Below are positions 1 to 64,000 of a stretch of DNA of 64,000 nt, in pieces; position 1 is the first letter of the stretch, and every line of letters starts with the position of its first letter. The position numbers were made by a program, and so were the translations under genes. The stretch spans positions 153,729,782-153,793,781 of the forward strand of contig NC_068981.1 in NCBI RefSeq assembly GCF_001194135.2, in the 5' to 3' direction. Origin of the DNA: Octopus bimaculoides (Eukaryota). The notes below the pieces were generated by a model, which was not told the DNA's origin, ran no database searches, and saw only the letters and a list, made by a program, of their open reading frames with translations.

Positions 1-46
<46 letters not shown>

Positions 47-685
47 CTCCAGACTTTTCAAAAGTGACCTACATACACATGCACATACATCTGTGCATGC
101 CTACAAAGAACAGTTAATTTACCACCAAATCAAATATCACCAGAACATTTCTGAAGCCTAATCAGTTAAGAGAGATCTGTATGAACGTCATAGATAACAA
201 TTTGTTCTACAACCTCAAAAATCTTACTTCAAAGTCTGATAAGAACTGAAGTATATCTTCAAAATTCAACTGATTACGTCAAAGCAAGATATCTAGCATT
301 TAGTAGGTAAATTGCAGATGTATTAACATAAGGCTCCGACAGAAATAAAGTCTGCATCACGAATGCCCCTATTTTACCTACATTTTATCTAGTTTAATCC
401 AGTGATATATATTTTGTCTTTTATAAAATGATTACCACCTGCTTACTACTAGATTCAGGGTGTGTGAAGACATCAAAAGCACTAGAAATAGTAACTAACT
501 ATCCTTCACTCATACACCATCATCTTAAAGAGGACATTCAGGTTAATATATCTATAGATATATAATGGTTGAGTGTGAGTGGGGAGGAGAATGAAAGCTT
601 ATAAACATAGGTCTGCTGAATCGGGGGTTATCTGGGGGGGGGGGNNNNNNNNNNNNNNNACAACAGATTGTGCATGTGTATGTGC

Positions 686-725
<40 letters not shown>

Positions 726-1778
726 GGAGTTTTGGCAGAGAGAAAAAGCCTAAACTCACTCCTTCGAGCATTAAGAGATGAAGTTAAATTATAATTAATT
801 AGCATTTTCTTATTCTTTAATATCCAATAATTTCCAAAACAGGAGCTGTTTAGCTTCAAGTCACCCCTTATCAAGCAGTGATCATACCATCTTTTATTGA
901 AACACGCTGGCTAAGACAGTAGGGTATAATTTGAGAGAATTTGGCTTCTATCTCTAGAAGGCCAGTTGTTACATTGAGGTTGGATTTTTGTCAGGAATTC
1001 CTTTTAGCTGTAACATCATGGATGTTACACTGGCTCAAAGATGGAATGAATGGTTGATAGAGTGTCTGTCTGTTTTTAATAACTAAAACAATTAGCAAAA
1101 GGCTGGTGCATGCCACCAAGTTACACTCGCTTGCAAATGGTATGTGTGTTATTGAAAACATAATTCCTTACCATCTTCTGATGAATGTGAAAGCAATAAA
1201 ACAAGATTCTATTGCTTTTAACACAATACAAGCTGCTGACATCCATACCACATGTATGTAGTTAGCCAGCAAAGTATATAGCTAAACATCAAAATTAGTT
1301 AGGAGTGCTTTGCTTTTCCATAACAATCATAGTAAACATCAACTAAACAAATGCAATCAGTTAACAGACAACATACAACCATACAAAACATGTTAATGTA
1401 TTTCATATAAACATGTAATATATCCATTACACAGCAAACATTTGCCATCACTTAATGATCCCCACAAACTATATAAATTTTAACCAATAGATGCCATCCA
1501 CTTAACTATGTAATATGTAAATTTGTTTTAAGTCCATTTTTCCAAGCTAGTGTGAGGTTAAATGAGTACGTATCATTAAAACTTTTACAACCAGATGCTT
1601 CTAATTACTAACTTTCACCTATTGATCAAGTAAAGGTTTTTTTTTAAATTTTATTTCACATACCTTTCAAAGTACAGTGCTAGAAAACAATTTGTTGACA
1701 GGATTTGTCAAAAAAAATCAACTGTTTGTAGCCCAACACTATTTCCAAACAAAGAATGTAAATATTCACACAAACATA

Positions 1779-1819
<41 letters not shown>

Positions 1820-1831
1820 TATATATATATA

Positions 1832-1972
1832 TCATCATCATCATCATCGTTTAACGTCCGCTTTCCATGCTAGCTTGGGTTGGACGATTTGACTGAGGAC
1901 TGGTGAAACCGGATGGCAACACCAGGCTCCAGTCTGATTTGGCAGAGTTTCTACAGCTGGATGCCCTTCCTA
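1832..1972 (-). mobile_element. SINE family A, truncated tail between (AT)n tracts
   Basis: catcatcatcgtttaacgtccgctttccatgctagc...ctggatgcccttcct. Confidence 0.85.
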
Positions 1973-2009
<37 letters not shown>

Positions 2010-2549
2010 AATGAATTAAAACAGTGCTGGTGTTGTAAATGCTATCAACTGCACATGTGGGTTTTGTTTGTTCACCAATTCACTGTGGTATAGTGTTTGG
2101 GGAACAAATCCCTCATTGAAATATCTGTATCCTCGCTCTTAAATTTGATTGGAAGCAAATTATCTCACCAGCCTATGACTTTCAAGTATTTTAACACCCA
2201 GCATAAATGAGGAGGTTGTCCCGCAGGTGTTATACTGCAGCAAATTGGTGATCAAACAAAACACATACATTAAGTATATGCAACCAATAATATACATATA
2301 CATCATATACATGTGTGTGAGCGCGAGCGCGCACGCGCATATATAGATATATCATCTATCATCCAAGCTGGCATGGGTTGAATGGTTTGACCGGGCTGGC
2401 ACACTAGAAGGCTACACCAGACTCCAGTCTGATTTGGCATGGTTTTCTACAGCTGGATGTTCTTCTTAATGCCTACCACTCCGAGAGTGTAATGGGTGCC
2501 TTTACATGTCACCGGCATGGGTGCCATTTGCATGACACTGGTATCAAAA

Positions 2550-3151
2550 CATGTAACGAAAGTGATAAAAATCAAACATCCAGTCAACATCATAGTGTTT
2601 GGAGTGATCACTAGTGATGGCAACATTATGCCTCCATTCATCTTCCCACACAGCTTCAGACTCAATATGGAGGCCTGGAGGTGATAGTGCAGCCCTGGGT
2701 CAAGAGGTGGCTGCTGGAAGACCCTATGTCTGGCAACAGGACTGCACCATGCAACATAAGCAAGAGCACCTAGTCATGGCTGTCAGAAAATTTCTGCGAC
2801 CACATCACCCCCAACATCTGGCCACTTAACTCCCTGGACAGTAACCCTATTGATTATTATGTGTGGGGCACAATTGAGCAAGAGACCAACAAAACTCCTT
2901 GTAACACCAAAGATGTACTGAAGGCAAGGATTATGGCAGCATTCACCAACTTAAACAAGGGAACCATCCAAAAGAGTTGCAGGAGTTTCCAAAGTCATCT
3001 TGAAGGCAATGGTGATTTTATCGAATAAATTTACTCTTTAGTATTTCAAGATGTTTTTTATGTAATTTTGGTAAATATATCTGTTAAAATAAGATTTCAG
3101 TATTATTTTCATTTTGCATAATTTAGATGACAATATATTCACTGCACCCTG
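2550..3151 (+). mobile_element. Decayed IS630-Tc1-mariner transposon, 3' half (maT/DD37D-like)
   Basis: Frameshifted peptides NIIVFGVITSDGNIMPPFIF, RPYVWQQDC, IWPLNSLDSNPIDYYVWG (cf. WPPNSPDLNPLDYYVWG); ends in ...CACTGCACCCTG, like a maT terminal repeat. Confidence 0.8.
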
Positions 3152-3432
3152 CATACACACACACACACGCACACACAATTTCCATCTACTAAGTCCACTC
3201 ACAGGATATTATTAGCTCACAGTTACAATAAAAGGCACAAGCTCCAGGTGCCCCAGTGCCAAAGACTCAACACCTTATGGACAAGAAGAGAACCTCTCAA
3301 CCACACTGCCACATGTGGCACCTTGCCACATAAGAGCTGAAACTAAAACCATAGGTATTCATGGGAAAGTAAAGTGTTTGTTAAGAAAGATATGAATGAA
3401 CATTCCATGTAAATATAGAAGTAGATACTTAC

Positions 3433-3564
3433 CATATTTAGACTGTTGGAAGTCTGCAATGACCCTAAGAATATTATTCATATGTATCCTCCGTGGATGG
3501 CTTTCTAGACCTCCTGAGTGTGGATGAGCAACATCTATGTAGATCAAGTCAGTTAGGTGCAACC
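3433..3564 (-). CDS. RALGPS1: RalGPS exon (132 nt, phase 1-1): (G)[43 protein letters not shown]
   Basis: Acceptor ttatag (AG at 3566-3565), donor GTAAGT (GT at 3432-3431); CDC25 helical-hairpin region. Confidence 0.95.
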
Positions 3565-6500
3565 CTATAATAGAGAATAATTAAATAAACTTACAGTATC
3601 AAAACAAAGGATATTTTTACATGGTTATCTGAGCTACTAGAAATAGTAGCTAAATATCCTTTAATAATACATCATCTTAAAAGGGGAGGAACATACATAT
3701 GATATTTGGTTAAATTCTGAAATTTTTGAGAATATGTTATAACAACAAGATCGAATTTATATGTAATTTAAAGAATGTTGCCATGACTAAAGTGGTTAAA
3801 AAAAAAAAGAAAAGATTAATTCTCTCAAGTAAGAACAGTAAGTATATTCTGTATTCTGAATCAAATGCTGCTTCATTCTCTGATAAACTTACTTGAATTT
3901 TCTAGAAATGATACTTCAAACAAAATTTAGCCTAAGGCTTGAAAGCTAGTGTTGGTTAACTGAATAAGCATATCAAACTTACACATACAATTCCATGCAC
4001 AAAGAAATCTTTAATTATTAGAGACAAGGAGATATTCAGTTTATTTGTTCAATTTTTTATCATCCAGTTTTCCATGCTAGTTTGAGTTTCAATGGAGATA
4101 TATTTGAGGTAGGATTTTTTATGGCGAGATGTTCGGTTTGTTGCTAACTCTTACCCATTTTTCAAGTAAGGGATATCTTCAAGCCACAGGTCTTCAAAAA
4201 CCATACAGTGATCGATCATAATGTCAACAAGGAATCAGCACCATTTCTCTCCAGTGATGACGAGCAAAAAACTTATATACATTGATGGACATGTGCACAT
4301 ATACATACATGATAGGTTTCTTGCAGTTTCCATCCACCAATTCCCTTCACATGACATTTATCAGCATGAGGCTATATTCGAAGACAAATGCCCAATGCAC
4401 CATGTAATGGGACTGAACTCAAAACCATATGGTTACTAAATAAACTTCAAAACCACACAGCCATGCCTGCACTTATTAGTTGAAACTGAACATATCTATT
4501 CAACACCAATATTGTAATCAGTGTATTTATTCACTATATTCTTTTTATCTCCAATAATATTTTACTGAAATATTTTTCAATGCCCCACCCATCAAATAAA
4601 CAGCCAACAGTAAACACAATTATACAGAAGCACTCAAGTCCTAATAATGCATTAATCAACTCTTGTGTTGAAACCAATACATAACACAAAACAGTGCACA
4701 CTAACCTAAATAAGGAATGCATGGCAATTTGACGTGATCCATGTAATCTCGTAACTTTTGTCGGTTGTTGTTCTCAGAGAAGAGGTCTGCTATCTTTTCA
4801 TAGGAGGATTTATCTTTTCGAGACAACATCTGAAAATTTACAGAAAACTAGATTAATGAGGTAACTGATATTAGATATTTCAGGAATTATATTTATTGGT
4901 AAAAAACAAAATCATAAATTATGAAGGTTTCACATGTCATTTTGAAAATTAGGATGTATGAATTAATAGGAGTAGTGACACGATAATAATAATCATAAAG
5001 AAATATAACAATTATTCCTTTAATATTCAGATTACCCTGTCAAATGTAATACTTATTTACATTGTTTTGAATTATTTATGCATTGCCTCAATGCGTCAAG
5101 ATTTCAATGATCTGATTGCTTATTTTTCTAAAATAACATTGTAAGGTAGGTGTGAGCAGTTAGATCTGGCCTCTTTGAACAGAAAACAGGTAGAACATTT
5201 GGTCTTAACATGGCTAGTTCATATTCCAGCAATATTCTACTTAAAAAAATATTGTCCTACAATTTATCAAATGTTATTTAATTTAAGTAATACTCTAATT
5301 ACAATTAGCTGTCATGATCACCAAGAGTTGTATTTATAAGTTACAGAAGAAATAGCAGTGCTCATTACCACTGCATTCCTTCCCAAACTGGAATAACTGG
5401 AAGGTTTATCATCATCATCATCGTTTAACGTCTGCTTTCTATGCTAGCATGGGTTGGACGATTTGACTGAGGACTGGTGAAACCCAATGGCTACACCAGG
5501 CTCCAATCTGATTTGGCAGAGTTTCTACAGCTGGATGCCCTTCCTAACGCCAACCACTCAGAGAGTGTAGTGGGTGCTTTTACGTGCCATTCATAATTAT
5601 TCAACTTGTAAACAAATCTTAACCATTAAGTATTGTTAGTTAAGAAAATAAACCACAACAAAACCCCAACTCATTTCTTTAGGGATTCCCACAAATGAAA
5701 ACAATTTTTTCATCACAGATATCTGTGAGCTTTCTTGATTTTTCAAATCTTCCATGATTTGGATGTTGAAAAGTTTCTCACAATATATTCAAAACTATAA
5801 ATAAAACTGAAGTGGATCACAGCTGCGGGGAGTATGTTTTATTGGTAATATGACTACTAAAATACAATGGTTTCAAATTTTAGCACAAGATCAGCAATTT
5901 TAGAGGGGAGGAGTTAGTCAGTAACACTGACCATCGACGTTTAAGAGGGGATAATATTACCTCTCAGTATTAATACCACCTTAGTCACGAATATATATTT
6001 TTAACAAGCTCACTGGTACTTTATTTTTAATTGACCCCCAAAAAGATGAAAAACAAAGGTGACCTCAGCAGGATTTGAAACCTAAACACAAATAGCCAGA
6101 AGAAATGCCACTAAGCATATTGTCAGGCATGCTAACAATCATGCCAGCTAACAATCATGCCAGCTCACCACCTTTCCCAACCAAATTATAATAATACTAG
6201 CTGGACATGTGCCATCAATAATGACGGCTAATTGTAATATTTTATATATTTAAAAATGGTACATAATAATCACACATACAAACATTCATATACGTTCCTT
6301 GTACATACTCACACACATACTCACATTGAGTTGAAACGCTAATTCTTTTTTTTTTCACTCCTTCCTTCCTTATTCATCTATCACCCCTTCCTTTCTCTCA
6401 CTCCCTCTCAGTCAGGGCTATTACTCTCACTATTTCTCCTTCACTGAATTACTATTTTCTCTCCTCCTCCACGTCCAGCATGATTCTGGACAAGAATGCG

Positions 6501-6785
6501 AATAGGCATGAAAGTACGTACTCGCCTTTATATATTTGATTCTCTGTATTTAATACTCAATATTTCATATATTCAATAAGACATTCAATACTTCATTTCA
6601 TTTTACCATTTATATTATATTATATATTCCATATCCCACATTAATTTTATAAGAATATAAATAAAACATAAAAAACAGAAAGAGTTGGAACTCCTTTAAA
6701 TAATATATTCCTCTATACACAATCATACGAAACCCTTTTTTTGTATATATATTTTTTTAATTTTTATTTTGTATATTTATTTTTA

Positions 6786-6826
<41 letters not shown>

Positions 6827-9800
6827 TATACAAATATATAAAAACACTATGCTCTCTCTCTCAATTTAAAGATATTTTGTTTCATTTAAATTCTTTTAGT
6901 AAACACCTAGTGAAATAATGTTTTCTTCAGAACTTATATGTTGATTTATGCAATTTATATCACTCTATGTGAGGATAAATTGCTAAGTTAGAAGTTAGAC
7001 ATTTCATACAGTTATGACCCAAGTAACTGCCTTTACTTCTTTGTTTGAAGTTTCTCTGAAGGTATGAATTTCTCATTGTGTTAAGATTGGTTCTTTTGTG
7101 TTATTGTTTAGCTCCTTGTCAACCTTGAATGGTCTTGGCCTATAGATCAAAGGCATTCTGTGATGATCTGTCACTCAGCCTCTTTAATATCCACCTGCCT
7201 GAGACCACTCCTGCTTCTACAATACAAACTTCCTGTTTTCACCCTTTAGTGTTCAGATTACTTTTGTTAAATATAAACTAAACTCTACTTGCAAAGACCT
7301 GTTGGGGCAAATGAAATCGAAATTGAGCCAAATGCCAGAGGAGCGCTAACAGCACCATCTGAGCGTGATCATTGCCAGAGCAGCCGTTTGGCTTCCGTGC
7401 CGGTGGCACATAAAAAGCACCATTTGGGCGTGATCGTTACCAGTGTCGCCTTACTGGCACTTGTGCTGGTGGCACGTGAAAAAACATTCGAGCGAGGTTG
7501 TTGCTAGTGCCACTGGACTGGCTCCTGTGCAGGTGACACGTAAAAAAAAAAAACACCATTTGAGCATGGCCATTGCCAGTACCGCCTGACTTCTATAACT
7601 CATATACACACACAGATATAAAGACATTGAATTTTTTTTCAACCAAAATATTCCAGTGGTGTGGGTCATATTTTCCTTTGAAAGTATGAATGGTATTTTA
7701 CATTTTATACTTTGTTAAAAAAAACAGTTGAGGAGCAAATAACTGTAGGGCAGGGATGGGGAGGCAGGTAGCAACACTGGCCAAGTCATTAAAGCATCAG
7801 ACAGACTGCATTGCAATATTTTTACCCCAAACCTTTGTATTCAGAGTTCAAATCCTACTGAAGTCAACTTTGCTTTGCAACCTCTTGTGAGCTGATATCT
7901 GTTGTTTATCTTTCAATTCTCTGTGGTGTCAATAAATGAAGTAGCAACCCTCTTTCTCTCCAGCTGTCACATCCTGGATGTTCTGCTGGGCCAAGAGTAG
8001 GTGAGCCAAAAGGGTATCTACATTTGCCCATGACTACATGGACAACAGAAATAATTAGCAAAAGCATGGAACATGCAACAAAGTGATCTGCAATTTTCAG
8101 CTGTTATACATATACACACACAAACATATATAGCTATCCTGGAAATATCAATGTTGCCTTTTACATAAGTATGGAGGGTGAAGACTTATGATGGCAACAC
8201 TTTTACCAAGGTTATTAATAGCATGATGAAAATGAAATGGCTACAATCAGGAATTAAAACCAGATTTTTAACACAGCTCAGTGTTAGCTTGCCATTATTC
8301 TATGCCACTTGCCATTTTTAATTCTTAAATTGACTGAAATTTTACAAAATTAAAAATAAAAACATTAATTGTTGGTTTGTGTGGTTTTGAAATCTGACCC
8401 ATTTTGTAAATAGTACAATGTAGTTTTTTTTTAAAGCATTGCCTCCCCAGCAGCAACCACCACCACCACCTCTATAACAGCAACAGCCCTATGTTCACAC
8501 TAATGGCTGTGTTTTGTATTAGATGTCTGCATTAGCAAAAAAAAATGAGTGGTGGGAGTTTAGAATTTCAATTATAAAGAATGAGTGATTAACAAACATG
8601 CTTTTCTAATAGGGAGCCCCCATTTTTTTCTTTGTTTCATCAATCAATGTATTTTTTTAAAACAAGCCTCATGGTCTGTTTACTTTTGTCCTGTTTTTTT
8701 TTTTTGTTTTTTTCCTTTATTTTGATTAACAGTTCCTACAAAACAGTATCATAATAACAGTATATTAGTGAATACTGAAAATAATTTTGCTGTGATTGTT
8801 TTTCTCCAGTGGAAACAAAATATCATGCCACTTACACATGCTAATCTAACTTCTCAACTTCCAGATACTTGCTTTCTGATTACGTCATTGTCATTTTAGT
8901 GTGTGTTTAAATTGAGTTCCAAAGCTAATCTAAATTCCATATAGTTTAACCAATATTGACATTTAAAAAAATTAGTAGCAATATGGAATATACTGATTGA
9001 ATTAGAGCTAACTTGAGTCAGCTCTAATTCTATGATGAAAATATGTTTTAAGCATAAACATCCTCCTATTCCCCAAACCCCAATTATAATGAATCTAGGA
9101 ATGCATTATGCAATGTGTCCATTTTTTTTTATAATCCAAAGATATGAATCATAGAGATATTTAGCTGCTATTTGTATCAGGTTATTGTACATGGTCTCCA
9201 TCCAATCAGGCTCCTTGATATATTGGCTGATGGTGAGTTTTATTGTGGCCATACTAGTCTATTTTGGTAGAATTTGAACTCAAGGAATAAAGACAGATGA
9301 AATGCCATTAAGCATGTTGCTCAGTATGCTAACGATTCTGCTAATGATGACATTACAAATGTATAACATAGATCGACTCAATCAGAGCTCACTGAGGCAA
9401 CACAACAAAATATAAAAGCAAGTAACTAAAATCAGATGAATTCCACTTACCATCCATGTCTTGGACAATCTGAATATTGCAGCACTCTGAAGAGCTGATA
9501 ACACAGCCATCACTGAGTGTAAATTGTTCATGTCAAGTAATTTCTGAAATAAAAGAAACAAAAAGCAAGCCTTATACATGAGCATATGGGTGTTAATGAA
9601 GTTGTACAAATATACTTTTACACATAGTATAATGCACACACATACACATACAGATCTAAATGAAAAAAAAGTACTTAAATATCCTTGTAGGTTGAGCTTA
9701 TTCTATTACTCAAACCTGAAGCTAAACCTCCATTGCTAATCTGAGTTTTCCCATTCTTCAACACCACAAGACTCAGAGTAGCTATAAAATGGAGTCTCAA

Positions 9801-12800
9801 CTTCAAATAAATAAACATTGGTGTTCTGTATTTTAGTCCTACCCATAAACAGGCCAAATGGAGTTTCTATGCAGTCAGACAACCTACAATAAATTAGCAA
9901 CTAAATCTACCGCAAATCCTTGCAACTGTTTTTTTTTTTTTTAAAGTTTGATCATAGGTCTGCAAGTCTGCTTGACCAGGGCTGATGTAGGATTAACCAA
10001 CAACACTGGAGAAATCCATAGGTTGTTGTCCTACCATTTAAAGAGCCAATGGGGTGGGGTGCATGCGCTTGTCATGGGCATGTGCGCTTGTCATGGGCAT
10101 GTGCGCTTGTCATGGGCATGTGCGCTTGTCATGGGCATGTGCGCTTGTCATGGGCATGTGCGCTTGTCCAGGTCGTATGTCTCTCTCATGAGTGTATGTT
10201 ATTGTTATTTGGTGCCATGCATGTGTGTTGAATATATGTTGTATGTTGCAAGCTGTTTTGTATTTTGCAAATTATACTTATCCTAACTTACATAAAATAC
10301 AACTCCTACCTAAGAAGCCATGACGGATCTTATTTTTACCCTAGTGTATTCCCCCTTCCCCTCACCTCTCTCTCACACTTTATAGAAGCTTTCCAATCTT
10401 CATCACTCAATTCAGAATTAAAGAAAAACAGCTCAATATTAAACACGAAACTTACTCTGGCTATTTTTATGAAGTGAGCTAATACTTCCGCTCTTGTTTT
10501 CAATGTTAAGCAGCTAAGAATTTCTCTCTGCACCCAGAAATTCACCTGCAAAAAAAGAAGAAAAAAGGGCTTACAAATGGAAAAAAAGAGAAGGAAAAAT
10601 GAATACTGGAATGAATATATTTTAGAGTTGTACGTGTTTTGCAAAGTATGTGATGAAAGATAATATAATTAAGCCAAGGCTGTGGAGCCAGAGTCAGAAG
10701 CGATTACAGGGTTACTAAATAGGGAGTCAATAAAAAAGGAACCAAATCTGACTGATTAAATGTAATATAATACTTTCAAATTTCCAATTTCACAGAAATC
10801 AAATTAACCAGTTCTACAAATAACTAATTTCAAAATAATCAAATGAGATTTAAAGGTTTCTGTGAAAGAGAATCTGGTTGAAGCAATTTTGTTTCAAAGA
10901 ACATGATGTCAGTAAATTGGGGGAGGGTGTTAAACTCCAATTCAACACATAGTTTTTTTTAATCAATTTTGTAAAAATAAACTTTTTAATCTTCTACGAT
11001 GTAGTTTTATTTCATATCATCTTTCATATTACATCCCTCTCTCTTTTATATTTAAACACTGCTTTAATCTTAATAAGGAAGAGCTATGAATTTAATTACT
11101 TTTAAAAATGAACATTTGTTAGGTTGATTTAGGTGCTCAAAGATCTAAAGTACATCAATGTTAAAACTAAAAGACTAAACTCATAAACAAGGACATTCCT
11201 AATTTTCCTTTGTCGTAGTTTTATAATTTATTACTTTTAACAAAAAACAGGCCCCCACATATTTTCAACACTCAAACCCTCACATTTACATTCTTATAAT
11301 TGTAACCCTCCATGTCCATCTCAAATCATATGCATAAAGGACCACATCAAATCATGTGTCCCATATACTCTGCCATTATTCCATTCTGTTCTCCCTTTCC
11401 CTCTATTTTCCCCTAGCTATTTGATATCAACATCCATCATTTGCTCACCATTTATTCACCTCTTACTATCCACCACGCTCTCATCCCAATTACAGTTTCT
11501 ACCATCACATTATTGCTTTCTTCTCCTGTCACTATTGCTCTCCACTGATCAGTTCCTCGGCCAAATAGAAAAGAACAAGTGAACACATACATCGTAAAAG
11601 GGTGACAACTTCTAATCTTACAGGGTACAATACAACTCCACCTGTTAGTGTTATCTTAATACCACTTGAGATACTCTGTAAAATGGTTTGTGAACAAATG
11701 AAGCTGTGGGGATGAAGGGATCTTTTAGTCTTGTCAAAGATATGGCAATCTCCTTGGTGCTAGGACTATGATAAAAGGCACCCAATAAACTCTGAAAAGT
11801 TGTTGATGTTATGAAGGACATCCAGCTGTAGAAATCAATGCCAACAAGTGAAACTTAAAAGCATCCAACCCATCAAAGAGAACACAAATGGTTAACCAAA
11901 CCACTCCAACATGGAAAGCAGGCACAAGATGAAAAACATGGGAAGAAGAGGAATGTATACTACTAAGTATCAAAGTCATTTTTGCTGCTGTACAGTTTGG
12001 TCACTGTTATATTCCATCTTTTGTAGATGTACAATAGACTGATACATAATCATATATATAATTAATAATCAATATATATATACGATACAAAATACAAAAT
12101 AAAACGACAGTGAATACAATGGTATTGGTGTGGGTTTCTTTTAATAAAATAAGCATATAAATATTGAAATAAATATCAAAATAAAATAAAAAGTAATTCA
12201 TAAATATTTAGGAAGTAGAAAATATGATACTGGTTTGCAACAGAGCTGCATATGATCTGATAAAGACAAGAGAGTCACTAATACAATTGACTTTTGTTGA
12301 GGTCTAACTAAATAATCCCAGGACAGAGTACATTTGTACTAATGAGAAATATTTCACAGGAACTTTAGAATAATGTGATGAAGATGGTGTGGAGTAGGGG
12401 TTGACTGGAGTAGGATGGTGTAGTAGGGAATCAAATGGAAGTAGAATAGAATGATAGAGTGGCATAGTGTGGTGTGAAGTGACATGATGGTAGTGCAGCA
12501 TGACTGGCACAAGTGGAGATTTTCTATCTGAAGTGGTGTTATGTGATGTGGAGTAGCATTACAGCATGCACAGTGGAGTGGCGTCTGATGCAGAATGGAG
12601 TGGAATGAGGTGCAGAGTAGAGTGATGGCATGAGGAAGAGACTGATGGTGGGAGCAGTGAGAGGGGCTGAGCATGTGAGATAAGAAACCTATGAGTGAGT
12701 GAATGGACAAAGTGTAAAAATCATGTATTCAAAACAAATCACCTGAATGAAATAAATTAATACATTCACAGATCAAGAAAATAAAATGATGCCCAAGGTT

Positions 12801-15800
12801 CCTCATAACATGCTTTCTTTCTTCAATTACCCATACCTACATCTACATTTGAAGGCATGTGGCTTAGTGGTTAAGGTACTCATCTCATGATAAGGTCATG
12901 AGTTCAATTCCTGGTGGCACATTGTGTCCTTGAGCAAGACACTTTATTTCACGTTGCTCCAGTCTACTCAGCTGGCAAAAAAATATGTAGTACTTGTATT
13001 TCAAAAGACCAGCCTTGTCGCATTCTGAATCTCCAAGAACTACATTAAGGATATGCAGGTTTGTGGAGTGCTCAGCCACTTTTGCACATTGATTTCACAA
13101 ACAGGCTGTTCTGCTGATTGAATCAACTGCAAACTTCATCACCATAACCAAGAGAGTGCCAATACATTATTTACAATAGACAGATAGGTGTCCTCATCTT
13201 GCTTGCTGTTATCACAACATTTCAGTTTTAGTATACAGGACATCCGTATACCACAAGCCAACCTTCATTGGACAATACCTCAGCTTCAATTCCCACCATC
13301 CATGCAGTATAAAGAGAGGGATTGCTCAGTGCCTAAAACATCGAGCAAACACTATAAGTAGCGATCCCGATACACACCAGGAAGAAATGATCAGGTTAAG
13401 AAACAATCTACCTAAAGAATATACTATCCACTCCAATTAGGAAGAGGAGAGAGAATGAAACCCTTAAACTGAGTACAGTCAGTCTACCTTATGTTAAAGG
13501 GCCTCTTGGAAAAGATACAAAAGATGTGTGGTCCATATGACATCAGGACAGTATTGAGGAGTAATACAACACTTCGCAAATATCTTCTCCGAGTAAAACC
13601 ATCCATAAAAAATATGGCCCAAAACTGCATGCACTCTATCCCAAGCAGTTGTGGTAGGCTATACAAAGGTGAAACATGCTGCCCCCTTAAAGTAAGGGTA
13701 GAGGAATATCATAAAGCTGTGTGTGACAAGGGGATGTTGAAAAATCAGGTATAGCTGATCGTGTATAGAAAAACGGAGACCACCTCCCACTGTGGGATGA
13801 ATTTAAAATAACTGATAGAGAACACCACTGGAAAATACAAAAATTAAAAGGGGCTGCACATATGCTATAACACAATAACCTTCTAAGCAGACCTAGTGCA
13901 GATATGAATATAATATGGGAACCAGTATTAAGAAAAGATAAAATACTAGCTTTATAAGCCCTAAAATTCACCCAATAATTGCCTACAGGTATATAGTGTA
14001 GTGGATAAGAGCGCAGGCTATTACCCTTGTATTCTAAGTTCAATCCCAGGCAGGGATCAATAATACATTTAGCATGTAAAAAAAACTATCTTATTTAACT
14101 GTGATGGATTGGTGTCTTATTTAACTGTGATGGATTGTTGTGATCTCAGTCACTTCTATCTGTCATAGAAACCAGGTAAGAGGCCTTTTGAGTCCTTGGA
14201 CTCTAGACAGTATTCACAATATTCACAATTATCTTCTATCTTCTTGTTTCATTCATTAGGCTGCAACCATGCTAAGGCACCACCTTCAAGGATTTTTAGC
14301 TGAATGAATCAACCCCAGTACTTTTTCTTTTTTAAGCTTGGTACTTTTATTAATTATCAGTCTGTTTTGCCAAACTGCTAAGGTATGGTGGCATAAACAC
14401 ACCAGGCATTGCTGTGTGATTAATGAGTTCACTTTGCCAACACAAACATGTGGCCCTAGAATTCATTTAGTGTCTTTTACTGTTATTTCAGTATGAGAAA
14501 TAACTTGAGTGGAGTTTGGTAGATAGAAAATGTTTGGTAACCATTGTGTGGGTGTGCGCACATGTGAGTGTGCAAATGTGTGCATGTGTGTGTGCGTGTG
14601 TGCAAGTGTGTGCAAGTTGATGTGTGTGAGTTTGCATGTACTTATGCATGCATATGTTCATGCATATATGTGCAAGTGCAGTTATGGCCATGTGATTAGG
14701 AAGTACATTTTGCAACTATGAAGTTTTGCACTTGTTCCCGCTGCATTGTGCTGCGGGACAGTGTATTCTTGGACTGACCAATGCCTTGTGAGAGAAATTT
14801 GTATGTGGAAACCATGGGAGATTCATCATCGAGGTGGGGCTCGAGTATTCATGTCCTCCCATATCCTGCCATTGTTTACAAGCTGTGAAAACGTTATTAA
14901 TGCCACTATAGAAAATCTGCCTTGACAAGTCTCATTTGACCTATTTTAATATGGAAATATGAATGTAGTAGTTGTTGTTGTGGTGGTGGTGGTGGTGGTG
15001 GTGGTGGTGGTCATGGTGCTGTATTTATGTGGACATATTTTTCATCAATTTATACCTCTGTAGGATATAACCATCAGCAACAGAAAACAAAATAGTAAAA
15101 AATCGTGTTTTATGGATGAAATCCTTTGCATTGAGTTAAGATACATCCTAGAGATTTTTGTCATCAAAAATGCAGTGAAGGAGGGCGAGCTGGCAGAAAC
15201 ATTAGCACGCCAGGTGAAATGCTTAAGCTGTTACATTCTGAGTTCAAATTCCGCCGAGGTCGATTTTGCCTTTCATCCTCTCAGGGTTGATAAATTAAGT
15301 ACCAGTTATGTACTGGGGTCGATGTAATCGACTTAATCCCTTTGTCTGTCCTTGTTTGTCCCCTCTATGTTTAGCCCCTTGTGTGCAATAAAGAAATAAG
15401 AAATGCAGTGAACCAGTACTTGGTTTGTTACAAAAATATTAACTAATGACATTAATAACAAATTGTAATAGTAAATGAATCTGTTATCTCATTTTAGTCA
15501 TTGGACTGCGGCCAGTTAGGCTACTACCTTGAAGCATTTATTTGAACAAATTGACTCCAGTATTTATCTTTAAGTCTGGCACTTGTGCTATCTGTCTCTT
15601 TTACTGAACTGCTAAGCCAGAGATGCGTAAACAAACCAACACTGGTTATCAAGCAGTGGAATATCAAGCATGGAATGGAAAGACACAGATGCCCACACAT
15701 GCACATGTGATGGGCTTCCATATAGTTTCCTTCTCACAAATTCACTCACATGACATTGGTCAGCCAAGGGCTTTAGAAGAAGACACTTGCTCAAGGTGTC

Positions 15801-18800
15801 ATGCAGTGGGACTGAACTCAAAACCAGGCAGTTGCAAAGTGTGCTTCTTAAGCACACAGCTATGCCTATACCTATACAAATAAAATCCCCAGTAAATTAA
15901 ACTTAACACATCTACATCTACATCTCATGTTACAAGCAAACATTCATTCTCTACTAAAAACCCTCAAAACTAATGTACCTTAAGACTGCATTAACCTCCA
16001 GCTTCTTATTTCTATCTAACTTTAAGAGGGTTCCCTCATGCTACACAGTAATGTTTTTTGTCTATAGAGACAACAACATACACACACCCACACAGAGTAA
16101 TAGAGGGTTCCCTTTTCCCATTATTTATAAAAACATTCAAAAATGTGTAGCACAGCTCTCTTCTACAAAACTAGTCTGACCATTTATTTCGCTCTTTCAT
16201 AGAAAAACAAATTAATGACCCAATTACTCTTTATCAAGCATTCAACCAGCCAACTACTATGGTTTCATTTTGATTTAAATAATTATGAACTTTTAAACAG
16301 CAAAACCTGTATATAAAATAAAATAAAATAAAATAAAATGGGGGGAAAAAAAACAAGAAAAACGAATCTTCTCTACATAGTTATCAATGCAACTATTAAT
16401 GCCTCTAAGAATACTTGTGAAGCACAATGGAAACTAGGAAAACAGGAAATGAAAATCAGAACTGAATACATTGTTAAATGATCAGAGAAAGCATGAACAT
16501 GCAGACTGTAGGAGATAAGAAGAGTATATAGATGTGTGTGTTCAGCTCCAATACGTCAATTGATAACAACTTACATGATTGAATCGCCGAGTAAAAGCTA
16601 CTACATTGGGGGCTTTGATCAACTTTTCTTTTGTGGTCCATGCACAAGAAGTCAGCTCCTACAATACATGAAAGCAAATTTGAGATTAAATAAAAGGCAT
16701 TTAAGAGAATATTTTTCTTTTTCTTCTTTTTTTTTGAGGGGGTGGGAATGTTCTTGTAAAATAGATATGAAAATCCAAGTAAAATTTTTAAATAACTTTA
16801 AATACATTAAAAAAAATCTCCCTGAAAGTATTCTAAATAAATATATAAGAAATACCACATACTGACAAAATTTAATAAACATTTTGTTTCTTATTCATCA
16901 TCATCATTTAATATCCGCTTTCCATGCTAGCATGGGTTGGACGATTTGACTGAGGATGGGCGAACCAGATGGCTGCACCAGGCACCAATCTGATCAGGCA
17001 GAATTTCTACAGCTGGATGCCCTTCCTAATGCCAACCACTCAGAGAGTGTAGTGGGTGCTTTTACTTGCCACCGGCATGAGGGCCAGTCTGGCGGTACTG
17101 GCAATGGCCACGCTCAAATGGTGTTTTTTACGTGCCACCTGCACAGGAGTCAGTCCAGTGGTACTGGCAACAACTTCGCTCGAATGTTTTGTTCTTGTGC
17201 CACCGGCACAAGTGCCAGTAAGGCAACGCTGGTATCAATCATGTTCAAATGGTGCTTTTTATGTGCCACCGGCATGGAAGCCAGACAGCTGCTCTGGCAA
17301 TGATCCCACTTGGATGGTGCTGTTAGCGCTCCACTGGCACGGGTGCCAGCCATCGAATTTGATTCAATTTCAATATCACTTGTCCCAACAGGTCTTCGCA
17401 AGCAGAGTTTAGTATCCAATGAAGAAAGGTTGGCATGGGTGCCAGTCGTCGAATTTTATTCGATTTCACTTGCTTCAACAGGTCTTCGCAAGCAGGGTTT
17501 TGTGTCCAAAGAAGGAAAGGTACGCATAAGTGGGCTGGCTACACCCTTGGTAAAGGCCATGGGTTATGGTCTCACTTGTCTTGCCAGGTCTTCTCACACA
17601 CAGCATATATATATTCATATTTTTATAAAAAGGAACTAAAGACATATAATCATTGTCATTTAGCATTCATTTTTCACACTGGTATGGGTTGGACAGGTCA
17701 GCATGATCCAATGAGTTGAAGGATTGTGTTGTGCTCCAATGTCTGTTTATACATGCTTTCTACAGCTGAATGCCTTTCCTAATGCTAACCACTTTACGAA
17801 AGTGTACCAAGTGAGTGCTCTTTTCATGGTACCAGTACTAGTTAGGCCATCTTGCAATTTCAAAAATAAGGGCTTGAAGTGGCCCCTATAACTGGAGAAG
17901 AATAGAAGAGGGAGAGTGAATAGAGGAATAGAGAAGGAAGGGATTAGTGTCAGGGGTTAGTGAGGAAGGGAAGAACAGTATAAAGTGATAAGGTGAATTG
18001 TGTAGATCAGGGGTTATTTTGCTTGTGGTTCCCTTGAGAGCTATCTTATCTAGGGACCCCATATATGCACATGTAAGTTTTTGAAATAAAATATTTGTTT
18101 GTAGGTTAGTAAAAACTAACAATGAAACAATTTCGTTTTATTCATAACAAATTCCAAATACAAATCGTGAAAATTTCAATAAATACAGGTACCTCTCATA
18201 GGGTGACACGTAAAAGCACCCACTACACTCTCTGAGTGGTTGGCGTTAGGAAGGGCATCCAGCTGTAGAAACTGCCAAATCAGATTGGAGCCTGATGTAG
18301 CCATCTGGTTTCACCAGTCCTCAGTCAAATCGTCCAACCCATGCTAGCATGGAAAGCGGACGTTAAACGACGACGACGACGACAGACCCACAAATTACAA
18401 TTTTTACTTGTGGAGCCCCTAAAAGCTTCTGTGGACCCCAGTTGGGAACCCCTAGTGTAGATGGTCCAGGGCTATTCTACATGGATGGGAAGTGTGAGGG
18501 AAAAACAAGAACGGTAAAAATAGATGAGGGTGGCAAGAGAAATCCAGAGTTGTCATTGAAGGAAATAGAGGTGTAAGGGTGAGGTGTGTATGTGAGTAGA
18601 CCAGAGAAGAGAGATGAGAGAGAGTGGTATTGAGGCGGCAGAGAAGCTATGGGGAGAGGACAGTGAGAGAAAAAGAGGTAGAGGATGGAATAGTGGATGA
18701 ATGCAATGCAGTATGAACAATGAAGGGGGAGAGAAGCTGGAGAGTATCAGAGAGGGGAGGGGTGTAGAACAGTGTGAATACAGAGAAAACAAGCTACAAA

Positions 18801-18922
18801 ATTAAAACAGTAGCGCCCAATTTTGGAATTTGGTAAAACTGAAATATTGGCCAATAAAACATTGGTAAAACCAGAGATTTGAATATAAGCTATGTAACAA
18901 TTCTTCAAACTTAGTAGCACAA

Positions 18923-18983
<61 letters not shown>

Positions 18984-21900
18984 TACATACACACACACAG
19001 ATAATGATCCTATATTTAGAAACTTATAAACACATTATAATATACCAACACTCAGCATCTGATGTACAAGAAATGCAATTATAGAGCCCTAAAGTAACAT
19101 GATATATTTAGACAATCTGCCAGCATTCTCATTCTCTTTCTAAATCTCTTATAATAAAAGGATTTGGGGAAAATGAAATTAGATATACTTCTTTAATTCT
19201 AAATATGCTTATTTTGAGTGAATGTGCATGCACACACATTTTGATATCCTCTTATCATAGTAGACATTCATTCCCAACTGAACATAAAATATACCTAAAA
19301 CATAGAATTAGCTTTCTTTAATAAAATACTTCAAGTTTTTGTTTAAAACAGGAAGTAAGGTTTGCAAGTCAAAAATATTCCTGCCTTTCTTGTACAACAA
19401 ACATAGATAAGCTCAGCACTTTACTTGTAAAGAAGTAACAGTGAATAAAGGATATATTTAAAGAGATGTAAGCTGGTAATTGTTTTTGCATCCTTGTTAA
19501 ATTTTTTCCCAAACAGTAGCTTATAAGTTCACAATTTTATCAACAGAGAAGTAAAATAACAGGAAGCTAGTTACAGTAATATTTCTAGCACAGAAACACT
19601 GTCTCTTATGGTTAGAAAATATAAAACAACACAATGCACCCACAGAATAAAATAGGAAGTAGCACAATTAATGAATGTTTCGATAACTGCAACTCTGAAC
19701 GAATTATGAAAAAAAAATGGAAAAGAAAATAACAACATGTATTTCTTTCCTATCTTCCTTCTTATTTTTTAAAAAGGAAAACAGGGAAAGGAAGAGACGA
19801 TGGAGGGGGGGGGGTGAACACTACAAGAAGATATAGTGTAAACAATTTGTTATTGGCAACAAATATAAGAGGCTAGCCACAAATCATTCTTGGAAAAAAA
19901 CCAAACTCTCACAGAATCCCCACTCGGTAGTAAATAGTATGGGGAATAGCAGAAAACATGGTAGTAGCTGCTCCCCAGCTTGTTATTACTTTCAATACCA
20001 ATCTGTCAATGAGTACTCGTGTTTCTGTCTGGAGATTAATTGGAGAGTGAAATATTTGACCTTAACAACATTCAGGAAATACCTCAGTAGATAAACTGTA
20101 CAGCAGCCAGATACTGAGGCGGAGGAGGAGAAAGAGGAGTGGACTAGGAAAGAGATCTTTTATAGCTCCCTAATGATCAGAGAAATTTTACATCTCAATT
20201 ATGACATTTCAAGTAGATTACCATTAAAAACACTATGTAATGAGATTAAGTAAACTTACATGGCAATAAAATTACAAATTCTACCGAGCATTCCAGAAGA
20301 AACAGAATGTTTAACATCATAAGTTCAATATACTAAAGTTGAACTGTGAATGGAGGTCAATGGAACAATTTACATTCAATTTCATTAGAAACTAAATGAC
20401 TATGTCAAAATATAAGGAGATCTAATGTCAGAAAGTATCCTGGAAAAATGTAGAAAAGTAAGTGTGTGTGTGTGTGAGAGAGAGAGAGAGGGAGAGGGAG
20501 AGGGAGAGAGAGAGAGAGAGAGAGAGAGAAAGAAAGAAATAAAGAGAGAGAGAGAGAGAAAGAAAGAAATAAAGAGAGAGAGAGAGAGAAAGAAAGAGAG
20601 TGAGAGAGAAATAGAGAGAGAGAAAGAGAAAGAAAGAGAGAGAGAGTGGAAACAAAGAGAAAGAAAGAGAAATAAAGAGAGAGAGAAAGAGAAAAAGAAA
20701 GAAACAGAAAGGGAGAGATACCCTTCAAAATTACACATTATTTAGTCATTTTATGACCATATTTCTAATAAAATAATTCTTTTATTCTTTAATTTCTTTT
20801 TTTCAATTAGTGGATTAAAGCCATAATGGAGCTTTAACTCTCAGTCCTTCTTCTAAGTTTGGTATTTACTTATTCAATTAGTCTTTTTTTACCAAACAGT
20901 CAAGCTATACGGACATTAAAAAAAAACAACCTATCTCTGACAGCAGGAGTCAAATGTGTGCGCACACACGCATGCACACCCACCCACACAACTGGCGGTC
21001 CATCAGTTACAATGACAAGGCTTCCAGTTGATCTGATCAACAGAACACCCTGCTCATAAAACTAATGTGCAAGTGGCTGAGCACTCCACAGACACATGTA
21101 CCTTTAATGTAGTTCTCAGGAAGATTCAGTGTGACACAATGTGACAAGGCTGGCCCTTTTGAATTACAGGTAAGTGAACAGAAGCATCAAGAAATGAAGC
21201 TTTTTGCTTAAGAAAACGAGATACTGCTTAATCCAGAAAACAAACTCATGATCTAGCAATCACGAGTGCAACACCCTAACCACTAGGCCACGCATCTTCA
21301 CACACACACAATATACATACATATATCATCATCATCATCGTTTAACGTCTGCTTTCCATGCTAGCATGGGTTGGACAATTTGACTGAGGACCGGCAAGCC
21401 AGAAGGCTGCACCAGGCTCCAATCTGATCTGGCAGAGTTTCTACAGCTAGATGCTCTTCCTAACGCCAACCACTCCGAGAGTGTAGTGGGTGCTTTTACG
21501 TACCACCGGCACAAGGGCCAGTCACACGGCACTGGCAATGGCCACGCTCAAAAAGGTGTTTTTTATGTGCCACCTGCACAAGAGCCAGTCCAGCGGCACT
21601 GGCAATGACCTCGCTCGAATGATTTTCTAATGTGCCACCAGCACAAGTGCTAGAAGGCGACGCTGGCAATGATTACGCTCTAATGGTGCTATTTACGGGC
21701 CATTAGCACGGAAGCCAGACAGCCGCTCTGGCAATGAACACACTCGACAGTGTTGTTAGCGAAAAGTTGACAGTGACTTTGAAGTTTCAGCTTGCTTGCA
21801 TTAATTAGCTGAAGATTAATTTTGTTTTTTTTTTGTTTTTTTTTTTCTTGGTGTAAACCGAATATTAATTTACTGCAACCGAATGAAATACTTGCTAAAA

Positions 21901-23962
21901 TAAGGAAAGCATTTTATTAGCAGCAACATTGGACGAAAGGCCACAATAGATGTCATCCTTGACTCCATTGCGCCAATTGTTGTTGTTGGCACTCCGTCGC
22001 TTACGACATCGAGGGTCCCAGTTGATCCTATCAACGGAACAGCCTGCTAGTGAAATCAACATGCAAGTGGCTGAGCACTCCACAGACACGTGTACCCTTA
22101 ACGTAGTTCTCGGGGATATTCAGCGTGACACAGTGTGACAAGGCTGACCCTTTGAATTACAGGCACAACAGAAACAGGAAGTAAGAGTGAGAGAAAGTTG
22201 TGGTGAAAGAGTATAGCAGGGTTCGCCATCATCCCCTGCCTGAACCTCGTGGAGCTTTAGGTGTTTTCGCTCAATAAGCACTCACAATGGTCTGGGAATC
22301 GAAACCACGATCCTATGACCACGAGTCCGCGAGCCCTAACCACTGGGCCATTGCGCCAATAACAAAATATCAAAAAACAAAAAAAAACAAAAAATGGTCA
22401 TAGCTGGAATGTTTTTGATCGGCGCTGACAACACTTAAATTATGTCTTTTCTAGTCACAGATGTAAACAAAAACATCATTGTATCTACTTCTAGGTAAGA
22501 CAGAGCTACTGAAAGTGTATAAATAATTGAAATGTACCGAATTATGTCCAGTTACTGTTAGATCAATTCTTTGACCCTATGGCATTGACATAAGGTAGCA
22601 CCAATAGCAAGAGTCAAACCATAGACTCTTCATGCAAGTCAACACTAATAAGTCATTTTATACTATTTTACAATAATTTTTGTATGAAGAAACTATTTTG
22701 TATGAAGCCGAATTTTTGTATGAAGAAACTATTATTTCATGATAATAATAATAAAAAAATTAAACAGCAATCATATTCCTGTTCAAAACTGTCAAAACAT
22801 GTTAAAAATCAGAAAAATTTCTAAATTTCTAATGTAAATTTGTAAGAGGAAAAGATTAAAAATTAGGTAATTTAAATATGTTTTTTATTTCTTTCCCTAA
22901 AATGCTAAAACATAATTTTTTAATAATATAATACATAGTTTTTAATAACAGATAAAGTTTATAAATAACTTTTTGAAGATATTTTTAGACTATAACCTCA
23001 GTTCTAATCTAAAAACTAATCTTGACCAAAGTTATAAGTTTTCCCACTTATTTCTAATCTAAATGACAAAACAGTGATTCAAGTAGAATTAGATAGGTAA
23101 AGTTCATAAATAACTGCTTTTCAAATTAGGCCAGAAATGTGGGGGAGGGGAATGACTGATTATATCAAATCCAATATTTGACTAGTATTTTATTTTATCA
23201 ATCTCCAAAGGATGAATGACAAAGCTGACCTTAGCAGGATTTAGAATCAATATGAAGCAGCACAATACTACAAGGCATTTTTATTTAATACTTTGACAAA
23301 TCTGTTAACTCACTGCTCTAAATAATTGTTTCTAAATTAGGTATGTCAGAAACTTGCGGGGAAGAAATAGTCAATCATATCAACTCCAAAACTTAACAAG
23401 TATTTTATTTTATTGACCTTTTATTGACGAAAGGTGCGGTTGACCTCAGTAGAAATTGAACTCAAAACAAAGAACCAGAGCAAATACCACAGGGCTCTAA
23501 TGATTCTGCCAATTGACCAACCGTAATGAAACTAAATTCATGTAGAATTCCTTTATATGTTTCAGCCCAAGGCTGTGGCTAAATAGAAGCATCTCTATTT
23601 AAAAAAAAAAAAAAACCCAAAGCCATCTGTACATCAAAATCAAAGTTTACTAGATGAATTCATAGCAGAACAATGACCATTAAAAGCTAAAAGCAAAAAC
23701 AGAATTTTCAACAATCTGATGATAAAAAATTAAATTAACACAAAAAGCAAAGTCATAAAAAAAAAAGTTTCTTTACCTCAGGTTGTATTGCTTGAAAGAC
23801 AGGTAAATCCAATAAAGTTATTTGACTCTGGAAAATGAGGAAAGAAAGATATTCACAAAATGTGCCGATGATGAAATGAGCATTACTTATCTAATTGTAA
23901 ATAAGTATAAATTAGCAGAGACACTCAGCATTGCTTGGGATTAAAATGGCATAGTTTGTGTG

Positions 23963-24003
<41 letters not shown>

Positions 24004-25878
24004 CAGTTATGTTGATATGGGAAAGTGCAGTATTGACGGCAAAACATTTGTGGAATAAATGATGGCCTAATTCAACTAAGCGACATGCTATGCATCTGTT
24101 TGGAGCATCCCAGGCCCTAACCTGTCATGGAAAATTGGGGGTGACAGGTATGCGATTTTTGAACACACTGAAAAGCTATCCGTGAATATGCTCTCCTTTG
24201 CGCCAGTTGGTGCTACGTCTAATACAACCCATGGTTTGAAGTTTTGACACCTCCTTTGGGTTTGCTATCCTACATCACTTAAAGTAAATTTGGAGTAACT
24301 GTGGTTGTTCATTTGTGGGTAACAGGGAACACTTGCTTTAAACTTTGAATGGCAGCATAAATCCATGTTCAACCATCTCTTTAGATGCACCAAATGATGT
24401 CATTTGAAATGCAGAATTGTATTGTCTGATTTTGTTCAGAAAATCCTTTGACTGGATGGAAGCAGCTTCCAGAAGATCCATAAGAGTTTGAGGAGCTGAT
24501 AGTGCTGGCAATCATACCTTACTGCCTGAGCAGCACATGCCATTAGTTTCATTTGGAAATTTTAAAGCTTTGCAGAAATGACAGTTTGAGTTTAGCACAC
24601 CAATTTGGACAAAATTATCATTTTTATAAGAATGGGATGGATCATATCTGAAAGCAGCTCCAGGGGTTGTGAAGAATGAATTTGTATGTAGTCTCTTTCT
24701 GAGAGCTATTCTATTGGACCTCTAATCATTAAAACATTTTATTGATCTAGCATTAAGTGCTGAAGCATGCATTTACCGATCTTGGGAGAGTCTCCTCTCC
24801 CTTCTCTCTTGAGACTCCATCTGACATGCTGCAGCATGCCTTTGCTGATCTTAAGAGTCTCATCTCGCTTCAGTCTTGAGACACCATTTCATGTGTTGGA
24901 GCATGCATTTGCTGATCTTGAGAAAGTCTCATCTCCCTTCTCTCTTGAGACTCTCACCTTCAGTTTTCTTCAATTCTCCTTGCCTTATACTTGTTTCTGA
25001 AGAGATTACGTATTTTCTTTGGTGGCATATCTTTTCAATATTGTAAACAAAAATTTTGAACATAGAAAAAAATTATACATTAATCTCTATTTTTGTGGGC
25101 AGTTGTATGTATGTAGCATGTCCTTACTTTTGTATGCAGTATAAAGTAACGAAATATAAGCAAATTAACCAAATAGAAGCGCATGTATGAACTGCTTTTT
25201 GATGGCAAATGCTACAATCTTAGTGTTATCATGTTAGAATTAAAAGTGAAACAATATTATATCACAGAAAAAGTGGGGATGGGGGTGGACATGAATCAAG
25301 TAAAGAAAAAGACCAATGAAAGCCAAAAGTGTGTGCACAGTATACAGAATAAAACATAAAAAGACAAGAATGTGAAAAGTAAAAGAGCCTTAAAAGATGT
25401 AAAACAATTTCAAAGTTGATAAAATAGCAAACTCCTGGCTCCATCACCATGAATTTGTACTTCTAGGGTACAGGACACCCCATAAAAAAAAAAAAAAAAA
25501 TTTTTAATTGTATTTCTATAACAAGCAATGTGTTTCAGAGCATAATTCAGTTAGAACAATCCTTATTTCATAATAGTCTAAACGTTTCAGATCGCTTCAC
25601 TGATAGCTTAAGTGAAGTGTATTCTTCCAGGCTTATAAGCATATTTAAATTATGTTATTTAGTAATACAAAAAGTTTAAGGTATAATTGCCCCAAGTTAG
25701 AACAACTGGCAAATCAAGCCTCCAGATTGTGTAGCTTTCTTAACATAGCTGAAAGAACTAATGACTTAATTGGAGTAAAAAAAATGTTTAATTTAGCAAT
25801 AACAATAGTCATCAGACAACATTTTTACTTCCATATTGTCCATAAATGCATACTTTGTACTTAACATTATATATATAC

Positions 25879-25913
<35 letters not shown>

Positions 25914-28764
25914 TANNNNNNNNNNNNNNNNNNNNNNNNNNNNNNNNNNNNNNNNNNNNNNNNNNNNNNNNNNNNNNNNNNNNNNNNNNNNNNNNNNNNN
26001 NNNNNNNNNNNNNNNTATATAAACAGGTTTCACTTAGGCATAGTGATACTAATAGCCCAATGTTAGAACTCAATATTAACGTGCATCAGAATAAAATAGA
26101 GAGCAAAATATCGAATTAAATAAATGACAAGGTAACAGAATTAAATGATCAACTTTCTTTGCTTACCACTGATTCTGCTATAAGAAGCAGTGCCCTCACA
26201 GCTGAGTGCTTCAGCATCACCTTATAGCTTCTTCAGAGTTTCTAAATGCAATGCAAGTTTGAGAAAGCATTTACAGAGTGTGCCGATGCTTTCCCAAATA
26301 AGCTTCCATTTCATTTTAAGAGCTCTGAGGAAGCTATAAGGTGATACACAATCATTCAAATCTGAATGCACTACATAGCATAACAGAAACAGCTGTATGC
26401 TAATGAAATTAATTACGTAATTCTGTTTCCATGTCATTTGTTTAACTATATATGATTTTTCTTTGAGTTTTAAGTTCTTCATGAGAAAGTCCAAGACAGT
26501 CACTAACAAAGTGACAAGACTTTTGAGTTAGAGTTCCTGGCGTTTGTAAATATGTGGTTGAGTTGGTGTGTTGATTGAACTGTTGATGCATACGCCCAAG
26601 TGTGTGCATCTATACACATAATCTCAGATAAAGAATTTGGTGAATGTCTTACAAATCTTCACTGTGCCACTAATAGATTGGATTTGAAGAATCCATGTCA
26701 GTTTCTTTTTTGCTTTCTCTGTGAAACCAAGTATTTCTAGGTTTTTGTGCAAATTTGTTGGTACAAAATGTAATGCACCCTATAATGTATTTATGTAAGT
26801 ATATAGAGGGAAGAGTGGAGTAATTGTGTGATATAGTTGCAGGGAGTTTAGTAGTGTGGTGTAGATGTTGGGGATTTGGGAATTTGGTGTAGTTGTCAAG
26901 GTTAATGTACCAAAAAGAGGTTCAATAATTTACTTTCAGATACCATTAAAATGGACTTTTATATGCAAGTTCTATATATATATTTCAACTCATATTGGAT
27001 TTTAGTCCATGTCAGAAGACGGTATTAAAGAAAAAAAAACTCGTGTAGCACATTTCCACCTTCTTAATGAAGCAAAATTTAAAAAAAAAAAAAGGGTTCA
27101 ACTTACAGCAAAATCTTCTGGTAGGACACGTAATACATCAAATACAACTGCATCATAACTTTTCATCCGGGTAAGACTAGAGCGTTTCTCCAATGACTCT
27201 TGACTGCCATGACTAACACCCTAAAAAAAAAGAAGAAAATACAAATTAAAAAGGTCATAAATGACAATACATTATTGGCAAAAGAAACAATGAAATTACT
27301 CTGAGGGAGCAAGAACTGAGAGTGAGGGAGGAGATGCAGGCATAGAATGGTATCAAATAACATTACAAACTATTAAACATAGATTACAAAACATTAATAT
27401 ATCCAACAGATACAAGTAATTATGCTGATTATCACCATCATCATATTAGCTCCCCATGCTGACATGGGTTGGATGAATCATTTCTGCTTTTCTTTCTAGA
27501 AAAGTGAAAAAAGCACATCTCACTTGTAAGTTCCATTTTCAAAGGCTTGGCTTCTACATTTAGATACCCTTTCCTAACACCAACCACTCTACAGAGTGTA
27601 CTGGATGCATTTTATCATGACACCAGCACTAGAGAGGCTATCATGCAGTGTCTGAAAACACTAAAGGGTCCTCTTGACCCCATACTTCATAGCGTGTACT
27701 GTGTACATTACATCATGGCACTAGCATTGGAGAGAATTGCCATGACTGACAAGACTAAAGAGTCTACACAACCCTCACGTTTCTAATTACTCATCAACTG
27801 ACAGACCCAATATTAGAAATAAAATAACTTCTGTACTGATTCCAGTTGATTAAACAAAAGGTCAACATTTGAAAGCGAAGTATACAGTGAACTGAACCAA
27901 TTTTAGTATTTTCTGGCGCTATCAAGTCTGGAGGAATGAAAAGCAAAGTGGACCCAAGTTAAAATTGGAAGCAAATTAGTCTTGGACATCAGAGTTTTTC
28001 AGCATTAAGGATTTAATGTTAGTCAAAGACAAGGAAAAATTTGTCACAAGCAACATTAGAACTAAATACATCTCCATCAAGTCATTGATGGAACCCCTAT
28101 TTGATCACTGATAAAAATAGCAGCAAAATTTTCAAGAAATCAAACCATACCATCTTTAAATGGAAAAAAAAGGGTATATTTGATAAGGTTGTCTTGAATA
28201 CATTGTGCAAAAAAATGAGATGGTCATGGTTAGAATGGTTTAATCATAAGTCCACTTGATTATAGCTAACCCATGGATAACAACATCATGTCTTTAAGCT
28301 GATGAAATATAAGTTGAACCCTTTAGCATTTATACTAGCCATATCTAGCCCAAAACTGGCCAGATCTGGAAAGTCATACCTACCCTACAATATCATTCTA
28401 AGAGTAAGCAATCATATCATGAAAATCTCAAAGCTACAAGATAACATAGAATTAATTCAAGACAATGTATATAAATAAACATTACATTTGACTGACTAAT
28501 ATGACCACTAAAGGGTTAAAATAGTCCAATGAAATAACAAATAAATGAGCACTCTTTCAGCTGAGTGTTGAAAAACAAATTGATGCTCCAAGTTTTTGAG
28601 TTGCTAAACAAACCTGGAACCTTTTGTTCAAATGAAAAAAAACATATACAAAAGATAGCAAAAGTTTGTCATTAACAATATCCTCTCAAATTTCAACTGA
28701 AAATTCTCATTAACATTGTTGAAAACCAAGCAATAGTAATTTACATTCTGGTAAACATTCAATA

Positions 28765-28802
<38 letters not shown>

Positions 28803-29970
28803 CCAAGTAAGACCATATCCGTGGCCTATGCCAGTACCGCCTGACTGGCCCTCATGCCAGTGGCACGTAAAAAGCACCCACTACACTCTTGGAGTGGTTG
28901 GCATTAGGAAGGGCATCCAGCTGTAGAAACTCTGCCAGATCAGATTGNNNNNNNNNNTATATGTATATATATATATATATAGGATGAATTTAGGTCTTTT
29001 TCATTTTACAATAATTTGGACTAGCAAAATTACATAATATCACTAGACTCCATCTCATTTGCCCTCATTTCCAAACTAATAATCAAATTGTCATATCAGG
29101 TATACCACTTTCTACATAATGTCAACTTATAATGTATGTCCATTTTATCAAGAGAAATAAAGACATTAACATCAATTATAGCCTCAAATACTCTACATTA
29201 TAAAGTTTTATAATCAGACAAGTACACAAGCCCAGTACATAATTCAATCAATCCTAAATATATACACAAATACTTAATTCCATACATATTTTCCTCAACA
29301 CTTCATATTAGGCTATGCTTGACAAATTAAGCATCTTATTACAATAGTATAAAGTATAATCTCGTTAGATCTAACCCCAAATGGTATGCAAGATAATCCA
29401 ATCAGTAATCAAATAATTAAGTAAGATTCACCCTTAAAAAGTTTCTCTCTCACACATACATGCACACACAGATCAAGTAGATTTTTTATGTCAAAAAGGA
29501 ATGCATACAATACAATGGAACAGAGAGTTAATTTATATATTACTACAATTACATAAGCAAATCAGACCATCTTTATTGTCAAGTTCAAACTAGCTGGATA
29601 TACAACTATTGTCAATTGAATCACAGTCTGAACAAATGATACGGTTGCACACAATCAAAATTTATGGGGGTGTATTTCAAGGTAGCACCAGTACTAGAGA
29701 TGTTCTCTGATAAAACTAAAGAATTGTCTCAACTATGCTGTCTCTATTCATTCAAGACAACATGACTGAGACAAAGTGGTGGGAGAACAAGAATGTAGTA
29801 ACAGCAAGGAAGCAGTGACAATATTTATATGCAAGAAAGGAGTACATAAAAATTCCTTACAGTGTACTCAGTTTAAGTTGTGAAACACAAATAAGGTATA
29901 ATGGGACTACAAGAAAGCTCACAGAGATGGATTTTGTACATTGCAGATATGCAAGAGCAGTCACCAGTAA

Positions 29971-30014
<44 letters not shown>

Positions 30015-31110
30015 AACAAACTCTTTCAAATGCTTGTAAAATTCCCTAAAAGTAGCTGAAAGCTTCAGTTACCGAAGTGCTTATTAAGTAGTGGATGTGG
30101 ATGTTCCAAAATGAGCAACTAGAGTAAGAGTGGAGTGGAGTGGAAAAAGTTTAACCTTTTAGCATTTAAACCAGCAATATCCAGTCCAAATATTCTGTTT
30201 TATAACTTTGATAGGTTTCAGCCAGTATAGGCCATGTCTAAAAGCACCACCAGGTGAAGTATTTTAGTCATATATGTTTTATGTCCAGACTGGCCAGATC
30301 ATGCCTCTCACACCTCCCTCACAATGTCATTCTAAAACTAATCAATCACATCATTGAAATCTCAAAGCTACGAGATAATGCATGAAAATACAAAGGAATA
30401 TGAATAAATAAGCATTATGTTTCATAGAGTAATCTGAATGCTAAAGGGATAAGGATCTATTATCTTTGCTAATAATAAAATGAAGGGCAAACTTATAATG
30501 CATATGTGCAAGTTGTGGTGCTGCATGGTATTAAAACATGGGTATTGGATGCAGAGGATGATGTGCAAAGGCTGGAGAGAAATGAGGGGAGTATGCTCAC
30601 CTGAATGTGTGATGTTAATGTGCATGAACTTTGGAGCACAAATGAACAGAGAGAAAAGCTAGATTATAAGAGGAATCAGAAGTTGAGTGCAATAGGCCTG
30701 GTACAGACATGAGAAACACACATGGTGTATGTCTGTTGCATAAAAAAAATTGCCAAGAGTTTGAAGTGGAAGGAATCCACAGAAGAGGGGAAACCTCGAG
30801 AGACATGGAACAAAATCAGGAAGAACAATCTAAAGAAATAGAGTTTAATAAAGAAGCCTATATGCACCTACATCTAAAAATATTTTTTTAAAGTTTAATC
30901 AACAGAGCCAAGACTGTATATACTACTTCACTTTCAAAACGGATTTTAATAAAATTATCCAGAAATATCAAAAAACTTACATCTGCAAATGAAGATTGAG
31001 GTGTATTATAGTCTCCACTGCTGTCACTCTCCAAAGTTTTAGTGAAGCTCTTACTGCTATCCTCCGGGGTCAGGATTCGGTGAGGTATGTTCATTTTCTT
31101 ACCCTCCCAC
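3433..31110 (-). CDS. RALGPS1: RalGPS-family Ral GEF, spliced multi-exon gene; span of the eight well-supported exons, 3' end outside the window
   Basis: Joined translation: [11 protein letters not shown]...[132 protein letters not shown]...[18 protein letters not shown]...[16 protein letters not shown]. It matches human RALGPS1/2 motifs from memory ([61 protein letters not shown]). All introns GT-AG with consistent phases. Symbol denotes the family; RALGPS1 vs RALGPS2 orthology cannot be resolved. Confidence 0.95.
4706..4829 (-). CDS. RALGPS1: RalGPS exon (124 nt, phase 0-1): [41 protein letters not shown](G)
   Basis: Acceptor ttttcag (AG at 4831-4830), donor GTTAGT (GT at 4705-4704); PCIPYLG motif. 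Missed by the ORF track. Confidence 0.95.
5408..5589 (-). mobile_element. SINE family A, 3' 180 bp
   Basis: Near-consensus; about 95% identical to the reverse complement of 18202-18383. Confidence 0.88.
7287..7591 (+). mobile_element. SINE family A, internal segment without tail
   Basis: Reverse complement of 17086-17402, about 85% identical; contains the ~70-bp GTGGCACGTAAAAAGCACC subunits. Confidence 0.85.
9451..9543 (-). CDS. RALGPS1: RalGPS exon (93 nt, phase 0-0): [31 protein letters not shown]
   Basis: Acceptor ttttatttcag, donor GTAAGT; NNLHS..LSALQS..IFRL.KTW RasGEF motif. Confidence 0.96.
10057..10169. repeat. 19-bp minisatellite (GGGCATGTGCGCTTGTCAT), about 6 units
   Basis: Four perfect units at 10076-10151 with variant first and last units. 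Confidence 0.95.
10456..10545 (-). CDS. RALGPS1: RalGPS exon (90 nt, phase 0-0): [30 protein letters not shown]
   Basis: Acceptor tttttttgcag, donor GTAAGT; FWV.REIL...RAE.L.HF.KIA motif. Confidence 0.96.
12380..12700. repeat. Degenerate pentamer-like (TGGAG/TAGAG/TGGTG) low-complexity tract
   Basis: Recurrent gtgga/gtaga/gtggt words and strong G skew. Confidence 0.55.
12853..13162 (+). mobile_element. tRNA-derived SINE (family M) with GTGTCCTTGAGCAAGACACTT core
   Basis: A-box-like TGGCTTAGTGG, B-box-like GAGTTCAATTCC; homologous to the inverted copies at 20990-21300, 21978-22360 and 63598-63852. Confidence 0.85.
13240..13960 (+). mobile_element. Penelope-like retroelement fragment (RT thumb plus GIY-YIG endonuclease), disrupted
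   Basis: [37 protein letters not shown] (RT C-terminus); LPYVKGL..KI; [26 protein letters not shown] (GIY-YIG-like); contains stops and frameshifts. Confidence 0.88.
13985..14070 (+). mobile_element. Short tRNA-like SINE head
   Basis: A-box-like TAGTGTAGTGG and B-box-like AGTTCAATCCC followed by aataat; no intact cloverleaf seen. Confidence 0.5.
14089..14140. repeat. 26-bp tandem duplication
   Basis: tcttatttaactgtgatggattg(g/t)tg twice. Confidence 0.9.
15180..15400 (+). mobile_element. SINE family C (tRNA-like head), full length, 12-bp TSD
   Basis: gagctggcagaaacattagcacgcc...gagttcaaattccgccgaggtcgattttgcctttcatcc...aataaagaaataag; flanked by aaatgcagtgaa at 15168-15179 and 15401-15412. 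Other copies at about 5900-6170(-), 23110-23520(-), 36712-36860(+) and 52570-52770(-). Confidence 0.88.
15490..15880 (-). mobile_element. SINE family B, inverted, near full length
   Basis: Reverse complement of the 37035-37450 pattern. Further inverted partial copies at about 3170-3310, 4320-4470, 14250-14440, 32225-32395, 46950-47070, 48911-49052, 51000-51130, 58500-58640 and 58860-59035. Confidence 0.8.
16575..16658 (-). CDS. RALGPS1: RalGPS exon (84 nt, phase 0-0): [28 protein letters not shown]
   Basis: Acceptor attgtag, donor GTAAGT; [12 protein letters not shown] matches human RALGPS1 as recalled. Missed by the ORF track. Confidence 0.96.
16896..17590 (-). mobile_element. SINE-like family A, longest copy ((GAT)n tail, internal tandem subunits)
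   Basis: Reverse complement ends ...GGTTGGCATTAGGAAGGGCATCCAGCTGTAGAAA...CCAACCCATGCTAGCATGGAAAGCGGATATTAAATGATGATG. Strand refers to the tail-last orientation. The same block recurs more than 15 times in the window. Confidence 0.85.
18202..18383 (+). mobile_element. SINE family A, 3' 180 bp with (GAC)n tail
   Basis: ggtgacacgtaaaagcacccactacactctctgagtggttggcgttaggaagggcatccagctg...gcggacgttaaacgacgacgac. Confidence 0.88.
20462..20718. repeat. Compound (GT)n/(GA)n/GAAA purine-rich microsatellite
   Basis: Seen directly. Confidence 0.95.
20990..21300 (-). mobile_element. tRNA-derived SINE family M
   Basis: Contains aagtggctgagcactccacagacac and gacaaggctggcccttttgaa; ends in a tRNA-like head (accctaaccactaggccacgc). 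Confidence 0.82.
21326..21765 (-). mobile_element. SINE family A, long copy
   Basis: Colinear with 16896-17330. Confidence 0.85.
21978..22360 (-). mobile_element. tRNA-derived SINE family M, near full-length, (CAA)n tail
   Basis: Minus-strand head GGCGCAATGGCCCAGTGGTTAGGG; 13-bp direct repeat at both ends. Confidence 0.88.
23777..23827 (-). CDS. RALGPS1: RalGPS exon (51 nt, phase 0-0): [17 protein letters not shown]
   Basis: Acceptor cattttccag, donor GTAAAG; matches human SQITLMDIPVFKAIQPE. Confidence 0.95.
24290..25028 (-). mobile_element. Helitron Rep/helicase N-terminal remnant
   Basis: Starts MPPKK (ATG at 25028); three ~69-bp repeats encoding [10 protein letters not shown]-like units; then [59 protein letters not shown], a typical Helitron segment. 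Confidence 0.85.
26620..26790 (-). mobile_element. Non-LTR retrotransposon C-terminal remnant (R4/Dong- or NeSL-like restriction-endonuclease tail)
   Basis: With a frameshift reads IIGAL...[38 protein letters not shown], resembling the PIIIGALG..PK.L...L..LG...LQK..LLGT.KI.R motif. Confidence 0.55.
27107..27220 (-). CDS. RALGPS1: RalGPS exon (114 nt, phase 0-0): [38 protein letters not shown]
   Basis: Acceptor ttttttttag, donor GTAAGT; [11 protein letters not shown] is the RalGPS signature at the start of the GEF domain. Confidence 0.95.
28319..28515 (+). mobile_element. piggyBac-like MITE (CCCTTTAG...CTAAAGGG termini, TTAA flank)
   Basis: Terminal inverted repeats; TTAA at 28516-28519. piggyBac elements insert at TTAA and begin CCC. 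Confidence 0.7.
28800..28947 (+). mobile_element. SINE family A copy, cut by an assembly gap
   Basis: gccagtaccgcctgactggccctcatgccagtggcacgtaaaaagcacccactacac...ggaagggcatccagctgtag. Confidence 0.8.
30155..30448 (+). mobile_element. piggyBac-like MITE copy with ~75-bp internal insertion
   Basis: TTAA|CCTTTTAGCATT...AATGCTAAAGGG; body colinear with 28319-28515. Confidence 0.7.
30470..30860 (+). mobile_element. RTE-clade LINE 3' ORF remnant
   Basis: Frameshifted [49 protein letters not shown]; typical RTE post-RT domain. Confidence 0.7.
30981..31110 (-). CDS. RALGPS1: RalGPS N-terminal exon (130 nt, phase 2-0): [43 protein letters not shown]; internal ATG at 31094
   Basis: Strong acceptor gtttatgttttctttcag and donor GTAAGT; open frame continuous with the next exon. 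No recognisable homology (Ser/Thr-rich). Confidence 0.8.
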
Positions 31111-31329
31111 CTGAAAGAAAACATAAACAAGTCATTAAATTACATTAAAAAAAAAAAGAACAACAACAACAATGATTTCTTATATTGATACAGATTTACA
31201 ATTGTTTCTGGATTGAATTGATAGTAAGTACATAACTTATTCAATTTCATCAAGTCTAACTATATAAAAAGCATGGTCAACCCAGATGAAATCTGAACTA
31301 AACAAAAGGATGAACTCATAACATTAGGT

Positions 31330-31360
<31 letters not shown>

Positions 31361-32111
31361 CGAGCACTTCATCACTTATATTAAAACAATGAGGATTTCT
31401 AACTTTGCTATAAAGTAAAATATTTTCCAGATGTAGTCAATTGCTAAAATCAACACCACCACTACCTAACTGATACTTATTTTGACCTTGGGAAAATGAA
31501 ACTAAACTAGAAGCTCAAGATATAAATAGATGTAATACTAAATGGCATTTTGTTCACTGCTTCATTGATTTAGTATTAATACTAATAATACTGCAACAAA
31601 TTACTGAACAATTTGAAAATAAGTAAAAAGTAAAGCAACCCGGTTAACTGTGAACATCAACAACATTTTTGCATCTGCTTTTTCCATGCTGGCATGAAAA
31701 GGAGATTTTGTTGAGACAGTATCCTAAGCCAGATGCCCTTCCTGATGTTAACCATGACTGGTTTCCAAGTAAGGTACTTATTATCCTGGTCTTTCATATG
31801 AGGGACAAGACAGGTTTTTCCACATGGACATAGCCTGAACAGTGATATATTTTATGCATTAAATAGATAAACTATGTCAAAATACAAACAGGAAGATACA
31901 AATGCATGCACTGGAACTCCATAATGTGTATAGTACTAGTATATTAATAATACTAACACTAGAGAATCAGATTCCGGTAAATTCGAAGATATATCGATGA
32001 ACTGGAGGAAGCTTGGATGCAAGACATCTCTGGAAAGAGCAATCTCTTTCCTTATTAAATTTTATATATGTATATGTGTGTATGTATGTACACTCCCCCT
32101 AAATACACATC

Positions 32112-32204
<93 letters not shown>

Positions 32205-33484
32205 CATACAGAGAGAGGGAGAGAGAGGAAATGCTTCCATACAGTTTCTGAGAACCAATTTCCCTGACAAGTTATTGGTCAGCTTCAGGTTATAGTAGAA
32301 CACACTTATGATGCCACACAACAGGAATGGAAACCAAGTGGTTGCGAAGCAAACTTCTTAACCACACAGCCATGAATGGACAAGCTACCTCTAAATTAAG
32401 TATAGAACCCAATTCACTTCATTGATACTGTTATTGTTTTTGATAAAAGTATGAACATCACTAAACCCCTACCTCACATACTTCTGCTCCTTATAAGTAT
32501 GGCTATTTATAGCATAATATTCTATTAACATACGAAAATTTTTATAGGATCCTCCTGGAAACTAACCTTTTAAAATATAAATTTCTGACAGATTTAAGAC
32601 TTAAAGTTTAGAAAATGAAGGAAATGAGATTATGTAGTATTCATGTTGTTTTCAAGGGAACTAAAGTGACAGGAATTGGCTATAACTGGAAATATGTCAT
32701 GTCAAATACTTAGTTCATTAGGAATTCATCTCCACATTGCTCATTAACTGATATTATTGATTTCTTACATACTCATAAGGCCTCAGATAAAAGGAGGAAA
32801 AGGATGAAGGAGAATCGTATGACATTCATGTTTTTATCAAAAAAAAAAAAAAAAGCCATGTTAGCGAAGTAAAACTAGAAATTATAATTAGGTTCTATAC
32901 TTAATTCACAGACAGCTTGCCCACTCATTCAGTATCTCAAAGATGCAAAACGTGATTCTGATTATAAAAGACATTAAATAAAAGAATGAATAACATTAAC
33001 ATTAACCTTATTTTTACACCAGGTTATAAATCAATACCTCTAATATCTACTGGGGGGGGGGGGACACTCAGTTACTTCCAGAAATGTATCAACACAAATT
33101 ACAGCCCTAAGTGGCTTGCCTTCAATCTTGTCAGAGCAGCAGATACAATTTAAGTACTTGTCCAGCTGACAAGTAGTTACACCACTTTTTTTTTCTTTTT
33201 TCCACCCCCTCATTGCTTGTACTGATTACACTCCATGAAACTATATTGCCAAATCAAATTTCCAACATACACTTAACATTATGGGTATCAGATTAAGATG
33301 CTGAACACTTGAATCAAGTCTTCACACAATTTCAGCAATTTTATTTGGCATCCTGGATCCAAGCCATGCTAATTGTTCTAATCAACCAACATAATAAAAG
33401 AAATACAGAGACTAGTCTGACTTCAGGGAAGCTGATAAATTCCAAGATATTTATTCAAAGAATAAGAAAATTTATAATTCTACC

Positions 33485-33699
33485 CCCATTAGCATTCAGA
33501 CTACTCTGTCAAAATGTAATGCTTATTTATTCAAATTTTTTTTTTAATAATTATGCATTAACTCATAGCTTCAAGATTTTGATGATGTGATTATTTTTAG
33601 AATGACATTGTCAGGTAGGTGTGAGAGGCTGATCTGATCAGTTTGAAAATAAAACTAGTAGAATTTTTGGCCAGATACGGCTGGTTTAAATGCTAAAGG
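33485..33699 (-). mobile_element. piggyBac-like MITE, inverted copy
   Basis: cccattagcattcagactactctgtcaaaatgtaatgc...aaatgctaaagg; another inverted copy at about 5017-5230. Confidence 0.7.
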
Positions 33700-35081
33700 C
33701 GTACGGATCTACTCAATATACATGACTGAAGAAAACAGAACAGCAAATCTTATCATAAAATGTTACACTTCACAATTAGATTTGAATTTATTATTTTTTT
33801 TTCCTTTCACTGCTAACTGGGAAAGTGTTTGCACATGCATGCATTTGTCATGACAGACCCAGTGATTTTCAAATTCTTTTACCATTATTAACGCTTGGCT
33901 CTCTGCTTCATTATCAGTGACATCATTACCTGTAACATTAACCTCTATAGAAGTTAGTAACAGTAAATTTCTAGGATTATCAATAAGCCAGATTCTCTTT
34001 CTCCGAGACATGCATCCATTCATGATCTCTTTGCAAGCAATCTAAATGCATCAAAGAATAAGGATAGAGCTCACTTTCATAACTGAGAAGCTCTGACCTA
34101 ATAAACACTTGGTTTCATAGATGCCTTATAAAATAAATGTCTTCCTTTTTTTTTTTTATACGACAGAGCAATACATAATCCTCACACTTGGTTGGATCAA
34201 TACTGAATTTATTCAAGCTCAAAGCTTTGAAACAATTGCTACACAAAAATACTCAGTAATTTTGGGATTCCATGACCAGGTCATTGATTTCTAATATTTC
34301 TCTTATTTTACTGACCAACTCTAAAAAAATGGAAAGCTAAATCACTCTTCGAAGGAAATTAACCATATTAGCATAAATTACAAACACTCTGCTACTAATC
34401 AATCATACAGCTTTTACCTTTAAATATTCATGATGTAAACCAATCTTAAAGGAGGTGAAAGAATTGCCATCAATATTTTATAATGTTGTATTGTTAGAAT
34501 TACTTAAAATGTGATAATTTAATTGGTTTTGTTAACAGCAAATCAGCTCTGAACAAGCAGACCAATGATCAGCTTCCAGCCATGACCATGCCATTATTTT
34601 GGACAATCGAGAATACATTATCCAATGTGTCCTTCCATTCTGAAGGCAGTATGGTGTATTTTGAAGATTTGAGTGTTATTTCTAGCAAGTCAGGCAATCA
34701 CATAGATGCTTCCTTATTAGCTCATTCTTAGCTATCTTGTGTGCTATTTTACATAATTGTCACAGTAAAAAAANNNNNNNNNNNNNNNNNNNNNNNNNNN
34801 NNNNNNNNNNNNNNNNNNNNNNNNNNNNNNNNNNNNNNNNNNNNNNNNNNNNNNNNNNNNNNNNNNNNNNNNNNNNNNNNNNNNNNNNNNNNNNNNNNNN
34901 NNNNNNNNNNNNNNNNNNNNNNNNNNNTATATATATATAATAGCAATATTTGTTCTCTATTCAGAAAATACTGCCTGTAATATTTATGTAAAAACCTCCA
35001 ATTACCAATATGAAACTTAATTTTCCAAGTCAATGCTATACAACTCTTAGACACACACAGAATCACTAAAGTTACAAAAAT

Positions 35082-35116
<35 letters not shown>

Positions 35117-35649
35117 TATATATAGATGTATGTAAGTACATATTCCAACTCATTAGAAAACAATATGAGGGTAAAATACATCATCAAATATTTAACCCAT
35201 CGAAACTCCTATTAAAATTTCATTTTCATTTAATCACACAACAAAAGAGTGAGCTTTATATTTTTAATCATTTCTAATAGCATTAAGATATTAATTATAC
35301 ACAAAGGAACAATTTTATAACAATAATTCTGATGTTAAGTTAATCTATTTTTCAAATTCTTATCAATTCACTCCCTTTCCATTAAAAAAATGTGACTGAG
35401 TAAGAAAATATTTCCTGAAATATCCTCCCCATCTCCAACCTGTCTTTCCATTATATTTTGATATCTTTATATGCACACTGCATACCCCATCAGTTTGTAT
35501 AAAGCGGAAATTCTTATGAAGCTTACCTATAATTCAATTAGCTGATCCAAAGATCAGTTACAAAAACTTAAAAGTATTTTCACCTGAATCAAAGTGTCAG
35601 ATGTAACTGAACACAGAAACAATACTGAAAAAAGAAGCAACAATAAAAT

Positions 35650-35772
35650 AAAGTGGTAAGAAGCTTGCTTCCCAACCACATGGCACCATGGGCAAGTATC
35701 CTCTACAAGAGCCACAGTCTGACCAAAGCCTTGTGAGTGGATTTGGTAGAGAGAAACTGAAAGAAGCCTGCC

Positions 35773-35809
<37 letters not shown>

Positions 35810-36020
35810 TGCATTTGTCCCCCATCCCATCACCACTTGACAACTGGTGTTGGTGTGTTTACTTTCCTGTAATTTAGCAGTTCGATAAAAGAGACTAATA
35901 GAATAAGTACCAGGCTTCAAAAAAAAAAAGTACTGGGGGTGGGGGTCGATTCATCTGATTAAAATTCTTCCAAGGCAGTGCCCCAGAAAGGCCACAGTCT
36001 AATGACCAAAACAAAAAAGA
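35650..36020 (+). mobile_element. SINE family B with deleted head
   Basis: Colinear with 37035-37450. Confidence 0.82.
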
Positions 36021-37034
36021 GAAAATAAATTTCTCCACATATGGAAAAAAAATTGTGGGAGATTGATTTTTGTGGGAGAGATTTTCTTGTTTGTGTTAGT
36101 GCCACTGATGGCTTTTAATGAATAATAGAACACTTATTCATCATTCATTATATTCACCTCTTCACTTATTCCTCACCTCTAACCATCTATCACTCTCTCC
36201 GTACATTCTTGCAACCTCTATCTACCAGACCCCCACTAGTTGATCTCTCTAACTATCTCGGATACTCCCACCTCCTTTTCTGTAATGTGAGTATCCATGT
36301 AGCTCCTCTACATCAAGAAACCTGTTCTGTTCTGGCTCTTCATCATATTTTAATCTCCTGTCTTTAAGAGGTTAAAATACAACAAAATAAGTTGAGGGTG
36401 GAGAGAGAAGTGTTACCTTCTAACAAGTTTGTTGAAAGGTAGGTGAATGGACCAATTCTGAGCATACACATGTGAAGAAATAAAAGAAGGGCTCTTTGCC
36501 CTGCTGATTAGGCACCCATGGCTTTTTCCACAAGGACCTTTAAAGTGCCTCCCCTTTTGGGAGTGTTGTTTAATTTTTTATTGTTACATTGTTTACATGC
36601 TGAAAACCCTTTGTCTCATGTTGTCTTCTACATTGTGGCAGGTCATTTTATGTTGCTTTATATAAGCCCTTGTGACTAATAAAAGAATTAATTATTATTA
36701 GTTATTATTAAGGTGGCAAGCTGGCAGAATTATTAGCACACCGGGCAAAATCCTTAGCAGCATTTCTTTCATCCTTACATTCTGAGTAAGACAAACACTG
36801 GAGTTGATGTAATCAACTAGTCCCCTACCCCAAAATTTCAGGCCTTGTGCCTATAGTAGAAATTTAAGAGAAAAAAAAACAATAAATCCTCATATAAGCA
36901 TTATGTTTCAAATTTACAGAGAAGAGGAAATTGGTTTTAAAGTTTTAAGATAAGAGTATACTTAATTAAACAGATACCATCATAATATAGTATTTTATTA
37001 GTCCAGGAGGAATGAAATACAAATTCAACTAGCA

Positions 37035-37450
37035 GGCAGAGGTGTGGCTATGTGGTAAGAAGCTTGCTACCCAACCACATGGTTCTGGGTCGAGTCCCAC
37101 TGCATGGCACTTTGGGCAATTGTCTTCTACTATATAGCCTTGAGCCGACCAAAGCCTTGTGAGTGGATTTGGTTGATGGAAACTGAAACAAGCCACGCGC
37201 GCGCGTGTGTGTGTGTGTGTGTGTGTGCGTGCGTGTGCGCACGCGTGCATCCAACAACTGTTTGACAACTGGTGTTGGTGTGTCGACGTCCCCACAACTT
37301 GGTAATTCAGCAAAAGAAACCGATAGAATAAGTACCAGGTTTGACAGAAAAACAAATTAAGTACTAAGGTCGAATAGTGCAACTAAAAATTCAAGGTGGT
37401 GCCCCAGCATGGCTGCAAGTTAATGACTGAAACAAGTAAAAGATAACAGA
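37035..37450 (+). mobile_element. tRNA-derived SINE family B, full length, with internal (GT)n
   Basis: Head gtggctatgtggtaagaagcttgc...gggtcgagtccc, core ggcactttgggcaattgtcttctac, tail tgactgaaacaagtaaaaga. Confidence 0.88.
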
Positions 37451-37699
37451 TAAGATATGAACTTGAAAATGATTACCACACTGCATTCAAGCACATCAGA
37501 CCTGTTTCCATCATTAAAAGACTTTAATAATATTTTCAGAGAAACTCCTTAGTCTACACCTTCTGAGTTCAAATTCCATTTAGGCCTGTGTTTTTTTCCT
37601 TCAGGACTGCTGATAAAATAAGCACCAGCAACACTGGAGTCATTCCAATCAATTCTACATTTCTATAAATACTGGTTTAGTGCTGAATCAAGAGTAATA

Positions 37700-38175
37700 C
37701 TTCAACACTCCCCAACAAACAGTTGAGCAAAACAGAATTTTAGACACAAATGAACCTTTTTTTCTTCTTTTTTCTTACACAACATCAATTAAATTATGTC
37801 CTTAGTTATATAGAGTAATACTTTACTAGATCTAAAGAAAATTTGATACCAAAATCTTATATGTTTAACACATAAGCACACTTATAACACTTCACAATAA
37901 ATGAAGCACTCTATCTTTATTAATATGAATCAAGCAGGACTAAGAAAAACTTATCTGCTATCATCTCAAACAGCCTGTCATTCAAAAATTATATTTAACT
38001 ACACCATACTAAGTCTTCCTGTTGTTCAAGCAACTTATCTGCCTCAAATGATGATGATGATGATGACGGTGGTGGTGGTGTGCATCAATTTCATCAAGCT
38101 AATTTTTCCCTTTAGATTTTTACTTTATGAAGTCACATTTTAACACTTTATCTATGGTTTTGATGGATCTACAAA
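37700..38175 (-). repeat. ~460-bp interspersed element, copy 1 (probable ancient LINE RT fragment)
   Basis: Colinear with 54015-54460 in the same orientation, about 75% identical; minus-strand frames give degenerate RT-like words (KLLEW, FLNDR). Confidence 0.6.
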
Positions 38176-38405
38176 AAAAATCTACACTATCTCCAACAAA
38201 GATGCCAGTAGTACCATGGCAAACTTCAATTCCCTATCAAGAAATCTGAGATGGGATCTAATTTTTAGTCTGACAGGCAGAGAAACATACAATGCCAATT
38301 CTGAACTCATGAGCAAAGACCTATGGACTAGAACAATAGTTTAAAACCCAGCCAGACATCAACTTAAATCCTGTGTACCTGTATCTGTGTCTTAAACTTC
38401 CACTA

Positions 38406-38944
38406 ACACATTCAAGCTGCCTGAGCCGCGACACATTCAAGCTGCCTGAGCCGCGACACATTCAAGCTGCCTGAGCCGCGACACATTCAAGCTGCCTGAG
38501 CCGNNNNNNNNNNNNNNNNNNNNNNNNNNNNNNNNNNNNNNNNNNNNNNNNNNNNNNNNNNNNNNNNNNNNNNNNNNNNNNNNNNNNNNNNNNNNNNNNN
38601 NNNNNNNNNNNNNNNNNNNNNNNNNNNNNNNNNNNNNNNNNNNNNNNNNNNNNNNNNNNNNNNNNNNNNNNNNNNNNNNNNNNNNNNNNNNNNNNNNNNN
38701 NNATTCAAGCTGCCTGAGCCGCGACACATTCAAGCTGCCTGAGCCGCGACACATTCAAGCTGTTTGAACCGCGACACATTCAAGCTGTTTGAACAGCGAC
38801 ACATTCAAGCTGTTTGAACAGCGACACATTCAAGCTGTTTGAACAGCGACACATTCAAGCTGTTTGAACAGCGACACATTCAAGTTGTTTGAGTCGTGAC
38901 ATATTCAATCTGTTTGAGTCATAACACATTCAGTTGTTAGAATC
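38406..38944. repeat. 25-bp minisatellite with two unit variants, spanning an N gap
   Basis: Variant A ACACATTCAAGCTGCCTGAGCCGCG, then variant B ACACATTCAAGCTGTTTGAACAGCG, then degenerate units. Confidence 0.95.
38504..38702. other. Assembly gap (N run)
   Basis: Other gaps at 645-659, 25916-26015, 28948-28957, 34774-34927, 41672-41866 and 56008-56334, mostly next to repeats. Confidence 0.99.
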
Positions 38945-39834
38945 ATTACAAAGTCATCCTACCAACCAAAAGAACAATGATCTGTTTCCTGACTCTTGCT
39001 CAACTGTATCCATAGCAAAGACACTTAACTATTAATGATTTAGTTTACCTTGATATAAGATATATTACGTAGGAACAATTCACCTTGAAGGAATTACAGG
39101 TGATGGTCGTCATTTTGCCCCAAATCAGATACTCAAACAGATCTATGATCAAAAAAGTGTTCTGGTTGTGTTTATCCCATTTGGGAGGGGTTCCCTCTCC
39201 CCAGGACTACTGTATCAAGGATTACACCATTTAATCAGTCCTTCCCTGTTTCAAGATGGTAGGGTACAATTTGAAGGAAATTTGTCAACTATTTCTAGCA
39301 GGTAAGCATAGTGGCTCCGTTATTGGAAATGCAGATCACTATTATAGGTAATATGATCATTGAACATCTGACAAACATTTGCTTGTAGTAAAGAATTTAA
39401 ATCAACCCATAGGCAAAAAAATGTTTTAAAATAACACCAGTGTGCATACATACAATGAGTATACAAATGCAAAAAAGTATAAATCTGTAATATTTTGTCT
39501 CGGAGAAACATCTTAAAAAGACTGAAGAGTCAAAAACACAGGGCCTCACTCAGGATGCCAGTGAATCAGCAGACTCGATTCGTTCTCTTCAATGATAAAT
39601 AACTGGACTTTCTGATCCAAGTTGAAAAATGCTTGTTCCAATGTAGAAATTGGTGAACAAAACATTCACTGATTTGTGTGCTTGTGATTCAATGGTCACA
39701 TGACTAGAGTAAGTATTGTCTGATACATTTGGCAGATTATCTTTTCAGTAAGATCATCTTTTAAGCAAGATTATGTACTACAATTTTTTGTATAAACCAC
39801 TTGATTAATATACTGTTATCTCAACAAGTTAATG

Positions 39835-40025
39835 AGGGAGACCTTACATGGTTGTTTAACCTGTCCAATGTTCCTCAAATCAGGTTCTATTGTCTTAAAA
39901 AGAAATACATTGAATAATTAAGTCCTAGATATACTGTTCTTAAGAACAAGAAGGGATGGTCATAGCTGGAAAGCCTTTGATTGCAGTTCTTTTTGATCAT
40001 ATGTAACTTAGGCTTAACAATTGGT
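39835..40025 (+). repeat. Old interspersed repeat family D
   Basis: Motif chain ctgctagaaatagcagctaaat / tgtcttaaaa / gatggtcatagctggaatgcctttgatcat / ggctaaacaa recurs at about 470-545, 3620-3700, 9860-10010, 28095-28290, 47710-47840, 54475-54635, 57370-57570 and 62985-63165. Confidence 0.6.
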
Positions 40026-40200
40026 GCCTTTCAGAAGCAACTTTTACAACTGCTTGTGCCATACTTGCAAGGGCTTCAAAGTATACATATTATTGCCAAA
40101 AACAAATCTTACATTCTAACTTTCAGAAATAAATAAATAAATAAATAAATAATTTACTGCTACTGTGTTCAGAAATAAATAAATATAATTTACTGCTACT

Positions 40201-40462
40201 GTGTTCTTGACAAGACACTTTATTTCCTATTGCTCCAGTTCCCTCAGATGTAGAAACAAATTGCAATGTTACTGATGCCAAGCTGTATTGGCATTTGCCT
40301 TTTCCTTGGATAACATTGGTGGTATGGAGAGGGGAGGCTGGTATGCATCAGCAACTGTTAGTCTCCCATAAACAACCTTGCCTGGAATTGTACATTGGAG
40401 GGGAACTTTCTAGGTGAAATCCCATGGCCATTCATGACAGAAAGGGGGAGGGTCTATTTTTA
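40201..40462 (+). mobile_element. 5'-truncated SINE sharing the family-M core but with a different 3' region; 11-bp TSD
   Basis: Begins gtgttcttgacaagacactttatttcctattgctccag; flanked by ttactgctact at 40190-40200 and 40463-40473. Confidence 0.75.
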
Positions 40463-41131
40463 TTACTGCTACTATTTCGAACATAGAACACAATAGCATA
40501 ATCAAGATTATCATAGTTTGTTTAGTGTTCATTTTCTTTAATTTTCTGTATCAGTTAAAATTAGTTTTATCCATACATTAAAGAACACCAACCAAATGAA
40601 TTACAACAGAAACAAACTAGTTGCTTCTCCAAGTACTGCAATATCCAAAAACAATATAAAGAATATCTTACATTTCCCAGACTCCTAAATGTATGTGTAC
40701 TCGTTTAAAGTTCATACCCCTAACATACAGAGACTAGCCACAAAAAGGTCATACCTAATAAAGAATTAACATGTCTAAAGATAAAAACCTGTGCTATTAA
40801 GAACCGTAGTCTGAGCCACAGCCAGCAGATAATTGAGATTATACCTATACAATATAAGAGATGGTACATTAAAACTTGTTTCAGCATAGTATAAATTAGA
40901 TTTTTTTTTTTTTACAAGTAAAACAATGAAAATATACAAATAAAAAAGGAGAGTGGAAACGCTGTACCAAATCAAGCTATTACTAGTATAAATACTCAAA
41001 GTGAACAATACAGATGTCAACATTTTAGAACAAAATCACAAAGGATTAAAAGCATACATTTAACAGATGTATGCTTTAATTTCCATTAAATCAAATATAT
41101 CTAACATAGAAATACAGTAAAGTTCGCTCAC

Positions 41132-41199
41132 CTGGGTAGATTCATATAACATATACAATCAACATCACCAACTTCCCCGTCAATACAGTCTAAGCACAT
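41132..41199 (-). CDS. Candidate alternative first coding exon of RalGPS: MCLDCIDGEVGDVDCICYMNLP(R)
   Basis: ATG at 41199, 22 open codons plus AG, donor CAG|GTGAGC; phase 2 matches the 31110 acceptor. Possible acceptor cttcag just upstream (AG at 41203-41202). No homology support. Confidence 0.55.
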
Positions 41200-41620
41200 A
41201 ACTGAAGTGTATTTCAGCTTTAAGAAAAATGATTTTGCCTTCTTTTTTTGCATTATATGCAGACTGTCACTTAAAACAGTAGCTTCAAACATTCAATATA
41301 GAGAAAGTCACTAAAATAAGAGAGTGAGCTAATGATTCTCAAACACATAAAAAATAAAAAAAAATTAATAAGCAAGTAATCCATAATCTAGTTTAAAATC
41401 AACAATTATCTACACTAAGTATATTCATACTCAAATAGTAGACAGTGATTAACAATAAGAACAGGATTTTAGCTCACTGATAAAATGTACAACCACCATA
41501 AATAGTGAGTGAAAAAAGAGGAAAATACATGTCTGTAGATGCGCATCAACTTAGCATTAACAAAAAGATTACAATAATAATTTGAGCAAAAGTAAATAAT
41601 TTAAAACACTGAATTCAATC

Positions 41621-41671
<51 letters not shown>

Positions 41672-44629
41672 NNNNNNNNNNNNNNNNNNNNNNNNNNNNN
41701 NNNNNNNNNNNNNNNNNNNNNNNNNNNNNNNNNNNNNNNNNNNNNNNNNNNNNNNNNNNNNNNNNNNNNNNNNNNNNNNNNNNNNNNNNNNNNNNNNNNN
41801 NNNNNNNNNNNNNNNNNNNNNNNNNNNNNNNNNNNNNNNNNNNNNNNNNNNNNNNNNNNNNNNNNNTGTGATTGAGCTAACTGCAACAAATTTAAGCTCA
41901 GTTTTGAAACCACAGAGCTTGTATTACAAATGAAATATGAGCTGTGTTATGTGTACTTTAACAGCAACTACTAAAAAAGAGACTGATGCAAAAAGCGTCC
42001 ATCTAATGATTGCGCAACATAATAGAATAAAATTATTGAAGCTAAACATCAAACATCTAGCAGCTAACATTTCAGAAAAGTTACCATTAGTAACAGGTTT
42101 TACAAATACTCCTCAGAGTATGAGGCAATAAATACTAAAGAAAAAAAAAGAAAAAGAAAACATTTTCCAGCAATTATGTAAATGAAATTTAAGAAAAGAG
42201 GTAAAAAAAAAAAATTAGAATTATGAAAGCTACAAAAACAAAAAAAAACTAAGAAATTAGTAGAGCATCTCAGAATTCATATTCTTGTGACAACAGATGT
42301 GACATGACAGTTATATTTTACACCACTCTTTCGTGAAATACAATTTAGTTACTGAAGCTAAATAATAAGAATTGGCAATGGGAAGGATGGGATTAATGAA
42401 ATGAAACAATGGTAATAATTAAACAAACCTAATTCTTGGAACAACCTTAATGAAAAGGAGAGACTATGAGAAAGAGAGAGAGAAAGAGAAGAGTGGGAGG
42501 CTGAGACAGACTATCTTTGTGATTGAGGCAGACATATTTCCTTTAGTAATTTTTGCCTGTACATCATGAATTTATCAATATGGTCTGTTGTACACTAGCT
42601 ATTCTGCACAGCCCTTAAGTAAAGCCTGAGTCTGAATTCAGTGGCAGAGAGAAACTAAACCACTGAAGGATTTGGTTCTTTACAAAAAAAAACTGTAAAA
42701 GTAAAACACCATAACAAATAAATACACATAGCCAATAACAAATGTCTATTTTTCTCTTTGTAATTTATAACTCTAAACAATACTGGGCAACACAATTCTT
42801 CAGAGAGAAAACACAAGATATCCTTAAAGTCAGTTTCGACCAAAGACGAATATAGTTAGAGTAACCAAACTCTGAACAGTAACATTAACTCAACAAATAT
42901 AGCAAATTCATCATCCTTTTGATATTTTTCATTACCATCATTATCATAATAGTTTCTAAAATAAAATAGCTTATTTTTATAATGCAAAATACAATTTTTT
43001 TCTTAAAGAAAATTCAATAAAATTTTAACACATTTTCAAATGTTTATGCTTTTGCAGATATGGTTTTCATTTGTTACAAAATTACAGCTCTAAAATCCAA
43101 TATGGCTAGTTCTTTGGCTGACTGCAAAAACAGGAATTGTACTGGGTGTGGCAGTAAAAACAGAATCTATATAAACAGTTGTCAGGAGCAACCAAAGAAA
43201 GGTGAAGGGCAGAAACATATTTTAAAATTAAGACAAGTCAACAATTTCGTTAAAGAAGTCATTGTTGCTTTCTAAACAAAATAAATAAGTAGAACAGGTA
43301 ATTTCTTAAGTTCTTTCCCCACAGCAACACAAGATAACATCTAAACATCTTGTACATTATACTACACCTTGTTCTGTCCTCATATTTACAGACAAACACA
43401 CACTTACTCACTATGTAAAACAAAGAACACTGTAAAACAGTTTAGTATATAACTCCATACAAAATTTCAGATTTTGTTACCCCCACCTCACCTAATTTTC
43501 TTAGCTGTTTCTTTATCCATTATAAAAACATAATAATTACAATAAACAAAGAACCAACAAGATGCCCAGTCATTAAATAGACAGACTGTTTAAGATTTAA
43601 TTCCTGACTTTGTTTACTCCTTCAGTTAACTATCAATTTTGAAAAATTAATTTATGCAGAAGTTTCCAAGCACCATGTAGCCCAAAATTTCATAAAGCAC
43701 GCTATAAATTCATTTCCAGTTTTCCCTTATAATTCTCAATAAAAAGCATTATTTAGAAAAGCAATTTACACACCAAGTTAAGAATAATACACAAAATTCA
43801 ATGCCATAAATATTTACATGCTTATTTAAACTACAATTAACATTTTAGTTTTACATAAATACGATTCTGACTATGTAATACTAACTTGGCTTTTTAAAGC
43901 TCAATAGTCATTTAACAACAAACAACCTCATAAAACATATTTACTAACTACTTCAACCTTCATCGCTTTTTAGTCTCTGCTTCCTTTCTGTTCTTTCAAT
44001 TAAGAATATCTTATATCTATATAATGCACATGTATGTACGGGTGCATTTACTCATACTTGTGTTTCGCTGTGTGTGTGTGTGTGTGTACACATGCATGTG
44101 AATGGACAGACCCATTTAACAAAATTATGTATATGCAAACATGTTCTTTCCCAATACACTATGTGTGTACCGGAATGGGTGTATGTATATAAATTTATAT
44201 ATATCCTTTGTTACTATAAATATATGTAGAATCAGATTTACTACTACTAGAAAAATTCGGTCACTCTAAATTAAGAGTATTGAATGAGAGTCTTTGTAAA
44301 CAAATACCCTTCTCTAGGCACAGTGGTTGTCTCTGGCTTCCTCTACTTAACCTGCCTCCTTTAAACTCCACTTTTACACTTTACTTAGCTTGGGGTATTA
44401 CTTCTGTTTACCTTTACTTTCTAATTTCTGAGCTTCATCCCTTTTCATTCACCTTAAATCTCACACTTTTGATCCTCTAACATCACTTCACTCAACCTAA
44501 TGCCATCAATTCCATTACCTCAAAAGTGATGAAAACTATAGTAAATGGCCACTTCCTTTCTCACCTGTAATTTTTTTCCCCCTCCTAAGTAACCACTAGT
44601 ATCACATCTTACAGCCAGTTTTTCTTAAG

Positions 44630-44950
44630 ATTCAATGAAAACAATGGTATTGTAAATTTCAACGAATGTAAAGACTTCAATCATGTCTGGCATAAACAGC
44701 CTTTGAAGCCAAGTTGCCAGCCGACTTCCTCTCAGCTCTTAGTTCAGAGGCTTATAATCAGACACACAGCATATATTAGTGGGGTTCTTTCTGTGTCTCG
44801 TATCCTATCATCTCTATTGTACCTCAAGATTCAGCTTTGTATCCAACACACTTCTTTCTGTATACACATGACCTTATCACAGCCACACCAAAAGAACTCC
44901 TATAGAAATGAAGCTACTCTTCTTTCATTCCCCAGTAACAATTGTCAAAA
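44630..44950 (+). mobile_element. Decayed LINE reverse transcriptase (Jockey/CR1/I-like)
   Basis: KDFNHVWHK (cf. KAFDRVWH), IISIVPQDSALYPTHFFLYTHDL (cf. SGVPQGSVLSPTLFLLYINDL), NSYRNEATL (cf. SYADDSTL). Confidence 0.7.
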
Positions 44951-45429
44951 TGCAATCAAGAAAATATCTGAAACACTACACCTTCCATACACATCAACAA
45001 AACAATTAAAACCTTCACAAACTTTGCAAATGTTATACCTCACAATATCTTACACCATTTTGTGGCAACCACACAATTATAACAGAGCCAAAATTGTATT
45101 TAAAAGGCTAGGCTTCTGTCTGATGATCATAAAATACCTCAACATCAAATAGCTGCTGACCCACCTAAGAATATTGTTTATGTATTTAAGATCGAGGAAG
45201 TTCACATATTTACACGTTTCAGATCACATCTAAAATAGGTCATGGGTGTGTGTGATTATCAAAAACATGTTATAACTAACTACTAACAATCCAACCTGTA
45301 CACACTGTATTCCTAAAATTATTACAACAGCTACTAAACTAACAACTTATGTATCACCTTTGTTAAAATCCAACCAATTATCCCATCTCACTCTCTTCCA
45401 ACCATTATCACTACTATATCTCATTTCAC

Positions 45430-46118
45430 ATCATCATTTAACATCTGTTTTCCATGCTGGCAAGGGTTGAACAGTCTGACAGGAACTGGCAAACCAGAGC
45501 ACTGCACAAAGCTCCACTGTCTGTTTTGACATGGTTTTCATGGCTGGATGCCCTTCTTAATGCCAACCACTTTACACAGTGGACTGGGTGCTTTTTACAT
45601 AGCACCAGCACTGGTAAGGTCTGTTTTGGCATGGTTTTCACAACTGGATACCTTTCCTAATTCCAATCACTTCACAGAGTGGGTTGGGTGCTTTACATTT
45701 AACACCAGCACCAGCGAGATCTATTCTGGCATGATTTTCACAGCTGAATGGCCTTCTAATGCCAACCATTTAGAAGAGTGGATTAGGTACTTTTCACATG
45801 GCACCAGTACAGTCTGTTTTGGCATGGTTTTTTTTTTTATTTCTACAGCAAGATGCTCTTCCTAATGCCAACCAATTTTCAGAGTGGACCGGATGCTTTT
45901 TACATGGCACAAGCACCAGCGAGGTCTGTTTTGGCATGGTTTTCATGACTAGATGGCCTTCCTAACACCAACCATTTAGTAGACTGAGTGCTTTTCATGT
46001 GATACCAGCACTGGAACAGTCTATTTTGGCATGGGTTTTATTTTTACGGTTGGATGCTCTTCCTAATACCAACCACTTTACAGAGTGGAGTGGGTGCATT
46101 TTACATGGCACCAGAACC
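45430..46118 (-). mobile_element. SINE family A derivative with six tandem ~100-bp core units
   Basis: The tail is followed by units starting tt(g/t)g(a/g)catg at about 45526, 45625, 45727, 45818, 45930 and 46025, each with ctggatgcccttcctaatgccaaccac-like and gggtgctttt-like words. Confidence 0.8.
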
Positions 46119-46818
46119 TGCGAATCCACATCTATATTAAACACTTAACCTTTCCTTCCCATAGCTACATCTAAAACTTCTTCTAAACCACACCTTACCT
46201 ATAAGTATCAATTAACAGAAGTTCGAGACAAATATCATCGATACTGAACTCACCATCTTCTGAAGACTTGCAAAAAGCATGGTGTTCAGAGGTTGGGGAG
46301 TTCTTTTTTCACCAAAATCTGATTATACCGATGATGATAAGTGCCCTATCTTAATATATAATAGTATATATTTACCTATATATACTATTATATATTTTCC
46401 TCCATTGAAAAATGTTTGATACATTTTCAATCACCAGTTTTGAAATGGAACTATACTGTTCATGCAAGCTTATGGAAGGGTTATCTAAATAAAGTGAAGA
46501 AAAGCTCGTGTAAATAGAGGTTTGGACAAACAGAACAAACAATGTGTTTTCCTCAAAGTGTACTATGTCCCGTTTGCTAAATATTCTTCAAAGTCTTGAA
46601 AATGACTCCAAACATGAATAGTAGTTCATTTATTTTTCCATGCAGGCATATATTGGACAAGACTTTTGGAGGCAATATTCTAGAGCTAGAAACTTTTCCT
46701 GGTGCCAACTCATATTTGTTTTCCAGAGCAAGTCCTTTAATCCACTGGTCTTTACACATCAAACCAGTGAGGTGCAGGATATATTGTACATGTGGGATAT
46801 AAACATCAGTGCTGCACA

Positions 46819-46940
<122 letters not shown>

Positions 46941-48109
46941 CCAGGCATTCATATGATTTTCAATTATCAAATTTCACTCCCAAGGCTATAAAAGACACCT
47001 GTCCAAAGTGCCATGCAGTCGGGTTGAACCCAATACTATAATGAAAAAGTAAGCTTCTTATCCACACAGCTATGATTGCATCTAACAATAATTCAGCTGA
47101 AAGAAAATATTAACTATTTGTAAATTACTGAGAACCAAATTAACACTCCCCCTCCTCCTCTACCACCACCACTCCATCCTGTCAAAAGAATAAGGTATTA
47201 ATACATACAGATTCTTGTACTGATAAGCTATCAGATATGCAAAACTATCAAGAATAATGCTCTGCTTCATCCTAGGATTTCATAAGTTACTGTTTTAATA
47301 GAATTTTCCACACTAGCTCTCATCCAGGTTCTTCTAATAATACTATCTCCAGTCAATCTTATTGGTTAACTTTTTACTAACAACAGTGCATTTCATAAAT
47401 TTAAAAATAATTACTTCAGAAGCATTACTTTGAAAAATAAAATGCACCAGTTGTCAAGATAAAATAAGAGTGATATAAGAAAATTGGTATAATGTTGAGG
47501 AAAAAAAATAATAGTACTAAAATAAATTTTTATTTAAATCACTAACACTTTGCAACTCATTTTTTACATCATAACAATGAAAATCAAACAAATGAACTTG
47601 CTCATATCAAGATCTTCAAAGATAGAAGCAAACTATTATAACAAAGCAAATTACAAGCCAACAAGGAAGCCTGTAAGTGGTCAATCAATCTGCTTACAAA
47701 CAACAGTCAAATCTTCCTCAAATCACACCCTAAAGTCTTTAAAAAACAGTTAAGGACACATTAGATACTGTAACCTTAACTACCCAAAAGAGACAAGATG
47801 GTTACAGATTGGGATGCCTATGATCAAAGGGTTTATACCCCAGCCATACTCAAAATTGTCAATGCATGAAATAAACTACCTGTATCCATTGTTAGCTGCC
47901 AAGATATTCCTTCAAAAATTCCATTATTTAACTTTTAACATGGCATGTATGGGGCTCTGAATAGATATAGTACCTCTGGTGTCTGGCCACTGCACCATGT
48001 TGGGGATGTTTAGGTGGACAAGGATCACTGGTCCTCATTCAACTCCTAATCTCTCCCCTGATGGCTCTTAGGCACCCCCACTTCAGTTGCTGAGCTAAAC
48101 CAAGTGAGG

Positions 48110-48420
48110 GGATGGTGGGTAACATTGCACCAATAAATGAAAGACTCCAGGTAAGGTTTCCCAAAGAGTCATCAGTTAGTTCAGAGAAACTTGCTCAGGT
48201 CAACAGCCAAGTGTTCAGGGCAAGTGCATCTCAGAAGCACACAGTTGTGGCTAACAGCAGCTTGGAAAGGAATGGGCATCGCCAGACTAACCTGACCATG
48301 TTTGTCCTGTTGTCAACTGGTTTGTCATGATGAAGATAAACAAACCAGGATTCATACCAAATTGGTCATTGCCCAGGATATAGAAGACAGAGAGAAATGG
48401 CAAAATCTGGTTACAAGGTC
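48110..48420 (+). mobile_element. Probable RTE-like LINE 3' remnant
   Basis: Highly decayed; ends in IAQDIEDREKWQNLV, resembling the A.DR..W..LV end of RTE ORFs. Confidence 0.4.
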
Positions 48421-48473
48421 ATCAATAAATGCCCCATTGACCACAAGGTCAAGGGGGGAAGATGATGGGAAGG

Positions 48474-48564
48474 AGGAGATGGATGGGGTAGAGAGGGGGT
48501 GGGAGATGGATGGGGTAGAGAAGGGGTGGGAGATGGATGGGGTAGAGAGGGGGTGGGAGATGGA
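48474..48564. repeat. 27-bp G-rich tandem repeat, about 3.3 units
   Basis: GGGAGATGGATGGGGTAGAGAGGGGGT units. Confidence 0.9.
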
Positions 48565-48848
48565 ATTGACACTTTTTTAATTTCGCAGTGAAATGAATTT
48601 TTTTAAAATCCTTAAAAGAAAGTTCAAATGAAGCCAAGATGGCTGAATGAGAAAATGCTTCCATAAATCATACTCATGAAATAATAACTTCTTAGCCCTT
48701 TTGATATCAACCTGCCTCAGACCCTCCCTGATTCTAAGATATAAACTTCCTTTAGCTTCATAATGATCAAACTATTTTACTAAATTCATCATTTTCAGAA
48801 TTAATTAAAACAAAAACAATAAATTCCAACAGAAATGGACAGAGAAGT

Positions 48849-48925
48849 GTAGATGGAAACTGGCTTCCAGTGGAAACTGGCTTCCAGTGGAAACTGGCTT
48901 CCAGTGGAAACCAGTTTCCATCTAC
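48849..48925. repeat. Three 17-bp tandem units enclosed by a perfect 15-bp inverted repeat
   Basis: GTAGATGGAAACTGG ... CCAGTTTCCATCTAC; unit TGGAAACTGGCTTCCAG. Confidence 0.9.
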
Positions 48926-49796
48926 CAAATTCCACTCATGTGGCACTGTTTAATTTGAAGTTACAGTAAAAGACAATTGCTCAAGCTGCTGTGCAGCAGG
49001 ATTAAACTCAGATCCAATGCGACTGTGAAACAACTTCTTTGACCACACAGCTGTGTGTGTGTGTACATGACAAGGTTAGAGACTTAATAGATAGAATGGT
49101 AAGTAGTAGGTAGAGAAGCAGATAGAATAGGAAAGAGACAGATGGAGATAAATATAGATAGCTCTAAGAGATTTATATCTACCTATATATCTACACACAC
49201 TGAGTAAATTTGTATATTTGCTAAATTAAATTTCAATCTAAAAATAACTCTACAAGAAAGAAGCAATAAATTTGGTTGTAAAATGTATACATGATTAACT
49301 GGCCTCAATTCTAGGCCAATATTTATTCTATCAACGATGAAAGGCAAAATTTGAACTCTGATTGTGAAAAAAGAAAATGAATAAATAATAAATACCATAA
49401 CACATTTTATCTGACACTTCAATTCTACTAATCCATTTCCATAAGTGATGTGCGAACCATTTATTTAAATGATTCTTACTTTTATTTTGAAAATATGTCA
49501 TTGCATACTTTTAATAAGAGATGCAGCTCTTGTAACTATTTCATTTTAGAATTTTGAGAAGTTCAATGGAAGAAGCATGTTTTCCTTTTGCATTAAATCC
49601 TTGGCAAAAGACTTTGCAATCTAAATGCAAATTGTGTTACAGAATATTTTGAGAAGTTGTTCTTGGCATTCTGAATGACTTCTAATAAAATGTCTTAAAA
49701 AATGAGAAAAAGGACATAAATACAGAAGGAAATATATTTGCCAGTCCAAGAAGGACATCCAGGAAATGAAAAACAGTCGATTATTCGTGCGTGCGT

Positions 49797-49834
<38 letters not shown>

Positions 49835-49847
49835 ACATATATACACA

Positions 49848-50120
49848 TATCATCATCATCATCATCGTTTAACGTCCGCCTTCCATGCTAGCATGGGTTG
49901 GACGATTTGACTGAGGACTGGTGAAACCGGATGGCAACACCAGGCTCCAATCTAATTTGGCAGAGTTTCTACAGCTGGATGCCCTTCCTAACGCCAACCA
50001 CTCAGAGAGTGTAGTGGGTGCTTTTACGTGTCACCCGCACGAAAACGGCCACGCTCGAAATGGTGTCTTTTATGTGCCACCCGCACAAGAGCCAGTCCAG
50101 GGGCACCGGCAATGATCTTG
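49848..50120 (-). mobile_element. SINE family A, near-consensus copy
   Basis: catcatcatcatcgtttaacgtccgccttccatgctagcatggg... Confidence 0.88.
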
Positions 50121-50149
50121 CTCATATATAGATAGATAATATAGACATG

Positions 50150-50453
50150 TACATGATGGACTCTCCTGTTGAAGACCAAGTATGAGCATTCAGCTTTTGC
50201 CAAATAAGCTGCACAAATGATTTGTTTATACTGATCAAATGTTCATGCTACACATTAGCTCACTCCCTCCATCAAATTGACTTTGCATGAACAGGTGCAC
50301 AGTGTACCACATGTCAGGTGTCAAAGTGATTGCCGAGCAATACAAGATGAAGTGTTTTGCTCAAGAACACATTGCATTACCCAGTCTAGGAACTGAAACC
50401 ACAATCTCGCGATCATGAGTGCAACAACCTTAACCACTAAACCATGCACCCTC
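50150..50453 (-). mobile_element. tRNA-derived SINE (family-M-type head and core)
   Basis: aagtgttttgctcaagaacac core; head aaccactaaaccatgcaccctc. Confidence 0.7.
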
Positions 50454-53400
50454 ACAATAAAATGAAGGAGAATCCAAAGTGGAATTGGTGGTCTGCAATG
50501 GTAATACTGGTGTGATTTTGTAAAATCAACAAAGAGAACACTGATCTTGCCATGGGGAGTGGAAAATCTATTTCAGACAGAGCTTTTCTCCAGGAAGAAG
50601 TTGACAGGAGTGAAATTAAAAACAGACAATAGATGTTTACGTCTTCTAAGTTAGAAAAAATGATAAGGAACATAAGACCACAGGAGCTTCATGTGTGGAC
50701 AGGGCGTGGCAGGAGAGAGAGACTGAGAGAGGTAGATGGAAAAAGGAATGAAATGAGAACTGGGCTAAAGCAAAAGCGAGGTGAGAGAGCAGTTGAAGGT
50801 TGGGAAAGGGGTTACTAAATGAAGAGAAGGTGTAGGAGAACAAGAAAAAAACATTAATTTAAACCTGTCAGTGACAAGGTGCTAAATTCAAATATGAAAC
50901 ATTTCTGCAATATTCAGAGGATATGTAAAGAAACATGCAGTCACACACACACAGCATGAAAGACAAGTGTTAAATTATGATCATGACACACACATACAGA
51001 GAGAGACTTCTTTCAGTTCCCTTCTATCAAATCTACTCGCACGGTTTTGGTCAGCCCAGAGTTCTAGTAGAAAACACTTGCCCAAGATGCAGTATAGTGC
51101 AACTGAACACAAAACCATATGGTCTAGTGTATGCTTTGGTATAGTTTCCACAACTAGAGGACCTTCTGCCAATCAATCACTTTACAGCATTTATTGGGCA
51201 CTTTTTCATGGCACCAACATCAGTGAAGTCTCCGTCCAGCTTGCAAGACTAAACTAAACCCCTTCAATTGACTGGGGTTACAGTAAAGAGCAAGACAGCT
51301 TATGTCAGCTACATTATATGATTCACTAGAAATTGTTTAAATTGGAAAAATTTTTTAATATTTGCTAGTTAAATAGATTTTTTAGAGCAACATAGATTAA
51401 AAATAATGTTTATTTTCCTGGTTTAATATTTTTACTGTCACTGATCTCTGTCACTCCAGTCTTGCAACTAACACCTATTCAACACCAATGTTTTATTCCT
51501 TCTTGGACATTTATATTGCATTTCTGTCACCAAATTCCAATGGGATATCATACGCAAAATCATTATTTTAAAAACTTATGAAAAATCTTTTCTTTTGCAA
51601 AAGAAATTGCAATCAAAATAATGACAAATATTAATCATTTAACAATGACTAATATTTATTTAATGAAGGTAATTAACATATTGATAAATGAAACAGAATA
51701 ATCATATAAGCTTCCTTCTGAATACAAATTTTGAAGCATTGCCATGTTTACAAGTGGTCAGAAAGTTAGTCTAATTATCTTTTAACAATAGAAAGGCCTT
51801 TCTTCTGCTTCCAGTTTTAACCAAACGGAATTATGGAACAACCAACAAGTATCAACTGTGACTGCTTGATTGCTAGCCAACATAAGATCTCCTTAACAGC
51901 TAATACAACACAGAACAAAAACTAGTTCTTATCTTCCATGTCAACAGCTAAAGACAGCAGTACTTTTCTGTAGATAACAGCATTGGCATTTAATAAAAAT
52001 AAATCTAAATGCTGCAAAACAAGTGAAGCAGAAATGCCAACAGCCTACAGACAGACTACTTTAGCTATTTCCACCCCAACCTCTAACACATGAGCAAAGT
52101 AGACATTCAGTTGGTAATGTCCTCCTATCTAATAATTAATGGAGGATTTATTAAATGGACTGATATGTTTCTATCAAGAGCTAATACTTGGCAAAAATGG
52201 GAAGAACAAAGGATACTAACCTAAATCTCTTGATAAACCAACCTGCCTGAGATTGACTGTCATTCTCATGAATATAAAAATTCCTCATTCTAAAGTATTC
52301 ATATTTCAATTAAAATTCCAATAATTTTATGTAACAACCTTTTTTGTCCAAACACCAGATTAATAATGAAAAAGTTATTTCTTAAATCATTCCAAATTTT
52401 GGGATTTTCAAATTTTATTGAACTATGAGAACAATATATTTCATTAGAAATATGGCCACACAAGGGTTAATTAAGTTAGAACTAATTTAGAATATCCCAA
52501 AGATATAGAGAAAAGCAATATCAAGCTAACTGAAATTATAATTCAACATCTTGTGTGTAAATAATCCTTTCTACTATAAGCACAAGGCCTGAAACTTTTG
52601 GGGAGGGAGCTAGTCGATTACAGCAACCCCAGTGCGTAATTAGTACTTATTTCATCAACCCTGGAAGGATGAAAGGCAAATCAACCTTGGTGGAATTTGA
52701 ACTCAAAACAAAGACAGAGACGAAATGCTGCTAAGCACTTTGCCCAACATGCTAACGATTCTGCCAAATGCACAAACACACATAAATTTGACTGAATAAT
52801 ATATATAGGCCCAATTTCTTTAAACAGAAAATCTAAAATCAGCATATCCTAACACTTTAATGCTCATACCAACATCGTAAGACATCACACAAACCACATT
52901 TGCTGTGTCTTGACAACATCATTATTTAATGTCCATGTTCTGCAGTTTAGACAATGCAACAGAATCCAACAAGCCTGAAGGTGTTGGTCTCCTGTGTCTG
53001 TTTCGGCAAGGTTTTTACACCTGGTTGCCCTTCTTAATGCCAGCCACATCACAGAGTGCATTGAATGTCTTTTTTGTAGAACCAGCACTCGTGAGGTCAC
53101 TAAGTAACTTGACAGACAAAACTCCTTCACAGAGTGGGGATGCAGTATTGAGGAAGGTGGCTTTGCACTAGATGCAGAGGAGCTGAAGTAGGAAGGAGAA
53201 ACATTACGCAATGTCACTTAACACTAAAACAATGATGTTAAGTACATGCTAAAGCTGGAAGTTAATAATTCCAGAAGTTCTCACAAGTTGGAAATACACA
53301 TGCACTAATAAAGAAATGTAGTGTGAGAAACTAAGTCAAAAGTTCAGTGATATTTAATGCAGTAAACTAGGTGACATATCAGTTTCAATTAGTGTTCCAT

Positions 53401-54014
53401 TGTACTAGAATAGTTACTACAAAGATCTTAATCCATAGCAACCCAAATGGAGGATGCACATTATTATAGCACATTTGAGATGTAAATAGTCCAAAAGCTT
53501 GATCAATACTCAGAACAGTAAATTAATGGAATTGATAGTTATGTCTCATTACATTCTATTCCATCAGAGCTGGCTGTCTCTTTCATCACCACAGGGTTGT
53601 ATAGTTATACAAAAAATTTACCCAAAATACCTAAAATGCTAAGAAACTCATTGACAATCCAAAATTGATTAAAAATTATATATACATATATATCTTCAGG
53701 TACTATGAACACCGTTGTCAGCATATAGAAACCAACACCATCCATAATCTTGTAAAGTAATTTCAACTTGTTTTTGTGTTTTTTCAGCCAAGTCTAAACA
53801 GACATTTTTTTATACAAACATTACATAAAAGTTTTGTATACTTTATACAGATCCCCAGTAATGTATCAACTAACATTGATTAATGGTTAGTTAGTTCAGG
53901 TTGGAAGCAGAGAAGGTAGGTAGAACATTAACATAAAATAAGAGAGTGTAAATGCTTTAAGATATCTTAATGGTGGCCAGCTTCCACACAGCACAAGTTA
54001 ATGCTTAAGCAAGT

Positions 54015-54460
54015 CAACAAATAGTTGAGCAAAACAGAATCTCAGACAAATGGATTCTTTTTTTTCTTTCTTCCCACACAAATAACATCAAATTATCTTC
54101 ATTATAATGAGTGATACTTTACCAGATCTAACAAAAATTTGAAACCAAAATTTAATATTTAACATGTAAACACACTTATAACACTTCACAACAAATGAAG
54201 TGCCCTATCTACATTAATATGAATTAAGCAGGACTAAGTAAAACTATCTGCTATCAACCCATACAGCCTATCATTCAAAAATTATATTTAACTTTATCAT
54301 ACTAAGTTTTCCTGCCATTCTAGCAACTTATCTGCCTCAAATAATATTTAATTAGGTGAGCATCAATAGATTTCATCAAGCTAATTCTTCCCTTTAGATA
54401 TTTACTTAATAAAATTTGTTTTAACACTTTACCTATGGTTTTGATGAATCTACAAAAAAT
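54015..54460 (-). repeat. ~460-bp interspersed element, copy 2
   Basis: Shares exact words with copy 1, e.g. agttgagcaaaacagaat, cacacttataacacttcacaa, agcaacttatctgcctcaaat, tttcatcaagctaatt, ctatggttttgatg. Confidence 0.6.
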
Positions 54461-55019
54461 TTTGGCTACCCTAGCTCTATGCAGTTATCCAACATGCAAG
54501 AAATAGTAACCATATCTCAAAGAACCAGGATACATTACGGCAATTAAAAAGAAAAACAGGCTTGTTACACTTGGAATGTCATTGGTCATAAGTCTGTCCA
54601 ATGAGGGCTGATTTAAGACTAACAACAAATGCTTATACAATAAATCCAAATTGAAGCCATGTATTAATATACAAATAAATATAGTACTTAATCTGAATGA
54701 CAGAAAAGAAAGAAGTATGAAACTTCTACATTGAGGGATTTCAGAACAAATAATAAGAATGGAATCAGTCCATCTATTGTTATAGATGGACTGCTAGTTA
54801 TAAGGACCTTACAGAAAGTGGAATATATAGCAATTCAGTACAAAAGCTAGGAATGCTTTAGGACTTTTGTGTTACTGTGAACATCAAGGATAGTAATTTA
54901 TACTAAATTGCTTAGCTAATGAGATGTACAGGAAAATGTTATTCTTAAACTAAAACTAAGTGTACCAGATGATGCACTAGAAAAGCAATCATGAAACAAA
55001 GATTATGAAATGTAAAAGT

Positions 55020-55200
55020 AGTAAAATTATGTTACTGATATTAGAGCTGCAAGCAGTGTTTGAGATGAGATAAGTTCAAGGAATTGATATATCTAACATG
55101 AAGGAAAGGTTTCTCCCTCAGACAAAAGATAAATTAAATGTGAAAGAAATGCGATGCTTATATAGCAGTGAAACGTGGAAGTAGAGACTCTAAAATAACC
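55020..55200 (+). mobile_element. Probable RTE-like LINE remnant
   Basis: Fragments resembling W.KFKEL..LT.KGFSLR.K and MLYSSETW of the RTE post-RT region, with many indels. Confidence 0.35.
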
Positions 55201-55968
55201 AAAGAGAAACAAAATAATTATTTTGTTGGGTGTGCTGCTAACTTAAAAAGAAGGTTCAGCACAAAAACAAAAATTGAAAAGGCAAATGGATATCAAGCCC
55301 AAGCCTATGAGAAAGTTGAGTATACTATTGTTGTAAATGAATAAGATAAATGAATATTGAAAGCAGGATAAATAAAAGAAGAATGGCTTGGTAATAGGTA
55401 ATCTTCAGTAAAAATAAAAATTAAAAGTAGAGAGGATAGTGGGCAAAATAATCAGATCAAAACTGATAATATTGAAACATGGTCGAGATACATAAATGGA
55501 TGTTGTATTCTGTCCATGCCAGTAAAGCAAAAATGTTAAAAAGATAATAGGGTTTGTTGTTCATGCACTTACACTTAACAAATAGTTAAAAAATGCCAAA
55601 AAAATTGACAAACTGCCAACATTCTAGTAGCGTCAACTTCCCATTTTGTCAGTAATGATTTATAAACTAAACGGTAGTGCTGAACAATAAAAATGTCTAT
55701 TTTCTACTCCTTAGCTTGCTAAAACAAATTTCAAACTTTAAACCATCAAAATAATGAGTTCACCAGTTAATATTTGATTTTTTATAAAATGCACAACATT
55801 GAGTGTTCTTCGTGAAATGACAGAGACCAAAAGAAAGTAAACCGAATAAAATATGCTACATAATGGTTAATTGCTGTTGTAAAAAAATCATGAATCTATA
55901 TTTTACTAGGATAAAAGTCAACTTTCTTAAAGAACGTGTTGATCTTCATATAGTTCTAGAAATTTTGT

Positions 55969-56007
<39 letters not shown>

Positions 56008-56461
56008 NNNNNNNNNNNNNNNNNNNNNNNNNNNNNNNNNNNNNNNNNNNNNNNNNNNNNNNNNNNNNNNNNNNNNNNNNNNNNNNNNNNNNNNNNNNNN
56101 NNNNNNNNNNNNNNNNNNNNNNNNNNNNNNNNNNNNNNNNNNNNNNNNNNNNNNNNNNNNNNNNNNNNNNNNNNNNNNNNNNNNNNNNNNNNNNNNNNNN
56201 NNNNNNNNNNNNNNNNNNNNNNNNNNNNNNNNNNNNNNNNNNNNNNNNNNNNNNNNNNNNNNNNNNNNNNNNNNNNNNNNNNNNNNNNNNNNNNNNNNNN
56301 NNNNNNNNNNNNNNNNNNNNNNNNNNNNNNNNNNTCATCCTCCCACAATCATAATAGAACAGGAAGTGATAGGGCTTAAAATCACGATTTTCTATTCAAT
56401 AAGCTGATATCTAATTCAATTTAATTAGCCATTGCAAATTCTTCCTTTTAATCAATAATTC

Positions 56462-56524
<63 letters not shown>

Positions 56525-56526
<2 letters not shown>

Positions 56527-56655
56527 GCCGTTGCCAGTACCGCCTGACTGGCCTTCGTGCGGGTGACACATAAAAGCACCCACTACACTCTCTGAGTGGT
56601 TGGCGTTAGGAAGGGCATCCAGCTGTAGAAACTCTACCAAATCATGATGATGATA
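56525..56655 (+). mobile_element. SINE family A copy with internal deletion
   Basis: Core present, then jumps from actctaccaaatca directly to the tgatgatgat tail. Confidence 0.75.
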
Positions 56656-58396
56656 TATATAAATTTACAAACCAGTTCAAGCTGAAAACAACCATCCCAA
56701 ACAGCGAGCAAACTCACTCACAGCTACTGAAAACAGGAGTGACTTGGGAAAACTAATTATTAATTAAGTAAGCAGCAATATAAGCATTTATTTGGATATG
56801 AATTGATTCAGTCAAGTTTTAAAATTTATAAACATCCCATTTTGTCAAGATTACAAATAAAAAAAACATACACTAGCAAGAATTTATTGTATCTTTTCTT
56901 TAAAAAAAAAACATAATAGAAAAAAAAGACAAACACAAAAAAAAACTAAGAATGCAAACATGAGTAAATGTCGACCTTCAAATGAGATTAAATACCATGT
57001 TGCTATATCTTGTTAACTAAACATTAGTTGCTTGTTCCTTGTGAGTGAAAAGTCTTCACATGTAATAATTTTGAAAATGACTCATTGCATTAACCCTTAT
57101 ACAATCTCCACCAAACTTTGTATGAGTCAATATTAAGCAGCACCTGCAGCATCAACCAGTAAATACTACACATACATCATAGCCTTGGACAATCTAACTG
57201 ACGCTAGGTAAACTTCACTGTGAAATACATTGAAAAATATTAGGAATATAATTTCCCAAAATAGTTTATGAGGACAATATTTTCAGGTTCAAAACAAAAC
57301 AAAAATCTGTTTTTGTTATTGAACAGCAAAGAGACATTGGTTAACAGCTTCTCTATCACAAGCTAATGAAGAACCACACAGGTGCAGTTGCTTACCCTGT
57401 TAGAAACAGCAGCTAAATTTCCCTACAATCACATTGTCTTAAATAAGTGAAGGACACCTTAGATCATGCAGTGCAGTATACCCTAAAAAGAAGATGGGAA
57501 TGGTTGTGATTGAAATGCTTATTGTGATCATAGGTTAGCTTGGTCAAGGCTGATTTGTACTAAAACATAACACCCTATCTATTGCCAGTAAATAATACTG
57601 TTCTTCTGGATTAGATCTCTCTTATTAAGAAGGTATAATAAAATCAAAGGATAACTAAAATTAGAATATGAAAAAAAATATAGCAATGTAAGACCTTCTA
57701 AACAGAGTAAGATTTGTTAATACATAGAATAAAACACAGAATATCAGAAAGGGAAATCAATGGAGCAAAACTAGTTTTTCTAACACAATATTGATCGATT
57801 TGCTAGATAATGCTAAACAGCTGTTTCTCTCTGAAATGAGAGGAAAATTCCAAATTCTAAAATAAATTCACAATAAAATACATTTTCCTGACATAGAATC
57901 ATACAGAAAATAACTGAAAGTTGGAAATATTATATTCACTCAACAAACCACTGCCTATAAATGATTCATTTAAGCAGAAAAAAGGCTTCTGAGAGACACA
58001 CCCAATTGAAATAAACCAAAACACATTTCAATCTTTATTTGCAATTTTGCTTTAGTTAAATGGTTATGCATCATTCCATTTTTTAGTGTTTAAAATGAAA
58101 TTAGCGTTCAGGTTATATTAGCAACAACAATTTTTTTTTTTTTTTTTAAACTGATGAACTTCAGAATTTCTCTCAATTGTAGACTCATCCCTAGTTTATT
58201 AAAACATTTACATTTCATCTAAAAGGAGTTATTTCCCCCACCCTCTTTCTATTTATTTTACGTTTCCCACACTGAAGCAAAAATTCAGACATTCCTATAA
58301 TTGATTGGAAAAAAGAATTTTCTGCTTTTCTGAACACCAATCAATATGACCCAAGAACAAGGAAATCCAGTTGACTGATTAACAAGTCAATCACTG

Positions 58397-58431
<35 letters not shown>

Positions 58432-61400
58432 TTTTGTTATGAAATTAATAAAGTATACTGCTACATGAGAATGTCATCGATAATGTTCATTAAATCTGTT
58501 TTAACTGGAGTGCAACCATATTGGGGGACCACCTTGAGTTTTAACAAAACAAATCAACCCCAGTACTTATTATATCAGTCCCTTTTGACAAACTGCTAAG
58601 CTACAAGAACACAAATAAACCAACACTAGTTGTCCAGCAATGCAGGAGAACAAACACAAAAACACACAAACACACACATTCTTTCTCGGAATTTGTTCTT
58701 AACCTACATAATCAACATTTTCTATTGAAAAAGGGTTTTTCAACCCAATGTTTACATGCTATTATTAATAACTTAATATGTATTTCAAGAACCAATTCCA
58801 AGAAAGAATTATTCCATGTTCTCTCAGAAGTTTATAAATTCTTATGATATCAACAACACACACATACACACACAAAATGGGTTTCCACACAATTTCTGTC
58901 AACCAAATTCACTCACAAGGCATTGGTTGACACAGGGCTACAGCAGGAGACACTTGCTCAAGGTGCTGTGCAATGGGCCTGAACTTGAAACTATGTGGTT
59001 GCAAAACAAGCTTGTTAACCACACAGCCATTCCCATGTCTATCATCATTCATTTAGCATCCATTTTCCATGTTGGCATGCATCAGATGGTTTGACTGGAG
59101 CTGGTTTGTACAGCCAGATGCCCTTCCTAAAACCAACCACACCACAACGTACTGGGTGCCTTTCACATGTCACCAGCACAGGTGCCTTTCATGTGTCACT
59201 GACACTGGCCATACATATTTCAAAATAAAAAAGAAAAAAAAAAGAATAAACTGATATAAGAAAAAGAAAAAAACTCAGCATGAATGAGTTTCATATATTT
59301 AAGTCTCATAATTTAAAATCAGAGACAATATGCCAACCCCTGATTCAACAAGCTATTGCAGAATGCTGAAACAAACCAAAGAAATTTTTTAATATTTTAC
59401 GAATGTGATGTTGTTGATGCTACCTTTATTACCATTAAAAGGGTCAATTGTATTCTGTTTTATCAACTTTCAGTTACAAGAAAAATTGGCAGTCTAATTG
59501 AATATTGGAAGTCAATTATCCAATAAGAACCACCAGAAGCAAGATTTTCTCTTTTCTTTAAAATGATAGCAAATCGATAAGAAGATACATTTGTAATCCT
59601 TTCATGTGTAAAGTGAATCTTAGGAGGCAATTAGAAATTAGAGACATCAAATATGCTTTGTGACACAATAGACATGTGGGCATTAGATCAGATCATTATC
59701 ATCATCATCATAAGCAGCACTATGACAACTGTACACATTCTAACTAAATAAAAATCATTTATTCCCTTCAGGGCTCTCCCTAATTGAGGTTGAATCATGT
59801 ACATTAAACTCGGAGAAGGTAACACCAATATGTTTGGGGGTGGAAGGGAACAGAGTATATGATGCCAACCATTTCAGCATTTGAGGAGGATGAAAAATAT
59901 ACATAAATAAGAAAATACATGGCAACCAGATTGAGAGAAACAGAATTTATTTAAACCTATCTAACAGTGATAAAGGTAATGGAGGAAGAGGGAGAGAGAG
60001 AGAGGGGGGGGACAACGTTAGTATGATCACAAGACCAAAGAGTATATCATTTTCCTTTCATTTCATCATAGCTTAGTAATGCCCATGTATTGACAGAAAT
60101 TCCAAATATATATATATAGATAGATAGGTAGGTATAGATACACACAGAGATGCAGCCATGCATAAGACATGTGCAAAAATAACACCACCCACTAATGTGG
60201 AGACTATACATACACACACACATACACCTACAAGTATATATAATTTATTTGCTCCCTTTTATTACCAAGGTGTTTTATTTTCCTCTGCTAGCATAGGATG
60301 GATGGGTAAGCTATTCCATTCATAAACCTTTATTTATTTATCATTCATTTATTTTGCAAGGAAAGGACGTTTTATACCACTACTTTAACAGCACAGATCT
60401 AGAGGAAATAAGGTTCACTTGAAGTTAAACATGACAACATAGGTGTTGTTTTTCTTTTTTTGTGGGGGTGTTTTGTTTTGTTGAGATACTATTACATGAG
60501 AAGTAAAAATATCAACTTTTATGCATGTACCCACATAGATATATGCATACAACATTACATATAAATTACATACACACACACAAATGTAGCTATATGGAAA
60601 CTAATGTACTAAATCACATCATCGTCATCTAATGTTTTCCATGCTGGGTAGTTCAACAGGAGCTGGTGAGCCAGGAGTGCACCAAGCTCCAATGTCTGCT
60701 TTGACATGGTTTCTACAGCTAGATGCCTTCCCTAATCCTAATTACTTTACAGGGTGCTTTTTATGTGTACTGGCACTAGAGATATTACCAAGTAACTTAC
60801 AAGGCAAGACCTCCTCAACTGAGAAAAGGGAGCAGTATTGAAGGAGGTGGCTTTAAACCAGATGATGAGAGGTTAAGAATGATAGAGGGTGGCAGGGAAA
60901 GGTGTTTTACTGTAGGGGAAATAAATGGTTACCTCAACTGGAAGAGGAGGAGGACGGTGGTGGTGAAGGTGTTTCAGGGCATACCCCTCAAGTTACAGAA
61001 AGACAAATAAAGAGAAGTGGTGTGGGCAGATAAGTTTGTGGGAGAATGAAAGGTAAGTAGTGGTAGACCAACACACATATTTGTAATTTTTAACAGTTCA
61101 CTAATTAACTCATTAACAATAAAAAAAAACAGAACTAATCTTATATAAACTAGCATGAATTCAAGTAAAGTTTCTTGAGTGGTTATGAAAATCAACAATG
61201 GATAAACTGAAATGTAAAAGAGAAGAATTTCTGGAGGAGAACCCACACAACACTGACCAGAATTAAATTCCCTATAGAGTTTCTTAGACATACTTCATTG
61301 CAAAAAATTTCCCTGTCCAGTTTTGGTTATAACCATAGTTATATAGATATCATCAAATGTATGTAGATGGATGGATAACTGGACTTGGAATCCCTCGAAA

Positions 61401-62303
61401 TAGAAACTAATATTTATTAAGATAGGTCAGTATTTTACTTAATGTTGTTATAAGTATAAATCTGTAAATTTTTCCAAGACTGCACACTAAGTAATGGAGA
61501 AAATGTCTGGATTCACTGAATACAAAAGAATGTTGCAATAGACTAGGACTTGTCTTTTGATCTAGTTTTCAAATCGCTATCATTCCTACCACTCTCCTCC
61601 TCCTCTCTGTATCTCTCTCGATGTATGTCTCTCATTCTCTATTCCACTGTGCGAAGGAGAGAAAAAAGACTAAAGAGAGACTGAAAGAGAAAGAAAACAG
61701 GGCTTGACATGACACAAATGTACCACTTTCCCCATCACCAACGTTCTCTATTTCTATCTATTCCACTCATCAAGAGAGACAGCAAGAGAAAAAGATTGAT
61801 ATGACTAATCCATTTCAACTGTCTTTCTATAGCTCCTTCCATGACAAACACTAGGGTGTAACTTGAGGGAGATTTAACAACTTTTTCAAAAAATAAGTAT
61901 TACACAAATCTTCCCAGAGAGGTGACAATAATATATATGATTTTATCAGAGTTCCTCTTAAAGTTTCTGAATACAAGACATGGATATGGCCTCTGTGTGC
62001 ACATGCAATTATGTTTCAGTTGAATATGTGTCCCCTTGTCTTGACATCATGAGCCTCATCAACTATATAGATGTTATTGTTTCAAATCTACCATGAATGA
62101 CATGTGGCCTACAGAAAATATTTACTTAGAAACTGGTTAGGGTTGGTAACATGAAGGGCATTCAGCTGTAGAAATTCTACCTCAATGAATTCTGACCCAT
62201 GCCAGCATGGATAAGTGAACATTAAAATGATGATATATATACATATTATATATATTATAAGAGTTTTTTTTTGTTTTTGTTTTTTTACATGAAATTCCCT
62301 TAC

Positions 62304-62389
62304 CTTTCAGAGCAGAAAGATTCAGCACCTCCTTTGGTCACATGACTACATGGAGACTTTCTATCATGATCAACACTGTAGTTTTTAAT
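62304..62389 (-). CDS. Candidate upstream RalGPS exon (86 nt, phase 0-2): IKNYSVDHDRKSPCSHVTKGGAESFCSE(R)
   Basis: Strong acceptor atgttttttcttccag and donor AAG|GTAAGG; open in the frame that continues into the 31110 exon. Could instead be a 5'UTR exon. Confidence 0.55.
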
Positions 62390-62547
62390 CTGGAAGAAAA
62401 AACATTTAACTAATTAAAATATAATACACAAAGTAGATGAACTTTCAGCTAATCTCTTCATCACTAATGTGTTTTTGATGTTTTTTTATAACGGACACTT
62501 CATTACAATACCAACACCATATTGCAACAATTATTCACATATATATA

Positions 62548-62645
<98 letters not shown>

Positions 62646-63597
62646 ACATGCGCTTTGTTTTTCTTTTTGTATTGGCATCATTGTTTTTTGAGTTGGCTGG
62701 TACCACTTATTGGTACTATCTTAAATACTATGTAACAAAACATATCTGAAAAGAAATTCTGATTTTACCTTTCAAAATCTAGTTCCGAAGGATCTAGAAA
62801 AGCTCATAGGCACAGCCTGGCTCACTGACTAAACTGCAATAAAATTCAAACCCTGCAGTTAAATGGAAGATTAGGGAACAAAAAGATGCCACTGCCAGGA
62901 ATGTGATATAAACCAATCTAAAGCCCACCTTCAGCAATACAGTAATATTCCAGTCAATAATATTGCTTATACATAGTCGCTCATCATGCAGAAATAGTAG
63001 CTAAATATCTCTCCAATTACACCCGACTGTCATAAAAAAAAAAAGGACAGATTGAATTAATAGTCCTCACTACATTATGCTTTGGAGGAGAAAAAAAAAA
63101 GACAGGTTGGTCACAGCTAGAATGCTTCCACTGGCAGCCTATTCAGTCAGGGCAAATCTGAAGTAGCAACAAGACACACTAATAAAAATAACTATTAGCT
63201 CATACCATTCTTCTCACCACATTAATATCAATTAATTCTTCACTCCACAGACAATTTGAAATGAGAAAGAAAATTACCTGCTCAACTGACTAAACAACAA
63301 ACAGTTTAGTAGCTTAAAGTTGTGAATTTGAATTTTGTCAAAATTACCTTTGCTTTTCATACAACTGAATGAAGAAAATAACATACTCGCATAACTTGTC
63401 AAAAAAAAAATAATAAAGTCTACCTACAATGCCAAGTATTTGGGCTACTTTCAAGCATTTAATTGGCTACTTTTTGTGACAAGTCTGCTCAACCAGAATT
63501 CAATAGCAATGTAGGCAAAATTAATTCAAATTTGGATAAAATATTTTTACATTTAAGTACCTTTGTGAAATCACATCCATATACACACATACAGCAT

Positions 63598-63852
63598 TGT
63601 TGGCACTCCCTTAATGTAGATCTCAGGGATATTCAGCGTGACAAGGCTGGCCCTTTGAATTCCAGGCACAACAGAAACAGGAAGTAAGAGTGAGAGAAAG
63701 TTATGGTGAAAGAGTACAGTAGGGTTCGCCAGCATCCCCTGCTGGAGCCTCGTGGAGCTTTAGGTGTTTTCGCTCAATAAACACTCACAACGCCCGGCCT
63801 GGGAATCGAAACCGCGAGTTCGCTACCATAAGCACTGGGCCATTGCGCCTCC
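63598..63852 (-). mobile_element. tRNA-derived SINE family M with internal deletion and 15-bp TSD
   Basis: Colinear with 21978-22360 minus about 100 bp; acacacatacagcat at 63583-63597 and 63853-63867. Confidence 0.88.
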
Positions 63853-64000
63853 ACACACATACAGCATACATAAGACATAAGCATCAATCCGAGATTTTAA
63901 AAAAAAGTCTCAGGGCTTAATTTATTATTATATTCTTGGGGGTGATTATTTTGGCAAATATGCAATAGAAGTGGGATAGTTGGCTATGTTAATCAATAAT

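What the first reader, a model, noticed from the sequence alone, without database searches (positions are those of the whole stretch)
5408..18383. Two nested inverted SINE pairs bracket three phase-0 RalGPS exons: candidate 267-nt circRNA with a stop-free frame
Seen: an outer pair, 5408-5589 with 18202-18383 (about 95% complementary over ~180 bp), and an inner pair, 7287-7591 with 17086-17402 (about 85% over ~300 bp), are nested so both could form in one pre-mRNA fold. They enclose exactly exons 16575-16658, 10456-10545 and 9451-9543 (84+90+93 = 267 nt), all phase 0 with no stop and in-frame ATGs. Established: inverted Alu pairs in flanking introns drive back-splicing, and stop-free circles of 3n length can undergo rolling-circle translation. 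Inference: back-splicing of the 9450 donor to the 16659 acceptor would give a circle with junction ...KTWM|ELTSC encoding repeats of an 89-aa CDC25 fragment; the same fold could cause in-frame triple-exon skipping. Caveat: this SINE family is so abundant that such pairs can arise by chance.
Basis: partly seen in the sequence, partly recalled or inferred. Interest (0 to 1): 0.72.

Follow-up and report, generated by a model that had tools for sequence, protein, structure and literature searches.

The report
Chance inverted repeats around RalGPS exons
Three small exons of an octopus RalGPS gene are flanked by oppositely oriented copies of a very common octopus repeat, but this layout is what chance gives at that repeat density, so a circular RNA here is possible, unproven and unremarkable.

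Summary
The sequence facts hold. Three minus-strand exons (16658-16575, 10545-10456, 9543-9451; 84+90+93 = 267 nt) have canonical AG/GT sites, are all phase 0, and encode 89 aa of a RasGEF/CDC25 domain of a RalGPS orthologue. Both inverted pairs exist, at 92% (not 95%) and 82% (not 85%) identity.

The interpretation adds little:
- The "two SINE pairs" are the head and the 66-67-nt tandem-repeat body of one composite Octopus repeat, with 12 copies in 64 kb.
- 29 inverted pairs of at least 100 bp bracket eight different exon blocks. Orientation shuffles give two or more disjoint pairs around these exons in 56% of trials.
- The outer upstream arm has two closer partners in its own intron (1.1 and 2.9 kb against 12.6 kb), one made before it and one just after. 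Only the inner pair is uncompeted.
- Five consecutive exons are phase 0-0 with ancestral boundaries, so a stop-free 3n circle is automatic.
- Published octopus data report few circRNAs (296 across 18 tissues), attributed to ADAR.

Most likely these are neutral intronic repeat insertions that form ADAR-substrate dsRNA, with at most trace back-splicing. No expression data could be tested.

The parts
5403..5589 (+). E3: head-only copy of the Octopus composite repeat. It is the downstream (3') arm of the 'outer' pair, in the intron after exon C, 3.9 kb from the exon C donor.
   Evidence: blastn and alignment; 2.3% from the head consensus
18202..18388 (-). E6: head-only copy in the opposite orientation. 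It is the upstream arm of the 'outer' pair, 1.5 kb upstream of the exon A acceptor, and the only minus-oriented head in the two flanking introns.
   Evidence: 3.5% from the consensus
7277..7591 (-). E4: body-only copy (66-67-nt tandem units plus the far end of the element, no head). It is the downstream arm of the 'inner' pair, 1.9 kb from the exon C donor.
16895..17413 (+). E5: full composite copy. The head (16895-17073) is the within-intron competitor of E6, 1.1 kb away. The body (17086-17413) is the upstream arm of the 'inner' pair, 0.43 kb from the exon A acceptor.
   Evidence: 8.3% from the head consensus
21324..21761 (+). E7: second full composite copy in the same upstream intron. Its head is a within-intron competitor of E6 (2.9 kb away, transcribed first). 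Its body is an alternative partner for E4.
   Evidence: duplex energies
16575..16658 (-). Exon A, 84 nt, phase 0-0, [28 protein letters not shown]. Its acceptor would be the back-splice acceptor.
10456..10545 (-). Exon B, 90 nt, phase 0-0, [30 protein letters not shown].
9451..9543 (-). Exon C, 93 nt, phase 0-0, [31 protein letters not shown]. It holds the three in-frame ATGs, and its donor would be the back-splice donor.
23777..23827 (-). Upstream neighbour exon X2, 51 nt, phase 0-0 ([17 protein letters not shown]).
4706..4829 (-). Downstream neighbour exon D, 124 nt. It starts in phase 0 (MLSRKDK...) and ends in phase 1.
27107..27220 (-). Exon X1, 114 nt, phase 0-0. It is the first of five consecutive symmetric exons.
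3433..3564 (-). Exon E, 132 nt, phase 1-1. It is the last RalGPS exon mapped in the window.

Best explanation
The inverted pairs are neutral by-products of repeated insertion of one abundant, Octopus-specific composite interspersed repeat into the long introns of the RalGPS gene. The repeat has a head of about 180 bp followed by 66-67-nt tandem units.

The gene runs on the minus strand, so the copies are transcribed in the order E7, E6, E5, exons A-B-C, E4, E3. Opposite-orientation copies will form long intramolecular dsRNA. E6, the only minus-oriented head nearby, most likely pairs first with a head in its own intron: E7, already made, 2.9 kb away; or E5, 1.1 kb away. Its partner E3, 12.6 kb downstream, is transcribed much later. 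The E4 body has no partner in its own intron and can pair across the exons with the E5 or E7 body.

The expected fate of such duplexes in a cephalopod is A-to-I hyper-editing and unwinding, followed by ordinary linear splicing. If back-splicing of A-B-C occurs at all, it would be a low-level by-product driven by the inner pair alone. The 3n, stop-free property is inherited from the ancestral phase-0 exon structure.

Shown: the sequences, identities, energies, copy census and shuffles. Inferred: the order of folding, ADAR action and the low circRNA yield.
For: Copy census and family structure:
- 12 copies in 64 kb. The 'outer' and 'inner' sequences are adjacent parts of one element at 16895-17413, 21324-21761 and 49837-50127.
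- An ORF read through the repeat hits only Octopus bimaculoides (85-88% identity) and O. vulgaris named proteins, plus one unnamed ENA sequence.

Chance level:
- 29 inverted pairs of at least 100 bp bracket 8 different exon blocks.
- Shuffles: 0.56 for two or more disjoint pairs around A-C with orientation shuffled; 0.77 for any block with position and orientation shuffled.

Competition:
- Net duplex energies are comparable: outer -251, E7xE6 -222, E6xE5 -216, inner -320 kcal/mol.
- Competition between RNA pairs governs back-splice choice (PMC5052039).

Exon structure:
- Five consecutive phase 0-0 exons.
- The same exon boundaries are seen in relatives from other animals, including named fish proteins.

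Literature:
Against:
- A-C is bracketed by the longest and most similar cross-intron pairs in the window.
- The inner pair has no within-intron competitor, and its upstream arm lies only 0.43 kb from the acceptor.
- Complementarity far shorter than this suffices for circularisation in other systems (PMC8330042).
- Young copies E3 and E6 (2-3.5% from the consensus) still pair almost perfectly.
- No RNA data were examined, so a real circRNA is not excluded.
Confidence: 0.72

Rival explanations
1. Cross-intron pairing (inner pair, with or without the outer pair) brings the exon C donor next to the exon A acceptor, and a 267-nt exonic circRNA is produced at a detectable, reproducible level.
For: - Canonical splice sites and strong complementary matches across the flanking introns.
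- The nested fold is the MFE of the local arms.
- The inner pair has no competitor in its own introns.
- Flanking complementary matches promote back-splicing in animals (PMC5052039; PMC8330042).
- RALGPS2 yields a validated circRNA in chicken, though from different exons (PMC10926623).
Against: - The arrangement is at chance level.
- The outer arm E6 has closer partners in its own intron, one transcribed before it and one shortly after.
- If E6 pairs with the E5 head, the E5 body is enclosed in that hairpin loop, and pairing with E4 would need a long pseudoknot (inference).
- Only 296 circRNAs were detected across 18 octopus tissues, against 10,957 genes with reconstructed isoforms. That is a prior of a few per cent per gene.
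- RalGPS occurs in that paper's supplements only in the miRNA-target table.
Confidence: 0.15
2. The circle is translated by rolling-circle translation into concatemers of the 89-aa CDC25 fragment.
For: - 267 = 3n, no stop in frame 0, three in-frame ATGs. One (GTGATGG) has G at -3 and G at +4 (and the sequence).
- Rolling-circle ORFs are translatable in human cells (PMC9242994).
Against: - It needs the circle to exist first.
- No IRES or m6A evidence.
- The property is generic: 14% of human circRNAs have in-frame rolling-circle ORFs, and here any block of five consecutive exons would have it.
- The product covers RasGEF profile positions 21-108 of 181, a partial domain that is likely to misfold.
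Confidence: 0.02
3. The same cross-intron pairing promotes in-frame skipping of exons A-C (23777 joined to 4829). The result would be a RalGPS isoform lacking 89 aa of the catalytic domain.
For: - Both junctions are phase 0.
- Complementary matches promote exon skipping as well as back-splicing in C. elegans (PMC8330042).
Against: - The same chance and competition arguments apply.
- All three exons have GTAAGT donors, and B and C have strong polypyrimidine tracts.
- No transcript evidence.
Confidence: 0.1

Closest known systems
Exon circularisation driven by inverted Alu or other complementary sequences (Jeck 2013, Zhang 2014, Liang & Wilusz 2014: own knowledge; Zhang 2016, PMC5052039)
   Same: Oppositely oriented interspersed repeats in the two introns flanking a block of internal exons, canonical splice sites, long flanking introns, and several competing pairs in one locus.
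   Different: No back-splice junction has been observed here. The repeat is an Octopus-specific element of unverified class, not Alu. The arms lie 0.4-3.9 kb from the splice sites. One arm has nearer partners within its own intron.
Chicken circRALGPS2 (exons 2-8 of RALGPS2; product circRALGPS2-212aa; PMC10926623)
   Same: Same gene family. It is an exonic circle from the 5' coding part of the gene with a reported protein product.
   Different: The chicken circle contains exon 2, from which translation starts, spans seven exons, and has a finite ORF that ends after crossing the junction. It is experimentally validated. The octopus candidate is three internal exons, with an infinite ORF and no data.
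Rolling-circle ORF circRNAs, e.g. circPFAS (Fan et al. 2022, PMC9242994)
   Same: A circle of 3n length made only of coding sequence with no in-frame stop.
   Different: Those have mass-spectrometry and reporter support. Here the property is a by-product of phase 0-0 exons and is untested.
Complementary-match-driven coupled back-splicing and exon skipping (C. elegans zip-2; PMC8330042)
   Same: The same intron pair could bring together both the back-splice sites and the skipping sites.
   Different: The zip-2 matches are 7-13 nt, conserved across species, and tested by deletion. Here the matches are repeat copies, two of them young (E3, E6), with conservation untested.
ADAR hyper-editing of intronic inverted-repeat dsRNA and its antagonism of circRNA biogenesis (Ivanov 2015, Rybak-Wolf 2015: own knowledge; applied to octopus in PMC9699675)
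   Same: Near-perfect intramolecular duplexes of 180-330 bp in a neural-type gene of an animal with very high ADAR activity.
   Different: Editing at these particular repeats has not been measured.

Membership tests
circRNA locus driven by inverted repeats | An observed back-splice junction (RNase-R-resistant, divergent-primer product) | not testable with these tools
   No octopus RNA data were reachable. Exact-ORF look-ups found no contigs. Neither RalGPS protein search returned an octopus protein.
circRNA locus driven by inverted repeats | Canonical AG acceptor and GT donor at the would-be back-splice sites | tested here: met
   tattgtag|GAG at 16659/16658; ATG|gtaagt at 9451/9450
circRNA locus driven by inverted repeats | Reverse-complementary matches between the two flanking introns | tested here: met
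   Outer 91.8% over 184, inner 82.1% over 324; net duplex energies -251 and -320 kcal/mol
circRNA locus driven by inverted repeats | Cross-intron pairing not out-competed by pairing within an intron | tested here: inconclusive
   Inner pair: no partner within its own introns. Outer pair: E6 has E5 (1.1 kb) and E7 (2.9 kb) in its own intron, net -216 and -222 kcal/mol. Thermodynamics favours the cross pair; transcription order and distance favour the competitors (inference).
circRNA locus driven by inverted repeats | Enrichment of inverted pairs over the local background | tested here: not met
   Shuffle probabilities 0.56 and 0.77; 8 exon blocks bracketed
Rolling-circle-translated (infinite-ORF) circRNA | Length divisible by 3 with a stop-free frame and an in-frame AUG | tested here: met
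   267 nt; frame 0 open through three concatenated turns; Met at residues 63, 70 and 89
Rolling-circle-translated (infinite-ORF) circRNA | Cap-independent initiation element (IRES or m6A) and ribosome or peptide evidence | not testable with these tools
   No assay or data available
RalGPS (RasGEF + PxxP + PH Ral exchange factor) | CDC25-homology RasGEF domain most similar to RalGPS proteins | tested here: met
   PF00617 E = 1.9e-27. The 229-aa exon concatenate is 85% identical to a Candidula protein, 77% to Capitella, and 63-65% to vertebrate RalGPS1.
RalGPS (RasGEF + PxxP + PH Ral exchange factor) | C-terminal PH domain | not tested
   The 3' part of the gene lies outside the window; the last mapped exon is 3564-3433.
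SINE (tRNA-, 7SL- or 5S-derived non-autonomous retroposon) | Pol III-type head (tRNA-like, or A/B boxes) | tested here: not met
   ARAGORN found nothing. Rfam found nothing at gathering score and only noise at E<5. No A/B-box regex match on either strand of the consensus.
SINE (tRNA-, 7SL- or 5S-derived non-autonomous retroposon) | Target-site duplications and a defined 3' tail | tested here: inconclusive
   No flank repeat longer than 7 nt. Copies begin with (CAT)n or (GTC)n, often preceded by (TG)n(TA)n, which could be a 3' microsatellite tail read on the other strand.

The most novel reading that the evidence does not exclude
Young, lineage-specific repeat insertions have created, in an octopus Ral-GEF gene, a 267-nt circRNA with an infinite reading frame. 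It would be made in neural tissue despite high ADAR activity, and translated by rolling circle into concatemers of a CDC25-domain fragment. That would be a repeat-born, species-specific protein product.
Probability: 0.02. Interest if true: 0.5.

Novelty: new member of a known kind. Interest (0 to 1): 0.14.

Why it matters
If the circle existed, it would be one more case of repeat-driven back-splicing. It would have modest added interest because cephalopods combine a repeat-rich genome with very high ADAR activity, which is thought to suppress circRNAs.

As it stands, the value of the check is negative. In a genome this dense in one repeat family, nested inverted pairs around exons are the default. 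A stop-free 3n circle follows automatically from ancestral phase-0 exons. Neither should be used on its own to nominate circRNA candidates.

Tried and rejected
- Rfam (gathering score on the whole window; E<5 on one full repeat copy) and ARAGORN, to class the repeat: nothing.
- Literature search for three conserved 18-20-mers of the repeat: no paper holds them.
- MetaSINE paper: it names only octopus OR1 as a CORE-SINE, and none of the sequence strings searched for occur in it.
- Two word searches for 'SINE' mostly matched 'sinensis' and gave nothing useful.
- Exact-ORF look-ups of two window ORFs overlapping exons B and C, to find the public record or transcripts: not on record.
- Retrieving an octopus RalGPS protein to fetch the orthologous locus from another species failed. 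The hits returned were no longer than about 1.7 times the query length, so no full-length cephalopod entry appeared.
- A search with a back-splice junction peptide was not run. The linear 89-aa query, which contains nearly all the same words, found no octopus sequence.
- The supplements of the octopus circRNA study give the number of circRNAs but not their identities. RalGPS appears there only in the miRNA-target table.
- Target-site duplications: none found.
- I considered whether the double nesting is special. It is not. E4 can also pair with E7, which crosses rather than nests with E3xE6.


Full report
**1. What is in the sequence**

The window carries seven coding exons of one gene on the minus strand:

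| Exon | Coordinates | Length (nt) | Phase |
|---|---|---|---|
| X1 | 27220-27107 | 114 | 0-0 |
| X2 | 23827-23777 | 51 | 0-0 |
| A | 16658-16575 | 84 | 0-0 |
| B | 10545-10456 | 90 | 0-0 |
| C | 9543-9451 | 93 | 0-0 |
| D | 4829-4706 | 124 | starts 0, ends 1 |
| E | 3564-3433 | 132 | 1-1 |

- The exons were mapped by tblastn of homologous fragments. A probe that I recalled from memory as a human RALGPS2-like sequence was also used, only to locate exons. The junctions were read directly.
- Joined, the exons give 688 nt and a continuous 229-aa peptide.
- Exons A-C encode 89 aa that match Pfam RasGEF positions 21-108 of 181, E = 1.9e-27.
- The 229-aa peptide is 85% identical to a protein of the snail Candidula, 77% to Capitella, and 63-65% to vertebrate RalGPS1.
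- All three exons have AG acceptors and GTAAGT donors. The concatenate is open in frame 0 through repeated turns, closed in the other two frames, and has in-frame Met codons at residues 63, 70 and 89.

**2. The inverted pairs**

Both pairs are present and nested.
- Inner pair: 266/324 = 82.1% with 26 gap columns.
- No assembly gap lies between 5 and 19 kb.

**3. What the repeats are**

The 'outer' and 'inner' sequences are not two families.
- At 16895-17413, 21324-21761 and 49837-50127, the 180-bp 'outer' sequence (the head) is followed within about 13 nt by the 'inner' sequence in a fixed relative orientation.
- The 'inner' part is an array of 66-67-nt tandem units (3.3 and 2.3 copies) followed by a terminal segment of about 100 nt.
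- An older copy at 45412-46123 has turned the 3' half of the head into a 100-nt x 5.9 satellite.
- I count 12 copies or fragments in 64 kb, eight in one orientation and four in the other.
- E3 (5403-5589) and E6 (18202-18388) are head-only and young, 2.3% and 3.5% from the head consensus. The full copies E5 and E7 are 8-9% diverged.
- E4 (7277-7591) lacks the head.
- An ORF read through the repeat matches only proteins annotated in Octopus bimaculoides (85-88% identity) and O. vulgaris, plus one unnamed ENA sequence. This identifies the window as an Octopus genome and the repeat as an abundant octopus element.
- Its class is not established: no tRNA-like head, no Rfam match, no A/B boxes, no target-site duplications. 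'SINE' is therefore a working label.

**4. Is the arrangement more than chance?**

No.
- A self-comparison of the window gives 29 inverted pairs of at least 100 bp. These bracket eight different exon blocks (A-C, A only, A-E, X1-A, X1-C, X1-D, X1-E, X1-X2), besides five pairs that bracket no mapped exon.
- Keeping the 12 copies where they are and shuffling only their orientations, at least one inverted pair flanks A-C in 94% of trials, and two or more disjoint pairs in 56%.
- Shuffling positions as well, some exon block gets two or more disjoint pairs in 77% of trials. The pre-specified block A-C gets them in 2.9%. A reader scanning for any such block faces the 77% figure.
- Nesting is not special either. 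E4 pairs equally well with the E7 body (81.6% over 250), and that pairing crosses rather than nests with E3xE6.

**5. Would the fold form?**

Thermodynamics:
- Net duplex energies (cofold minus the self-folds): outer -251; E7-head x E6 -222; E6 x E5-head -216; inner -320; E7-body x E4 -232 kcal/mol.
It is about 33 kcal/mol better than the best fold lacking E3.

Kinetics (inference, not shown):
- The gene is transcribed from high to low coordinates. E7 is made first, then E6, then E5, then the exons, then E4, and last E3.
- When E6 emerges, the E7 head is already available 2.9 kb away, and the E5 head follows 1.1 kb later. E3 appears only after another 12.6 kb.
- Duplexes of about 180 bp at -216 to -222 kcal/mol will not reopen on their own.
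- Competition among RNA pairs is the accepted determinant of back-splice choice (PMC5052039).
- I therefore expect E6 to be captured inside its own intron, which removes the outer pair.
- If E6 takes the E5 head, the E5 body sits inside that hairpin loop, and pairing it with E4 would need a pseudoknot of about 290 bp. If E6 takes the E7 head, the E5 body stays free.
- The inner arm E4 has no partner in its own intron. The E5 body lies 0.43 kb from the exon A acceptor, and E4 lies 1.9 kb from the exon C donor.
- The inner pair alone is thus the only realistic driver of circularisation.

**6. The stop-free frame**

- X1, X2, A, B and C are all phase 0-0 and of 3n length, so any block of them would give a stop-free 3n circle.
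- The boundaries before A, between A and B, and after C coincide with breaks in annotated or ORF-derived fragments from fish and from unnamed metagenome and read-assembly sequences. Genomic ORFs from other sources show A+B or B+C fused, with the outer boundaries kept. The exon structure therefore long predates the repeat insertions.
- In human data, 14% of full-length circRNAs carry an in-frame rolling-circle ORF (PMC9242994).
- The property is generic, not a sign of design.

**7. Prior from the organism**

- The only cephalopod circRNA survey found in the paper library reports that octopus circRNAs are 'expressed at overall low levels'.
- It found 296 high-confidence circRNAs over 18 tissues, 200 of them in a single tissue.
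- It reports no departure from other invertebrates in back-splicing rates, and it attributes the low level to ADAR melting intronic dsRNA. Most editing lies in introns and 3'UTRs (PMC9699675).
- Set against 10,957 genes with reconstructed isoforms, that is a few per cent per gene.
- The paper's supplement lists the octopus RalGPS1 orthologue (LOC115217012 / LOC106870506) only as a miRNA target.
- Allowing a several-fold uplift for strong flanking complementarity, I put detectable circ(A-C) at about 0.15 and its translation at about 0.02.

**8. Comparison with what is known**

- The locus works, if it works at all, like circularisation driven by inverted repeats (Jeck 2013, Zhang 2014, Liang & Wilusz 2014: own knowledge; PMC5052039).
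- The same pairing could favour exon skipping, as shown for C. elegans zip-2 (PMC8330042).
- A RALGPS2 circRNA with a protein product is known in chicken. It spans exons 2-8, its ORF starts in exon 2, and the ORF is finite at 212 aa (PMC10926623). It is not the same circle.
- Membership of the class 'circRNA locus' fails on the only defining feature that counts, an observed back-splice junction. That feature could not be tested.

**9. Verdict**

- The best explanation is neutral repeat accumulation that gives ADAR-substrate dsRNA, with at most trace back-splicing through the inner pair.
- Interest is low.

Noticed in passing
window 16956-17303 (+), and the repeat family generally: An ORF read through the repeat head and body matches parts of annotated Octopus bimaculoides proteins (A0A0L8GDB2, C2H2 zinc finger; A0A0L8I061, precomputed Pfam domains including WD40 PF00400) at 85-88% identity, and O. 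vulgaris 'hypothetical predicted proteins'. The repeat is either exonised in those genes or swept into gene models by annotation.
   Followed up: partly
window 45519-46118: A 100-nt x 5.9 tandem array whose unit is the 3' half of the repeat head (…CAGCTGGATGCCCTTCCTAATGCCAACCAC…GGGTGCTTTT…). It looks like a repeat-to-satellite transition within one copy.
   Followed up: partly
window 10064-10168: A perfect (100% matches) 19-nt x 5.5 tandem repeat, TGCGCTTGTCATGGGCATG, in the 0.9-kb intron between exons B and C. It is probably a very recent or polymorphic minisatellite.
   Followed up: no
window 20476-20718: A 243-bp (GA)n tract in the upstream flanking intron. In the minus-strand pre-mRNA it is a long (UC)n polypyrimidine run, a potential PTB-type binding platform between E7 and E6.
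   Followed up: no
window 26108-26453: A self-complementary (palindromic) stretch of about 350 nt at 71%, next to the assembly gap at 25916-26015. It could be a hairpin-forming element or an assembly artefact.
   Followed up: no
window 645-659, 25916-26015, 28948-28957, 34774-34927, 38504-38702, 41672-41866, 56008-56334: N runs of varied length, so the window comes from a gapped scaffold assembly. One gap truncates repeat copy E8 (28820-28947). Repeat counts are therefore lower bounds.
   Followed up: partly
proteins P0007, P0008, P0009, P0012-P0014 (other species): Genomic ORFs from unnamed metagenome or read-assembly sources have exons A+B, B+C or X2+A+B fused without an intron, while keeping the outer boundaries. 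This indicates lineage-specific intron loss in RalGPS on an otherwise conserved exon structure.
   Followed up: partly
window 5403-5416, 18375-18388, 1781-1833, 21290-21332, 49800-49860: Repeat copies start with (CAT)n or (GTC)n. In three copies this is preceded by (TG)n(TA)n microsatellite that aligns between copies. Read on the other strand, this would be a 3' microsatellite tail, so the true orientation of the element, and which copies are 5'-truncated, is unresolved.
   Followed up: partly
window 16659-16678: The exon A acceptor (tttgctttcatgtattgtag) has a clearly weaker polypyrimidine tract than those of exons B and C. Slow use of this site would lengthen the time window for alternative outcomes.
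   Followed up: no
window 37713-38178 and 54015-54459: An unrelated direct repeat of about 470 bp at 80%, another interspersed family in the region upstream of the mapped exons. It was not classified.
   Followed up: no
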